The position numbers and the translations under genes were made by a program. Shown piece by piece: positions 1 through 62,048 of a DNA stretch of 62,048 nucleotides. Every line of letters begins with the position of its first letter. The stretch's first letter is position 1. A model generated the notes under the pieces. The model saw only the letters and a list, made by a program, of their open reading frames with translations, had not been told where the DNA came from and searched no databases. The stretch covers positions 744,001 to 806,048 of the forward strand of contig ML978134.1 in assembly GCA_010015805.1 (NCBI GenBank), given 5' to 3'. Source of the stretch: Rhizodiscina lignyota (Eukaryota).

Positions 1-3000
1 AACTGCGAGGAAATTCTACGCAATCCTTCTGCCTAGCAGATGACTCATGGCTTGGTTTGCTTTTCACTGGCATTTGATTTTCACACGGCGTTTCATCAGG
101 ATGGGATGGCTATCTTGCTTTCTCCACACGCGTTTCTTCTTTGGCTCTTCTCTTTAGTCGCTGCTTTTGCGCTATATACCCCAGCCTTTTTAATTGCATT
201 TTCGTGCGGGTGTCTGTCAAAAGTCCTTTTACGCTTGTACAACTAGTCGCATCGTCTGGGATCTCACGGCATTGCATCTTTCTCATGGGCCTTTCTCTCA
301 TACATCACGGCGGGCTGGTGTCATCCGGAATGCCGTCAGCGCTCTCTTCGTCATGCTTGAGTCATCGGGTCGATGATATTTGGGACTTGCATTGCTAGGG
401 CACTCAAAAGTTGGAAATACCCCCTTTCAAAGACTGTTTGGCTTCTGTTCTTCAGACTGGACATCATAGCGACGGATGGGATAGGGGTACACTGTGTATT
501 TTGGTCATGTTGTCTTGCTAGCAAATATAATACATCCTCATTGGCCTTCAAACTCGACGTGTGCCAACTTGACTGACTCGACTTATGCTTTTGTGACGTG
601 TGCGGCCCTCCTCCTATCTCGCTATCAAATTACCCCTCTTTTCTTCGGCTGCCATGTTTCCCAGGTGCGCGATATGCCCCACGCGAGAACGGACGTTACT
701 CCTCCTCCTGCGTGCCGTTTCGAAACGTCCCCGTCCCCTCCCGCTCTGCCTTTTTGCCTGTTCTTAAACCTGGGAGCCCACCCGTTCACACGGCATCACG
801 ATTCGTGAAACCGTCCACCTTCGCTTCTGCTTTCGTCCTCCACCATTGTCATTGCCCGGCCGCACACCTCCGCGACCTTCTATCCGCTTGGAACCATCCC
901 TCTGCATTTTTAGCACGCTTTCAGCCTCGGCGCGTGGACATGTGCGTGGGCATGTCCATTCACATACGTGTTCTTCGCACCGTATCTGCACTCCCTCGTA
1001 CGCGTCGCCCAATTCGCCATCCGCCCTCGATGACTGGGTTACCAAAACCACATACGTCCAATGCGGCAAGACACTCGACAAGGTGTCACCCATTCCACCA
1101 TCCAGCTCGCTCGGAAGGATGCGGCAGCCCCTGTATCCGGGCCTCAGATGCATCTTACTATAGGGCGGCGCAGTGGGTTATTACTAACGCTCCTTGAGGA
1201 TTACGCCGGCGCTGCGAACGTCAATTGGCCATAACTCGCCTAGAATGCAATCGAAGGTTCGGGAACCCCAGCACGATGCTTACGCGTGGTGAAAGTCCGC
1301 CTATAGCGATTGCACGAAGAAGTAAGGTGTGGCTCCCGGCGGCTGACGAACATTGCAGATGGTGGACAGGGTAAGATGCTTATTCGCGATTCCAACTGGC
1401 TCAGCCTTACGGCTACCTGCAGTGGAACTGTTGCTATTTCTTCCTGTGAGGCTCGCGAGCGGTAGTGGAAATAGGTAAGGCGTCACTGCAGTAATACTGT
1501 CTTGATATGGACATCTTGGGCGCTGGGGGCTGTTGCCGTTGTTGCCGCGAACAGCACACTCCCCCATTCGGTCTGTATGCGACATCTCCCATTATCGCAA
1601 CTGTTTAAATGCTCCGGATGGCTGTGGATATGCAGATGTCATAGATGCTGCATGGTCGAGCTACCCGATGCCTGTGCTCCGCGTTGGATGTACAGTATCG
1701 ATTTTTGCTCTTTCTGTTATTTCCCCATTGTGACGATCGGTCGGATGGTCTTACATGTGAACCGCGAGATACTTTACGGATTGGAATTGTACTACACACC
1801 GTTCTCGATAAAGTAACTATTTTCAGGTGGCGCTGTGTTCCCCGGCATTGTGCTCCCCCACGTTGGAATTGAGCCTCGAGATTTCCATGTCATTTTGCTC
1901 GAACGGCAGTGGAAGCGTACAGGGCGGCTCATCCGTCTCCACCATATTCAAAGCTGAGATGATTTTTCTTTTGTGATAGGCTTTTTAACCGCGAAATGAT
2001 GCGAAGACTGGTGCTCTGGATGGACGTCGAGGGTATCACAAGGTCCCGCAGCAGCTCGGCGTGAGACGTGAGAAGTCCAACTTTGCGAGAGTTGGTGATC
2101 CTCGTGAACACAGTTCGTGTCGGTATCCAGGCATTTTCTCAAACTTGAGCTTCTGCGATATCGCGCTGGCCTATCAGATGTCTCATGAAAGCCCATGAAG
2201 GCTCCGTGCCCTCAGCTTTCTCACACCTCTCTCGCGTGGCGGGCAAGACATGTGCCACACCCTTCTCTTGTGTTCCCCACAGGGACCTCCCAGCCGTAGA
2301 TCGGAGGTCGCCGCAGGTTGATCACGTTCAAGATCCTCTGGCACTGGAATCGAGGTCGCACTTTGGCTGCGGTGGCTTGTCAGAGAGTGCTCCACGACTT
2401 GCGGGCCGATGGCGCGCCCCTGCATCTCACTCGCCATTGTGACCTGTGACCACGAGAATGCCTCTCTATCACAGCAGCCTCTGTATTGTAAATCTCAAAG
2501 GGACAGCCTTCCCCACAAGCTGGCGGCTCTCGGCTTCACTGGAATGCGAGTCAGACGGACAGCTCTCCGCATCTCATCGTTGATCAGGCCAGACAAAGAA
2601 ACAATCGGGCATGAAACGAAACAAAAAACAAACCTTCCATTATGTGCTGCTCGCAGATCGGGGCCCAGGTTCCTCCCTCACTCTTCCTTGCATCCGGGGC
2701 GTTCTCTGACCGAAGCGGCTTGCTGCAGCATGCGGGTGCGTAACGTAACTTGCATTACATTAGATTCCGCTCCGCCGCAAGGTACCAAGATCGTAACTTA
2801 GTGTTTCCTCACCGGTGAAGTGATGTGCAATGCACGCCACCATGCTGCAAGGCCTTAACTTAACGTCCGTTTCCCCAACTTTCCGCCGCAGACTCCACTC
2901 CACGATAAGTTGTACCATGGGGGCCCATGTGCGACCAGACCGAGGAACGTTGATCTGGAGGCTCACCTGCGTGGAGTGGGGAGTCATGGTCTGATGTTGA

Positions 3001-3714
3001 TCAGGTGCGGGCTGGTCCCGTGAGATCGCGGAGGATTCCTGAGACAGACATGTCTAGGACGCGCGTGGGGAGCATAGGATTGATGGTCATGAGGCTCGTG
3101 GAGGGCAGGGTATTGTGGTTGATGTAATATCTCTATTTCTTCTTTCAGTCGAGTGTCTGGCGGTGAGAGCATTATAGCAATTATACGCTGTTTTGTTAAA
3201 CATTAACGGTGTGGAGACTTGTGACCTGCTCAGCACATGGGCATGATAATTGGTAATACATGTCGTGACTTGATCAAACGAGATTATTCGATTGCAAACA
3301 AATTTCATAGGATCCTGACAGTTTCGTCTCCTTATGGCTCGGTCATACATACCTCCTAAGATCGCGGACAAATCGTTGGACACCAATTGGATACCACGGT
3401 GTCTGTTCTTCATGTACCGATCATGTTATTTCGGCTATGGCGCAGCAAGACTGCTAGTGCTAGAATACACAAGAAGGACCAGGCGAGAAAACTGTACTCC
3501 GTAGGCTGTACTCGAACATACGACGCGGGACATTGAACTCCAAGCAGAGGCTAGAAACATGCTACGCAGAAGAAAGCGCTGCCACCCAAGCCTGACTACC
3601 ATTCGTACATGCACGGGATATTGAGTTCCATATCCAACAGCGCCGGACCTGCCAGATCGAAGCTTGAAACGGGACTAACGCCATTGACAGAGGAAATGTG
3701 GAGTGAGCAAGCAA

Positions 3715-4840
3715 CTACGCCGTTGCAGCATCAGTAGCATGGGCAGTTGACGAATGATTAAACATTGGCGCATCATGCCCGTACACCTGCTTAAATTCAT
3801 CTTTGTAGCGCTGGATGTCTGTCTCATAGAGATCTTTATACTTCTGCAATGCTGTCAGACCTCATGCCATCTTCAATCTGCTATCTCAGGGCGCGAAACT
3901 CACCTGCTTCTCACTCGGGCTCAATGCTTTGAATTCGCTCGTAATCAACTTCGAACTTTCACCGAAGCTAATCGCCTTGAAATCTCCACTAGCAAAGCGA
4001 TCTACAATGTACTGGCTGTAGACTGTAGTGGGCCGCTTGACTTGCCTCTCATCATGGATTAGTGAATATGCGTTGCTGCCCTTCTTTGGTTTCAACAGAG
4101 TTTTCAGGCGTCGCCGTGCGAGTTGTGCTTGTCGAATTGCTTCCGGAGTATGCGATTCAACCCAGTTCTTGTACTCGACTTCGTTCGCAGACTTGTTCTG
4201 GTTGGCAAGATGGTTGTAATGCTATCCAATTGTCAGCACGCGACGTACAGATATAGGGTGGAACGACTCATACCTCTTTCTCTGATGGGGTCAATGCCCT
4301 ATACTTCTCCGAATTCTCCTTTATAGTACCGCCTAGTTGTGCCGGAATAGTACCCTTTGGCATATTCTCCGAATTAAAGACGGTCCATGCCGTATATGGC
4401 TTCTTCTTCGGCTCTTTCCCCAGCAATGCCGTCTTCTTCAGGGCGCGTAGTTCCTTTACCTTCTTCTTCTCTGCCGCAGCCTCCTTCTCTTCTTTTGTCA
4501 AGACCTTGCGCTTGGGCGCTTCCTTCTCTTTCGTTGCTGCGGCTTTGGTCTTAGGCGATGCTCTCTTCTTCGCTGGTGTCTCGGTTGCGGCAGAACGAGT
4601 GCGGGTCTTCGCGGCCTTTTCGCCAGGTGAACCTTTCTTGGGACGGCCGACGTGGTGCACTGTGGTGGCAGTGTAGGAGCGCGTGAGGGGAAGCAGTTGT
4701 GCACGAGAGACTCCTACTAGGCTGGCGACATTGTTGGAGAGGTGGACGCGGCGGAGATGGCGAGCTAGATGTGTGACGTCGGTTGTTGATTGTTTGGTAG
4801 CTTCGCTGGCGAGGCGTCCGAAGACACCACGGCAGAGCAT
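3715..4840 (-). CDS. Two-HMG-box DNA-binding protein, probably mitochondrial (Abf2/TFAM-like architecture)
   Basis: ATG at 4840 (MLCRGVFGRL..., Arg/Ser-rich presequence-like N-terminus), then a Lys-rich linker, box 1 (EPKKKPYTAWTVF...YRALTPSEKE) and box 2 (VKRPTTVYSQY...FKALSPSEKQKY). GT-AG introns 4273-4222 and 3903-3844, each with a CTGAC branch site, keep the frame to TAG at 3717-3715. Confidence 0.85.
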
Positions 4841-5311
4841 TGCAGGTTCAATGCCAAATAAGGTGTTGTCTGAGACAGGTGGTGCAGTGAGATCTTGAAG
4901 AGAGTAATTGGCACGAGAAAAACGGTCGTTCGCTGTGTGCTCTGGCGGAGTCTCTGAGAGGAGTACTGTCGCGTGAATCAAGGGAGTGGGTGGCTGGGTA
5001 GCTTGAGCGTAGTTGGCTTAGCGGGCTCCAGCATGGACACAGCTCCAGGCGCATGCGGGCTGGGATTCATCGGATTATAGTTTTTCCGGCCGTCGGCCTG
5101 GATGTTCGGCGTGGAGAATCTCAGCCCCGCGCGCCACGCTACCTATCTTAAACGGACCCTTGTTTACTGCATAGCTGATCCTGCAACCTCGATTCCTTCT
5201 TCAAACACCAACTTTCTCCAACCACTCACCTCACAACCCAACCAGCTCACAATCCACACCAGAACTCTCGACATACTAAAAGTACAGTCTCTCCCGGCGT
5301 TTGTCCGCGAC

Positions 5312-8300
5312 ATGGCGCGTCGCGGAGAAGGAACTCGCTCACCGTCGCCCACAGGTTCAAGTCACTCAGGACGGCGAGGTCGACGCGAGGACGATCGATA
5401 CACGAGAGATCGGCGAGACGAGAAGGGCTTTCGCAGCCGCCGGAGCCGATCGCGAAGCCGAGAAGTAATTAGAGCGCCTTACAACATGAACAACGCGAGG
5501 GATGCTAATGGTGTTCCCTATCAGCGCCGCCACTATGGCCGCGAGCACGATGGATACCGCCGCACCGTAGACCGCCGGGATGATGATTCCTACCGTGCGG
5601 GTCGACGAGATCGCTCTCGCGAGCGGCGCCGTTCACGATCGCCTGTCAAGAATAGGGAACCTGACCGCGATCGGAGGTACAGAAGCAGAGAGCGGGACAA
5701 CCGTGGCAAGCGAGATGATTCTAGAGATAGACGCAATGGTGACCGTCACACAGAACGAGATGCTCCCGCTGGCAAGTCAGAGGTAATAATTCAAGTCACC
5801 CTCGCTGCCGACTCAAACACAAACCCGCTGACGTCATACCCTCAACAGTCCACGTCGAACAAGCAAGCCGAGGAAGAAAAGAAGAAGGCCGAAGACGAGA
5901 AGAAGAAGCAAGCTGAGCGCCTGGCCAAGCTAGAGGCCTGGAAAGCGAAGCATGCTGCCGCCAAGCAGAAGGAGCAAAAAGCTACTGCTGCGGACACTCG
6001 GTCACCTCTTCCGGACGTAGACAAAAAGACGACCCCTGCCACGTCCCCGCCGGCATCATCTGCTGCGCCAAACGGCATCGTACGTCCCGAACCGGCGTCA
6101 TACGCCGGCAAATTCGATCCGAAAGCGATTGCCAAAAAGAAGGGTGCTAGCAATGCCACTGTGAAAGCGGCTCTTGGCGATGATGTCTTGGTGCCGTCGA
6201 AGAATCGTCTAGCCAGCATCTCCAAATTTGGTACCTTGTCAGTTTCGGCTACTGATGTGAAAGGTTCTGCGCGAGACAATGTGTCTAGTGAGTATTCCTG
6301 TTCTTGCTGTTCTTGGCTACTAATGTTACCTTCACTTGGTGAAGTCTCTAGTATCCGCCCCCTCAAGGCAAAGGGCAACCTTAGTGGCTTCGGCTTCGGA
6401 AGCAAAGCTGCACCCGATAACAACGCTTCTGCTTCGAAGCAAGGTCTTGACTTGGCTGAAGAAGAGACCACACGTCGCAAGCTAGAGAGGCTGCCAAGCC
6501 CACCTCCAGGTGCCAAGGACGACGATGCTGTCAATACCAACGGCATTGAAGAAGATGTAGATGACGCTGATGAGGATATGCAAGACGGAGGCACCGAGGA
6601 AGAAATGGCTGCAGCAGCTAGAGCTGCAGCTGAGATGCGCGAGAATCGCTGGGATGCCGAGGACCCTGTCGAGCCGGTCGACGGAGGTGGCGACATCCAG
6701 ATGACCAACGCACAAGAGACGACTTCGAGCGAAGCTGTCGCAGAGGAAGAAGTTGATCCACTCGACGCTTTTATGGCTGGGCTCGCCGACACCTCTACTC
6801 GTCCAGGCAACCTAGGATCCCAGACGATGTCCCGGAAGCGTCCGCGCCAGGAGCCGGAGGCTATATTCAGCGACGCAGAAGACGTTGACATGGTCGCAGT
6901 CGGTGACGCGGATGATATACTCGGCCTTACCGAAAAGAAGAAGAAAAAGGATATCCCGACGACTGATCATTCCAAAATAGCTTACGAACCATTTCGCAAA
7001 AACTTCTTCACCGAGCCTAGTGAGATTGCGGAGATGACGGAAGAGGAAGTCGCAGCTCTTCGTCTCGAGCTCGGCGACATCAAAGTCGATGGGAAAAACG
7101 TGCCCAGACCAATCACGAAGTGGGGCCAGTGTGGCTTGAGTTTCAAAACGATGGATCAAATTGAGAGGCTAGGCTTCGATGAGCCCACGCCCATTCAATG
7201 CCAGGCTATCCCTGTCATTATGTCTGGACGAGATGTCCTTGCTGTCGCTAAGACAGGCTCTGGCAAAACAATGGCCTTTCTATTGCCCATGTTCCGACAT
7301 ATCAAAGACCAGAGACCACGCGACAAGAGGAGGAATGAGGGTCCGATGGCTTTGATTCTAGCTCCTACTCGCGAGCTGGTAGTTCAAATTTTTAGGGAGT
7401 GTAGACCTTTCGCAAGAGAACTCGACTTCCGCGTCGTGTGTGCCTACGGTGGATCCTCCATTAAGGAACAGATTGGGGAGTTGAAGCTTGGTGCCGATGT
7501 CGTTGTTGCTACACCAGGGCGGATGATCGACCTACTGGCTTCAAATTCAGGTCGTGTGACTAATCTTCGTCGCATCACGTACGTTGTCTTGGATGAAGCA
7601 GATCGTATGTTCGACATGGGCTTCAGGCCGCAGATAAAGAAGATTCTTGAGAATACCCGACCAGATCGCCAAACAGTCTGTTTTTCCGCCACATTCAGGG
7701 AAAAGCTGGAGGGTTTAGTGAAAGAGGAACTGAAGGACCAGATCAATATCCGCGTCGGAGGTGGACTGGCTGTCCCACCAGAGATTACGCAGATTGTGGA
7801 GATCATCCCTGAAGAAAAGAAGCCAAACCGCCTTCTACAAATACTCGGCGAAGAATTCAGCAGAAACGACGACACGCGGATCCTGATATTTGTCCAGCGC
7901 CAGGAGAAGGCAGGCCAGATCATATCGGAACTCTTTGCCAAAGGCTACGGGTGTAATGCTATTCACGGAGGCAATGATCAATCCGACCGGGAAGAGGTCA
8001 TCAAGGATTTCAAGGCCGGCGTCGTGCAAATAGTGATCGCCACTTCTGTCGCCGCTCGCGGTTTGGACGTCAAGGAGCTTGCGCTTGTCATCAATTACGA
8101 GTGCCCAGATCATGTCGAAGATTACATCCATCGTGTAGGCAGAACGGGCCGTGCAGGTAGCAAGGGCACAGCTGTCACCTTCGTTACGGACAAGGAAGAA
8201 AACTCATTTATATGGTTGAAGAGAGTCTTGGTGGCATCGAACATGCCCGTTCCCGAAGAGCTGCTCGAACTTGCCAAGAAAATCAAGAAGAAGATCGATA

Positions 8301-9022
8301 ACAAAGAGACCAGGTACCAAAGAGGCGGCTTCGGCGGTAAGGGCCTGGAACGTTTTACTAAAGACCGCGATGAGGCAAAGAGCCGCGAGCGGGCCCTCTT
8401 CCGGAATGATGATGATCCAGACACGGATGAGGAAGAGGAGAAGAAAGACGAAGCCGTGCTCAAGATCACGGCAGGTCCAAGCGTCCAAGCGAAAGATTCA
8501 CCTACACAACCAGCTGCCCAGCTGGCACCCGGCCTCCCGAGTCTGGACGGTGAGATCATCGTTACGAAGACTGAGGCACCAGCAGCGTCGACATCAAATA
8601 ACCCTCTCGACAAGGTCAAGGCTGCTGTCGCGTCGATTGATGATCGTCTCACGAAGCGTGGTCAGCTTCGGCCCGGCCAGCCGATCGACAACAAGGGGCC
8701 TGACGCTGGTGCCTTTCATGCCACGCTTGAAATCAACGACTTCCCCCAGAAGGCGAGGTGGGCTGTCACCAATCGTACGAACGTCTCGAAGATCCTGGAC
8801 GCTACGGGCACGTCCATCACCACGAAGGGCAGCCACTATCAGCAGGGTGTGGAGCCACCTGAAGGCAGCGAGCCGAAACTGTACATCTTGGTGGAAGGCG
8901 ATACCGAGCTTGCGGTTACCGAGGCGATGATGGAGTTGCGCCGCTTGTTGAGGGAAGGTGCGATTGCGGCCGCGGCCGCCGAGGCGAAGGCCCCCACGAC
9001 GGGCAGGTACAGTGTGGTTTGA
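5312..9022 (+). CDS. PRP5: Pre-mRNA-processing DEAD-box RNA helicase Prp5 (DDX46)
   Basis: RS/RD-rich N-terminus, DPLDAFM motif, Q motif (PTPIQ), AKTGSGKT, PTRELV, TPGR, DEAD, SAT, ARGLD and HRVGRTGR, plus the C-terminal KH-like region LEINDFPQKARW. Predicted introns 5465-5524, 5783-5848 and 6288-6344. Confidence 0.95.
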   Translation: MARRGEGTRSPSPTGSSHSGRRGRREDDRYTRDRRDEKGFRSRRSRSRSREVIRAPYNMNNARDANGVPYQRRHYGREHDGYRRTVDRRDDDSYRAGRRDRSRERRRSRSPVKNREPDRDRRYRSRERDNRGKRDDSRDRRNGDRHTERDAPAGKSEVIIQVTLAADSNTNPLTSYPQQSTSNKQAEEEKKKAEDEKKKQAERLAKLEAWKAKHAAAKQKEQKATAADTRSPLPDVDKKTTPATSPPASSAAPNGIVRPEPASYAGKFDPKAIAKKKGASNATVKAALGDDVLVPSKNRLASISKFGTLSVSATDVKGSARDNVSSEYSCSCCSWLLMLPSLGEVSSIRPLKAKGNLSGFGFGSKAAPDNNASASKQGLDLAEEETTRRKLERLPSPPPGAKDDDAVNTNGIEEDVDDADEDMQDGGTEEEMAAAARAAAEMRENRWDAEDPVEPVDGGGDIQMTNAQETTSSEAVAEEEVDPLDAFMAGLADTSTRPGNLGSQTMSRKRPRQEPEAIFSDAEDVDMVAVGDADDILGLTEKKKKKDIPTTDHSKIAYEPFRKNFFTEPSEIAEMTEEEVAALRLELGDIKVDGKNVPRPITKWGQCGLSFKTMDQIERLGFDEPTPIQCQAIPVIMSGRDVLAVAKTGSGKTMAFLLPMFRHIKDQRPRDKRRNEGPMALILAPTRELVVQIFRECRPFARELDFRVVCAYGGSSIKEQIGELKLGADVVVATPGRMIDLLASNSGRVTNLRRITYVVLDEADRMFDMGFRPQIKKILENTRPDRQTVCFSATFREKLEGLVKEELKDQINIRVGGGLAVPPEITQIVEIIPEEKKPNRLLQILGEEFSRNDDTRILIFVQRQEKAGQIISELFAKGYGCNAIHGGNDQSDREEVIKDFKAGVVQIVIATSVAARGLDVKELALVINYECPDHVEDYIHRVGRTGRAGSKGTAVTFVTDKEENSFIWLKRVLVASNMPVPEELLELAKKIKKKIDNKETRYQRGGFGGKGLERFTKDRDEAKSRERALFRNDDDPDTDEEEEKKDEAVLKITAGPSVQAKDSPTQPAAQLAPGLPSLDGEIIVTKTEAPAASTSNNPLDKVKAAVASIDDRLTKRGQLRPGQPIDNKGPDAGAFHATLEINDFPQKARWAVTNRTNVSKILDATGTSITTKGSHYQQGVEPPEGSEPKLYILVEGDTELAVTEAMMELRRLLREGAIAAAAAEAKAPTTGRYSVV

Positions 9023-9034
9023 GGAGCGTGTTGC

Positions 9035-9280
9035 ACAGGGGCTTTTGCTCCGCTTTGTGATGGGGTACATGCGAGAACGATTCGAGGACCCGTTTCAGGA
9101 CGGTAAGGATTGATCTTGTGGACTGTGGCTTTCTTCAACTTCGACTACGATATGATCCTTGTGCAGGAGCTTTTGCTTCGCTCAATGGATAGAGGTACAT
9201 GCGAGAACGATTCCGAGGACCCGTTTCATGACGGTGAGGCTTGGTCTCGCTCATTGGGTTTTCTTTTCAACTTCAACCAC
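9035..9280. repeat. Imperfect tandem duplication (~130 bp period) downstream of PRP5
   Basis: GGTACATGCGAGAACGATTC(C)GAGGACCCGTTTCA(G/T)GACGGT(A/G)AGG occurs at ~9064 and ~9194. Both copies are preceded by CAGG(G/A)GCTTTTGCT(C/T)CGCT and followed by TTCAACTTC. Confidence 0.85.
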
Positions 9281-9413
9281 ACACTGTAAAAAAGTTCGAT
9301 CGATGATCATCCCAAAAACGACCTCGTCATAGTACTGGCCCATTCGGTACAGGGCAGCACTGATGACAAGGGCAATGGGATGAGCTAGATACCAAATTCA
9401 AAAATGGCTTTGT

Positions 9414-9628
9414 CAACCTTGCTCTTTAGATTTCAATTTCTGCCTAGTGAGACAACCCCATGGATGGAAGGCAGTGGCTTTTAACGCACAATGGCAAAGA
9501 CTAGGCTTCATGTATCAATCGAGAAAACCTTCGGTAACATGGGGTCCGGTTAGTAAGCTTGAATGTTCACCAGTGAATCTGGGTTGGCTGAAAGGCTGTT
9601 ACACAGCATAACAATGATTGTTGGCCCC
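9414..9628. repeat. Dispersed direct repeat, copy 1 (upstream of the 9827 gene)
   Basis: Collinear blocks shared with 11246-11490: TTGCTCTTTAGA(T/C)TTCAATTTCTGCC, AGTGAGACAA, ATCGAGAAA(A/C)CCTTC, ACATGGGGTCC, AGTAAGCTTGA, TTCACCAGTGAATC, GGCTGAA(A/G)GGCTGT. Confidence 0.85.
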
Positions 9629-9826
9629 TTGGCGGTCCGTCATATCTCAAAGTGCGCAAAAATTCTGCGGGCTTCCTGAACATTCAGCGCCATCTCTCCT
9701 GCCATGGTAAAATCAATTCAGTAGCTTGTGCTCTTCTCTGAATTTGGCCTCTTTCCTGTTCTTCAGCTCTTCAAACAACTTCCCGCTTAACCAGGTCGAG
9801 CTCTGCTTCACATCTTCCCTTGGATC

Positions 9827-11057
9827 ATGGCGTACTCCCCAGTTGAGAAACGACGGGTTTACCTTGCATGCCGAGCCATTTTTGCTGGAGGCAATGCTCA
9901 GGTACGAAAGGCGAAGAAGATTCGAGAACTTGTGGACGAGCACAAGAAAGCTCTGTCACCCCTAATCAGAGATTATGGCGTTGATAAAGTCGCCGCTATT
10001 CTTAAGAAATTACTGGAACAGGGCATCTTCCAATTCCAGGTGAAGGCCAAAATAGAATTCCCAGAACTTTTCCAGTCATCTCCTGCTCGCGATGTGCAGC
10101 GTGCATCATCAGAGGCTGATGCGGCTCTCTCTGAGGCAGCGGCCTTGGAAGAAATCGAGTCATTGGAGGATATCGGTGATGAAATTGATGGAGATGAAGT
10201 TGAGCCTCTAAAGGAGCCCTCCGAGATTGCTGAAGGTGCTTGTAGTAAGCTCACGGATTGCTCCAGGCAGGTTTGCAGAAACTAAACGCTCTTCAGATCC
10301 TGCCGAACCGCCATTTGATAATATGCCTTCGCTATACCCCTCGTACCTCCCGTACCGCGCTCAACACCTGATCCTTACCGCGGCACAGCGGGTCCTTGAG
10401 GAGTGCTGTTTCAAGTTTGCTGAAACATGGCTATCGCCAATACTCATAGGTCGTGGATGGGACTGTCCTGAGGCTGTGGAGCTAACTAAGTGGACACGGA
10501 TCTTAGCTAAGCCCTCCGCGTCCACGAACCTCCCAACGCATGCGCTGAAACTAGACGGCTCTCGACTCCAAGATGTGCTCTTTGCGACGAATAAACTGCG
10601 GCACACAGCAGTTCATCGGCTGCCGACTACTGCTCGAGGCATCACCCACATGATTGAATCAGCTCTGAAATTGGCAGAAGCTCTCCAAGATCCTCTGCGC
10701 ACAGCTCAACTAGAGGAACTCCATTACGAAATTGACAGTAAGATTAAAGCCATGGAGCTTGATAAGAACGTTCTAGAAAACGACCTCACTCAGAAGCTGA
10801 AAGAGATTCGTCGACAGCGCGAAGAACTTGACAGGGAGGAGAAAGACGCCGTAGCTAGCGTGGTAAGGAGAGATTTGGAGAACAAATCATTAATAGGAAT
10901 TTTGCTTGAAGAGTCCGTGAAGAACATTTTCGCAGAGCAAGGCACGCAACCTGTGGGACCTGGGGAAGCCCAAGATGACGCAGAAGTCAACTTGCACAAT
11001 AATGAAGTGAATGAGTGTGAGAAAACGGCTGATGGGGCCAGCGAGAAGTCCGTGTGA
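9827..11057 (+). CDS. Hypothetical protein with a HEPN-like RxxxxH motif and a C-terminal coiled coil
   Basis: ORFs 9827-10285 and 10227-11057 join in frame through an intron at about 10245-10296 (GTAAGC...CTAAAC...TTCAG). Contains LFATNKLRHTAVHR followed by a heptad-rich helix (LELDKNV-like MELDKNVLENDLTQKLKEIRRQREELDREE). Confidence 0.75.
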
Positions 11058-11245
11058 GAGGAAGAAGCGAATACGAGCAAGACGATTGCCGAGAGCCTCT
11101 CCAGTCGAATCGTTTCTGGGCGATGATTATCTTCAAGAACACAGTCTCGCCGCATATGCTTTCCTCGCAAATATCCTTTCTCAATCACCATTCGCGATTA
11201 CTATTTGCAATGCATTGTAATACAGGCGTGCAATCCTTGCACCGC

Positions 11246-11490
11246 CAACCTTCTTGCTCTTTAGACTTCAATTTCTGCCCCAGTGAGACAAGCTCTTTTT
11301 GGGGGGGAAGTTTATGACACCTTCGAGACAGCCACGCGCAATAGCAAAGTCTAAGGTTCTAGGCTCCATATCCATCGAGAAACCCTTCAATGACATGGGG
11401 TCCAGTCAGTAAGCTTGAGCTTTCACCAGTGAATCGAGGTCGGCTGAAGGGCTGTGGTGCAACATAAACATCTGCACCTGTCGTTGGCCG
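11246..11490. repeat. Dispersed direct repeat, copy 2 (upstream of the 11632 gene)
   Basis: Diverged copy of 9414-9628, same orientation. Confidence 0.85.
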
Positions 11491-11631
11491 CTGCAAATGC
11501 CCCTCGCTGCACGGCATCTCTGCCGGAAATTCCAGCCTTGTTCTCCAAGTCTGGGTAAGGTAGGTATTTCATCTCTTCTCTCTCGTTTTCCTATCAGTAA
11601 AGCCATCCGTGTCCGTACCATTATCCGGAAA

Positions 11632-12285
11632 ATGTTGGATCCCATATCCGCAGCGTCCGGGCTGGCCACTATTGCGAACACTAGCGCAAAGCTTGCGTGT
11701 AGTCTCTTCGACATAGTATACCGAATCAAAGAGGCTCGCAAGGAAGTGAAAGCGATCGCAGATGAACTCAAACTTCTATCATCTATGCTCATGTCACCTG
11801 GCGATCTGTTGAAGGGGGGGGGAGGCTGACCAGTGCAAACCACGACTCTTGGAGGATTTGCATTCTACAATGGATCGGGTCGAAGAGCAACAGAAAGAGT
11901 TGGAACACTTCATTGGTAATAGGCGTAGGGACAGATTCAAGTGGAGTTTAGCACCAAGCCGTGCGAAATCACACTTATCATCTGTGAAGATGTTGAAGTC
12001 GTCTATACATCTGCAGCTGAGCGTTATGCAAGCAACCATGATGCAACGAAAATCCCAAGAGCAAGTTTTGCCCAGCAGTTCAAAACATATGTGAATTGTC
12101 ACTAATATGCCGAATTCTGTAGACCTAAACCAACTTCCTCCGAGGTCAAGGGCTCCCCAATGGATGTATTCAGACGAGTTGCCTGTCGTGTTTTGTTAAT
12201 GGCAGCTCAATCTCATCGCCGAATACTTGATGAAAGACTCAACCACGAACCAACCCACCGGCCTCCCACGGCCCACGACATTTAG
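11632..12285 (+). pseudogene. HeLo-like / fungal STAND N-terminal domain gene, frameshifted in a G9 run (or an assembly error)
   Basis: Starts MLDPISAASGLATIANTSAKLACSLFDIVYRIKEARKEVKAIADELKLL, typical of these domains. Removing one G from 11814-11822 gives ...KGGEADQCKPRLLEDLHSTMDRV...RDRFKWSLAPSRAKSHLSSVKMLKSSIHLQLSVMQ. A possible GC-AG intron 12061-12122 leads to a stop at 12283-12285. Confidence 0.7.
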
Positions 12286-13036
12286 TCAGATATCAAGTGC
12301 GACTCAATGAACTGGCCTCTTCACTTTATCGTTTGACGCTCACGCCCGCTCCCCCTGCAGAAGTTCAACAGGACGCGACGCAAGCAACGATGAATGACAC
12401 TAATACAGCTACCTCCGCGCGACATTTCAATGTAAATAGGGCAACTACGCCACTTAAATTCACTGTTTATACTGATGGGACCATCCGCGGCTGGGCGGCT
12501 CGAGCACAGAGCACAACAGAGTCAGAAGGAGAGCCTTCCAATCACGCAACGATAATCAGGTTAGAACGGCTCGAAATGCATCACGGAGAAGATTCGTAAT
12601 ACAACTTCGCAATCTGGACGAACTACTATTGTGGATAATTTTTTGGATTGAAATTTTGAGCTAATTACCTCGTCATCATTGACGGGACTTCAATATAATT
12701 CGCCGGCGCTATGCAAGCCAGCCAGAACAATCACGACTCCATTAGCTTCCACGTATCCAAAGGACGATTTTTAATGCCGCCCTTGTATTTCAAGGAGAGT
12801 TATATCCACAAAGGAAAAAGATGAATGATGCTCCAAAGACAAAGATGTTTTGCCAATCTGTATAGTTCCAGCAAGCCCTTTCTGAGTGCGCATTGAGAGG
12901 GGTGTAATCCAGTCTCGGGGTATCAAAACCGCTCCAGGTGCAAATCGAGCCAAAGAGTGAAAATTGAGAAAGAAGAAGCGAACGTACAGCAATGAACTCA
13001 TCCCGCCAGTGACAAAAGAAAATCAATTTTCATCTA

Positions 13037-16000
13037 CTACATTCCCGCACCAAACGTCTCAAACGGCGCCACATCTCCTTCTACTGTGCTCTCGTCATCG
13101 TAGAATCCTTGGGCGGAGAACTCGCCGCTTGCAGTCTCGGCATCTTGATCATAGCTTGCTTTCCTCAGAAGTGGAGGCGTTGCTAGTCGCGGTGGTGGAG
13201 ACAGGACCCTATCGAACGCGGGTTGCTTCTCTGCTCGACGCGTCGTTCGCGGTGAGACATTTCCTCTGCTAGTTGAAGCGGAGGAGTACGATGACATCGG
13301 CCTCGTCATTTCAGTATCCGGTGGCCCGCCCGCTGCGTTGTGCGGCGACGGCGTTCTCCTCAAGTTTGATTGAGGCGGCGTCATGAGCCCAGAGAGGAAA
13401 TTTTGCGCATTAGCTGATGGTTTGGAGGGAGTTTGTGTGCGACTGCTACTGGTTGACATCGATTGCGCAGCCAGTCCAAGACCGCTAGGCGCGCCAACTG
13501 TCGAGCTCTTCCTCCAATTACCAATGGCCGCTGCTAGCTGCGCTGCCCTTGGACTCGCGAAGTTGCTTAGGCTGGCCAACGCAGGCATGACTTGCGCTTG
13601 CACTCCTCCGACAAGACCGCCATTCATCAGCCTCTCCTTCTCTTGGAGCTCCATCTGCAAGCTAGTCCTGATGCGGATCGCGGCATTGCGCACAGCGTCG
13701 CGGTTGAAGGTTGGCTGCGCCAGTGCGTTAATGAGCTCTGAAAGATCATCTTGACGAACGCCCAAAAGTTCACGGAGCCAGTTTATCTCCGTGTCGCGCT
13801 CCTTGAGCTTGTTAGGCGCATCCTTGTCGACGGCAGAGAGCTCGGACTCAAGATCTTCGATGCGAGATTCGCGCGCTTGAAGTTGCTCTTGAAGGACGGC
13901 GATGGATTCGCGGAGAGCTTGGGGAGAGATCTTCTGTGGAAACCTAGCGGCTGGTGCAATAGTTTGAGCTTGGACTGCCATTGGAGCAGTTGGCGATGTA
14001 GCTTTCGCAGACTGCGCTGCAATAACAGCAGCATGAGCAGCCGACTTGGCAACCTCAAGCTTCTCTTCGAGATGCAGGACCTTGTCTTGCAAATGCTCAG
14101 TCTTTGCATCCGACAATGTCAACTTCTCATTCAGAAGCTGCTCCGAGCGTGCTTTGTCCTCAACCACTCTGCCGAGCTCAAGTCTATGTTCTGCAGCCAT
14201 CCTTGCCTCGCTCCAGGAACGTTCTTCACGAAGAGTGTCAAGAGCACGTGCATGCTGCTGTCTGAGTTCTTCGAGCTGTCTTTCGTAAATGGAAGTTTGC
14301 TCTTGTAGCGCCATGTCTCTGGCGTCCTGGGCATCGCGTAAAGCATCTCTCTTCGCATCCGCCTCTTGCTCAAGAATGAGCTCATGCCGCTCCTTCGCCG
14401 TATCTGCGTCCATCTTGACATTCTCCAGTTGCGTGTGCACCCTCGCAACCTCCGCTTCCAGATCAGCGCGCACGATGTTGACTTGGCCATTGAGTGCGTC
14501 AATCTCAGCCTGCATAAGGACGCGCGTACGCTGGACCTCAGCACGACCCGACTCTCTCGCTTCGCGGAACTCGTGTGCATACTGATCAGCCGTCTTCTGG
14601 TGCTCCGAACACTCATGCTTCAGGCTGCTGACAAGCTCTTCAAGCCGGGCGTTAGAAGCTTGAGTCTCATCAAGCATAACCTTGAGCTTCATGCCTTCCC
14701 TCTCCTGCTTCTCCAATCGCTCCATCTCTTGCTCCAGCCTCTCCCTCGTGCGAGCTTCGGCACCAAGGCGAGCAGTGAGGACTTCGTATCGCTTGCGATG
14801 CTCCTCGTCGTCACGGTTCCATTTCGCCTGCTGCTGTGCCATCTGGTTCGCCGCGGTAGACATCTCTAGCCGAAGGTTGCTAAGCCTGCCGCGCATGGAT
14901 TCACGGACGCGCATTGCCTCCTGGGCTTGGAATTGCATAGCATCGAGAGTGTTGGCCAGTTTCTCCTTCTCCTGGTTAGAGGCTTCGAGATCGTTCCTCC
15001 AATTGTCATGTGAGATGCGATACTCTTTGAGCGTTTCCTGTAGTGCGGAGTTCTGATCAGCGAGGCTTGACAGCTTGTTCTCCTGTTCTGCGATTTGGTC
15101 CTTAAGGGCGCGCCTCTCCTTCTCGAAGGCTTTGTTCATCTCATCCTCATCGCGAGTGGCGGCCTTCAACAGCTTGAGCTCCTCGTCGGCAAGGGTAAGC
15201 TGTCTGATGACATTCTCTTCTCTTGTTTCTGCTGACTTGCGGGCCTCTAGGGCTTGGTCGGCCTTGACGCTCAATTCCGCCATAGTCCTAGTTAGCTCGG
15301 CGATTTGTAGTGATTCAGGACCCAATGCTGTAATCGCATCACCTCTGTCAACAGCGTCCTCTTTCTGCTTCGCGAGAGTTTCCTCAACCATTTCTCTCAC
15401 TTCATCAAGTTGCAAAGTCTTCGAAGCAAAGAACGCCGCGCTGGCTTTGACATCTGCAATTGCTTGGTAGAACTCGGTAGCATCGATGCCAAGGCCAGAT
15501 GGAGGCGTTGAAACATCTTCTTTAGGTGGAGTCTGCTGTCTCTGCGGCTGCGTCGCAGCCATGAGGGCCTCCTGCACCACCGCTTTGATCTTGTCCATCC
15601 GCCTATCACGCGGCACCGAGCGGGACCGCACAGGCGAACCCACTTGCTCGTCTTCTTCATCCTCATCGTCGGCATCGCTGTCTTCTCTTGATCTACGCAT
15701 AGCATGCCGCGAGACAGCACGATTAGAGAGCACCACCAGGTTCTCCTGCATAGCGAGTAGTGTCTTCTCAAGAGGCTCGAGCCTCGTACTCAATGCGTCA
15801 TTGAGCAAGCTATCGACATGCTTGTCAAAGAACCTGCTCCTTGGCTGAACCTTGTCGTCTTCAGTCGAGGAGATAATATCATCCCAATCATCACCCTGCT
15901 GCTCAGCTTGCTGCGCTAATAGGAGGGCCGGTGCTGGGCTCTCATATGCTGCTGCTGCTTGATCGCCAAACGGATCAACCCGAGGTACAGCACTCTCCTC

Positions 16001-19000
16001 TTCCTCTTCCTCCTCGATTTCCTCGTCCTGCATGTCAGGCTGAACAGCATGTTGGTGTGATTGAAGGCGACGCGGGCTGGGGCTTGGTGCGTCACTTCTG
16101 AATACTTGTACTGGTGGTTTGAGATCTGGAGTATCGAAGCTAGTAGCGGTGACGGGACGTGAGCTGGATTGCTGAGGCCACGTCGTTTCCGTTCTCTCAA
16201 CACCAATGTCTGAGCCTTCTTCATTAAGCTGCTTCATCACCTCGTCAATATCATTGAACGATGCTTGAGCATCGAAATCGAAGTCCTCCGCTCCACTTGC
16301 GCCCCGCGATTCATCGACCGCAGCCTTCTCTGACTCCTGGTCGGAGATGTTGATAATTGGGCTAGAAGCTTGTGGAAGTTGATCTCTCATCTGCTGCGCC
16401 ACGTCAACAACCATCTCCCTCGTATCATCGTCATCGGTGGGAAGTGGCTCCGGTTCAGGCTCCGGTTCAGGTTCAACGGGCCTCTGCATTGACCATGGCC
16501 TGAATTCAAATGGCTTGGCAGTTGCACTGAGACTGCTCTTCTGTCTCGCATGTTTCGGCTTGGGTTTGTCCTCCTCGCTAATGCCTGCAGCAACGCTGCT
16601 AAGCTTCTGGAACAGGCTGACATCACTGTGCGCATCGTGAAAGTCATTATCCTTATGCTTGCTTGGTTCTGAATCAGGGCTCGAGAGGTGCTGTACAAGC
16701 GGAGGATCATTTGTCGGCGTTGTAGAGCCCTCTTTAGCAAGTAAGTTAGGATCTTGCATGTTTTCGAGATCAAGCGGATGCGAAGGGTATGCAAACTGCG
16801 GTACCGAGTCTCCCTCATCGTCGACGCGGCGAGCACGCTTCTGCCTTCCATCCGACTGTATGGGGCGTCCATCCTCGTCTTCTTGCTGCTCTTCACTGGC
16901 GGTGTGCTGTGGAGAACTTGGTTTGACAATAGGAATAGCCTTAGACTTCTTAGCAGGCTTCACAATGTCATCAAAGTTGATGGGAGAAAAGATTCTATTG
17001 CGAGTGTCGTTGTTGGCATCATGGGTCGAACCAATCGACATGCCTGGTTGGAAGGCCGGCGCGTCTGGCTTGAATGACTTTGTCGACGAATCAAAATTAA
17101 AGTCCTGACTGAAGTTTGAGCCGAAAGAGGCGCTCGGGTTGAATTCAGGCGCTCTGAGGTTCGCTCCCAGGCCGTTGAGGGGCTGCGTGACGTGCGTAAA
17201 AGGAGGAGCTTTTGCAGATGGCTGGAAAGAAAACGCTGCCGGGGAGAAGATACCTGGATTGAACGAAGCACTAGGATTGAACGAAGCGCTAGGATTGAAC
17301 TTAAACTCCTTTGCATCAACATTGAATCTCGACACTGAGGATGCCTTGGACACATGACCAGATGTGGTATACGAGTCTGTTGTCGGGCTGGTGAGCTGGT
17401 CAAATGAGTCTTCGCCTTTTGATACGCTAGACGGAGTCCCATCGGTTGGAGCTGCTGGCTTGTCTTCCGGCTCAATAGTCTTCTCGCGATCCTCCGTGGG
17501 GCTTTCGGGATCAGGATTGGTAACTTTGAGTGTTGAGGGCACTGGCTCATCATCCTCTTCAACAGGTTCTTCAGGAGGCTCGTTAGCGAGCTGGCTATCA
17601 TCAACGAATTCTTTCTTCATAAAATCTTCCAGATGATAGCCATCTTTTTCGACATCCCGTTCCAATTGCACACTAACGTTCTTACTGTGCCGCGGTCTTG
17701 GATTAGCAATTTCCGGGCGCACTGCTTTAGCGTGCTCAATCGGGACTTCCTCTTCATCTTCAACCTCAGGTACTTCCTGGAGCTCTTTCAGCACGGACGA
17801 TGGCCGCCCAATGAGGAACTGTTGTTGCTGTGTCGCCTGAGTGTGCTGATGAGCCTGCAATTGCTGCTGTTGACGTTGCATATGCGCAAGCAGGTCATCG
17901 CGCGCGCCAAATGGAAAGCTCTGCTGACCAGGGAAGTTGAATGGAGATATCGGAGACTTGGCGCCACCAGCTGACACAGGCGGCGGCGCTGACAGGGCAG
18001 AAACCGCAGGAGACGCTGCGCTCACACTGCCATTGGGGAAATGCTGTGGTGACCAGCGCGACATTCCGGGAGGTGTGGGCTGGGGTGGGAAACTAGGAGG
18101 CGAAACGAACATGGATTGTCTGTGCATATGTCCCATTGCACGAGGATTGCCCCCCATGGAGGAAATAGGAGAGGCCATCGACTGCCTCGATTGATGTCCA
18201 GGAACAAAGCCAGGTGGAAACCCAGGGATTTGTTGATGGCTAGCCGCAGATGATGAGAGCGGAGGCGGCGAAAACGCCGTAAATTGACCAAACTGCGATG
18301 ATGATTGGCGAGACAGAGGCGCACTTGATGGTGCAGGAGGTTCATCTCCAAGTGAAACGCCGAGGCGACGGAGTTTCTCTTCTGTGAGAAATTGCACGTA
18401 ATCGTCCCAATCCTTCTTGACCGGAATACGAACATGTGGCTTTGGGCCGGATCGCATATGATCGTGGCTTTCAGGGTAGATGGCACGATTTTGCGATTGG
18501 ATTGCAGACTCATATAGAGTTACACCTCCACTCCAATGACTGAAACCGCGCGTATCATAACCAGCTCTCTCGAAGTTTTCGAGCTTCTTCGCAACCTCAT
18601 ATGGGGTCAATGGGATCAAAGGTGCGCCACTAGTGTCTCGCGGAATGTCATTTGGCAGCAATATCCAGCATGTCTTGCCCTTGCAGACGACACGCTTCTT
18701 TGATGGCGGAGTCCCAGCAGGTCTTAAAGATCCTATCGAGTCCATTGGATTCGAGTCCTGGGTATTTGCAGGCGATGCAATGCCATCAAACATTGGTTCC
18801 TGGGTCTTCACATCCAGGGCTGTTTCCTGGCGCGTGGGGGGAGCTGGTCGCCGTTCTTCGGGGAGAGACTTTGGTACCCTAGCCCATTTTGATTCTATCA
18901 TATTGTCGGCTGCGTCTCTTCTCTGCTTGCCGAGAGCTTCCCAGATATCTTCTTGTCGCACTGTAAGATTACGCTGCCGTGGCTTGTGTCCCTTCTGTCC

Positions 19001-19696
19001 CTCAGCAACGGTCGAGGATTGCTCCAGTGTGGGTTTTGCGGAGAGGACCAACCGAGAGAGATCCCACTCGCCGATGCTACCTTGGCTTGAGGATCGATCT
19101 CCAGTCGAGGAAGCGTCGCTTGGTGAATTGCTCTGCTCAGCGACCAAGCTGTCGTCCAGGGGTGACCGTGCCCTCTGAAGCGCGTCCTTGATCGATCGAA
19201 TACCACGGGTTGGTGTGCTTGGCCTGGTCGGTGTCAAGCCTTGATATGTGGGCAGACGAGAAGGAAGTAGATGTGAAAGGCCAAATCGCTGCGGCGAGCT
19301 GTCGTCAACGTCGTCGCTGCCAACGGCCAAGCTACTCTTCCTCGTAGAGACGTCGCTGTAGCCCGCTGGGATCTTCTGATACGGGCTTCCCCAGCTAGCA
19401 GTGTAGTATCCCTTTTCACTCGTTGAGGACGGTCCCTCAGAAGCAGCCAATGGCGTTTCCCCTAACCTTGCAACTGATGGAAACGGCGGTAGCGGCGGTA
19501 ACTCTGGACTGGATGCGGCGAGTGTTTGCGTAGGAGATAGGGCTTGCTCTTCCTCTGGAACTTCTGGAGGCGAAGTGTACGCGAGCGGTGTCTCGTGTCG
19601 GCTTCGTTCTCCCTCCGGCGGCTGTGTCGCTGGAGTCGCTGGCGGAGGCGACGAGGCAAGGTCTACGCTCGACGCTGTGCTTGTTCGCGATCGCAT
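13037..19696 (-). CDS. Large (2219 aa) protein: low-complexity N-terminal half with PAM2-like motifs and a long C-terminal coiled coil; no myosin motor domain
   Basis: Single 6.66 kb ORF. The N-terminal half is S/P/Q-rich and about 550 aa of the C-terminal half is E/K/R/Q/L heptad-rich. No GESGAGKT myosin P-loop was seen. Confidence 0.85.
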   Translation of the reverse strand: MRSRTSTASSVDLASSPPPATPATQPPEGERSRHETPLAYTSPPEVPEEEQALSPTQTLAASSPELPPLPPFPSVARLGETPLAASEGPSSTSEKGYYTASWGSPYQKIPAGYSDVSTRKSSLAVGSDDVDDSSPQRFGLSHLLPSRLPTYQGLTPTRPSTPTRGIRSIKDALQRARSPLDDSLVAEQSNSPSDASSTGDRSSSQGSIGEWDLSRLVLSAKPTLEQSSTVAEGQKGHKPRQRNLTVRQEDIWEALGKQRRDAADNMIESKWARVPKSLPEERRPAPPTRQETALDVKTQEPMFDGIASPANTQDSNPMDSIGSLRPAGTPPSKKRVVCKGKTCWILLPNDIPRDTSGAPLIPLTPYEVAKKLENFERAGYDTRGFSHWSGGVTLYESAIQSQNRAIYPESHDHMRSGPKPHVRIPVKKDWDDYVQFLTEEKLRRLGVSLGDEPPAPSSAPLSRQSSSQFGQFTAFSPPPLSSSAASHQQIPGFPPGFVPGHQSRQSMASPISSMGGNPRAMGHMHRQSMFVSPPSFPPQPTPPGMSRWSPQHFPNGSVSAASPAVSALSAPPPVSAGGAKSPISPFNFPGQQSFPFGARDDLLAHMQRQQQQLQAHQHTQATQQQQFLIGRPSSVLKELQEVPEVEDEEEVPIEHAKAVRPEIANPRPRHSKNVSVQLERDVEKDGYHLEDFMKKEFVDDSQLANEPPEEPVEEDDEPVPSTLKVTNPDPESPTEDREKTIEPEDKPAAPTDGTPSSVSKGEDSFDQLTSPTTDSYTTSGHVSKASSVSRFNVDAKEFKFNPSASFNPSASFNPGIFSPAAFSFQPSAKAPPFTHVTQPLNGLGANLRAPEFNPSASFGSNFSQDFNFDSSTKSFKPDAPAFQPGMSIGSTHDANNDTRNRIFSPINFDDIVKPAKKSKAIPIVKPSSPQHTASEEQQEDEDGRPIQSDGRQKRARRVDDEGDSVPQFAYPSHPLDLENMQDPNLLAKEGSTTPTNDPPLVQHLSSPDSEPSKHKDNDFHDAHSDVSLFQKLSSVAAGISEEDKPKPKHARQKSSLSATAKPFEFRPWSMQRPVEPEPEPEPEPLPTDDDDTREMVVDVAQQMRDQLPQASSPIINISDQESEKAAVDESRGASGAEDFDFDAQASFNDIDEVMKQLNEEGSDIGVERTETTWPQQSSSRPVTATSFDTPDLKPPVQVFRSDAPSPSPRRLQSHQHAVQPDMQDEEIEEEEEEESAVPRVDPFGDQAAAAYESPAPALLLAQQAEQQGDDWDDIISSTEDDKVQPRSRFFDKHVDSLLNDALSTRLEPLEKTLLAMQENLVVLSNRAVSRHAMRRSREDSDADDEDEEDEQVGSPVRSRSVPRDRRMDKIKAVVQEALMAATQPQRQQTPPKEDVSTPPSGLGIDATEFYQAIADVKASAAFFASKTLQLDEVREMVEETLAKQKEDAVDRGDAITALGPESLQIAELTRTMAELSVKADQALEARKSAETREENVIRQLTLADEELKLLKAATRDEDEMNKAFEKERRALKDQIAEQENKLSSLADQNSALQETLKEYRISHDNWRNDLEASNQEKEKLANTLDAMQFQAQEAMRVRESMRGRLSNLRLEMSTAANQMAQQQAKWNRDDEEHRKRYEVLTARLGAEARTRERLEQEMERLEKQEREGMKLKVMLDETQASNARLEELVSSLKHECSEHQKTADQYAHEFREARESGRAEVQRTRVLMQAEIDALNGQVNIVRADLEAEVARVHTQLENVKMDADTAKERHELILEQEADAKRDALRDAQDARDMALQEQTSIYERQLEELRQQHARALDTLREERSWSEARMAAEHRLELGRVVEDKARSEQLLNEKLTLSDAKTEHLQDKVLHLEEKLEVAKSAAHAAVIAAQSAKATSPTAPMAVQAQTIAPAARFPQKISPQALRESIAVLQEQLQARESRIEDLESELSAVDKDAPNKLKERDTEINWLRELLGVRQDDLSELINALAQPTFNRDAVRNAAIRIRTSLQMELQEKERLMNGGLVGGVQAQVMPALASLSNFASPRAAQLAAAIGNWRKSSTVGAPSGLGLAAQSMSTSSSRTQTPSKPSANAQNFLSGLMTPPQSNLRRTPSPHNAAGGPPDTEMTRPMSSYSSASTSRGNVSPRTTRRAEKQPAFDRVLSPPPRLATPPLLRKASYDQDAETASGEFSAQGFYDDESTVEGDVAPFETFGAGM

Positions 19697-20389
19697 TCAA
19701 CGGGGAGCTTCGAGCTAGGGCTGCAGCAGCATATTATACGCGTAAATACCAATGTTGACAACAATGGGCGGGCTGCTCTTCGTTGCACGACGCGTTGGGG
19801 TAAGCTGTCGTGGGCTCTCGACGCGCCGCCGCAGCGGTCCGATGTCAAAGGGAATTGTATGTACAAAGGAGAGTGGGTTCAGCAAGTCAAAGGAGTGACA
19901 TGGAGTAGGTACAGAAGCGCGAATCGAGAATGGACGTGTCGACGCAGCGTTTCATGACTTGGGGAGGGTGTTGTGCGTGTGCCCGAGTGAAGAGTGGAAG
20001 AGGTCGACGTTCTGCACTGCTAAAACTTGTTCAGGGAGAGGGTCAGGGGTCTTCCCATTGGACGAATCTCGCCTCCCCCCGACACGACAGCGCATCCCAG
20101 TGGCTCAGCTGCCCGTTCGGGCTCTGGCGAATTTTATCGGCATCGCAATGATTGTGCGAGTGGCTCGCACGGGCTGCATGACTTGTTTCGATTGCTCTAT
20201 ACGGAGTGCCCCGTTTCCACACATGCTTGTGAACGCCCTCCTCCTCCAAACGCCCTGATCGTCAGTGGGACTCTGGATACACAAAGAAAGCGAATCCCAG
20301 GCCACAGCCCCAGCTCATTCATGCATCAACTAATGGCTCGGTATGTGCGGGAAGCCACAAAGCCCAAGCACTACGAAAACGAGATATCA

Positions 20390-21323
20390 TTAAGCAAAGT
20401 CTTCCTCCGCGTTCTCGACGGCGTTCTTGATCCTCAAGAACATTGTCGTCTTCCACGAATCCAATGGACTCAACTGGTTCCACTGGAACAGAGAGCCCTC
20501 GAACGCGTCTTTGTCTCCCTTCTCGATCGCCTCGCCAAGGTCGACCAACAGCTTGTGCTCTCTCTGTGTGGTGAAGTTCGGATCCATCTGCGCATATCCC
20601 TGCAACGCACGGTTGAAGCCCACCATGTCATTTGTGGCAAGGTGGCATATTCCGGCTTTGAATAAATAGTCCTTGACGCTCCACTTCATCGTGTTATTAC
20701 TCAATGAGTCCTTTGCGACCTTCTCGTAGTGCCCTATCGCTTTGTAGTAGTCCTCGGCTAGCGCCGCCAGATCCGCCGCCTTCAGGAAGTTCTTGTTGGC
20801 GATGGACTTGGCGTTATCGTCCTCATACCACTGCCCAGCCGTCTCGAATGCCTCAATCGCGTGCTGGTTGTCTCCCAGATCGATCGAGTATATGTCTCCC
20901 AGTGTCTCCTTATGCGTCGCAGCTCGTCTGAAAGCGCCGCTCAAGGTGTAGTAGTCGATTGCCTGGCTCAGCACCCTCACGCAGCTCTCTGGTGATGTTT
21001 TCCGGTACACTTTTGAAGCTTCCACATAGCTATTTGCTGCATCACCACCCTCCTTCAACTGGTCTTTTTGTATTGCGGCTGCTTTCTCAAAGGCCTGGCC
21101 TGCCGACTCGCCATCCTTTTGTAGCCTGAATGCGTTCGCGGCTTGTGTGTAGAGGTCTGCAGCTTGCTCGAGCTTGTCCGTCTTGCCGCCGAAGAAGGAG
21201 AATCCGCCCTTCCCGCCCGAGGCTGCCTTCTCTGCCTAGTTTGAGATTTAGCATAGAAATCACCGCCGCATCTAAATGATAATACCATACCTGACGGAGA
21301 AGCGCTTGTGGATCTTGAGCCAT
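20390..21323 (-). CDS. SEC17: Vesicular-fusion protein Sec17 (alpha-SNAP)
   Basis: Exon 1 MAQDPQALLRQ, intron 21290-21236, then AEKAASGGKGGFSFFGGKTDKLEQAADLYTQAANAFRLQK...KWSVKDYLFKAGICHLA...DPNFTTQREHKLL...EEDFA, the classic alpha-SNAP signature. Confidence 0.95.
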
Positions 21324-21882
21324 AGTGCGATTCTGTTCTTCTGACGGCGCTTGAGGTGAAGTGTAATTTGGCAAACTGACGGATATGGATCCGAGACGAG
21401 ATGTGTCTGAACCTTCGATGGCGCTCGTACTCTCGAGAAGGGGCGCGGTAACAAGGTGTAAGGCGAAGCTAGTTGTGTTGGGATAATAGGAAGTAGTTCC
21501 TCGAGGTTGTGAGTATGGAAGCTGGTTTAGGCGGTACAAAGGACAGTGGCTTGGGTGGTGGATACAGGTCCCAGCTAGGTCAAGCTCCCCGCTGACGTTG
21601 GTCCCTTACGATACGACAGCCCTCAAGCCACACCTCCGCCCCACCCCGTTGGAGGCCTTGGCACTTGACAGCTAACAACAACATCATGTCGCATCATCAC
21701 ATTTTCTACTTTGTCGGTTTTCAAGAAGCAAAAGCAGCTATCTCAGCCTGTTCGGCTCTTCTGTAATATGAAACGTTTGTGCAATCTCTCCCCATTGGAG
21801 CCATTGCGGATTGCCCCCTCTAACAGCAACGAGGAGTTGGTCGAGATTTAGTAGATGAATGAGATATTGACTCTCCGTACAG

Positions 21883-24245
21883 TCATATAAGTGTTATCTT
21901 TTCTCGGCTCGCATGCTTGTGGAATTCTTCCTCGGGGGCCCGACCCCGAAACCATCCGCATCGGCGGTAAATCTTAGCTCCTGAATCAACCCTGTTTAAT
22001 ATGATGCCTTCGCAGAACCCTCTCTTCCCTTCCACTTCATCGTCGACTTGTATTGATGGCGGTGATAGCACGAGGTATTCTAACTCCGAAGATCCGCCTT
22101 GTTTGAGAAGAAATTCGTCGCTTTCCCGGTCCATAACAACTTCAAGGCAGTTCGGTACCGTCATTGGATCGACATCAAGGGCAGATCGTAATGGTTGTTT
22201 GATGGGCCGCCGGAGTGCGCATTGAAGCTTCAGTGAAGCCCCTTTCAGGTGTCCGAATGAATTCGATGGGTGCACCAGATCGATGCTGATGTTCGAATTC
22301 AAAATCTTTACTGAGTCTCCAACGAAATACCCAACAAGCTCTAGTCCCAATCTCACTGGCGCATCCAGGGAGAGCCAGGACCATGAAGGGGCTCTCCACT
22401 CGTTCGAAACCCTATTGGAATCGCCTGGTACAGATACACGCCATACGAGATGCCGTTTGAGCCAAGGCCGCCAAAACCCCGCGACGTAGTCACTTGGTTG
22501 CATGTTAGAGATTTCGGAAAACTTCGAGGCAAGACCGGCGAGCGCAGGGAGCTTGTCTGAAGGCCGCGTCAACTTCCGACATGAGTACTCTGTGATGACA
22601 TCTTCCCAGAATGATCTCAACCATGCCTCTGTTCGATGTGTGCTCACTTGTTTAGACAGGCGCTCCTGGATTGATCTGAATTTCTCCCGGAGACGCCTGA
22701 TCGCGGTTTTGTTCCACGGAAATAACACTCTGCGCATACCGCTGGGCTGGCTAGATTCGCAAGTGCACGACCACGACACTTCCGTCTCTCCAAAGAACAG
22801 AAGTCTCGGTGATAACAAATCCTCCTGAAGCGCCCACGAACGTTCGTGGATTGGCTCTCGGATTGAAGCCGAGCCTCTCTGATGCAACTGTATCGTATCC
22901 TCTCTGCCGTCCGGTAAAAGACACGCAACATCGACCGGCGGGGGCCTGCTACCAGATTGATGTGATCTTTCGTTCAAGAACCCATCTTGACAGCTCTTGG
23001 CCGTCGCGGCAGATATGGTCACATACGCGTTAGCGAATATCTCGCCCATGAGCTCGATTTGTCCCTCCCGGTCGCCCTCGTCGTCTTGAACGATACACAA
23101 ACTGTCCACCCAGAGGTATTTAAACCCAAGTCGGCGCGTAACAGTGATGGCATCCTGAATACTTCTTGGAAGCTCGGCTTTGATACCGCAAGCATGCTCA
23201 TTGACATTTGCTCGAGTCGTAACAAGATTCTGTTGGCCGCCCCAGCAGTAGGACAAGCAGGCGTATGGCTCGGATTCCCCCTGGGTGAGGATGACCTTTG
23301 GGTACGCCTTGCTGACATCTATTACTCTCCTTGGGAGTCTCTGCTGGCCCCGCTTTGGAAAGCAAAAGTTCGTATGTTCCTTATCGCATCTTGCTAGCCA
23401 CTCTTCAATCTTCTGATAAGTGAAGTTCGAGCTCACATCGACTACAGGAGGTCTGGTATTGATGTAGTCTGCACTTGGGGAACCTGCCCGTGAATTAGTG
23501 AACTTCTGCCGATGATCATGTTCAGCGGATGGTGCTTACAAGGCTCCGCAACGACGTCGAAGGTCAGTCCGACTGGATAATATCCAGTGATTGTAGGGAC
23601 CTCGACCAACCCTTCGAAATAGTGGTAACAAAAGTTGAATGTGAGCATATCATCCTCGTCCAGAAACTTCCACTTCCAGTATTTGCCCAGCTGCCAGCGG
23701 AAGTGAGTCTGTAAGGCATTGCAGAGAGCACAGCCTGCCTCCACCGAAGTTCTGAAAGACTCTGGCGTGAACTGCGCCTCGTGCAAGTCGGGTATGCTGA
23801 GATTAGGCAGATTTTCAGGATCTTTGAGTTCGACGCACAGTCTTTTGCAGACTTCGCAGAGTCCAGAGTCCAGACTTATCAGGGAATCAATTGATTGGAA
23901 TGCGCTATCCCTTCGTCGGAGTCTTATTTTCCCCTCAAGTTCCAGTGGATATCGAGTAGCCGAATGGTCGATGTAGAGCCATTTCCTTTCGTCATCGACC
24001 TGTTCGAAAGTTTCCCCAATTGTCTCCTCAAGCAGGTCGAAGACTTCGGGTGGTGGGTCTCCCGAGGCATCTTCCTGATTGAACTCAATACTGTATCGAT
24101 CATCCTCAGTTCTTATTTGCAGTAGTACACCTGTTGCATTGGTTGAATAATCTGGCTTCAGTGCGACATCACCCGTGATATCGTGGTCATCCTCGAGGTC
24201 GGTATCATCCGCATCCGAGATTCCCTCATACGCCATTGATGGCAT
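21883..24245 (-). CDS. HET-domain (heterokaryon incompatibility, PF06985-type) protein
   Basis: Motifs LPRRVIDV, YACLSYCWGG, LPRSIQDAITVTRRLGFKYLWVDSLCIVQDD, MGEIFANAYVTISA, RSWALQEDLLSPR and APSWSW. Intron 23539-23484 joins the upstream exon carrying CxxC...CxxC. Confidence 0.92.
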
Positions 24246-25062
24246 GTCGAGTGATAGAGGGAAGTCATTGAAGAGGCCCGAGGTATTTATCGAAGACTAT
24301 GAGAGCTTCTCATTCGTACTAGGTCCAATCAATGCCGCATTCAAGGCCGCTGACCGGTATTGGGTCACAGGCTGCCAACGCACACACCAGCCACCTCACG
24401 AGACGGCAAGACTGCTGCAAGGCCAAAATAGAAGAAGCCACAGCCCATTGGATGCAGCATCGTCGATCGACGAAAGGATAAGTATCTGGTGCGTTTCATG
24501 GTCTGCGGATGCGCTATTCGGTCGAAATTGTGAATAAGGTACCTTGCAGAGGTTGATATCTCCAAGAGTACGAAGTAAGTATGAGGCAGCTCTGTAGGTA
24601 ACATTACGGGAGCGACAGAGCACCTGTAGACCAACCAGTTCCAGGGCATGCTCCACCTAGAGATCGGTACCAAACCACCCCGAAGCTGGCCCTCAAGGCG
24701 TACCAGCTCCGAGTAAGCTCCGAAGGATGCCCCACGCTCATCCTCCAACAAGCATAAATAGAGCAGACGCACGCCCAACTGTTTAGTTCGATAGAGACGT
24801 TTCTATCTCTATATCTCAGCGGAGATCACAGCGCATGATCACATGACAGCGCGTCTCAGCGGCTTCATAGTCAAGTATTTTAGCTCAGCTAGCGTACCAC
24901 AGAATAAGACTTCACCACTCGCAACAGGAGCAACATCATATTGACGATTCCCAGAATGTATTCATGCAACATATAATCCACGATCAACAAACAGACATCT
25001 AACATATAGTAGTGTTGCACGCCATTGCCTTCATCTCCTCCTCCAATGCAGTACGACCATTA

Positions 25063-26055
25063 CTAACAACCAGCAAGCCTTTGAGCGGCATCGGCCGAGC
25101 AAACAGCAGACCAGTGTCCAACTGCCGCAGCACTACCTGTCTGCCACTCATGAATAGCAGTGCCTAACTCCGTCGCAATATTCGGGTGGGAACCTTGGAG
25201 TTTGATGATGGTTCCAGGAGCGTCAATTGTTTCCCAATTACCAGGTATGTTAAGCGTATTTCTCCCGGGCTTCAACTGAAGGTCAGGGACCGTGAGACCC
25301 AACTTCTTCGCCACTGCCTTCTTCCGGAATTTCTCCATGTCCTGAAATCGCATGTCGTGGACCAAATTTGCAGCTTCCTTCCCATCGGTAATGATTGTGT
25401 TAGCAAGAGCTTGTCTAGCATCTCCGGAAAGATCCATGCCTCCTAGATCCCCTAGCGAATCCGCAACTCTGCTGAGCATATCATACCAATTGGATGCATC
25501 AAGAAAGACCCTATTGGCATCGACAGCTCCAGTGATACCAAACCTGCTCACAGGATCCTCCCATGTGAGGATCCTGTTATACAGATTACTGATGGGGACC
25601 TTTGTGAAATCCTCGCCGGCCCCGAGAACAGTAACTGCGGGTCGCGTGATTGACTGACCCTTCTTCGCTTTCCAGATGTACTCGCAGAACTTGTTAAAGG
25701 TGCAGCGGCTCCCGGCAAGAGAGCCTGGACAGCCTGCGCCAATATTGCGATCATCCTCGTCGGGAACCGTTATTTCTTCGGCCAAGTACGCATAGTAGTA
25801 CAGAATTCTATGGATATTAATCAGCTCTGTTCAAACAAGGGCTTCGTCCATATGGTTTCGCCTTCGGTGTGCATATGTCGGTAGAGCCCAGCAGCTACGG
25901 ATTTGGACAATGGCGCCAGATCCAGTTGTCTTGTTTCGTCTGAACACCAACGGGATTGGTTGTACATACCGCTCTGCCGCACCACGAGGACCTTCAGCAA
26001 AAACACGAGAGAGGAGAGTGCTTGAGAGCAATATCCACCCGAGGAAAGTCTTCAT
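25063..26055 (-). CDS. Secreted protein of unknown function (~276 aa), candidate toxin subunit
   Basis: Signal-peptide-like start MKTFLGWILLSSTLLSRVFA|EGPRGAAER. Intron 25969-25808 (GTATGT...GCTGAT...TAG) restores the frame into ILYYYAYLAEE...GAGCPGS...RCTFNKFCEYIW...QRLAGC*. Confidence 0.8.
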
Positions 26056-26960
26056 GTTCCTGAGCGAGGTTGTGCGATCCAGCGCATGCCAGAATATCGG
26101 GGTAAGTTTGAAGGACGGCAGAGACTTTGAGGTCGCTGCAGACAAAGTGTCCTTAATTCAATTTAGTCAGTATTTCCTTTTATAGGTATAAAGAGCTGCG
26201 GAAACACACGCTTGTATGAAAGCTCGAGCACCGAGAGAGATCCTTCGGACTGGGAGGTTACTTAGAGAATGGACGCCTGACTGCAGAACACGCGTAAAAG
26301 AGTGACAATCTTAGAGTGTGCGAATCTAGAAAGAGAAGCATGTATGGAAAGATCGACTCGACCGACACCCGTCCTGCCGTCGCAGTCGTTGAAGGGAATG
26401 AAGGTTGGTCAGACAGTCCCTGAAGAGAACAACTCATGAACAATCGTCAAGGCGAACAAATTGTACGCCGTGCAAGCTACAGCACAAGGAGTGAAATCAG
26501 CCGCGTAGCTCTGGGGAGGCTGTTCGATCGGAGTCATATTGGAAGAACTCGGCGCCACCAGCACATGGAAATTACGCGTTGGGAAGGAATCTTGGGGCGA
26601 AATGTTCGAAACAGAAGCCTTGCAGTAAGGACTGACGAGCGATGTGTGGCTACTTGAGATCGAGAGCTCTCCACGAGACGCGCTTGGATCCCTCAGCTGG
26701 GAGAGAAAACTGGGAGTTAGCTTAATCAGAGTGCCTGAAATGCTTGTCCCAATCTTATTCGGACGTCGAGACAACGGACAGTCGATGAACAGAGTATAGC
26801 TTTAGCTCTCGTCGACAAGTCTGTGCATGCTCCTTCCGATTTCTCTGTCAAACGGGAGGCATGCTTATATATTTTTAGGTCGTTCGGAGTCGAGCAGGTT
26901 GGACGTACAAAGCTTGCTACCACCCCACAGCGAATCATTCTGCCGTCTGGCCCTTGGATA

Positions 26961-27470
26961 GGCGACTATAAGCATCAATCCGCCAAAACTCCACTTTCAG
27001 TTTTTTAGTTTTTAGTTTTCTCTAATACGCCACTTTATACCTCTATAATAATATTTTATCTAAGTCCTAATACCTATATACTTTATTTTATATAGCTTAG
27101 GTGCCTATAGCTCGCTTACTTAGGTACTCGCTAGCTGGCTTGGGTACTCGCTGGCTGGCTTAGGTGCTTGCTGGCTGACTTGGGTGCTCGCTGGCTGGCT
27201 TAGGTGCTCGCTAGCTGACTTAGGTACCTACTATTTCGGTACCTACTACTTTAGTACCTACTACTTCAGTACTTATAGCCTTCTTATTTTTTATACTTAT
27301 AAAAAATAGATAAGTACGTGTAGGAGGGCTTAATTTAAAATAAATAAGAGAGATATTCTCGAATTTTAGTTGTAGGCGATTATTATAGAGGTACGAAGTA
27401 GCGTATTAGAGAAAACTAAAAACTGAAAAACTGAAAGTGGAGTTTTGGCGGATTGATGCTTATAGTCGCC
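26961..27470. mobile_element. Non-autonomous DNA transposon (MITE, ~510 bp) with ~92-bp TIRs, probable TA target-site duplication and RIP-like mutations
   Basis: GGCGACTATAAGCATCAATCCGCCAAAACTCCACTTTCAG... at 26961-27052 is matched by its reverse complement at 27379-27470. TA flanks both ends (26959-60, 27471-72). The interior is AT-rich and encodes no transposase. Confidence 0.88.
27121..27272. repeat. Minisatellites inside the MITE: five 20-bp units then about three 15-bp units
   Basis: T(A/G)GGT(A/G)CT(C/T)GCT(A/G)GCTG(G/A)CT x5 at 27121-27220, then (G/A)GTACCTACTA(T/C)TT(C/T) x3. Confidence 0.9.
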
Positions 27471-28212
27471 TATCCTTGCCGAGGTTCCAAGACCGGTAAG
27501 GCTGAGTTGAAAAGCCACAGCGGTCCTGCATTTTCCCCTGCCAAGCCCACGCTCGGACGTTATCATCCTACGACGCCGCATTCCCTCAGTCACACCTTCA
27601 AAGTAACAACCAGCTAGATTACTTGCGTCTTTGTTTTCCTAAGGCTAGCTCTACTAAGTTTTACGCCTGAACACGGTCTGACTGCCTGTGCCATCCTCGC
27701 CACCCATCGTGAACTGCTGTTCCTTATGCTACCATGCAACCACGACGAAAGAGGAGCCATGTCGCGCTCAGGGAAGCAGTACAATTTCCACTGTCATCAA
27801 TCTATTTCCATCTCGCTGTTATGTTGCAAGTGCTCCTCAGCTTGCATCTTGACTGCCACGCTATTGCAAGCCGTCACTCTCCTCATTGGTTGACTCACCT
27901 GCCCCTGCCTTCTTCACGATGGATTCTGAGGAAGCTGGAAGGCAGAGTGCGGCCAGGCCATGCTAAGTAGCAGTCACCTTTCTTGCACGTCGTCCTTTGC
28001 TTCAAAAATTAGTTTGCTCTGGCCACCCTCTGTGTCAACCATCGCGGTCTTTCGTTCCGCTGGTCTGCTCTTCTTGCGATGTGATAGCTTCTTCTTGCTT
28101 GCACTCGCTCTTTGCTCAAATTTCGAGGCTCTACGGCCGCTTGCAGTCACTGTCATAATTCTTCTACTTCTTGCACTCTTTCTAGTCCCGATCTTTGCTT
28201 TACATATCAGCC

Positions 28213-31200
28213 ATGTGGGCCCGTTCACCGGCCTGGGCGGCCACATTGGCCTTTTTGGGTTTGACATCGCCAGCATTTGCCCTTCAATATATCGATACAC
28301 AATTTTACAGCCAGTTGTCCTCCTGTCCCGACAAATGTATTGGCCAACCTCCAGCAAACTGGACTGTATACACGGCATTCGAACGTCTCAATGCCTGCGA
28401 ACAACCAGTTTTGTTCGATTTTGCCATCCACAACCCGGTCGACGATCCAAATACTGTTACGAAACTTCGTACTTGTACCGCTGGCACCTCAAATGGCACA
28501 GCAGCTGTTTTAGCTGCGAATCAAACTTCTGGCACCTGTCTTCCTTACACTACCAAGAGCCAGGTTTCTCTGGATATAGCTACAACCGGCCGTCAAGGTT
28601 ATGCGTCCATGAAAGACCTTGACGCTGCCTTGGATAAAGTTCAGAGCTATCTGGACGACCCAACCAACTGCGATGCAACCTTCATTGTCGGCCGCTCGAA
28701 AACGACCATTGTGGCCGTATATTCAGGGCGTGGAATTGACAACCGTGCTACGACATCTGCAATCATTCGCCGCCTTGCAACTGAAATCGTCAATTCCACG
28801 ACCTCAAAAACCGTCGTTCTGGAGCTTTGCGGTGATGGACGAAACGCAGATCGTACTCTTGGAGTCGCCATTGATAACAATGGAGACATTGCTGCCATTC
28901 AAAAAGCAGTTGCGACGTGGAGCAATGCTACCTGCGTTAGTGGTATGCAAATATCCAATCAAATGAAGGATGTAACCATCTTTGAGTCGCCGCGGCACTC
29001 TGCTTCGAATTCGACGTCCAGTCACCAGCTTGTCCGGAGGGGTGACTGCAAAACAGCTACAGTTATCAGCGGTGATTCTTGCGGTTCTCTGGCTTCAAAG
29101 TGCGGTATCTCTGCTAGCGACTTCACGAAATACAACTCCGACCCAAAACTATGCTCTTCCCTGACACCGGGGCAGCACGTCTGCTGTTCTGCTGGTACGC
29201 CCCCTGATTTCTCGCCGAGACCCAACGCGGATGGCTCCTGTGCCTCGTATACCGTGAAAACCGGCGACACCTGCTCTTCAATTGCCGCAAACAATGGCTT
29301 GAAAGTAGCCGATGTCAGCAAGTTTAATGACAAGACAACTTGGGGCTGGTTTGGTTGCAATGACCTGATGGCTGGCCTTGCCATCTGTCTTAGTACTGGA
29401 ACGCCACAAATGCCCGCATTTGTCGCGAATGCTGTCTGCGGTCCCACTGTACCAGGCACGAAGCCACCAGCAAAGGGCGAGAACATGACGGATCTCAACC
29501 CGTGCCCATTGAACGCCTGTTGCGATATCTGGGGACAATGCGGGATAACACCCGAATATTGTACTGCAGAGACTGGTACGTATCTCATAGCCCAATTGCA
29601 ATCACCAGCTGTACTGATTTATTGTTTTCAATCGTAGGACCGCAAGGGAACCCGGGAACGGCACCACCTAATCACAATGGCTGCATTTCCAACTGTGGCA
29701 CGAAGATGGCGAATAATGGAAACGGTCCCAACAGCTTCAAGAAGATCGGCTACTACGAGTCTTGGAACTGGGACCGCTCTTGCTTGAACATGAGAGCAGC
29801 AGACCTGGATTCTTCTACGTACACTCATGCTCACTGGGGATTCGCTACAATTACGGATTCCTTTGACGCTTCCATAAATGATACATACAAGCAATGGGAC
29901 GATTTCACCTCACTTTACGGCGTCAAGAAGTAAGCGATTTGCACATATCACTGTTAGCAGTTCACTAATAAGTCAACTTCAGGATCGTTTCGTTCGGCGG
30001 TTGGGGCTACTCTACCGATACTTCTACATATGACGTTCTCCGTAAAGCCATGGATCCTGCGAATGCCGGTACATTCACCACCAACATCGTCAACTTTCTA
30101 AATAAGAACAACTTGGATGGCGTTGATTTCGATTGGGAATACGCCGGCGCCCCAGATATCCCAGGAATTCCTCCAGGTCTGAAAACAGACGGGCCCAACT
30201 ATTTGTCCTTCTTGCAAACCCTCAGGGGGAAGATGCCAGCAGGAAAGACAATCTCGATCGCCGCTCCTGCATCTTTTTGGTATCTCAAGTCGTTCCCGAT
30301 CGCGAAAATGGTGAAAGAGCTGGATTACATTGTCTACATGACTTATGATTTGCATGGCCAGTGGGACTACGGCAATCAGTTCAGTCAAGACGGGTGCCCT
30401 ACGGGAAGCTGTCTGCGAAGCCATGTCAACTTGACAGAAACCAATTATGCCCTCGCCATGATTACAAAAGCAGGTGTCCCAGCTAACATCATTTCTGTTG
30501 GTGTGTCTTCTTATGGCCGCTCCTTCGGCATGACCCAAGCTGGTTGTACAGGCCCTATGTGCCACTTTGGTGGACCCGATTCCACTGCTGCGCCAGGGAT
30601 ATGCACAGTCACCGCGGGCTGCTACATTTCCAACGCTGAGATCCTCAACATCATCGGAGCCAACGATACGAGCATCAAATCTTGGTACGATACGGACAGC
30701 AACTCTGACATATTAGTCTACAATGGCACTCAGTGGGTGGCCTATATGACCGATGTCACAAAGGACTCGAGAACTGGCTATTATAAGAGTCTAAACTTCG
30801 GAGGCACCGTCGACTGGGCAGTTGACCTTCATGAATTCACAGGCGATGATGGAGCTCCGAGTGACAATGATGATGACGACCTGCCACTGCCTGCCCCTAC
30901 TATGCCAGACTGTACAGCTAGCTATACGACTCTTGATGACCTCGGCGCAGCTGGTAACATTCCAGACAACTGCAAGGCCTACTGCATCGTGTCGACGCTC
31001 GGAAACGTTCTTAGTGCGGCAGTAAAGAACTACACTGATATGATGAACGATGGTTACGACGGAAAGTTCGACACCTACTCGCACGCTGTCGCCGACAGCG
31101 CCGGCTCAACAGTCCGAGATTTCGTCAATAATAACGGTAGGTGTGCAAAGAAGGCCCCAAAGGCTAGGCTAATGCGATCCACGTGGCACAGGCAATAAAT

Positions 31201-32402
31201 ACTTCTCATGCATCATCAGCGAGACAGCCGTATGCTGCGACTACTGCAAAGGGGGTGCTCATCCGGCAGATCAATGCAATTACTGCTTTGATGGTAAGAT
31301 CCTTCGTGAATGAAGGTATTTGCATATGTTAATACAGCCTACAGGCGCATGTTACAAGACCTGCAACTCAGAGCTTGGTTGTTCTACCAAGCGCGATGTG
31401 TCTCCGCTCGATGGCCACGAAGCTTTTTATGGAGAGATGCAAAGGCGCGACCACCCCTTCCCAGAACGGGTCCTGATCTCTAAAATGGTTAATGAGACCG
31501 AGCCGTGCCCTCCAGACTACTCGAAGCGTGGCTACGGCCCGGATAATCCGTACGAACAGAGCGTCTACTGGTCATTGGACTCGGACAAAGCCAACAATTT
31601 CTGGGCTGACTTGCTTGACAATACCGGCATTCCGAAGGATAAAATCCAGTTCAAAAGTTATGATCGTGGTAACGACTGTGCCCCATCTGCGAAGCCTGAC
31701 GACGATTGCTGGGGTATCGGGTACGACTACGGCATGCCTACTCCCAGCAGCTACAGTGCCGGCGATGTTGCCAACCCCAAGGATGTTGTGCAAAAGGCGC
31801 TTAGCAATTCGAAGGACCTGCAAAAGCAGATCTCAGATGCTGCAACATCCTTGAAATTAAATTGTTGGGATGGTGAGTATAATGTGATCCCAGAGAGAAC
31901 CACAAACTGTGCTAATTTCATCCACATAGGTGATGGTTTTGAGCTCGTCGACTCCATCTCTCTCCCTGTCCTCATGATTGCGGAAGCAGTCAACGGCATG
32001 GCGCAAGTCGACTCAGTTGCTGACAAGATCGACGAAGAGAAGCGCAAGGCCCTCATCCTGGCGTTCCTTGGAGCCATTCTGTTCTTCGTCCCTGTCGCTG
32101 GCGAAGTCCTCGGGGCTGTTACTGAACTCGCGGACATTGCGAGCATCATCACGATCCTCGGCGCCGTCGGAAACGCCGCGATGGACGTGTACACTATTGT
32201 TGACGACCCGTCAAATGCACCTTTGGCCATCTTCAGCTTGATCCTCGAGCATCTGGCACTGGCTGACCTTGCAAAAATCACGAGAGCTGCGAACATCCGT
32301 CGCGGAATGACTGATGCTGATGTCGCCAAGCTCGGAGACAAAGTTGCTGATAGCATGGGCACGATCAAGAAAATCACCGGAGTCTGCCCCAAGACATCTT
32401 AA
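28213..32402 (+). CDS. Killer-toxin-like subgroup C GH18 chitinase (signal peptide, 2x LysM, CBM18/hevein, GH18, hydrophobic beta-like C-terminus)
   Basis: Signal peptide MWARSPAWAATLAFLGLTSPAFA. LysM domains VISGDSCGSLASKC and YTVKTGDTCSSIA; hevein motif CPLNACCDIWGQCG; SFGGW and an intact DGVDFDWEY catalytic motif; MTYDLHGQWD; hydrophobic C-terminal helices. Introns 29576-29637, 29930-29982, 31137-31191, 31294-31344 and 31873-31929 all keep the frame. Confidence 0.93.
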
Positions 32403-32666
32403 GAGCTGTCAAGAATATCAAACACAGGATATCGAGAATATCAAAAAAGAGTATGTAAATAAGCACGAAAGAGTATGAACTTCATAATTCAGTCATATTC
32501 GCGCAGCGCGGAACTTATTCCTCGTGAATCGCATTGAATAATCATGCGCCCAACCCAGTATCCAGGTGAGTGTGGCCCTCGTACAAATCTATAATGCACG
32601 TGTTGAAATTGAGTTGTATACACTCCTGCACCAAGAAATAACGCTGCACCAGCAATGCCCCTAACC

Positions 32667-34007
32667 TTAGGCCTTGTCCGACGTCGTCCCGTTGTTGTCG
32701 CGACGAGCAAAGCCCCATTCGATCTGGTTCGCCAATTTGATTGGCGTATTCAACTCCTCCGCGAACTGCCAGACGAGACCGGGGTTCTTCTGGAAAAGTC
32801 GACCCACAAAGACAGCATCCAAGCCTGCTTCGATGTATCTATTGGCCTGCTTGCCACTTGTGATCCTGCCCACGGCAGTCACCTTGATCTTGTCTCCCAC
32901 CGACTTCTTGATAGCGAGAGACAAGTCGGCCTGATAGTCTTCATCTCTGCTAATACGTTGATGCGGAGAGATTCCGCCGGAAGATACATCTAGAAGATCG
33001 ACACCACGGTCGGCAAGAAGGTGACCCAGCTTGATTGCATCGTTCAAGGTCCAAGATTCTGGTTCAGGAGATCCCTCATAGTCGAGCCAGTCAGTCCCGG
33101 TGATTCTGGCGAATAGTACCTTATCTTCCGGCAGTTCTCGACGAACAATCTCGGCTACCTCGAGTATGAGGCGAGTTCGGTTCTCGAATGAGCCTCCATA
33201 CTTGTCGGTCCGCTTGTTGCTCACCGGGCTATAGAAAGAGTGCATCAGGTAGCCATGAGCGGCGTGCAGCTCGATGCCGTCAAACCCGGCCTTCATTGCT
33301 CGTTTGGCAGCAGCAGCATAAGCGGCCTTGAACTCTTCGATGTCTTCCAGAGTCATCTCATTCGGAACGGGGAAGTGTTTTGCGTATGCAATTGCGCTCG
33401 GTCCTTGAATCTGGGTCGGCCATCCTCCGTTCTTCTCAATGGCTATATTAGCTCGGTCCAGCCAAGGAGCGACCGTCGAAGACTTCCATCCAGCATGGCC
33501 CATTTGGATGATTATGTGCTGGCCTTGGCTATGTGCGAAATCCACCACGCGCTTCCACGGCTCGACGTGGGAGTCCTTGTAGATTCCAGAATGCTGAGGC
33601 GTCGAACGACCACGAGCCATTACAGCTGAAGATTCCACACATGTCAATCCTGGACCCCGCTGCACAATTCCGCCTATGTGCGTTAATTGCCAGTCAGTCA
33701 CGTGGCCGTCGTCGGCGGAGTATTGGCATAGTGGCGATAGCTAGAAGCGCAAGAAGAGGCTCAAAGTCACTAAACAGCCCTTCCAAAGGAGGTCGGAGAT
33801 GTGACAGGGACTCGGATTACTTACGAAAATACGGTTCTGTAACTTCAATCCTCGGATCTGTATCGGTTTGAAGAGTGCGGGAGCATGTTCGGGGTCTTTT
33901 GCAGCTCCGGCGGGGATTTCTTGAATGGGTGTGTAATATGGAGCGCCGGGCGCAGGTTTATTTGGAAGGTCGGGCCAGTTATACTGCTTCTCGATATCTA
34001 TAGTCAT
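32667..34007 (-). CDS. NADH:flavin oxidoreductase / Old Yellow Enzyme (YqjM-like)
   Basis: LFKPIQIRGLKLQNRIF, intron 33824-33741, then LSPLCQYSADDGH, IQMGHAG, AGFDGIELHAAHGYL and NKRTDKYGGSFENR. Confidence 0.92.
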
Positions 34008-34567
34008 GATTGTTTCGAACAATTCAAATCGCAGGCAAGCTAGAAATATTGATTGAAGACTTTTGTAAGGCGGGGCAAGATAAAAGGCGTTGTCGGCTCT
34101 GAACTAGGATAGAAGGTATTGCAGCGGTGCAAGGCCAGACTAAGCCACGATTTCCCCGCAGCCTTTTATATGTATCTGAGTGTTTGGAGAAGTGGATCGT
34201 AATTAGGAGCATCAGATCTCCGTGCCGCAGCATCCATATGTCTTCTCACTTAAACATTAACTTGTGGCGAAAATGAGCCGGATGCGACGTTCCGGCTAAC
34301 CATCTGTATAGCGACCGCGGTAGATCATGTTCCGCTCCGGCAGTTGAGCAGCTCAAGCTGTGATAATTCACGTCTCTTGATGTCAACAAGACTTTCGGAG
34401 TCCTTACAAAGTCGAAGCTAGAGATTATTGCTTGGGAACTAAATATTGTCGGTGGAGTACAGAAAAGAATGACGCATGTGCCTTCGTTACTGAAGAACGG
34501 TTCTAAAATAGATCGACGCCTGGACTTCGCTCAAAAGACTGCATGCGCATAACATTGTACCTCTGCT

Positions 34568-36058
34568 CTATAATCGTGGCTCAGTTGCATCTGAGGGAGT
34601 AGGAATATCTTCGAGGCCGGCCTTCGCCCACTCAGGCCAAACTTCCTCCCTTCGTGGCTTCGATGCCCGATCACGGTCCTTGATATGCTCCTCAAGCGGT
34701 AAGTCACCAAATTGGCTTCGATTGCCCATATCTACGCCTCGCTTCTGAATCGTTCTAGCATAGCACATGGTTTGAAGCTTCCACTCCTTGCGCGAAATCT
34801 TGCCTTCCAACATGTCGGCTAATATCATGGCGTCGAACGCCGCTTGTCTGTTTACGATGTTAGAGCAGATCCGTTCTTTGACGCGCTGAACAGTCCCACT
34901 CACGATGTACTTGCCACAGTATGTGGTCGAAAGCCAGCTAGGGCGTCTCCAATAAGGACCACTTTACCACCCATGAATTCGTTCTCCGGACTGATTACGT
35001 CCGTTATGGCCTGCACAAATGGCTTCTTCGTAGCGCATACAAGATCTGCAAATGGTCGAGGCAGATTCTCCCGCGCAATGTTCTTTCGCTTTTCCCAAAC
35101 GGCAGGGTTGATTTTCCCAGGAGGAAGAGTTATGCGGTGCGGCATGCCATCTACATCTGTCAAGATCTCCTTTAACGGACCATCGGGTTTGTCTAGTGAC
35201 TCTGCGGGGAAATTGGTGTAATAGACGAAATTGAGGAGTCTCTTGCCCTTCTCGACTGCTCCATTCGGTCCAGGGATTGTGTATGCCAGAATCTGAATGC
35301 CAGGGCCATGAAAGAAAGTAAATCGCTCTTGAAACGCCTGCAAATGTCGTTAGCTTGGAAAATGTGCCCGGCTTGTCTCTTTTAGTACCTCTCTCGCTGC
35401 ATCCGTAGCCTCATCCTCAGGAACTGTGCCTCTGAGAGCGCAATATCCGGCATAAGTTCTTTCGACATTACGAACCAGAAGAGAACGAACTGTGGAATTT
35501 GGACCGTCGGCGCCCACAACCACATCTCCTTTAATGCTACCTCTCTCGCCGTTGCTCTTTTCGAATGTGACATTGACTTGATCGCCCTCATCTTCTAAAC
35601 CGATAACCTTGTGACCATGCAAGTGAACAGCTTTGCCATCATCAGGATGCACCGGCGGGACATCACAATAGTCGCTTTTTACGCCGTCAAAGTTAGCTCG
35701 CAACATGTAGTACGACAAGTCCCAGCTGGTCATATTTTGGACCTTGAACTCGTTAGCTTTTTATCTCGATATTGCAAGTTCAAACACAAACCATATCTAC
35801 TCTATGCACTACATTCGCATCTCTATCGAGATATAGTCGCTTCTGCGAGCTGACCGCAAAAGATCGACTGCATCTATCATATCGCTTGAAGAACTCCAAC
35901 GTATCGCCACCGGCAACGATACCTGCGCCTTGGTTGTGTAGCAAATTGTCTGGGTTCCTCTCCAGAATCGTCACATCGTGACCAAGTTGCTTGAGAGCGA
36001 GTCCAGTACAGAGACCGCCCAGCGAGCCGCCGACAATAACGATATTGAGCTTAGGCAT
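34568..36058 (-). CDS. FAD-dependent monooxygenase (group A aromatic hydroxylase-like)
   Basis: IVIVGGSLGGL (GxGxxG-like), VVGADGPNS (DG motif) and VVLIGDALAGFRPHT (GD motif) lie across four ORF segments, implying about three introns (near 35790-35740, 35385-35340, 34905-34865). Confidence 0.88.
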
Positions 36059-37208
36059 CTTAACGCCCTTAAGACAGTGCCTCTGTCATCGTAACAGTGG
36101 TGCAACTCACGGCGAGTGAGCGATGATATTCAACATTCGGCCAAGCGGGGTTTTACCCGATACAAGGGTCAAATGTCACTGTGGATCAATGTGGGTATGG
36201 CAAGCTCAAGTGCGGATAAGAGCAGCGAATGAATGCGAGGGGCAGCTTTCGAGTGAGAACTCAAATAGTGAGTGAGACATCAGATGTCACACATCGCGAA
36301 ACCTGCGGCTAAGACGCTTCTGCGCGATAGACGGGAGAAAAAGATGTAGCATCCAGTCATGATGAGCAACGGTTAGAGGAGAGAAGGAGATTCGCTACAA
36401 CCGGCGAATCTTCGGAGTCATCGCGTGTTTCCTTCAAGCGACCTCTGATGGGAATGTGACAAGCTCCAGGCACCATCCATATAGCTCAACGGCTATGAAA
36501 ATTTATGTATAGACTCGTCGTAGATATGAAATATCAGATCTGAGGTTAAGATCAAATTCAAGCTATTCCCTGGTTCAATTCGGCCAGCCGTAGAACGAGA
36601 GCCTTTCTTAGATGCGGACAATTGCTTATAGAATTGTAACATTTTGAGTGTTACAGCGAATGTGAATGCGAATACAGAGTGGCTCACAGCGTCTCTCGTT
36701 GTCAATGAGCCCCAAGAACATATTCTAGGAAAAGTCTCGCTGTGTTATCAAGAACATGCGATAAACCTCTGCACGATGCTCAACGATAATAATAACTTAT
36801 CATGTTAGAACACTTCTCCTTGCTGTGAAGCGCTCATAATGGTGAAAATAATCCTCCTTAAGCGAAACTGTTGCTGATTGGCTAGAGGATGGTACTCGAT
36901 TGTTTTGCTCAAAACTGCTAGCTTGGAGAATTTTTTCTCAACTAACTAAACTATTAGTTGGTATAAATTTAGTAGATTGATCAAAGCAGAACGATCAAGA
37001 TACTCCATAGCTCTACCAATTCATTGGAGGAGAGGGAGGCACTGGGAAGTCACCCCTTTTGAAGTTGTAACGTACCCGGAGGCCGGGGGTGCCAGCCCAG
37101 CCACCCACTTTCAACAGAAGCCAAGCAAATAAGTGTGGACTTTTCCCATTGCTTAGTTATTCAACGAGAAACCCAACGTCTTTATTATTCTACCTTGCTG
37201 TGATTCTC

Positions 37209-39692
37209 CTAACCTAATTTGATTTTGCGTAACTCCGCACCCGTTAAGTAATGGGACAAATCTTTACCTACATTATCATCATTACGCCAAAAAGCCTTCC
37301 CGTCCTCATCAATGGCATCCATTGAAAGCTTGATTGAACCAATGCGTTCGTAGAAATCTTCGACTTTTTCCAGGATTATCAAGAACGGACTACTTGGAAT
37401 GTACTTGGGATCTTCATGATTCACTGGAGGAAGTTGGACCGAGAGCCGTGTAGGATCACCAAGTATGAGGACTTCGTGTTCTCCTGCCTGTATTCCACCA
37501 TCGGCTTCAATAGTCAGATCCATAATCTTGTCGACATAGGCTGTGGCTGCATATCTTCCGGCTGTCGTATTGAATGTTGCGACCCACCGCATCTGGTCCT
37601 CGAACGGGTCCTTGTCCACGAAAGCGACGAGAACGCAACGCGTTACCCAGGTCGTAATAAGAAGAAAATATGGAGCAAATTCACTGTCTGGGGTGCTCGC
37701 CAGTTTGTTGTATTCATCAAAGCCAATACTGTCGCCCTCTTTCTCAAACTCGAATCGTAATTGGGGTGGACAATTGATTCCAGTGTAATAGGCTTCGATA
37801 TATCCAGAAACCCTTCCATCCCATCCAGTCCAGGACCATGTCGGGAAGGAGAGTCTTCGTTTAACATCAGTCTGACCCTCAAGCGTCCAGGAGAGACCAG
37901 CTGCAAAACCTTGCTCAAAAGACCAACCAAGAGTATTATTCCAGAGGATCGGAACCCCACAGATGTGTGAAATATTGAATCGAGGATGGCGAAGCTGTCG
38001 AAGCACACCAAGAAATGCATTTAGGGCGTCCGAACCATATGTTAGGGACCTCGACGTAAACTCACCCAATCGCCTCTCTAAAAGCCATGGGTCGTTTTGG
38101 ACTTGCTTAAGATACTGTGCTGGGAAAACGCGAGAAGTTTCCCCTATCCCGAATGGTGATGAAGGCTCCGAAGTCGCTCTTTCTATCTCGAGTAGATGCG
38201 TTTGATGAGCCAACAGGGCTTCGGGCTCCTGAATGCTCTCCTGTAATGTTGTATGGCGGCACTCAAAATACACCTGGTATTCCGTGAAGTAAAAACAACG
38301 ATGCGACAGAAGGCCTTCTTGATATGTCCATCCTCTAGTGTACCACGTTGAGTATTGAACGGAGGCAACAGGGTGTGGGAGTGACGATGTGAGTTGATAA
38401 TCTCTGAGGTTAAGTCTTGGCTGCAGCGGTCTTATTTTGCTGACCCCTGTCAGGCCGGACCCAGAACCAGTTCCGTCTGCTGCGATAATTGTAAGCTCGG
38501 CGCCCTCATAGATCATATCCATCATGTTAATCTGAGCTTGTCTGATTGTCGCATCGTCATCTGGAATGCAGTAGCGGTCCACCCAGAGAAACTGTAGACC
38601 TAGTTCAAGAGTAACTTTGATAGCATCTTCGATTGTCTGTTCCAGAGCAAAAAAAGGAGGTCCTTTGCTAGGGGCCGGTTCGCCCCAGACATAGCTCAGG
38701 GCTGTATAGCGTATTTGATCAACCACACGGATAACTTGTCTCGAGTTGCAGTCAAGCACTTGGAATCTTGGGACACTGATAAGTTGAAGCCCTCGACACG
38801 ATTCACCATGATTTTCGATGCAGAAATGAAGCCAATGCCGTAGGATAGAATAATCCTTCAGTTGCGGCGGGACTATTCTCGAAGAGATTGTCGATTGCGA
38901 AGAACGGGTCTGGTGGTCGATGAAAATACTTCCAATCATGCCAATTGACTCTCTATGGTATTGATGGTAGAAGTCGTCAAGATCAATCGGACAGCACACA
39001 GGCGGAACCCGTCGGGAGGACCCATCACCGTGTGAGCGTGACAGAATAAGAGCCGATCGGTGAAATTCATTGTGCTGTTCGACCATTGGATTCGGACTCC
39101 TCGTTTTCTGAGGCTTTGACCTGGAATTCCTGGGTTGTTGGATCGCTGTTGAGTCCGCTGCGGTATGATCCTCTGAATCGCCGTCGTAGACATGAGAGTA
39201 CTTCACAAAGTTCGTAGTTGAAATTAAGCCAATGAAGACCCAGTCATCATCTGGCATATCACTACGGTCCCAGAGGCAGGCGAATAGTCCGCATAATTTG
39301 CACCCTGGAGCGGGCCACTTTCCCCCACGAGGACCTAGTATTCGGACTGGATGGATCTCGCCATGTCTGATCCGTTTGCTGCACAAGACACTAAAGTCCA
39401 TTTTGGCGCACTCATCGCAAAGGTCGTCAAGATCACCAACTGACGACGCCTCGGAGTGACTGTCCCTTTCCGGGTAGTAGTCGTAAGAAGGGTTATCATG
39501 ATCATTAGTTGGAGGTGCCTCGGAGTAGTCGTCCATTTCTGAATCATCGTCGTAAGGACGGCTGTCATCATCATCTGACGATGCCTCAGAGCAGCCGTCT
39601 ATTTCTGCATCATCGTCGTAGGAAGGGTTGTCATGATGCGCCTCGGCAGAGTTCACAGCCGTCCCTTGCTCGCTCGAATGTCCTTCTGCCAT
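37209..39692 (-). CDS. HET-domain protein with an acidic repeat N-terminus
   Basis: 827-aa ORF with YTALSYVWG, TIEDAIKVTLELGLQFLWVDRYCI, MDMIYEGAELTIIAA, WYTRGWTYQEGLLS and FPTWSWTGW. Confidence 0.92.
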   Translation of the reverse strand: MAEGHSSEQGTAVNSAEAHHDNPSYDDDAEIDGCSEASSDDDDSRPYDDDSEMDDYSEAPPTNDHDNPSYDYYPERDSHSEASSVGDLDDLCDECAKMDFSVLCSKRIRHGEIHPVRILGPRGGKWPAPGCKLCGLFACLWDRSDMPDDDWVFIGLISTTNFVKYSHVYDGDSEDHTAADSTAIQQPRNSRSKPQKTRSPNPMVEQHNEFHRSALILSRSHGDGSSRRVPPVCCPIDLDDFYHQYHRESIGMIGSIFIDHQTRSSQSTISSRIVPPQLKDYSILRHWLHFCIENHGESCRGLQLISVPRFQVLDCNSRQVIRVVDQIRYTALSYVWGEPAPSKGPPFFALEQTIEDAIKVTLELGLQFLWVDRYCIPDDDATIRQAQINMMDMIYEGAELTIIAADGTGSGSGLTGVSKIRPLQPRLNLRDYQLTSSLPHPVASVQYSTWYTRGWTYQEGLLSHRCFYFTEYQVYFECRHTTLQESIQEPEALLAHQTHLLEIERATSEPSSPFGIGETSRVFPAQYLKQVQNDPWLLERRLGEFTSRSLTYGSDALNAFLGVLRQLRHPRFNISHICGVPILWNNTLGWSFEQGFAAGLSWTLEGQTDVKRRLSFPTWSWTGWDGRVSGYIEAYYTGINCPPQLRFEFEKEGDSIGFDEYNKLASTPDSEFAPYFLLITTWVTRCVLVAFVDKDPFEDQMRWVATFNTTAGRYAATAYVDKIMDLTIEADGGIQAGEHEVLILGDPTRLSVQLPPVNHEDPKYIPSSPFLIILEKVEDFYERIGSIKLSMDAIDEDGKAFWRNDDNVGKDLSHYLTGAELRKIKLG

Positions 39693-40160
39693 GATGAAAA
39701 ATTAGGTGTTGCATCTAGCAATCTTGGATCTGTTTCCCATCTTTAGGCTACTTTCTCTTGGAGTTGAGAAATCGGTGGCCGGTTACGGAGGCACATGAAG
39801 AACTGTAGAAAAGAGATCGGAAGAAGTATTATAGCGAAAGTCACGCGGCTAGCAGCAATACAAGGCTGGGGATCAGCGTAAGGTTGAGCTGTAACCTGCA
39901 GAATCTAAGAGCGTCCTTCGAGCGAGACAATCTCATTTGCCACAAAGACTGGACAGAGTGCTCCTTACCCTGAAACGTGAGTGAATTCCATAATAATATG
40001 TGCATGTGTACAGTTCTAGCCTGCTATCTCAGCCTAATAATGGAAGAGTGATATTTATGTTGTTGTGATGTTCTAGTGGCCCTGGGGCGTCCAGAAACCA
40101 GCAGAATGAAGGGTGCTTGACGAAGGGACCCACTCACTTATGAATCACGTTAGTAGTACA

Positions 40161-40188
40161 TAATACGGAGTATACTTACTCCGTATTA
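40161..40188. other. Perfect 12-bp inverted repeat with a 4-nt spacer
   Basis: TAATACGGAGTA-tact-TACTCCGTATTA. Confidence 0.8.
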
Positions 40189-40854
40189 ACTGATGGCAGG
40201 GATAGGCGTGTGCTCACGGCGAGCCATATTACAGCCACGTCTCCCCTTTTTTTCACCCACTTGAAACCCAAGTAGCGACGGGGCCCTTCTACTTAGCGGT
40301 TGACGTGACCATCGTCGGTACTGCATCCTTTGGAGTACGTATCACAACGGCATACCGCCGAAAACGTTGTAACTTCTATTGATCATAGAGGCCATAAGCT
40401 GTTCAGTGTCTTGAAAGCTGCGGCCTGCCAGCCACCGAGGAAAAGGATCTTCTGGGCACCCTGTTTTCCGTTACGGGCGGACAAACGTTATTCGACCTTC
40501 TTTCTTCCTTTCTGCACGTGCGGACATCTAAACGCAACAAATATTACACAGAAATCTCTAAGGACCAAGCGCTCGCTGGATCTCATGCAGTGTCTGCAAC
40601 TACAGCTCAGCGGGCCGACCGCGCTGGCGAAATAACGTCGCTTCAGACTATAACTTCATTACAGTAGCTCGGGATGGCGAAGATGCAAGAGGCATACTCC
40701 ATAGGAGTGGGCAAATTTGGAGCCGAAGTGATGGTGCTCGGGGCTGAATGCTGGGTTGGAAGTGCTAACATATGTGGTGGTTGCTCAACAAAGCGAGTAG
40801 AGAATCTATCACATACATTATTAATAAACAGTTCGCAATTAATCTCGCTCCGAC

Positions 40855-42114
40855 CTAGTCCCGTAGCATTTCTTCATAATCTGGAAGATCCCACCCCTTT
40901 ACACCCTCCCGGAGGAACCATTTGCCAATGACATTCAACCTCAAGAAGGAGACCACTCCAAAGACATAGTTCCAGATGGCTACACCGTAGGCCGTCGATG
41001 GCATCATGCTCCCCGCATCCTCCGATACCCCTTTCTGAACTTGGTTCATAAATGGGCGGAACTTTCGCTCGTAAGCCTCGAGCGCGGCTGGCAGGCCGTC
41101 CTTGGTGCCATCTTTCGCAGCGTGACCACAGTGCTTCCCGATCTCACCGGCCAAGATATACGCCCCTACCATGGCCGAGGTGGTGCCCATTCCCGTCATC
41201 ACCGACGGGCAGTACGCTGCGTCTCCAACAAGTGTGACACGGCCGCGAGACCAAGAATCCAGCTTGACAAGGCCCAGGCGTTCGCAGTAGAAGTCTTTAG
41301 AGATCTTGAGAGCCTCCAGGAGCTCTTCGGTTTCCCACCCTGCGCCCTGGAATACTTCCGCCAGGCACTCCTTTTCTGCGTCGACATCTCCCCGCGGAGC
41401 ATTTGCGAGCCGCCCTGAATCCGCCTTGCAGCCGAGATATACCTGCACCTCGTCCGGACTGTGTCTTCGAGTCATCATGAATCGCCTTCCGGAAGCCAGG
41501 TGCCATGTAGCGATGTACTCCTCTCCAGCTTTTGCCGGCCGACGAAAGGTGAAATATCCCATGTAGTAGCCGAGGGATTTGAACCCGTCTGCTGTGTCGG
41601 ACCCGAGCATCATCTTGCGCGTGCGCGATCCCTGGCCATCGGCACCGACCACGAGGTCGAAGTGGTCCGTCTTGCCATCGGTAAACCGGACCTCAACCGA
41701 ATCGTTCTTCTCCTCGAAGCTCTCGACCGACGTACCGAACACATACTTGGTCCGATCTTTGGTTGCTTCGTATATTAGGCGACACAGATCCCCTCTCATG
41801 ATCTCGAAGTCGGTGGTGAAGGCTTGCAATCCTTTGCCAGACTTGTTCGCCGGGAAGTACGCTCGCCGTCTGCCCGAATTGTCGACTATCTGCATGCCCT
41901 GCTCTGGGGCCATCTTGGTGCGGAACGCTTGCTCAAGTCCCATGCGTCTCATGACCTCGATCCCATGGCCGCGTAGATCGAGCTGGAGACCAGTGGCCCG
42001 TAGGCTGGAGAACCACTCGACGACCGTAACATCGTGGCCGAGCTTTGAAAGCCAGAAGGCGAGGGCATTACCGGCGATTCCTCCGCCGCTGATGAGGACT
42101 TTCATTCGTGTCAT
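40855..42114 (-). CDS. Intronless FAD-dependent oxidoreductase/monooxygenase (UbiH-like family)
   Basis: 419-aa ORF with VLISGGGIAG, DLVVGADGQGS and GRVTLVGDAAYCPS...GMGTT. Confidence 0.92.
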   Translation of the reverse strand: MTRMKVLISGGGIAGNALAFWLSKLGHDVTVVEWFSSLRATGLQLDLRGHGIEVMRRMGLEQAFRTKMAPEQGMQIVDNSGRRRAYFPANKSGKGLQAFTTDFEIMRGDLCRLIYEATKDRTKYVFGTSVESFEEKNDSVEVRFTDGKTDHFDLVVGADGQGSRTRKMMLGSDTADGFKSLGYYMGYFTFRRPAKAGEEYIATWHLASGRRFMMTRRHSPDEVQVYLGCKADSGRLANAPRGDVDAEKECLAEVFQGAGWETEELLEALKISKDFYCERLGLVKLDSWSRGRVTLVGDAAYCPSVMTGMGTTSAMVGAYILAGEIGKHCGHAAKDGTKDGLPAALEAYERKFRPFMNQVQKGVSEDAGSMMPSTAYGVAIWNYVFGVVSFLRLNVIGKWFLREGVKGWDLPDYEEMLRD

Positions 42115-42606
42115 GACCTATTTGGTGTTGTGAGGACTAGTGTTGTGGAGATGCAACATAAGAGATCCTAAGATTCCGACGAGACGGGCTGTGCGACGTA
42201 TATGAACAAGATTTCTCGAGGATAAGGCTTAAATTGAGTAAAGCATTCAATTGACAGAATTTCACTATTGACGTACGTGAAATTGGTTAAATATGGTCCT
42301 CGGTATTTTGACCCTAGTGGAGACCGATTATCTCCGAGCAGTTTGAGGCCGTCGGCCGAGAGAATATGGCGGGATTCTGGGCGACAGAGGCCGGCCCAGG
42401 CTACCAAGAGCGGTAAAATCTATAGAGCGATGGAATGATGGCACATATTTGCGTGACTACTTGGCTGGCGCACTAGTATTTTTTTCAGTTGCGGTGCGAC
42501 CGATTTGCGATACATCGCCAAGTCCGTTCCTCTCTCCGGATTTCGAAGATATTCAGATCTCGGTCATTCCTGGAATCAGAAAAGAGGCTTATCGAAATCT
42601 CAAACA

Positions 42607-44882
42607 CTATGAGAAGTCTACCTCTGGTAAGAAAAATTCCAAGTCCGAGTCCCATCCGAACCCGTCTGGTCCGGAATCAAGGCCTGTTGATGGGAGGTCC
42701 GCATCGTTGGGAGACGGCAAGGAGGCTATGCTAGCCCTGGCCTTTAAAATGTCATGGCAGAATTGGAGACTGTCCTTCGCACTCTCTGCAATCTTCAACT
42801 CGCACGGAGAGCCTGCTTCTATCGCCTCAGCGTGAGCCAGAATCACGCTCAGGAACAGGTGGCTCTTGATGTTGGTCTCCCCCTGCCGGATCCGCTCCGC
42901 CGACAAGGAGATCAAATCCTTCAGCACTTGCTTAAGAAGTTCTCTGTATTGGGTGTTGCGGTGCAATGTCCCGTCGGCGCGCTGGGCCTCCGCCTGGGCG
43001 ATGAGCTCGATGCCAATAGCTATGAATGCGCAGATGAACCCTTCCCTGAATATGCCTCCTCCACCAATAGACATGAGGCGGGAGAAATGCTCGTCTGGCT
43101 CCGGGGAGGCAATTGCCAGAGCAGAGTCCAGGCTAACCTTGCGCGAGTAGTAGAACAATGGATTCGTCCGCGCTTTGCTGGCAAATGCACTGTGAAGAGG
43201 GACCATGAATCGACGTACAAGGTGGTCAAGCGTGTTCCTGTGAAACGGCGTCACACCGGAATCTTTGTTCGCTACCATAAATTTACTGTATGCCTGGCAT
43301 GCATCGGTGATCTCTGAGGTCAGGGCGAGCACATTCGGATAAGAGATTTCGGAGTGCAAGCCGTTCAGGAGCTGGACGATCCGGAGGCGTGTTGGTAATG
43401 AGTCGAGCAGGATAAGCTGCAGCGAGGTTGAGGTATAATTGGCCTTTGGATGAGGCTGGAGCACTGTGGTGGCCTCGTCTATCTCGTCGTCGTTGATGTT
43501 GGAAGGCGGCTCGATGTCAAACTCGTCGAAGGAGATTCTGGGCGGGAGCGCCGAATCCAACGATGACTGCACAGTCATCTCAATAATAGTAGCCCATAGC
43601 CTCCTACGCTGTTCCCCTTGCAATATAGACATTGGCGGGAGATGATTAGGATCGCGATGTAACCCTATCTGCATTGCTGTGTGGATGAGCGAGCCCATTG
43701 CCACCCACACCATGTCGCCCCCGATGGAGAAGATCTCTCGCACCAGTATCGTTAAGCAGTGGATCTGTATTCCAGTCAAGGTTAGGCGGTCTTTCTCCAG
43801 CGGCCCGGAAAGCCACGTTTGAGCTGCATACACCCATTGATGAACGGTATTGCCAAACTCAGAATTCGTCTCACCATGCTGAGAGAGACTTGACCCTATC
43901 GCAATTACGAGAAAGATCTTAAGGCGCAGGCTAGTCGAAGCAGTTTCCGGTTGATCCCAATATCGCTGGTACTCGGTCCAAAAGGTCGGTGCATGGAGTA
44001 TCCTGTGCGTAGACTCAAATGATCGGAAGTACAGGGTTGTCATCGTGTCCGCAACTTCTCGAGATGGCGGTGCAAGGTTGAATTCTGGATATGAGAGGTT
44101 TCTGCCCGGTCGTGCCATCTTGATAGTCCTTGCTATACCCTTGCACTTCTGAAGGAGGTCACGGACCTGGACAACCAGCGTTTCAGCCTCAGTGCCTTGA
44201 AATGAATCCCCTTTGCGGTTGCCGATGGCGTGAATACAAAAGGCTATGATGGTTGCAAACTTGCGAGGTAATTAGTGAGAGGTCACTGTGCGCACATTGG
44301 GGTAGACCATACTTCTGGAGCCGTGCCCATCCAATGGCTCCATCTCAGGATTCTGGTTTTGTACAGCATTATTTGGGAGTCCTGAAGCCCTGATTGACGA
44401 GCAAGTATGTCTCGGCCGTTCTCGAATAGCTCGTGAATAGGATTGGATGCCGACGTGTCCGCGAGCCTTTGTGCCCTCTGCGGGACATTCCTAAGATCTG
44501 GCTCTACGTCATGAACTAGATTTGGTCGCTGGATATCGTCACGGCCCAAGCTACTCGGAGTCGCATTTTGAACTCCTATCGGAGCCGGTGCCGCTACGGT
44601 TACGGATGGGTGACTACCATACTCTGCGATTGATCCATTTGTGCTGACTTGTTGAGTCCGAGGTAATGGTGAGGGTGCGTGGACCGATGGGCTTGTTATC
44701 GAGTCTCCCGAGTTGGCTTGTTGTGGCTGCTGCCGGACATGAGACCCGTTGCTGTAGATGCATTGAGTCCGGGTGGAGACACAATGTGCACAAGGGTCAT
44801 TGCGGTCGCACTTAATCTTGCGACGACGACACCCAATGCAGGACAGAGCTGGCCGTCGACGTCGAACGGGTTGTCGCTCCAT
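42607..44882 (-). CDS. Zn(II)2Cys6 transcription factor with a fungal-specific middle homology region
   Basis: RRRRPALSCIGCRRRKIKCDRNDPCAHCVSTRTQCIY. Intron 44312-44260 gives an in-frame join to the ORF containing AMQIGLHRDP...EQRRRLWATI. Confidence 0.92.
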
Positions 44883-45459
44883 GTTGATGATGTTGAAGGC
44901 TCTCGGCCGAACGATGCGGATATAACGGACGGTTGGAGGGCAGCAGGCAGCTAAGAAAATGCCGATATAAGCGAAAATGCCGAAGCCGCTCACGGCCATG
45001 CGACTCTGGTGTGCAAGCGGAATAAGTAAAAACTGAAAGCGCAGGGGAGTGTCTTTTTGCCGGTAAAGACTGTGATTCCCGAATCGGCAGCATTCGTATG
45101 GTAGGAGACGCTGAAGATTAACTGCGTTTTGCAAGCAGCGCTCTATGCGGAGTAGTGAAAGTTGGCTGGATTGTAAGGAGGCCTCCATAATGAATCCCTG
45201 AACATGATTGATAGAGTTGGGAGCCATTCGACGACATCTTCTAGGCCATCTAAGGGAGCCCATTCATTTTCGTCTGTCTCAGCCTTGTCGTTGTGTGACC
45301 TGTTTGCTGGCGCCTCCAGATTGGCTGCCTAGCATCGTCGCAAGTTGTCCACATCGTCTTTCCTTTCAAGTCAACAACAAATGTAGGACCGTCGACATTT
45401 ATCCTGTCAAGAGCCGAATATATCGAATGATATAATCCGAAGAGAAGCACTATCGAACA

Positions 45460-46400
45460 ATGGAGCGACCTTCTGTGGACCAGGAGCGATTGTGGAGCGT
45501 GTACATTCGATACCACAAGCCCCCACTCGGCTCGGCCGCCTCGATCTGTGGCTGTTCACACAGGAACAAGAGACTAAACAAGGCACGAGCCATCTTTCGA
45601 TTCCATCATGTGGATTTATGCATTGTGAGCGGGCCACTTGATAAGGAGACGACCTTCGGCGGAGTCTGGGAGCTGGAGTTTGTTCGAGGCATTCGCGATC
45701 GAGTCGCGTGCAAGAACAGTTCCTATTCAGGCCGCAAATACCAACCAATCGATTGGCAAGAAAGCGAGTTCTTCGCGCCAGGCACACTCTATCCAGCGCC
45801 TACAAACCAACTTGTGAATGCTTTTTATCTTGGTAAACTAAACAAGCCCTTAAGCTATGTGCAGTGCAGAGGTACTGCCACAACTCTCATAACGAGTTTA
45901 GAATGCTGTCTCACGTGTTAATAGCTATCGCGCTTATTGACAACTTCAACCAAAACGGCGGTTACAATTCGGCTCGCAGGAACTGCGAACAGTTCGCAAA
46001 AAGGCTACACGACGAGCTCTTGGACATGGTGTCACTCCGGTGTGCTTCGAAGCTTCTCCATATGCGGTTATCGATATTTACTAGGATCGTTCTTTTGAAT
46101 CTTATCTCCGATTTGATTCTTGGTCGAGTACAGATTTGGCCGCTGGTTGGCCTCTGGCCTATTTCCCCAATCTCGACCGAGCAAGCACTCTTGATTTCCT
46201 TCTTGAATTATTTCCTGATAGGAGGTCTCACCTTTTTTAATGATGAATGGATTTACCCCCTAAATCTCATTCCTGGCTTTGTTTACACGCTAGAGGTGGA
46301 TGTTATGGTGATGCAAATATGCAGCGTGGTTCTGCTAGTTGCAACCATGACGAAGCTGGTGTTGACAGTGAGCGCTGCATCTCATCATTTGGAGTCTTGA
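45460..46400 (+). CDS. Putative permuted NlpC/P60 (PPPDE/LRAT-like) protein with C-terminal transmembrane segments
   Basis: Intron 45872-45924 joins two ORFs in phase. Contains FHHVDLCIV...VWEL, YLGK and GGYNSARRNCEQFA, followed by hydrophobic segments. Confidence 0.6.
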
Positions 46401-49400
46401 ATCGCTGATGGGCTACTTTCCAGATTTTCCTCGTTACCTCAGATCATTCGACCGATTTCTTTACTATGCGAATTCTCGTTACCCAGCTCTTACTCCCGGT
46501 GATGTTAATGTGCGTCTATCAACGATGGACATCTGCAGTGTAGGAACTGACCAGACGATAGGGTTACGTTCAGCGTTCAAGTAATGAGCATATGGCCTCG
46601 GTATCAAAGGGTCCGTTGGCCGATCGAGGGGAGGAAAGCAATTTTGGCACAGGGAGGACTCGCTGAACTATCAAGACTAATTCTGAACATCAAAATTTGA
46701 CCAAATTCAAAGTCGAAAGCAAAACTCGAGAGTTAGAGTAAACGATAGGAAAGGGCCGCGAAGGCTAAATGTAGACCATCTAACTTTGGGATGAGAATGT
46801 TATGTGTCTACTGAACAATCAACGATACTCACACGAGTGGTAGTTTAAAGTCGAGAAAATGAACAATAACTCCACTATGGAATTTGACGTGTCTTTCCGG
46901 ACTTCGGAAAGTAATAAGTGTTCATGCGGATCTTACGTCCACACGACAAAGGAAGCCTCAGAGAGTGAGAAAACAAATCCACGGCTAGTGCCACAGCCTG
47001 CCTGAGAAGAGATCCTAGAACGGGGCACCCATTCTACATAGACGCACTATGCAATCCCTTTACGGACTTGTTCAGGCAAAATGCACGTGTGGGTGAGTAC
47101 GGAATCACCGACGAATTGTTGCGGGGCTGGAAGGTCATGCTGAAGACGTGAGAGGCTGATATAGGGTAGCGCAAGAGCTGAGATTGTGATACGCGAAGAC
47201 CGTACCCACGTGCATAACCAACTCCAGGATGTAAAAATAGCGATTACGAGAGGAAACAGCAGTTCGTGTTCTAGGAAAAGCAAAGCCCCTTGAGTGGCCT
47301 GGGGCGGTGACGACATGGCCTGGAGGAGCGGCTGCGGTCCAGCAAGTCGGAAATTGATAGCTGCAGGTTCCGATCGGTGAGGAGCCGGTTGGGAGTGAGC
47401 AAACCCATCTGGGGTAGAACGAAAGTGTGACAGACATGGCATCATTTATGTTTGCGCGCGCTTCGGATCGTGATAGAAGAATAGTGTGACGAATGGGTCC
47501 TTCAGATTGTGATAGGTCGGAGGCAATAGATTCCCAATATTGCTTGTGCTGAAGTAGGCGTGTCTTCGGGAATAGTGGCAATGCGATCATCAGTCCACTG
47601 TAGCAGTCCCGGCAGAAGGCCATTGTTGCGTTATGCTATGAGACTGTTGCAATTGATAGCGCTCTTGGGGAGTTTTACAAACATTAGGAGCAGATGTCAG
47701 GATAGAAGTGCGTCAAACGACTTGAAAATAGATAGCTACAGGCTACGCAGACGCTCGAGTCCGAAGTTGCTCGAAGCTATCGATACGCTCATGCCTGGCC
47801 CCGGTTGCAAGGCGTGGTGCAGTCGGGTGGCTTGTTAGGAAATTTTATTGCGGGCACTGCCACGCCCACGGGGGGGAGAGCATGGAATCGTCAATCGTAC
47901 CTGCCTAAAGGATCGGCAGGGGCACGAATGTCTCACCATGTTAGTTAACGCGCAAGCAAACGTCGTCCGTCGCAAAGCGCACAAAGCGTGCGGAAACAAT
48001 TTGGAAGCGAGACATTTCATGAACATCACCATTACCTATTCCCACAGCATTGCTGGGTGGAGAAGGAAATGACGCAGCCGGTTTCACGTTTAATCGTGTG
48101 ATATGGCACAAGAATGGGGGTGGGAGCGGGCGCGTACTTGGCCCCAGGCACGCTGCACCCTTTGGATCTGTGCCTGGTCTAACCTGTTCTGTGTTAGTCA
48201 ACATGAGAGCGACCTCACGTCTGCGAAGTTCCACGCTCCCAGGGGGGACAACAAGCCAATCATTCGACGTACGCCCTCTGGGCCCATTTGTTTCGCTACG
48301 GCGGGTGAAAGGCCTCGCAGATGGCCTCTCCAAGCGAAACCCTGCCGTCACTGTGCTGACTTCTTCGTCGCCTCTCAATCGTCCCATATTGCGAGCTGAG
48401 CGACGAGCTGGGTCGCACAATGGCAATACAGAACATCGAACGAATTCCCCTCGACGCGCTGCCCTTCTTTTCATACTGATAGCCTGACCGAGGCCTCTAG
48501 CGTGCTGATTGCATACTGTGGCTTGCCAGGACTCTCTTCCACATTCGGCCCACCAAGCCCGCTCGTTTCCCTTCTGTCAACCACGGTGCCCCTGTCCACG
48601 AGTCGTGGGAGGTCGGCAGCCGGACGCGGTGCCTGAGCAGTTCTCCCAGCACTGCAACCTCTCCTGCAACCTAGGCGAAGGCTCTTTTCCCGCCTTACCT
48701 GCGTCCTGCGTCCTGCAGCCAGCCTGCAGACTACGATAATCGTCGCTCCGTCGAGCCACTCGTTCCTTTTCACATCCCGCAGCGCTGAGACGACCTCCTC
48801 TTCGCCGCCCTCTCGTTCGCTGGTCCACTCAGCAATCGCTTACCGTTCTCTGTCACCCGACCGACATCTTCTCCGTTGCTCTGTGGACAGAGTCTTGAAA
48901 TCGCTCTGCCTGCTGTTCGAGCTGAGTCTCACAAACGCGTAGTCACGCATATCTGGGGTATTTGTCTCAAACGGTGTGACACCCCCCTCGCAGACACATC
49001 TTCTGTTCCGGAAACGGCATTCGATTAATCGAGCTCGACGGTCTTATCGTAGATTCACCCAGTCGGCATCTCTTCACCATCATTTTCACCCCTCGCTCCT
49101 TTCGATTAATTCTGGATTCTTCTTCGAGCAAGCGCTATTCCCAACGATCCCATTGCTGAAGGACCAACCGTATACCATATTCGAGTTCGAGCGTCGCTAT
49201 TATCTCTGCGTCGGTGTTGCTGGTTGGTGGGAACAAACAGAAGAGGGGGAGGGCAGACATTGTATCGTGAATAAGGCGAAGACAACCTATTGACACGCTG
49301 GAAAACATATTCAGACAACAACTTCGATTCGCATCTACACAGTCATTCTTCCACGGCCATGATTGCGATTTGGACATCATAATAGCCTCACTACGCTGGA

Positions 49401-49484
49401 GCGCATACGACATCGACCCATTCCCTTACATTATTTTGGCTTCCGACATCTTGCGCCATTGCTGTGGACAGTTGAACCTGCAAG

Positions 49485-52133
49485 ATGTCGGACCCGGCGA
49501 CGGCAGTGACCTCAAAAGACCACTGCTCAGTCATCAATGACGAAATTCTCTACATCTATTCAGAAGATGGCATGCAATCGTTGCCATTGAAGAAGGGTGG
49601 CAAATGGCAAACCCTTCCCATGGGCGTCTCTATCACTGGAGCACAGTGTATACTCGCGCCATCTGATGACGATTCGAAATCGGCCATGTACATTGTCGGA
49701 GGGGCAGCAAATTCCTCCATGTCAGACTACACTGGCCTACAACGATACACGTTCGCTTCGAAGAAATGGGACATCATCAAGCCTCTGGTGACCGTTACTC
49801 AGAATCGCCAGAACCATGGCGCTGCCTACCTCAAAGACAGCTCTTCTATTCTCGTTTACGCCGGCTCGCAGGACACAGCAGACCCGACGCTCTCTTCACA
49901 AACGTTCCTTATCTCAACATCGCCACCATACGACGTCCAATCGTACACATCAACCGCACCCCCACTCACACAACCTCAGGTTATGACATGGAATGACTCA
50001 CATGCCGTCCTGATTGGTGGTGGGACTGACAACAAGGCGGTCTACACATTCGGCGCTCAAGAAGGCTGGGCGGATCTGGGCACGACACTGCAGCAAGGCC
50101 TCCAAAGCCACACCACCATGGGCTGCGATATTGTCATGGGTGACGACGGCAGCAAAGTGCTGGAGACATATGACCTGAGCAAGTCACCAAACGAAGTTGC
50201 TCGGATAGTACTTTGGGCCGATGGACAGCCCGCAAAACCGGGCCAGACTGTTGGTGGGTCATCATCCTCTAGCTCATCTAGAAAGAGGAAACGAGACTCC
50301 ACTCTCACCCTGAAAAACTGGCCACCATACAACGACTCTTTAGCGCCCACAGTGAAGAGGAACGGGTACTCACTGGCATCTGATGGGAATGGTCTTGCTG
50401 TCATCAGTGGCGGTGCATCGAAGGATGCTATTGTGGTATTTGACCAGCGAAAGAATGCTTGGGTTAATACGACTCAACTGCTTGGAAGCCAAGCACCTCT
50501 CTCAATCTCGAGCTCATCGTCGGCGCGACCCTCTAGTACAGACTCTGCGTCATCAATATCACCTCCGACGTCGTCTGCATCGGCAACATCCGCTCCAACC
50601 GATGCTCTTTCCCCACCTGATGGCGACAGTCACACCAGGACGATGACCGTCCTTGGTGCTACCCTTGGTACCATCTTCGGCCTTGCCGCCATTCTCATCA
50701 TCATACTGCTGCTGCTCCGCTGGAAGCGTGAGAAGCGGAAGCGGGCAGAGGCCGGATATGTTAACGAAAAGGAGCAGGATCGCTTGAGCTTTGCTGACCA
50801 AGGCACTGAGTTCATGCACACAGCTGGCGGCTCGGTCGGGCACCAGTTCTCTGCCAGCATGAACAACTCCGTCACTTCACTCAACATCATCGCTGGTAAG
50901 ATGGGGAATACTAAGTCGGCAGCGGCCCACAAACGCAACGGTGGAGCGCTTGGCAGTGACGCAAGCACGATGAACTTGATACAGAAGAAGCCGAGTCCTC
51001 TTAGGATCAACGACTCGGTTGAGATGTCACGGATGCGATCGGAGACGGGAATAGCCACATCACCAAAGCTCATTACTATCCCCTCACCGAGAGCCACTCG
51101 TACTCCGCCAGCCATGATCGGTGATCCTCCTCTCTCGCCCGGCGCCATCCTTGCTGCTCGTGGTCAAGCGGGAATGACGAGTCGGCCAATATCTCGCAGT
51201 GGTGATGTACGGCCTGGCTCGAGTGGGTCCGCTAGTAGAGGTGGTGCGATTGTTGCCGGCATGGGCGGCGCAGGAGGAGGCGCCCGTTCATCAGGGTGGT
51301 CGAGATATTTCGCAAACAATGAGCATACGACAAACCTTGCAGGCGGTGCCCTTGCTCCTCGAAAAGGATCCGTCGGTAGCGCTCGCAGTGGCGCGAGTGC
51401 TAGCCAGTACACGCGCGACAGCGCTGCGACAGGCAGCCAGATCACATATCCAAGCCAGACTGTAATGCCTCTGGAGCTTAATCTCGGCCCTAAATTCGAC
51501 AGCTCCCTCGATGGTCAACGATTAAGTCGAGTCGCTACCGGCAGTCCAACGCTTGGCCACACGCGCGACCACTCAGCGGCCGGGAGAGAGCTCGACGCTC
51601 GCGGACAGAAGGCAGAGATTGCACGAACTGTCTCAGGGAAGAGCACCGTTGAGACAGCCAGTTCGTTGATGGACTTCAGCTTTGGCTCTACAGCCGCAGA
51701 TGGGACTGGCACAGCCAACACATGGACACCCGTCTCAGCCAGTCCTGGCTGGAATGACGTACCAGGAGCGAAGGCGACAACAGGGCAGGATAACCATGGT
51801 TCGGTCACCAGCTCGGTGTATTCCCGCAATCCGCAATCATACTATCCTGCATACGATGACCGCAGGAATCTTTACACAAAGTCCACCGCCAGCGCAGCGA
51901 GCACTGTATGGCCTGCTCCTCCAAAGTCGAGCCACGGAGAGGAGAATAGAGACAGCACTGTCACCGTGTTTCCACGCGGCATCCCCGACTCTCCGGCACT
52001 TCCACCCCTGCCAGCGCAGAACGGGAAGTACGGCTACGGGCAGGGCGAGGCGCAGGAGCCGGCGAAGAAGGTGCCGGTTGGAGAGGATGTCAGTTGGTTG
52101 AACCTCGGCGGGAACGCAGGCAGCGCATACTAA
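49485..52133 (+). CDS. Kelch/galactose-oxidase-like beta-propeller single-pass membrane protein
   Basis: 882-aa ORF with repeated beta motifs (MYIVGG, ILVYAG, AVLIGG, AVISGG), an S/T-rich stalk, one TM helix (VLGATLGTIFGLAAILIIILLLL) followed by RWKREKRKR, and a low-complexity tail. Confidence 0.8.
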   Translation: MSDPATAVTSKDHCSVINDEILYIYSEDGMQSLPLKKGGKWQTLPMGVSITGAQCILAPSDDDSKSAMYIVGGAANSSMSDYTGLQRYTFASKKWDIIKPLVTVTQNRQNHGAAYLKDSSSILVYAGSQDTADPTLSSQTFLISTSPPYDVQSYTSTAPPLTQPQVMTWNDSHAVLIGGGTDNKAVYTFGAQEGWADLGTTLQQGLQSHTTMGCDIVMGDDGSKVLETYDLSKSPNEVARIVLWADGQPAKPGQTVGGSSSSSSSRKRKRDSTLTLKNWPPYNDSLAPTVKRNGYSLASDGNGLAVISGGASKDAIVVFDQRKNAWVNTTQLLGSQAPLSISSSSSARPSSTDSASSISPPTSSASATSAPTDALSPPDGDSHTRTMTVLGATLGTIFGLAAILIIILLLLRWKREKRKRAEAGYVNEKEQDRLSFADQGTEFMHTAGGSVGHQFSASMNNSVTSLNIIAGKMGNTKSAAAHKRNGGALGSDASTMNLIQKKPSPLRINDSVEMSRMRSETGIATSPKLITIPSPRATRTPPAMIGDPPLSPGAILAARGQAGMTSRPISRSGDVRPGSSGSASRGGAIVAGMGGAGGGARSSGWSRYFANNEHTTNLAGGALAPRKGSVGSARSGASASQYTRDSAATGSQITYPSQTVMPLELNLGPKFDSSLDGQRLSRVATGSPTLGHTRDHSAAGRELDARGQKAEIARTVSGKSTVETASSLMDFSFGSTAADGTGTANTWTPVSASPGWNDVPGAKATTGQDNHGSVTSSVYSRNPQSYYPAYDDRRNLYTKSTASAASTVWPAPPKSSHGEENRDSTVTVFPRGIPDSPALPPLPAQNGKYGYGQGEAQEPAKKVPVGEDVSWLNLGGNAGSAY

Positions 52134-53702
52134 CAGTCATTGCAATGACTTTGCACTTTCATTTCGATCTTTGAACAGAGACATGGCGGCAATGATATGT
52201 CTGAGCGATACACATTAATCTTTCTTACTATCCTTGAGATTTCTTGCGTCGGCGTCGCTAATTTGCTTGGTACTTGCTGCATTTTGTTTGCGCGGACAAA
52301 AGCGGAGACGCATCTCGATACACACAATATTCCCCATCTCTGCCTTTGGCTTTTCCCGCTGAGTCTGTTTCCATGCGGTACGGCTGTCAGCTTTTTGCGG
52401 TGGAAATCTGTTTTGGGCTCTTTTAACCCTTCACTTCTCTGTCAATTTTTTTCTTCTCTTCTTCTTTCGCTTCGACTATTGGTCTATTTACCATTCTATA
52501 CCCCCTTTTCTAGCCTCACCGCTCAGTTGCAACAGGAAGCGGAAAAGTGGAACTTTGTTTGGCCAGTACTACATTTGAAACACCTTTTCCTTCCTTGCGC
52601 CTCTGTTGTGTTTCACGTCTTGATGTACGGTTAATGTCGTACGGTGGCTGTGCGCCGAACATTTTCCTTGCTTGTGATAGTCTGAGGAAGTGCGGGGGGT
52701 ATATGCGGCGGGCAGTTGTATTGTACAGAGAGAATGCAAAGACAGTTTAAAAGTCTCGCGTGCGAAATGTGAACCTTTGAGTGTGATGTCGATGTTCCAA
52801 TTGGCTCTGGTGGAGGATATTGAGGGTCGCGCGGTGGCGCCGCTCAACCGCTTCAAAATCCGCGCCGCAACCAGAACAACATTGTGATATGGGGGCTGCG
52901 TGCTCTTCATACATCTTGTAGTGTCGCCGTGTACTGCGACATCCTGTCTACTTCCAGATGAAGCCGGTCGTCATCCGAAAGGCCAAGGAGGTGTCTGAGG
53001 CTATATGAAGGGAAAGGGAATTTGGAAGAGGCTCGTGATGTGATAGAGAAGTGTTTGGCGTCGTTTTTGTAAGACACTCAAGACCTCCTTCGATAAAGGC
53101 CACCACTAGCATTGAGCGATAGCAATCGATATTCAAATCCATAATTATTTTAGCGGCATGAATGCCACTCACGTATCTACGTCAATTGTTGAAAGATCTC
53201 GAATGTAGTTTTTTCACCTTCTTCGATCATACCCGTTCTGTCTGTCGAGGTGTGGTGTTTTGTATCCTTAACTTTCTTCGATGATACCGTGTAGCCACCT
53301 GGAAGTTCAAAGCAGTCTGCTCAGATGCCTTCTTCGATGTGGGTTGCATGCTGCTCGTAGGCACAAAGGTATCTCATTTTCCAAGTCGGGGGGTGTAACT
53401 TCACCTGTGTGCGGAGGTTGCGTTCAATAGTGTCTGGAGTGCACTTAACACGGCTACGCCACTTGAAAACTTTAGATACGCTTTAAAAGTGCGTATCCAT
53501 AGAAATTGTAGAGGTATCAACAACCTTCATGGATGTTGCGAAGAAATTTGTCCGCAAGACGTTGCGGCTACCTTCGGCTTAAGCAACCTCGTTGACGTCC
53601 AACCTTCCCGGATTCCCGGGAACCTCCAAACTCGACAGAATGTGAGGCCAGTCATCGCAATTGAGGCTCTCAAGCCTCAATACACCATTGTCTGGATCAA
53701 TC

Positions 53703-55226
53703 ATGGCATCTCCCAGCCAAAGATGTTTTACTTCAATTATCAGAACGGCTACCAGACGCTCGACTCCTTCTAGAATCCATGGTCGGCGGCAGCACATACC
53801 TCGGGCTACGTTCGCAACGACGAGACGATTAGACGTAGTAAAGCCGTTCCTACTCGCGGACATCGGCGAAGGTATGCTCTCTTTCCGTTCCGTCCTGCTC
53901 AAATTCCGGCCCAACTGACGTCTGACCATAGGTATCACGGAATGCCAAATTATCCAGTGGTTCGTGGCGCCCGGCGCCCGTGTCGAGCAATTCGATAAGA
54001 TCTGCGAGGTGCAGTCCGATAAAGCGAGCGTAGAGATAACCAGCCGATTCGATGGGATAATAAAGAAGTTGTATTACGAGAAGGATGATGTGGCGAAGGT
54101 GGGGAAGCCCTTGCTGGACATTGACATCCAGGGGGAGATTGGCCCAGAAGACGAAGCTGTTGTTGCTGGAGGTGAAGAGCAACCGCAGGAAAAGACGGAC
54201 AAGAAGACGACTATTGAGGAGGTGCAAGTAAAGAGCGAGACCATCAGCAAACACGACGAGGGCAAGGCGACAATACAGGAACAAGATTCAAGTGCAGTTG
54301 GGCAGAGAGGGAAGGCTGCGACGCTGGCTACGCCTGCCGTACGACGGATAACCAAAGAACTCAATGTCGAAATCACTGATGTCCAGGGCACGGGCAAAGA
54401 CGGGAGAGTACTCAAAGAAGACGTCCAGAAGTTTGCATTAGCACGGCAAGAACAAGGGCAACCATCTGCTCAAGCAGCAGCAGCACCGATCCCACAAGCA
54501 ATCGGCGAGGATAAAGTCATGTCACTAACAGCCGTGCAATCCGCCATGTTCAAAACTATGACCCGTTCGCTCTCCATACCGCACTTCCTCTACACCGATA
54601 CTGTTGACTTTTCTTCACTTAATATCCTGCGGAAGAAGGCCAACGCGCGAACGACAGCTTCACAGCAACCGCAAGCAAAGCTCTCAGCTCTTCCGTTTAT
54701 CATCAAAGCCGTATCCATCGCCCTCTCCGAACATCCGCACCTCAACGCACACCTCGATACTTCCGATCCCTCCAAGCCGAAGATGAACCACAGAGCCTCC
54801 CACAACATTGGGATAGCAGTCGACTCCCCATCTGGACTCCTCGTACCGGTAATTCGTAACGTCCAATCTCACTCTATCGCTTCCATTGCTGCTGAAATCG
54901 TTCGTCTCTCCACGCTGGCACAGTCCGGTAAACTCGCACCAAAGGACTTTGAAGGCGCGACGTTCACGGTCTCGAACGTGGGCAGTATCGGCGGCGGGGT
55001 AGTAAGTCCAGTGATTGTCTCGCCACAGGTTGCAATCTTGGGAGTTGGGAGGGCGCGAGCTGTGCCAGCCTTTGGGGAAGCGGGCGAGGTTGTGCGGAGA
55101 GAAGAGTGTATATTCAGCTGGGCAGCGGATCACAGGGTTGTCGATGGGGCAGGAGTGGCCAGATGTGCGGACAGGGTGAGAGGGCTACTTGAGGGATTGG
55201 AAGAGATGCTTGTGAATATGAGATGA
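53703..55226 (+). CDS. Dihydrolipoamide branched-chain acyltransferase (E2 of branched-chain alpha-keto acid dehydrogenase)
   Basis: Mitochondrial presequence-like N-terminus; FLLADIGEG, intron 53872-53931, ITECQIIQWFV; lipoyl-lysine motif VQSDKAS; E3-binding ATPAVRR...GTGKDGRVLKED; catalytic DHRVVDG. Confidence 0.93.
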
Positions 55227-55693
55227 AAGGGAAGGGAGAGAGGTTTGTCGTGACATTGAGACTAAGACTTCAGACTTCTAGTAGTTCAAATTATGTGAAT
55301 AGCATAAGGAACTTTTGCTAATGCAAAAGAGTCTTATTCAAGCCTATGTAGAGGTCTATGAAGGCCTGGCCAGAGTATGCCATCTTCATCGGCGTAAGTG
55401 TCTTGGGACAGTAGAGTTTCCGCTACACCCCGCAGAGGTCAAAGTACAATCTGATATCGTTTCTCTCCTAGCACTACCGTCGCTATGGGAGGCCGTAACC
55501 AGCAGCTTCTGCATGTTGTGGGCAAGGTAAGGTACATCAGCGGGAGGTATTGTGCCGCCCCCGCAATGTACTTCGGGTGCGACTTCACTAGCTCAGTGCC
55601 CCAAGCATTGAATTATATTCCAAAGAGTCTTTGAGCATTTCTTTAATTCTTTGCCTCAATAGCCTTTACAACTTGATTCTTCAAGCAAAGAAG

Positions 55694-56605
55694 ATGGGAC
55701 GACTCGACGGGAAAGTAGCGTTGATTACGGGTAAGTCCAATGTTCGACCCCAACGTAAACAATTACTGACAGCAGTTATGAAAGGTGGTGCGAGCGGGTT
55801 CGGAGCTGCCATGAGCGAGCGTTTCTCGCAAGAAGGCTGCAAGGTACTCATCGGTGACTTGAACGAATCGGCGGCGAAAGCGACGGCGGACAAGATCGGG
55901 AGCTCCAACATCAAAGTAAGGAAAATGGATGTTACTCAAGAGGCAGACTGGAAGGCCGCAGTTGAGTCCTGCGTCAAAGACTTCGGCCGACTCGATATTG
56001 TTGTGAATAATGCTGGCTGGACTTATAAGAACAAGGTAAGATGCACCCCAAATAAGGAATCTGTCGCTAACAAACCCAAGCCGACGCTGGAAGTTACAGT
56101 AGAAGAGTATACCAAAACCTTTGATGCCAATGTCAAGAGTATATTCTTGTCAATCGGCGCCGTAGTGCCGCAATTGAAGAAGCAGGGCGGCGGAAGCATA
56201 ATCAACATCTCCAGCGTCGGGGCAATGCGGCCGCGGCCAAACTTGATCTGGTACACCGCATCAAAGGGAGCAGTGTCTAACGTAAATCCAACGTCCCTGT
56301 TGCTCTTCTGAAGCGCTTAAACTGATGGTCCGCAGGCAACGCAAGGTCTAGCCGTCGAGTATGGCCCTGACAATATAAGAGTTAACGCAATATGCCCTGC
56401 GCTCTCGGGCACTGGGCTATTTGAACAATTCAGTGGGAAGTCCAATACGGAGGAGAACTTGCACAAGGCGGCTGGTAACATTCCCTTGGGCCGGCTGACG
56501 AACCCAATGGATGTGGCGAATACTGCTTTGTTTCTCGCCTCTGATGAGGCACAGTATATTACTGGAGTGGATCTTCAGGTCGACGGGGGAAGAAATGTAT
56601 TTTAG
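55694..56605 (+). CDS. Short-chain dehydrogenase/reductase (FabG-like)
   Basis: TGGASGFG, VNNAG, NISS, YTASK, IRVNAICP and ITGVDLQVDGG. Introns 55731-55784, 56036-56080 and 56282-56335; TAG at 56603-56605. Confidence 0.92.
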
Positions 56606-57709
56606 AGGGTCAAACATGCTTCTTCCAGATTCAATTAAATTCGAGGGTTTCGACGTCGATTTTCGAGTTGCGGTACATAACTGGGATTGATCAAAAAAGC
56701 TTGACCTTCCATCCAATCAAAGGGGAATAGCACCGAAGGGTGCCGGATGGGCCTTAATTTCACTTGCAGGATAAAATTGAAATGATCTCGGGTTAAATGT
56801 TTCATTAGGACAAGAAGACTCCCTTCGTGATGTGAAATTCAACGCTGATATTGTTCCTGGCGCTGACTAAGGGCCAAACATCATACATGTACGACGAGCA
56901 CTTCAATCGGAGATTTCCCTAGCATTTGTTTCCCGGCTAAGCACGCAAGCTGTCACTGGCGAGATTCTACTCGTCCCGATGTGGCTTTTGTCACTCCTCA
57001 CTAACGCTATTGTCTCTGTTGCCGTGCTGTTTTTATCAGCACAGTGGAATCGGGCCATAGTCCCGTGGTTGTGTCATGGGATCAGGCCCCGGAAGCTTCT
57101 GGCTGCCGTGGGCACGAAGGGCATCAACGAGCAGAGGCAGTGGGTATGATTCAGTAGAAACGCTAGTGTTGGTCGCGAGAAGGATGAACCAGATGCTAGT
57201 GCAAAAAACAAGTGTGTGAGGAGGGTGAATTATTAATTTCGGTTCATTCTTCCTTCATGATCTATCGTAAGTATGACTTTACGTCTGCTATTCCGAGTTC
57301 CCTGAAATATCCGTACACGTGGTATATCTCGTCCAAAATCCTCGTGATCTGTCCCATGACAATCGTATCCGCAATCCTCGCGGTATAAATCCCTAGCTCT
57401 GCCGCTGATGGAGCTTGGCTGTGAATGATTTTACGCAGAGGGAGCAGCTGGCTGTGGCAGCTAGCGGGACTCCTCCGCGTAGTCCGGTTCTGAAATCCTG
57501 CTGGGACGCAGGTAGCCTGAATTTCTTTAGAGACGCGTCTGCGTCTATGTGCGTCATGTTGCAACCAGCCGACATGACGTGGAGGGGTAAAGTGAGAAGC
57601 AGGACGTTCATTGAAGAATCCATGCTGTCTCCCAGCCTAACTGAACAAGCCGAAGCAGCCTATCCAGACATGGAGAAAAGAGGTCACATACAGCAACCGG
57701 CTTGTGATC

Positions 57710-58991
57710 CTATCGCTGCACCTGTTTCTTGGAACTCCGGATCTCGTGCCTGGATTTCATGAACCACTCGTGATCCGCTGGGCGAATTGGCTCGATTGGC
57801 TCAGGCTCCAGAATTGGATCTCTCGAGGATGTGCTCTTCAGTGATGCGTCGACAGGTTCGCAAGATTCCTGCGTCGTGACTTTACCCTTCCCTCCCGCGC
57901 GGGTTGATCCAGGTCGGGGGGCATCGCTTTCTGGGCCTATGACAACGATTCCAGCAGTCTTGAACTCGTCAAAGAACCTCTGACATGCGGGGAAAATAGT
58001 CGCACCGATCGTAATCGTCGCCATTCCGATTTGCGCGCAGATCGAAGCGATCATGCCATAAGAGGCCTTCCAGGTGTAGTAGGTGTACACTACGTAAACA
58101 GGCCAGATGCTGAGTCGAAGTTAGTGTACTCTGATTACGGTCTGGCAGAGAGGACATACGCAATTTTTGGTAGAAAGGAGAATGTAACCACTCTTCCTCT
58201 TCCGGGAGCCACGCGAGAGACGACTTTCTTTGGTAGGAACCAGGTGAATATGGTGAGATCAAAGATAGCGTTGGGAATCACGGCAATAAGCCAAAAGTAC
58301 CACTGGATGAAGTTAGTAATGCCAAACATGTTGTGTACCCATTGAGGGATCAGGTAGTACCCTGTTCGGACAGGTGTTGGGGCCATCGTCGCGGTATACG
58401 TCGCTCGGCGAGCAACTGTACGCAATTAAGAAGCCGGCTAAGACGGCCGCAAGGAGATTGTAGACGACGAAGAAGTTGACCAATTGCTGGTGTTCATTCG
58501 CGTGGCTAATGAGTCGGACGAGGAAGAATGCCGTGGCGAAATTGGCACACTGCCACATAATTATCACGACAACGCGCCCCGCGAACAGCAGCTGCTCATC
58601 CAGTCAGCACGTGTGCGCGAGCCAAGCAGAGAGTTGGTTGGGATGGATGACGGACCTTTGAGATGCCTTCACTTGGCACTCCATCCTTGTGGACGGCAAT
58701 ATCAAGCAGGACAAAGTGAGCGGCATAGAGGAGCTGGGTGGAGCGGAACGTCAGTGTCTTACGCGCCGGAATGGGCAGGAGAGCGGGAGCACACACATAG
58801 GCAGCAAATAAGAAGCGGTCGCTCCAAGGCAGTCTGGCGCCGAGTCGTGCCAGCTGCGGCACTCCAATGCTGTCGACGGATGAGCGCAGCCGAGCCTCAG
58901 TGGTCCAGCGGCGCCAGACGGCTACGACGTAGAAGAAGGTGACGACGCCGAAACAACCGCCGTTGAAGGTCGCAATCGCTCCAGAAGACAT
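57710..58991 (-). CDS. Multi-pass integral membrane protein, Pth11-like/rhodopsin-domain type (exon structure approximate)
   Basis: Successive hydrophobic exons (GCFGVVTFFYVVAVW; LPWSDRFLFAAY; FATAFFLVRL; LIAYSCSP...CP; IPNAIFDLTIFTWFLP; IFPACQRFF) are separated by GT...CTGAC...AG intron-like segments. Confidence 0.6.
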
Positions 58992-59803
58992 GACAACATT
59001 CAGCCGGAGGAAGGGAGCAAATGTGGGGACGATGAGGATCGCGGAGAGAGGGCCATGGCCTCTACAATACAATATGTATTTGAAGGGGCCCGATACCGAT
59101 GGAGTGGGAGAGGGAGAGGGAGCGAGCTGTGCCCTCGCTGCCCATGCAAAAGTCACGATTGACGAGGCGTCCGACTTTGTGACCGCTCAGGCCTCCTGGC
59201 TCCACACCCGCTTCCCCGACGGGCTAGCGACATGAAAAGGCATGGTGGCGCGCGCTTCGAATGCGCGGTCTGGCGGTGCCCGGCCGGCTTCTGGCTCCCG
59301 CCGTGCCGTTCCCTTAGCTGCCGCCCATATTGCCGCTGCGCGCTTCTGTTCTATCGAGTGCGATGGCTACCGGCGTGCAGAGCGGCCCTGCCCTAGAACG
59401 CGGTTATCACGCGCTGCCTGCCTGTGGCCCTGATTTCCACACTGCCCCTATGGAGGTGTGCTGGGGACTTGCCCTGATTTCCACCTACGCCCATGTCTCG
59501 CCCGCATAGGGCACGGACACGCATCGGCCCAGCAGTGCTGCACACGCTCCAGCTCCAAGTCGCCGGGAGCGAACGGTCGACATGGCTGCATCCAGTTCCC
59601 TCATCCTTCGCCAAATTGCAGACGGATCGCAAAAGCCGCCGCACACGTGATGAGCATGCATCAGACCTCCATCCAGATCTTTTCCAGGTGGCGGGGCATG
59701 CTGGCTATTTCGTTTGGCGAGGAGTGAGACGAACTTTTCTTTCTCTCGTCGACCTCAGTCGCACATCGTTCCTGAGACCTCGAGAGCATTGTCCACAGGC
59801 ACA

Positions 59804-61690
59804 ATGCCTTCTTTCACGGCCCGTTGGGGCCTCAGTCGCCTCAATCCGGGCACTGTGAACGACAATGCTGATACGCAGCGCATGAGACTGCCCACGCAGC
59901 TCTCCGTGAGTGCCCCGGCCAGCAACCACCCGTTACACAGCATCGGGACTGACCTGTTCACAGCGTGACTACAGCCTGTACTCCATGATCGGGTACATGG
60001 TCGTGATCGCTCTGACCTACCCATATGTTCTCGTGTACGTTCTGTCCACCAGCTCCTGCTCACAATTAGCTCACAATCCGAATCAGATCTACGCCGCTTG
60101 GCCTTGCAAATGGCGGTACCGGCGGAGCGTTCTGGGTGTTTGTTGTGGTCTGCGTTGGCATGTTCTCCATGGCCGTATCAATGGCAGAAATGGTCTCCAT
60201 GTTAGAACCCACCCCTCCCTTTCGTTACATTTTTGAATCCGCTCACTCTGCTGTAGCGAACCTTCTGCTGGTGGCCAATATCATTGGGTGACCAAATTTG
60301 CTCCTCATAAATACCACCGACCGCTGGGCTTCTTCGTTGGTATGTCTGCGAAACGCTTCCATCTTCTAGGCATTGCAGCTAATAGTTTATGTAATAGGCT
60401 GGATGAGCGCTTTGGGATGGCAGAGCATCATTCCCGGTGTCGCATACGTTGCTGCCACCAATATTCAAGCCCTAGCTGTCATCTGGCATCCGACCTACGT
60501 ACCGACTGGTTGGGAGGCGGTTGGGATCACCATCTTCTTTTGCATCGCTGCGACCATCTTCAACATTTTCCTGCGTCCCAAGGTTCCATTCATCGAAGTC
60601 ACCGTGCTTTTAGCGTATATTGTCATGTTCATCGTACTTATTGCAGTCTTCTTCGGGATAAACGCTCCTTCACATTTGGACGGCCACATCCTGGTAGACA
60701 TTCAAGACAACTCGGACTGGGGATCTTTAGCTGGCGCCTGCTTCATCGGCCTCAGCGGTCCGGTTATCACGCTCATCGGCTCAGACTCGGGTGTCCATCT
60801 CGCAGAGGAAGTAAAAGACTCGTCGAAGACCACACCAACGGCTATGCTATCTGTCCCGCTCATCAATTACTTCCTCGGTATCCTTACCCTAGCCGCCTTC
60901 CTCCTTCGGATCGACAATCTTGATGAGGTCCTCGATACTCCGACCTTGGTCCCATATATCCAGGTACTCTTGAACGTAGTACAGAGTCGTGCGGCAGTCA
61001 CCGTCATCATCAGCTGGATGATCCTCTTCTTCGTCTTTGGTGCTTTCAACTCCAACGTCACAACGTCACGCCAACTTTACGCATTGGCCCGTGAAGGAGG
61101 CTTTCCATTTCCCAAATTCGTTTCCCACGTATGTTCTACTCAGTTGCCGTATCTTGTCAATAGCTGACTCCCGCTCACAGGTATCACCACAAACCCGTGT
61201 GCCGATGAATGCAGCCATAATCACATGCCTGATCGGCATATTGATCAGCCTAATTGCCGGAGCCTCGTCGTTTGCTTTCCTAGTTATCCAGACGATAGGC
61301 AACTCTGGCCTACTCACCTCTTACATGATCACCATCGGATGCCGCCTCTATCATCGGAACTGCGTGTCACTGTACGGCACTCGAGATGATCCGCCTCCCT
61401 TTTTTCTCGGCAAGTTCTGGGGAAATGCCATCAACATCTTCGCCATCATCTGCGCCTTTACGTTCTTTGTCATCGGCTTCTTCCCAGTAGCACCACACCC
61501 GACGAGCAGCACGTTCAATTGGAGCATAGTGTTCTACGTTGGCATAGGGCTACTTGCTGTACCCGTCTGGTTCTTCTCGGTCAGACACAATTTTGGTAGG
61601 ATGGCGACTTCTGTGGCCAGTCCGCCATCTGAGCCAGTGGAAACCGATACAAAGGGCGATTTAAATCTCAACGTGTATTCGATACCCTAA
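59804..61690 (+). CDS. APC-family amino acid/choline/GABA permease
   Basis: Spliced segments LANGGTGG, SMAEMVSM, PSAGGQYHWV, GWMSALGWQ, GSDSGVHLAEEVKD, SRQLYALAREGGFPF, VPMNA and FFLGKFWGNAIN. The start codon and several 5' introns are approximate. Confidence 0.88.
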
Positions 61691-62048
61691 ACGTTCAGTT
61701 CTCCAATGACTGATGTTGACGTAGCGCGCGACGATCTGACAAACGAATTATGAAGATGAAGATTGCCACTCTCACTTAGCTGTATGTAGATAGACAATGT
61801 CGGAGGGAGCATATGAGCCCCGTCTCTCAGAACGGATACGTTCAGAAAGTTAATCAAACTTGTGCCTCCACCAATTGATGTATAGATCAACGTTGTGAGG
61901 TATATTCAACATCCGATGAGGAACAGTTCTACTCGATCCAACTCCGCTCTTCTCCATATGGCAATTGAGTCTCCAAAGGCCTCCGTCATGGGCCCGTACA
62001 ACCTAGCAGGATTCTAGTATGTGCAAGTGAGGAGGTATCTTTCCCGAA

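Follow-up and report, generated by a model that had tools for sequence, protein, structure and literature searches.

The stretch of DNA analyzed here (62,048 bp, referred to below as the window) comes from Rhizodiscina lignyota, a wood-dwelling fungus of the Dothideomycetes. It contains two divergent genes arranged head-to-head, one encoding a 276-aa secreted protein on the minus strand, which we call the cargo, and the other a 1,303-aa LysM-LysM-CBM18-GH18 chitinase on the plus strand. Their start codons lie at 26055 and 28213, and the measured separation of 2,157 bp agrees with the distance of about 2.15 kb given by the initial annotation. The features of the locus are listed below.

25063..25807, minus strand: cargo exon 2 including the stop codon (coding 25807-25066, stop 25065-25063), with the block ILYYYAY...GCPG...RCTFNKF, Cys55 and Cys64
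25068-25066, minus strand: codon of Cys276, the C-terminal residue of the cargo
25116-25114, minus strand: codon of His260 of the cargo
25350-25348, minus strand: codon of Arg182, invariant in the cargo family
25808..25969, minus strand: cargo intron GTATGT...TAG, interrupting the Arg29 codon between its second and third bases
25970..26055, minus strand: cargo exon 1, identical to the NCBI protein, with a signal-like peptide (residues 1-20) and the mature start EGPRGAAE
25974-25972, minus strand: codon of Glu28, residue 8 (Glu-8) of the mature cargo as predicted
26056..28212, no strand: intergenic region between the divergent start codons
26956..27475, no strand: 520-bp element with 97-nt terminal inverted repeats that are 96% complementary
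28213..29575, plus strand: chitinase exon 1, with a signal-like peptide, an N-terminal domain of ~240 aa, two LysM and a CBM18-like module
29638..29929, plus strand: chitinase exon 2, start of GH18, matching NCBI model P0065
29983..31136, plus strand: chitinase exon 3, GH18 catalytic domain with DGVDFDWE at 30116-30139
31192..31293, plus strand: chitinase exon 4, Cys-rich linker, with equivalent uninterrupted coding sequence in the metagenome contig L002 described below
31345..31872, plus strand: chitinase exon 5, linker and first half of the beta-like region, with the dibasic STKR at 31383-31394
31518-31532, plus strand: highly conserved YSKRG dibasic site in chitinase exon 5
31930..32402, plus strand: chitinase exon 6 including the stop codon, with EEKRK at 32034-32048 and a hydrophobic helical region from 32049
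32379-32399, plus strand: GVCPKTS in chitinase exon 6 with Cys1299, five residues before the C-terminus

The two genes and the region between them

The cargo translation matches the NCBI protein NA57DRAFT_80438 of Rhizodiscina lignyota letter for letter over its 276 aa. The protein begins with a hydrophobic, signal-like stretch that ends in VFA/EG, where the cleavage site (slash) and hence the Glu-8 numbering were judged by eye. Pfam searches assigned no family to the cargo at E<=0.1 and none to the NCBI protein (P0002) at E<=10, which bears out the earlier description of a secreted protein without a recognised domain. Assignments as a LysM-only effector or as an Hce2-domain protein were rejected since Pfam found neither domain. 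The ESM Atlas gave no usable feature match for the cargo, and the Atlas's own model was poor (pLDDT 0.32). The mature cargo contains five cysteines, and three cysteines (55, 64 and 276) are found family-wide. Both numbers are odd, so one cysteine would be left unpaired within a monomer.

The chitinase gene consists of six exons (ATG at 28213, stop at 32400-32402) and is named ‘killer toxin alpha/beta’ by NCBI. The NCBI model P0065 removes 96 nt of exon 1 as an intron; these 96 nt fit the consensus SxLxPCPxxCxGxPxxWTVY of the homologues. Pfam detected two LysM stretches (E 1.2e-14) and GH18 (E 5e-34 for exon 3, 4e-39 for P0065), while Chitin_bind_1/CBM18 scored 27.5 bits, slightly below the Pfam cut-off of 27.8, and is present as PF00187 in the precomputed Pfam list. 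The GH18 motif DxxDxDxE is intact (DGVDFDWE), and the corresponding columns of an alignment of 48 chitinase homologues (A3) hold D in 44/48, D in 44/48 and E in 45/48. The domain order and intact motif reported by the initial annotation were thus recovered by Pfam and sequence, and its long hydrophobic C-terminal region corresponds to stretches near the C-terminus with a Kyte-Doolittle 19-residue mean above 1.6. LysM marks chitinase subgroup C-II (bioRxiv 10.1101/2024.10.25.620242), to which we assign this protein by architecture alone.

Cys1299 is kept in 46 of the 48 aligned chitinases as well as in L002, and the last cysteine lies 2-7 residues before the C-terminus in 42 of the 48. The C-terminal 351 aa of the chitinase match 90 longer proteins, most of them of the same architecture; the closest named relatives of the chitinase come from lichen-forming Trypetheliales. 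This beta-like module was also found after GH71 and pectate-lyase-like heads in other fungi. A model of the beta-like region (L002 copy, pLDDT 73.8) gave no Foldseek match at E<=0.001.

The intergenic region may serve as a bidirectional promoter; Pfam matched none of the ORFs inside it. Between its inverted repeats, the 520-bp element within this region encloses tandem repeats of 20 and 15 nt, and it resembles a miniature inverted-repeat transposon. HET and OYE genes are the neighbours of the pair in the window, where a Pfam search gave no telling match near the pair and no immunity gene was recognised by it.

Conservation and predicted fold of the cargo

The family of the cargo counts at least 59 representatives at 50% identity, and the conservation counts given here are based on an alignment of 48 of its sequences (A1). 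Cys64 and Arg182 are present in all 48, His260 in 45/48, Cys276 in 44/48 and Cys55 in 43/48. The pattern x-G-x-x-x-x-x-E, which includes Glu-8, occurs in the L002 homologue and in 12 of the 13 A1 sequences that retain a signal-like start. The N-terminal block GPRGAAERILYYYAY...GCPG...CTFNKF, already noted as conserved-looking, is the best conserved region of the family. A word-indexed profile search found five proteins, and the named members were from Aspergillus sclerotiicarbonarius and A. sclerotioniger only. Neither the cargo alignment nor the chitinase beta-like region matched any viral contig.

Family profile searches against PDB sequences, together with Pfam, gave no significant sequence similarity between the cargo and characterised toxins. 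Weak and non-significant rows were all that the profile returned from the PDB chain sequences (PoxtA at E 0.05, CdiA tRNases at E 0.11), and 4O87/4O88 was not among its matches to all PDB chain sequences even at E<=10. 4O87 is the yeast toxin PaT (bioRxiv 10.1101/2024.09.27.615389, Fig. S4 legend). The AF2 model of the cargo has high confidence (pLDDT 94.1, pTM 0.89), and a Foldseek search with this model, as the initial annotation had suggested, placed 4O87/4O88 at ranks 1, 2, 3 and 5 with E 0.3 and TM about 0.33. VIA-align comparisons to PaT gave Z 8.2 (189 residues, rmsd 4.5 A) and Z 7.5, the following row scoring 5.2. A Foldseek-independent scan of 48,161 chains also ranked 4O88_A first (Z 7.1, 184 residues, model 22-275 against chain 3-300); the runner-up reached Z 5.6 over 61 residues only, and PaT alone spans the whole cargo. 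Z values below about 13 can reflect an arrangement common in helical proteins, and the PaT match falls at Z 7.1-8.2. We therefore describe the predicted resemblance of the cargo to PaT, which extends over the whole length of the model, as moderate.

Based on the aligned ranges, Glu28 lies opposite chain residue 9 and His260 opposite residues ~285-286, an approximate equivalence that assumes gapless ends. This places Glu28 and His260 close to Glu-8/9 and His287 of PaT. In the gamma-toxin of Kluyveromyces lactis, the comparable residues are Glu9 and Arg151. The catalytic histidines are His209 in gamma-toxin and His287 in PaT (PMC3775755). The effector activity of the cargo, left unassigned by the initial annotation, is most likely that of a ribonuclease. 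The high-confidence model ties a Pezizomycotina toxin candidate by structure to PaT, a yeast toxin of solved structure, with no link seen at the sequence level. The structural link supports a shared ancestry of these toxins and names three residues as targets for mutation.

Pairing in other loci and interpretation

The initial annotation had suggested counting how often homologues of the cargo neighbour such chitinases. A metagenome scan with nine closer sequences of the family found four loci (L001-L004), one of which is informative for linkage. On the contig L002, a cargo homologue (48% identity) lies head-to-head with a chitinase (60-74% identity) across a gap of about 1 kb, and the cargo intron is at the same position (GAG CG/GTACGT). 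L003 and L004 carry an identical 40-residue partial match and no GH18 was found on either contig (5.4 kb and 2.4 kb), while L001 lacks the upstream side. Judging by sequence identity, the L002 host may be a fairly close relative of Rhizodiscina lignyota. A tblastx comparison of the window with the 12.9-kb L002 contig detected no similarity beyond these two genes and no shared third gene. The L002 pair adjoins an ankyrin-repeat gene, whereas HET and OYE genes occupy this position in the window. Since these two genes are all that L002 and the window share, the pairing does not reflect general synteny.

Together, the residue marks of the cargo (Glu-8, Arg, His and Cys), the partner cysteine of the chitinase, the fold match to PaT and the pair conserved between other neighbours in a second organism support the proposal of the initial annotation that the 276-aa protein corresponds to gamma and is carried by a zymocin-like chitinase. 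The locus is probably a zymocin-like killer toxin cluster located on a chromosome, similar in kind to those that Heneghan, Salzberg and Wolfe described in Pezizomycotina but reduced to a pair of genes. In this reading, the alpha/beta precursor would be the 1,303-aa protein, whose LysM, CBM18 and GH18 modules would attach to the chitin in the wall of another fungus and breach it. Cleavage of the Kex2 type at the conserved dibasic site YSKR/G, or at STKR/D upstream, would free a beta-like piece of about 270-320 aa, helical, partly hydrophobic and with the conserved cysteine at its end. The 276-aa protein would be the secreted gamma subunit, with Cys276 disulfide-linked to the C-terminal cysteine of the beta-like piece. 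After entry into the target cell, the gamma subunit would cleave a tRNA or rRNA loop as an endoribonuclease, with Glu-8, Arg182 and His260 as putative catalytic residues by analogy with the K. lactis gamma-toxin and PaT.

The cargo could also be carried by the chitinase through the same disulfide logic without being a ribonuclease, having some other activity, inside the cell or directed at the wall, and a shared helical arrangement alone would then account for its likeness to PaT. Such a cargo would fit the moderate fold match (Foldseek E 0.3, Z 7-8) and the lack of a sequence-level tie to PaT. However, gamma-toxin and PaT use the same residue types, at matching relative positions, as the Glu-8, invariant Arg and near-invariant His of the cargo family, and PaT was the single top match of the 48,161 chains and alone covered the whole protein. 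We consider a non-ribonuclease cargo unlikely. A further possibility is that the two genes are neighbours with a common promoter region whose products form no complex, the cargo acting separately as a secreted effector or wall protein, with plain synteny between related organisms behind the L002 pairing. The single informative second locus, the weaker relative on L003/L004 with no chitinase on its contig, and the existence of some C-II chitinases without an adjacent toxin gene (bioRxiv 10.1101/2024.10.25.620242) are all compatible with this. Yet L002 and the window have just these two genes in common, the terminal cysteine is conserved in both partners, and pairing is the rule in the published clusters, with a terminal cysteine in 29 of the 31 chitinases adjoining a toxin gene (bioRxiv 10.1101/2024.10.25.620242); mere neighbourhood seems quite improbable.

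The pair might also be an inactive relic, in which both frames are intact but killing activity has been lost or neither gene is expressed. Two toxins of the Pezizomycotina toxin/chitinase/immunity clusters arrest yeast growth, while one of the three candidates, from P. robsamsonii, was non-toxic in yeast (bioRxiv 10.1101/2024.10.25.620242), so the sequence marks do not guarantee activity. The transposon-like element within the shared promoter region would also fit a relic, and the lack of any RNA run listed for this stretch says nothing either way. Against this, both genes are intact with canonical splice sites and every conserved residue is present, including the GH18 motif, which makes a relic very improbable. 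Returning to a functional toxin and carrier pair, a broader proposal would be that the cargo family forms a tenth gamma-toxin sequence group beyond the published nine, with its own RNA target, that Dothideomycetes including Trypetheliales keep such toxins by vertical descent, and that the beta-like module is a general toxin-import module of wall hydrolases. We offer this as a tentative and on balance doubtful extension.

Comparison with known toxin systems

The locus opens no new kind of system. The idea of such clusters has been published by Heneghan et al. (bioRxiv 10.1101/2024.10.25.620242; journal version Fungal Genet Biol 2025;176:103957, as cited in PMC13556262), and their description of toxin/chitinase/immunity clusters in Pezizomycotina makes outdated the view of the initial annotation that most cargo of such chitinases had yet to be identified. 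The main text of the preprint mentions neither AlphaFold nor Foldseek, and the PaT fold match of the cargo is an addition to that work.

Zymocin of Kluyveromyces lactis (pGKL1) resembles the pair in that its chitinase precursor carries LysM and GH18 and is hydrophobic in its C-terminal part, and in having a separately encoded toxin of similar size that is disulfide-linked through a cysteine near its C-terminus. It differs in that its toxin has no detectable sequence similarity to the cargo, while the genes described here are chromosomal with introns and no immunity gene was recognised around them. PaT of Millerozyma (Pichia) acaciae (PaOrf2, PDB 4O87/4O88) is the best structural match, with Z 7.1-8.2 over 184-189 residues. 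It shares an N-terminal Glu and a C-proximal His at corresponding places and is likewise a secreted toxin with a chitin-binding carrier. Identity in the structural alignments is only 8-12%, with no sequence-profile match to the cargo, and the PaT gene is intronless on a cytoplasmic linear plasmid, whereas the cargo gene is nuclear with one intron.

The Tox-P1 to Tox-P9 clusters are alike in that a C-II-type LysM/GH18 chitinase adjoins a small secreted protein, and they share Glu-8, the C-terminal cysteine of the toxin, the cysteine near the chitinase C-terminus and introns. The cargo, at 276 aa, is within the range of 226-366 aa given for gamma toxins of Pezizomycotina (PMC13348850). Many of these clusters are without an immunity gene, and their flanking genes vary between genomes, as do those of the two pairs described here, which suggests that the genes of a cluster are transferred together. 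The published set differs in having no Dothideomycetes: the survey, as described in the preprint, found no clusters in Dothideomycetes or Leotiomycetes (bioRxiv 10.1101/2024.10.25.620242). Zymocin-like toxins are weapons of fungus against fungus with a possible use in biocontrol, and Dothideomycetes are a very large class with many plant pathogens and lichen fungi. A Dothideomycete locus with all the sequence marks and a conserved twin on a metagenome contig fills this gap and suggests that the distribution of such clusters is wider than reported.

Gene models at the locus and its surroundings

The window is of fungal origin. The 276-aa secreted protein proposed as a toxin cargo is the same, residue for residue, as hypothetical protein NA57DRAFT_80438, which belongs to Rhizodiscina lignyota (Dothideomycetes, Aulographales). 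The chitinase proposed as its carrier corresponds to P0065, an NCBI model named killer toxin alpha/beta. The features of the locus and its surroundings are listed below.

5081-9019: DEAD-box helicase gene
13040-19696, minus strand: open frame of 2,219 codons, weak coiled-coil-type hit only
20393-21235: SNAP gene
21886-24296, minus strand: HET-domain (heterokaryon incompatibility) gene, directly downstream of the cargo gene
26055-25970, minus strand: cargo exon 1 (gene model)
between 26055-25970 and 25807-25066, minus strand: cargo intron, 162 nt, ends GTATGT...TAG
25807-25066, minus strand: cargo exon 2 (gene model); stop codon 25065-25063
26956-27475: element of 520 bp, bounded by 97-nt inverted repeats (96% complementary), within the presumed shared promoter region
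28213-32402, plus strand: chitinase gene, six exons, 1,303 aa
28213-29575, 29638-29929, 29983-31136, plus strand: chitinase exons 1-3
31192-31293, 31345-31872, 31930-32399, plus strand: chitinase exons 4-6
37212-39701, minus strand: second HET-domain (heterokaryon incompatibility) gene, near the toxin pair

The start codons of the two genes are divergent and 2,157 bp apart. Cargo residues 1-20 form a hydrophobic signal-like stretch ending in VFA, the cleavage site being read by eye. Pfam recognized two LysM modules and GH18 in the chitinase, while Chitin_bind_1 scored just below its cut-off (27.5 bits vs 27.8); the DGVDFDWE of GH18 is intact. The initial annotation's description of the locus was borne out in every point.

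Our chitinase model equals P0065 (1,271 aa) apart from 32 residues near the N-terminus, where P0065 splices out 96 in-frame bases as an intron (approx. 28258-28353). Since the removed residues complete a signal-like peptide and match a conserved Cys-containing motif in the consensus of 48 homologues, this intron call is probably wrong. The R. lignyota chitinase has an N-terminal domain of about 240 aa ahead of its LysM modules. This domain is absent in the metagenome relatives (contig L002, about 5010, and protein P0066), which begin almost at the LysM region.

The 520-bp element carries 20-nt and 15-nt tandem repeats between its inverted repeats and looks like an inserted miniature inverted-repeat transposon. 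Part of the wider spacing of the two genes in the window (2.16 kb vs about 1 kb in L002) is due to this element. The pair lies between a HET-domain gene and a gene for an Old Yellow Enzyme. The 2,219-codon frame, whose region is adjoined by the helicase and SNAP genes, returned no Pfam family besides the coiled-coil-type hit.

Conservation of the pair and of the cargo family

A metagenome scan with the cargo family gave four loci. One (L001) is cut off within the cargo gene and says nothing about linkage; L003 (5.4 kb) and L004 (2.4 kb) carry one and the same 40-residue partial match, and no GH18 was found on either. The single informative relative (n=1), the 12.9-kb contig L002, is linked. 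It encodes a cargo homologue of 48% identity that has a signal peptide and Glu-8, and whose intron falls at the codon position seen in R. lignyota. About 1 kb away, on the opposite strand, lies a chitinase homologue of 60-74% identity per exon with the same terminal Cys. Tblastx over the whole contig found nothing common to L002 and the window beyond this pair, and the neighbors differ: the next gene in L002 encodes ankyrin repeats, while HET and Old Yellow Enzyme genes are found in the window. The pair is therefore kept as a unit in different surroundings. The greater divergence of the cargo than of the carrier (48% vs 60-74% identity) fits the fast evolution reported for zymocin-like toxins.

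No Pfam family was found for the cargo protein in a Pfam search. HMMER against 1.84 billion representatives gave 59 relatives at E<=0.001 (25 at E<=1e-10, 9 at E<=1e-30), mostly 230-330 aa long. Relatives found with an organism name come only from Aspergillus sclerotiicarbonarius and A. sclerotioniger. We aligned 46 of the 59 with the R. lignyota protein (P0002) and P0003, leaving out 13 short fragments or much longer sequences. Among these 48 sequences, Cys64 and Arg182 are invariant (48/48 each), followed by Pro85 (47), Thr228 (46), His260 (45), Cys276 (44) and Cys55 (43). The cysteines are odd in number, three family-wide and five in the mature R. lignyota cargo. Gene calls begin at or past the YYYAY block in 35/48 cases, evidently lacking the short first exon. 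The pattern A/G↓x-G-x-x-x-x-x-E-R/K occurs in 12 of the 13 members with a signal-like N-terminus, so that residue 8 of their predicted mature chains is a Glu, as in the full cargo gene on L002. The family profile also gave weak, non-significant matches (E 0.11-0.63) to three bacterial CdiA tRNA-nuclease chains, 8ZYC, 5J43 and 5J5V, over profile positions 51-150, which surround the DYYDAL motif; the resemblance may be due to chance.

Predicted cargo fold and the carrier C-terminal part

The AlphaFold2 model of the cargo, built from the 48-sequence alignment, is confident and mostly helical (mean pLDDT 94.1, pTM 0.89). Foldseek gave no PDB match at E<=0.001. The search, a check proposed in the initial annotation, placed chains of 4O87/4O88 at ranks 1, 2, 3 and 5 with E 0.3-1.0. 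The first of these entries is the Millerozyma acaciae killer toxin PaT (figure legend, bioRxiv 10.1101/2024.09.27.615389). VIA-align of the Foldseek candidates gave the PaT structures Z 8.2 (model 19-275 vs chain 0-301, 189 residues superposed at rmsd 4.5 A) and Z 7.5, with 5.2 for the following entry. 4O88_A also came first when 48,161 representative chains were scanned independently of Foldseek (Z 7.1, 184 residues, model 22-275 vs chain 3-300), the runner-up reaching Z 5.6 over 61 residues only. The scoring tool cautions that helical proteins may commonly share Z values under about 13, so this match is not proof by itself. It carries weight because the gene context predicted it beforehand, it tops both searches and it is the only whole-protein hit. 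PaT was not found by sequence with the family profile. The catalytic residues of gamma-toxin include Glu9 and Arg151. Assuming that the alignment ends run without gaps, Glu28 lies approximately opposite chain residue 9 and His260 opposite about 285-286; the catalytic His is His287 in PaT and His209 in gamma-toxin (PMC3775755).

The last 351 translated residues of the chitinase match 90 longer proteins, of which 48 were aligned. The Cys five residues from the chitinase end is kept in 46/48 homologues, and 42/48 have their last Cys 2-7 residues before the C-terminus. Three dibasic sequences are candidate Kex2-type cleavage sites: STKR, which follows the Cys-rich linker (26/31 sequences with a residue there have R), YSKRG within the strongly conserved stretch EPCPPDYSKRG (37/48 with K or R, followed by R in 44/48) and EEKRK, immediately ahead of the hydrophobic helices. 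A cut at YSKR↓G would yield a piece of about 270 residues, close in size to zymocin's beta subunit (30 kDa). Modelled on the L002 copy, this beta-like region is predicted to be helical at moderate confidence (pLDDT 73.8) and has no clear match in PDB. The domain also stands behind a GH71 (PF03659) head in Aspergillus pseudoviridinutans, and Orbilia and Dactylellina carry it behind pectate-lyase-like domains (PF12708; P0091, P0097, P0103 and P0105 are the proteins with these other heads). A GH71 case in A. flavus is mentioned by Heneghan et al. (bioRxiv 10.1101/2024.10.25.620242). Such architectures suggest a delivery module common to different wall hydrolases. The source's precomputed Pfam list assigns PF26794 to many of these chitinases; a separate Pfam search did not return it for P0065.

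In a quick tree built from 282 alignment columns of this domain in 48 sequences, with SH-aLRT as the only support measure, the R. lignyota chitinase groups with a JGI metagenome protein and two Trypetheliales (Dothideomycetes) at SH-aLRT 85, under the tool's starred level, which hints at descent within Dothideomycetes rather than recent import.

Comparison with published zymocin-like clusters

Nuclear clusters of a gamma-toxin gene and a C-II chitinase gene, with or without an immunity gene, are described from Pezizomycotina in the accessible text of Heneghan et al. (bioRxiv 10.1101/2024.10.25.620242). Their toxins form nine sequence groups, mutually dissimilar and unlike yeast toxins. Among 50 candidates, Glu-8 is present in all but 4 and a Cys near the C-terminus in all but 5; the terminal Cys occurs in 29/31 chitinases adjoining a toxin gene, and 2/3 toxins tested stopped growth of S. 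cerevisiae. The same picture recurs in a subsequent review and in a paper in GBE; these put the length of Pezizomycotina toxins at 226-366 aa. The R. lignyota locus carries each of these sequence marks and is taken to be a genuine zymocin-like toxin module made up of two genes. The module proposed in the initial annotation was right in substance; as a new idea it was already in print. The predicted cargo model would add a useful structural link to PaT.

What is still new is the host class. The published supplements may already list the cargo family. Among the papers found on zymocin and Dothideomycetes, apparently only that preprint treats such clusters. Heneghan et al. report none in Leotiomycetes or Dothideomycetes, whereas the R. 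lignyota pair belongs to a Dothideomycete and extends zymocin-like clusters to this class.
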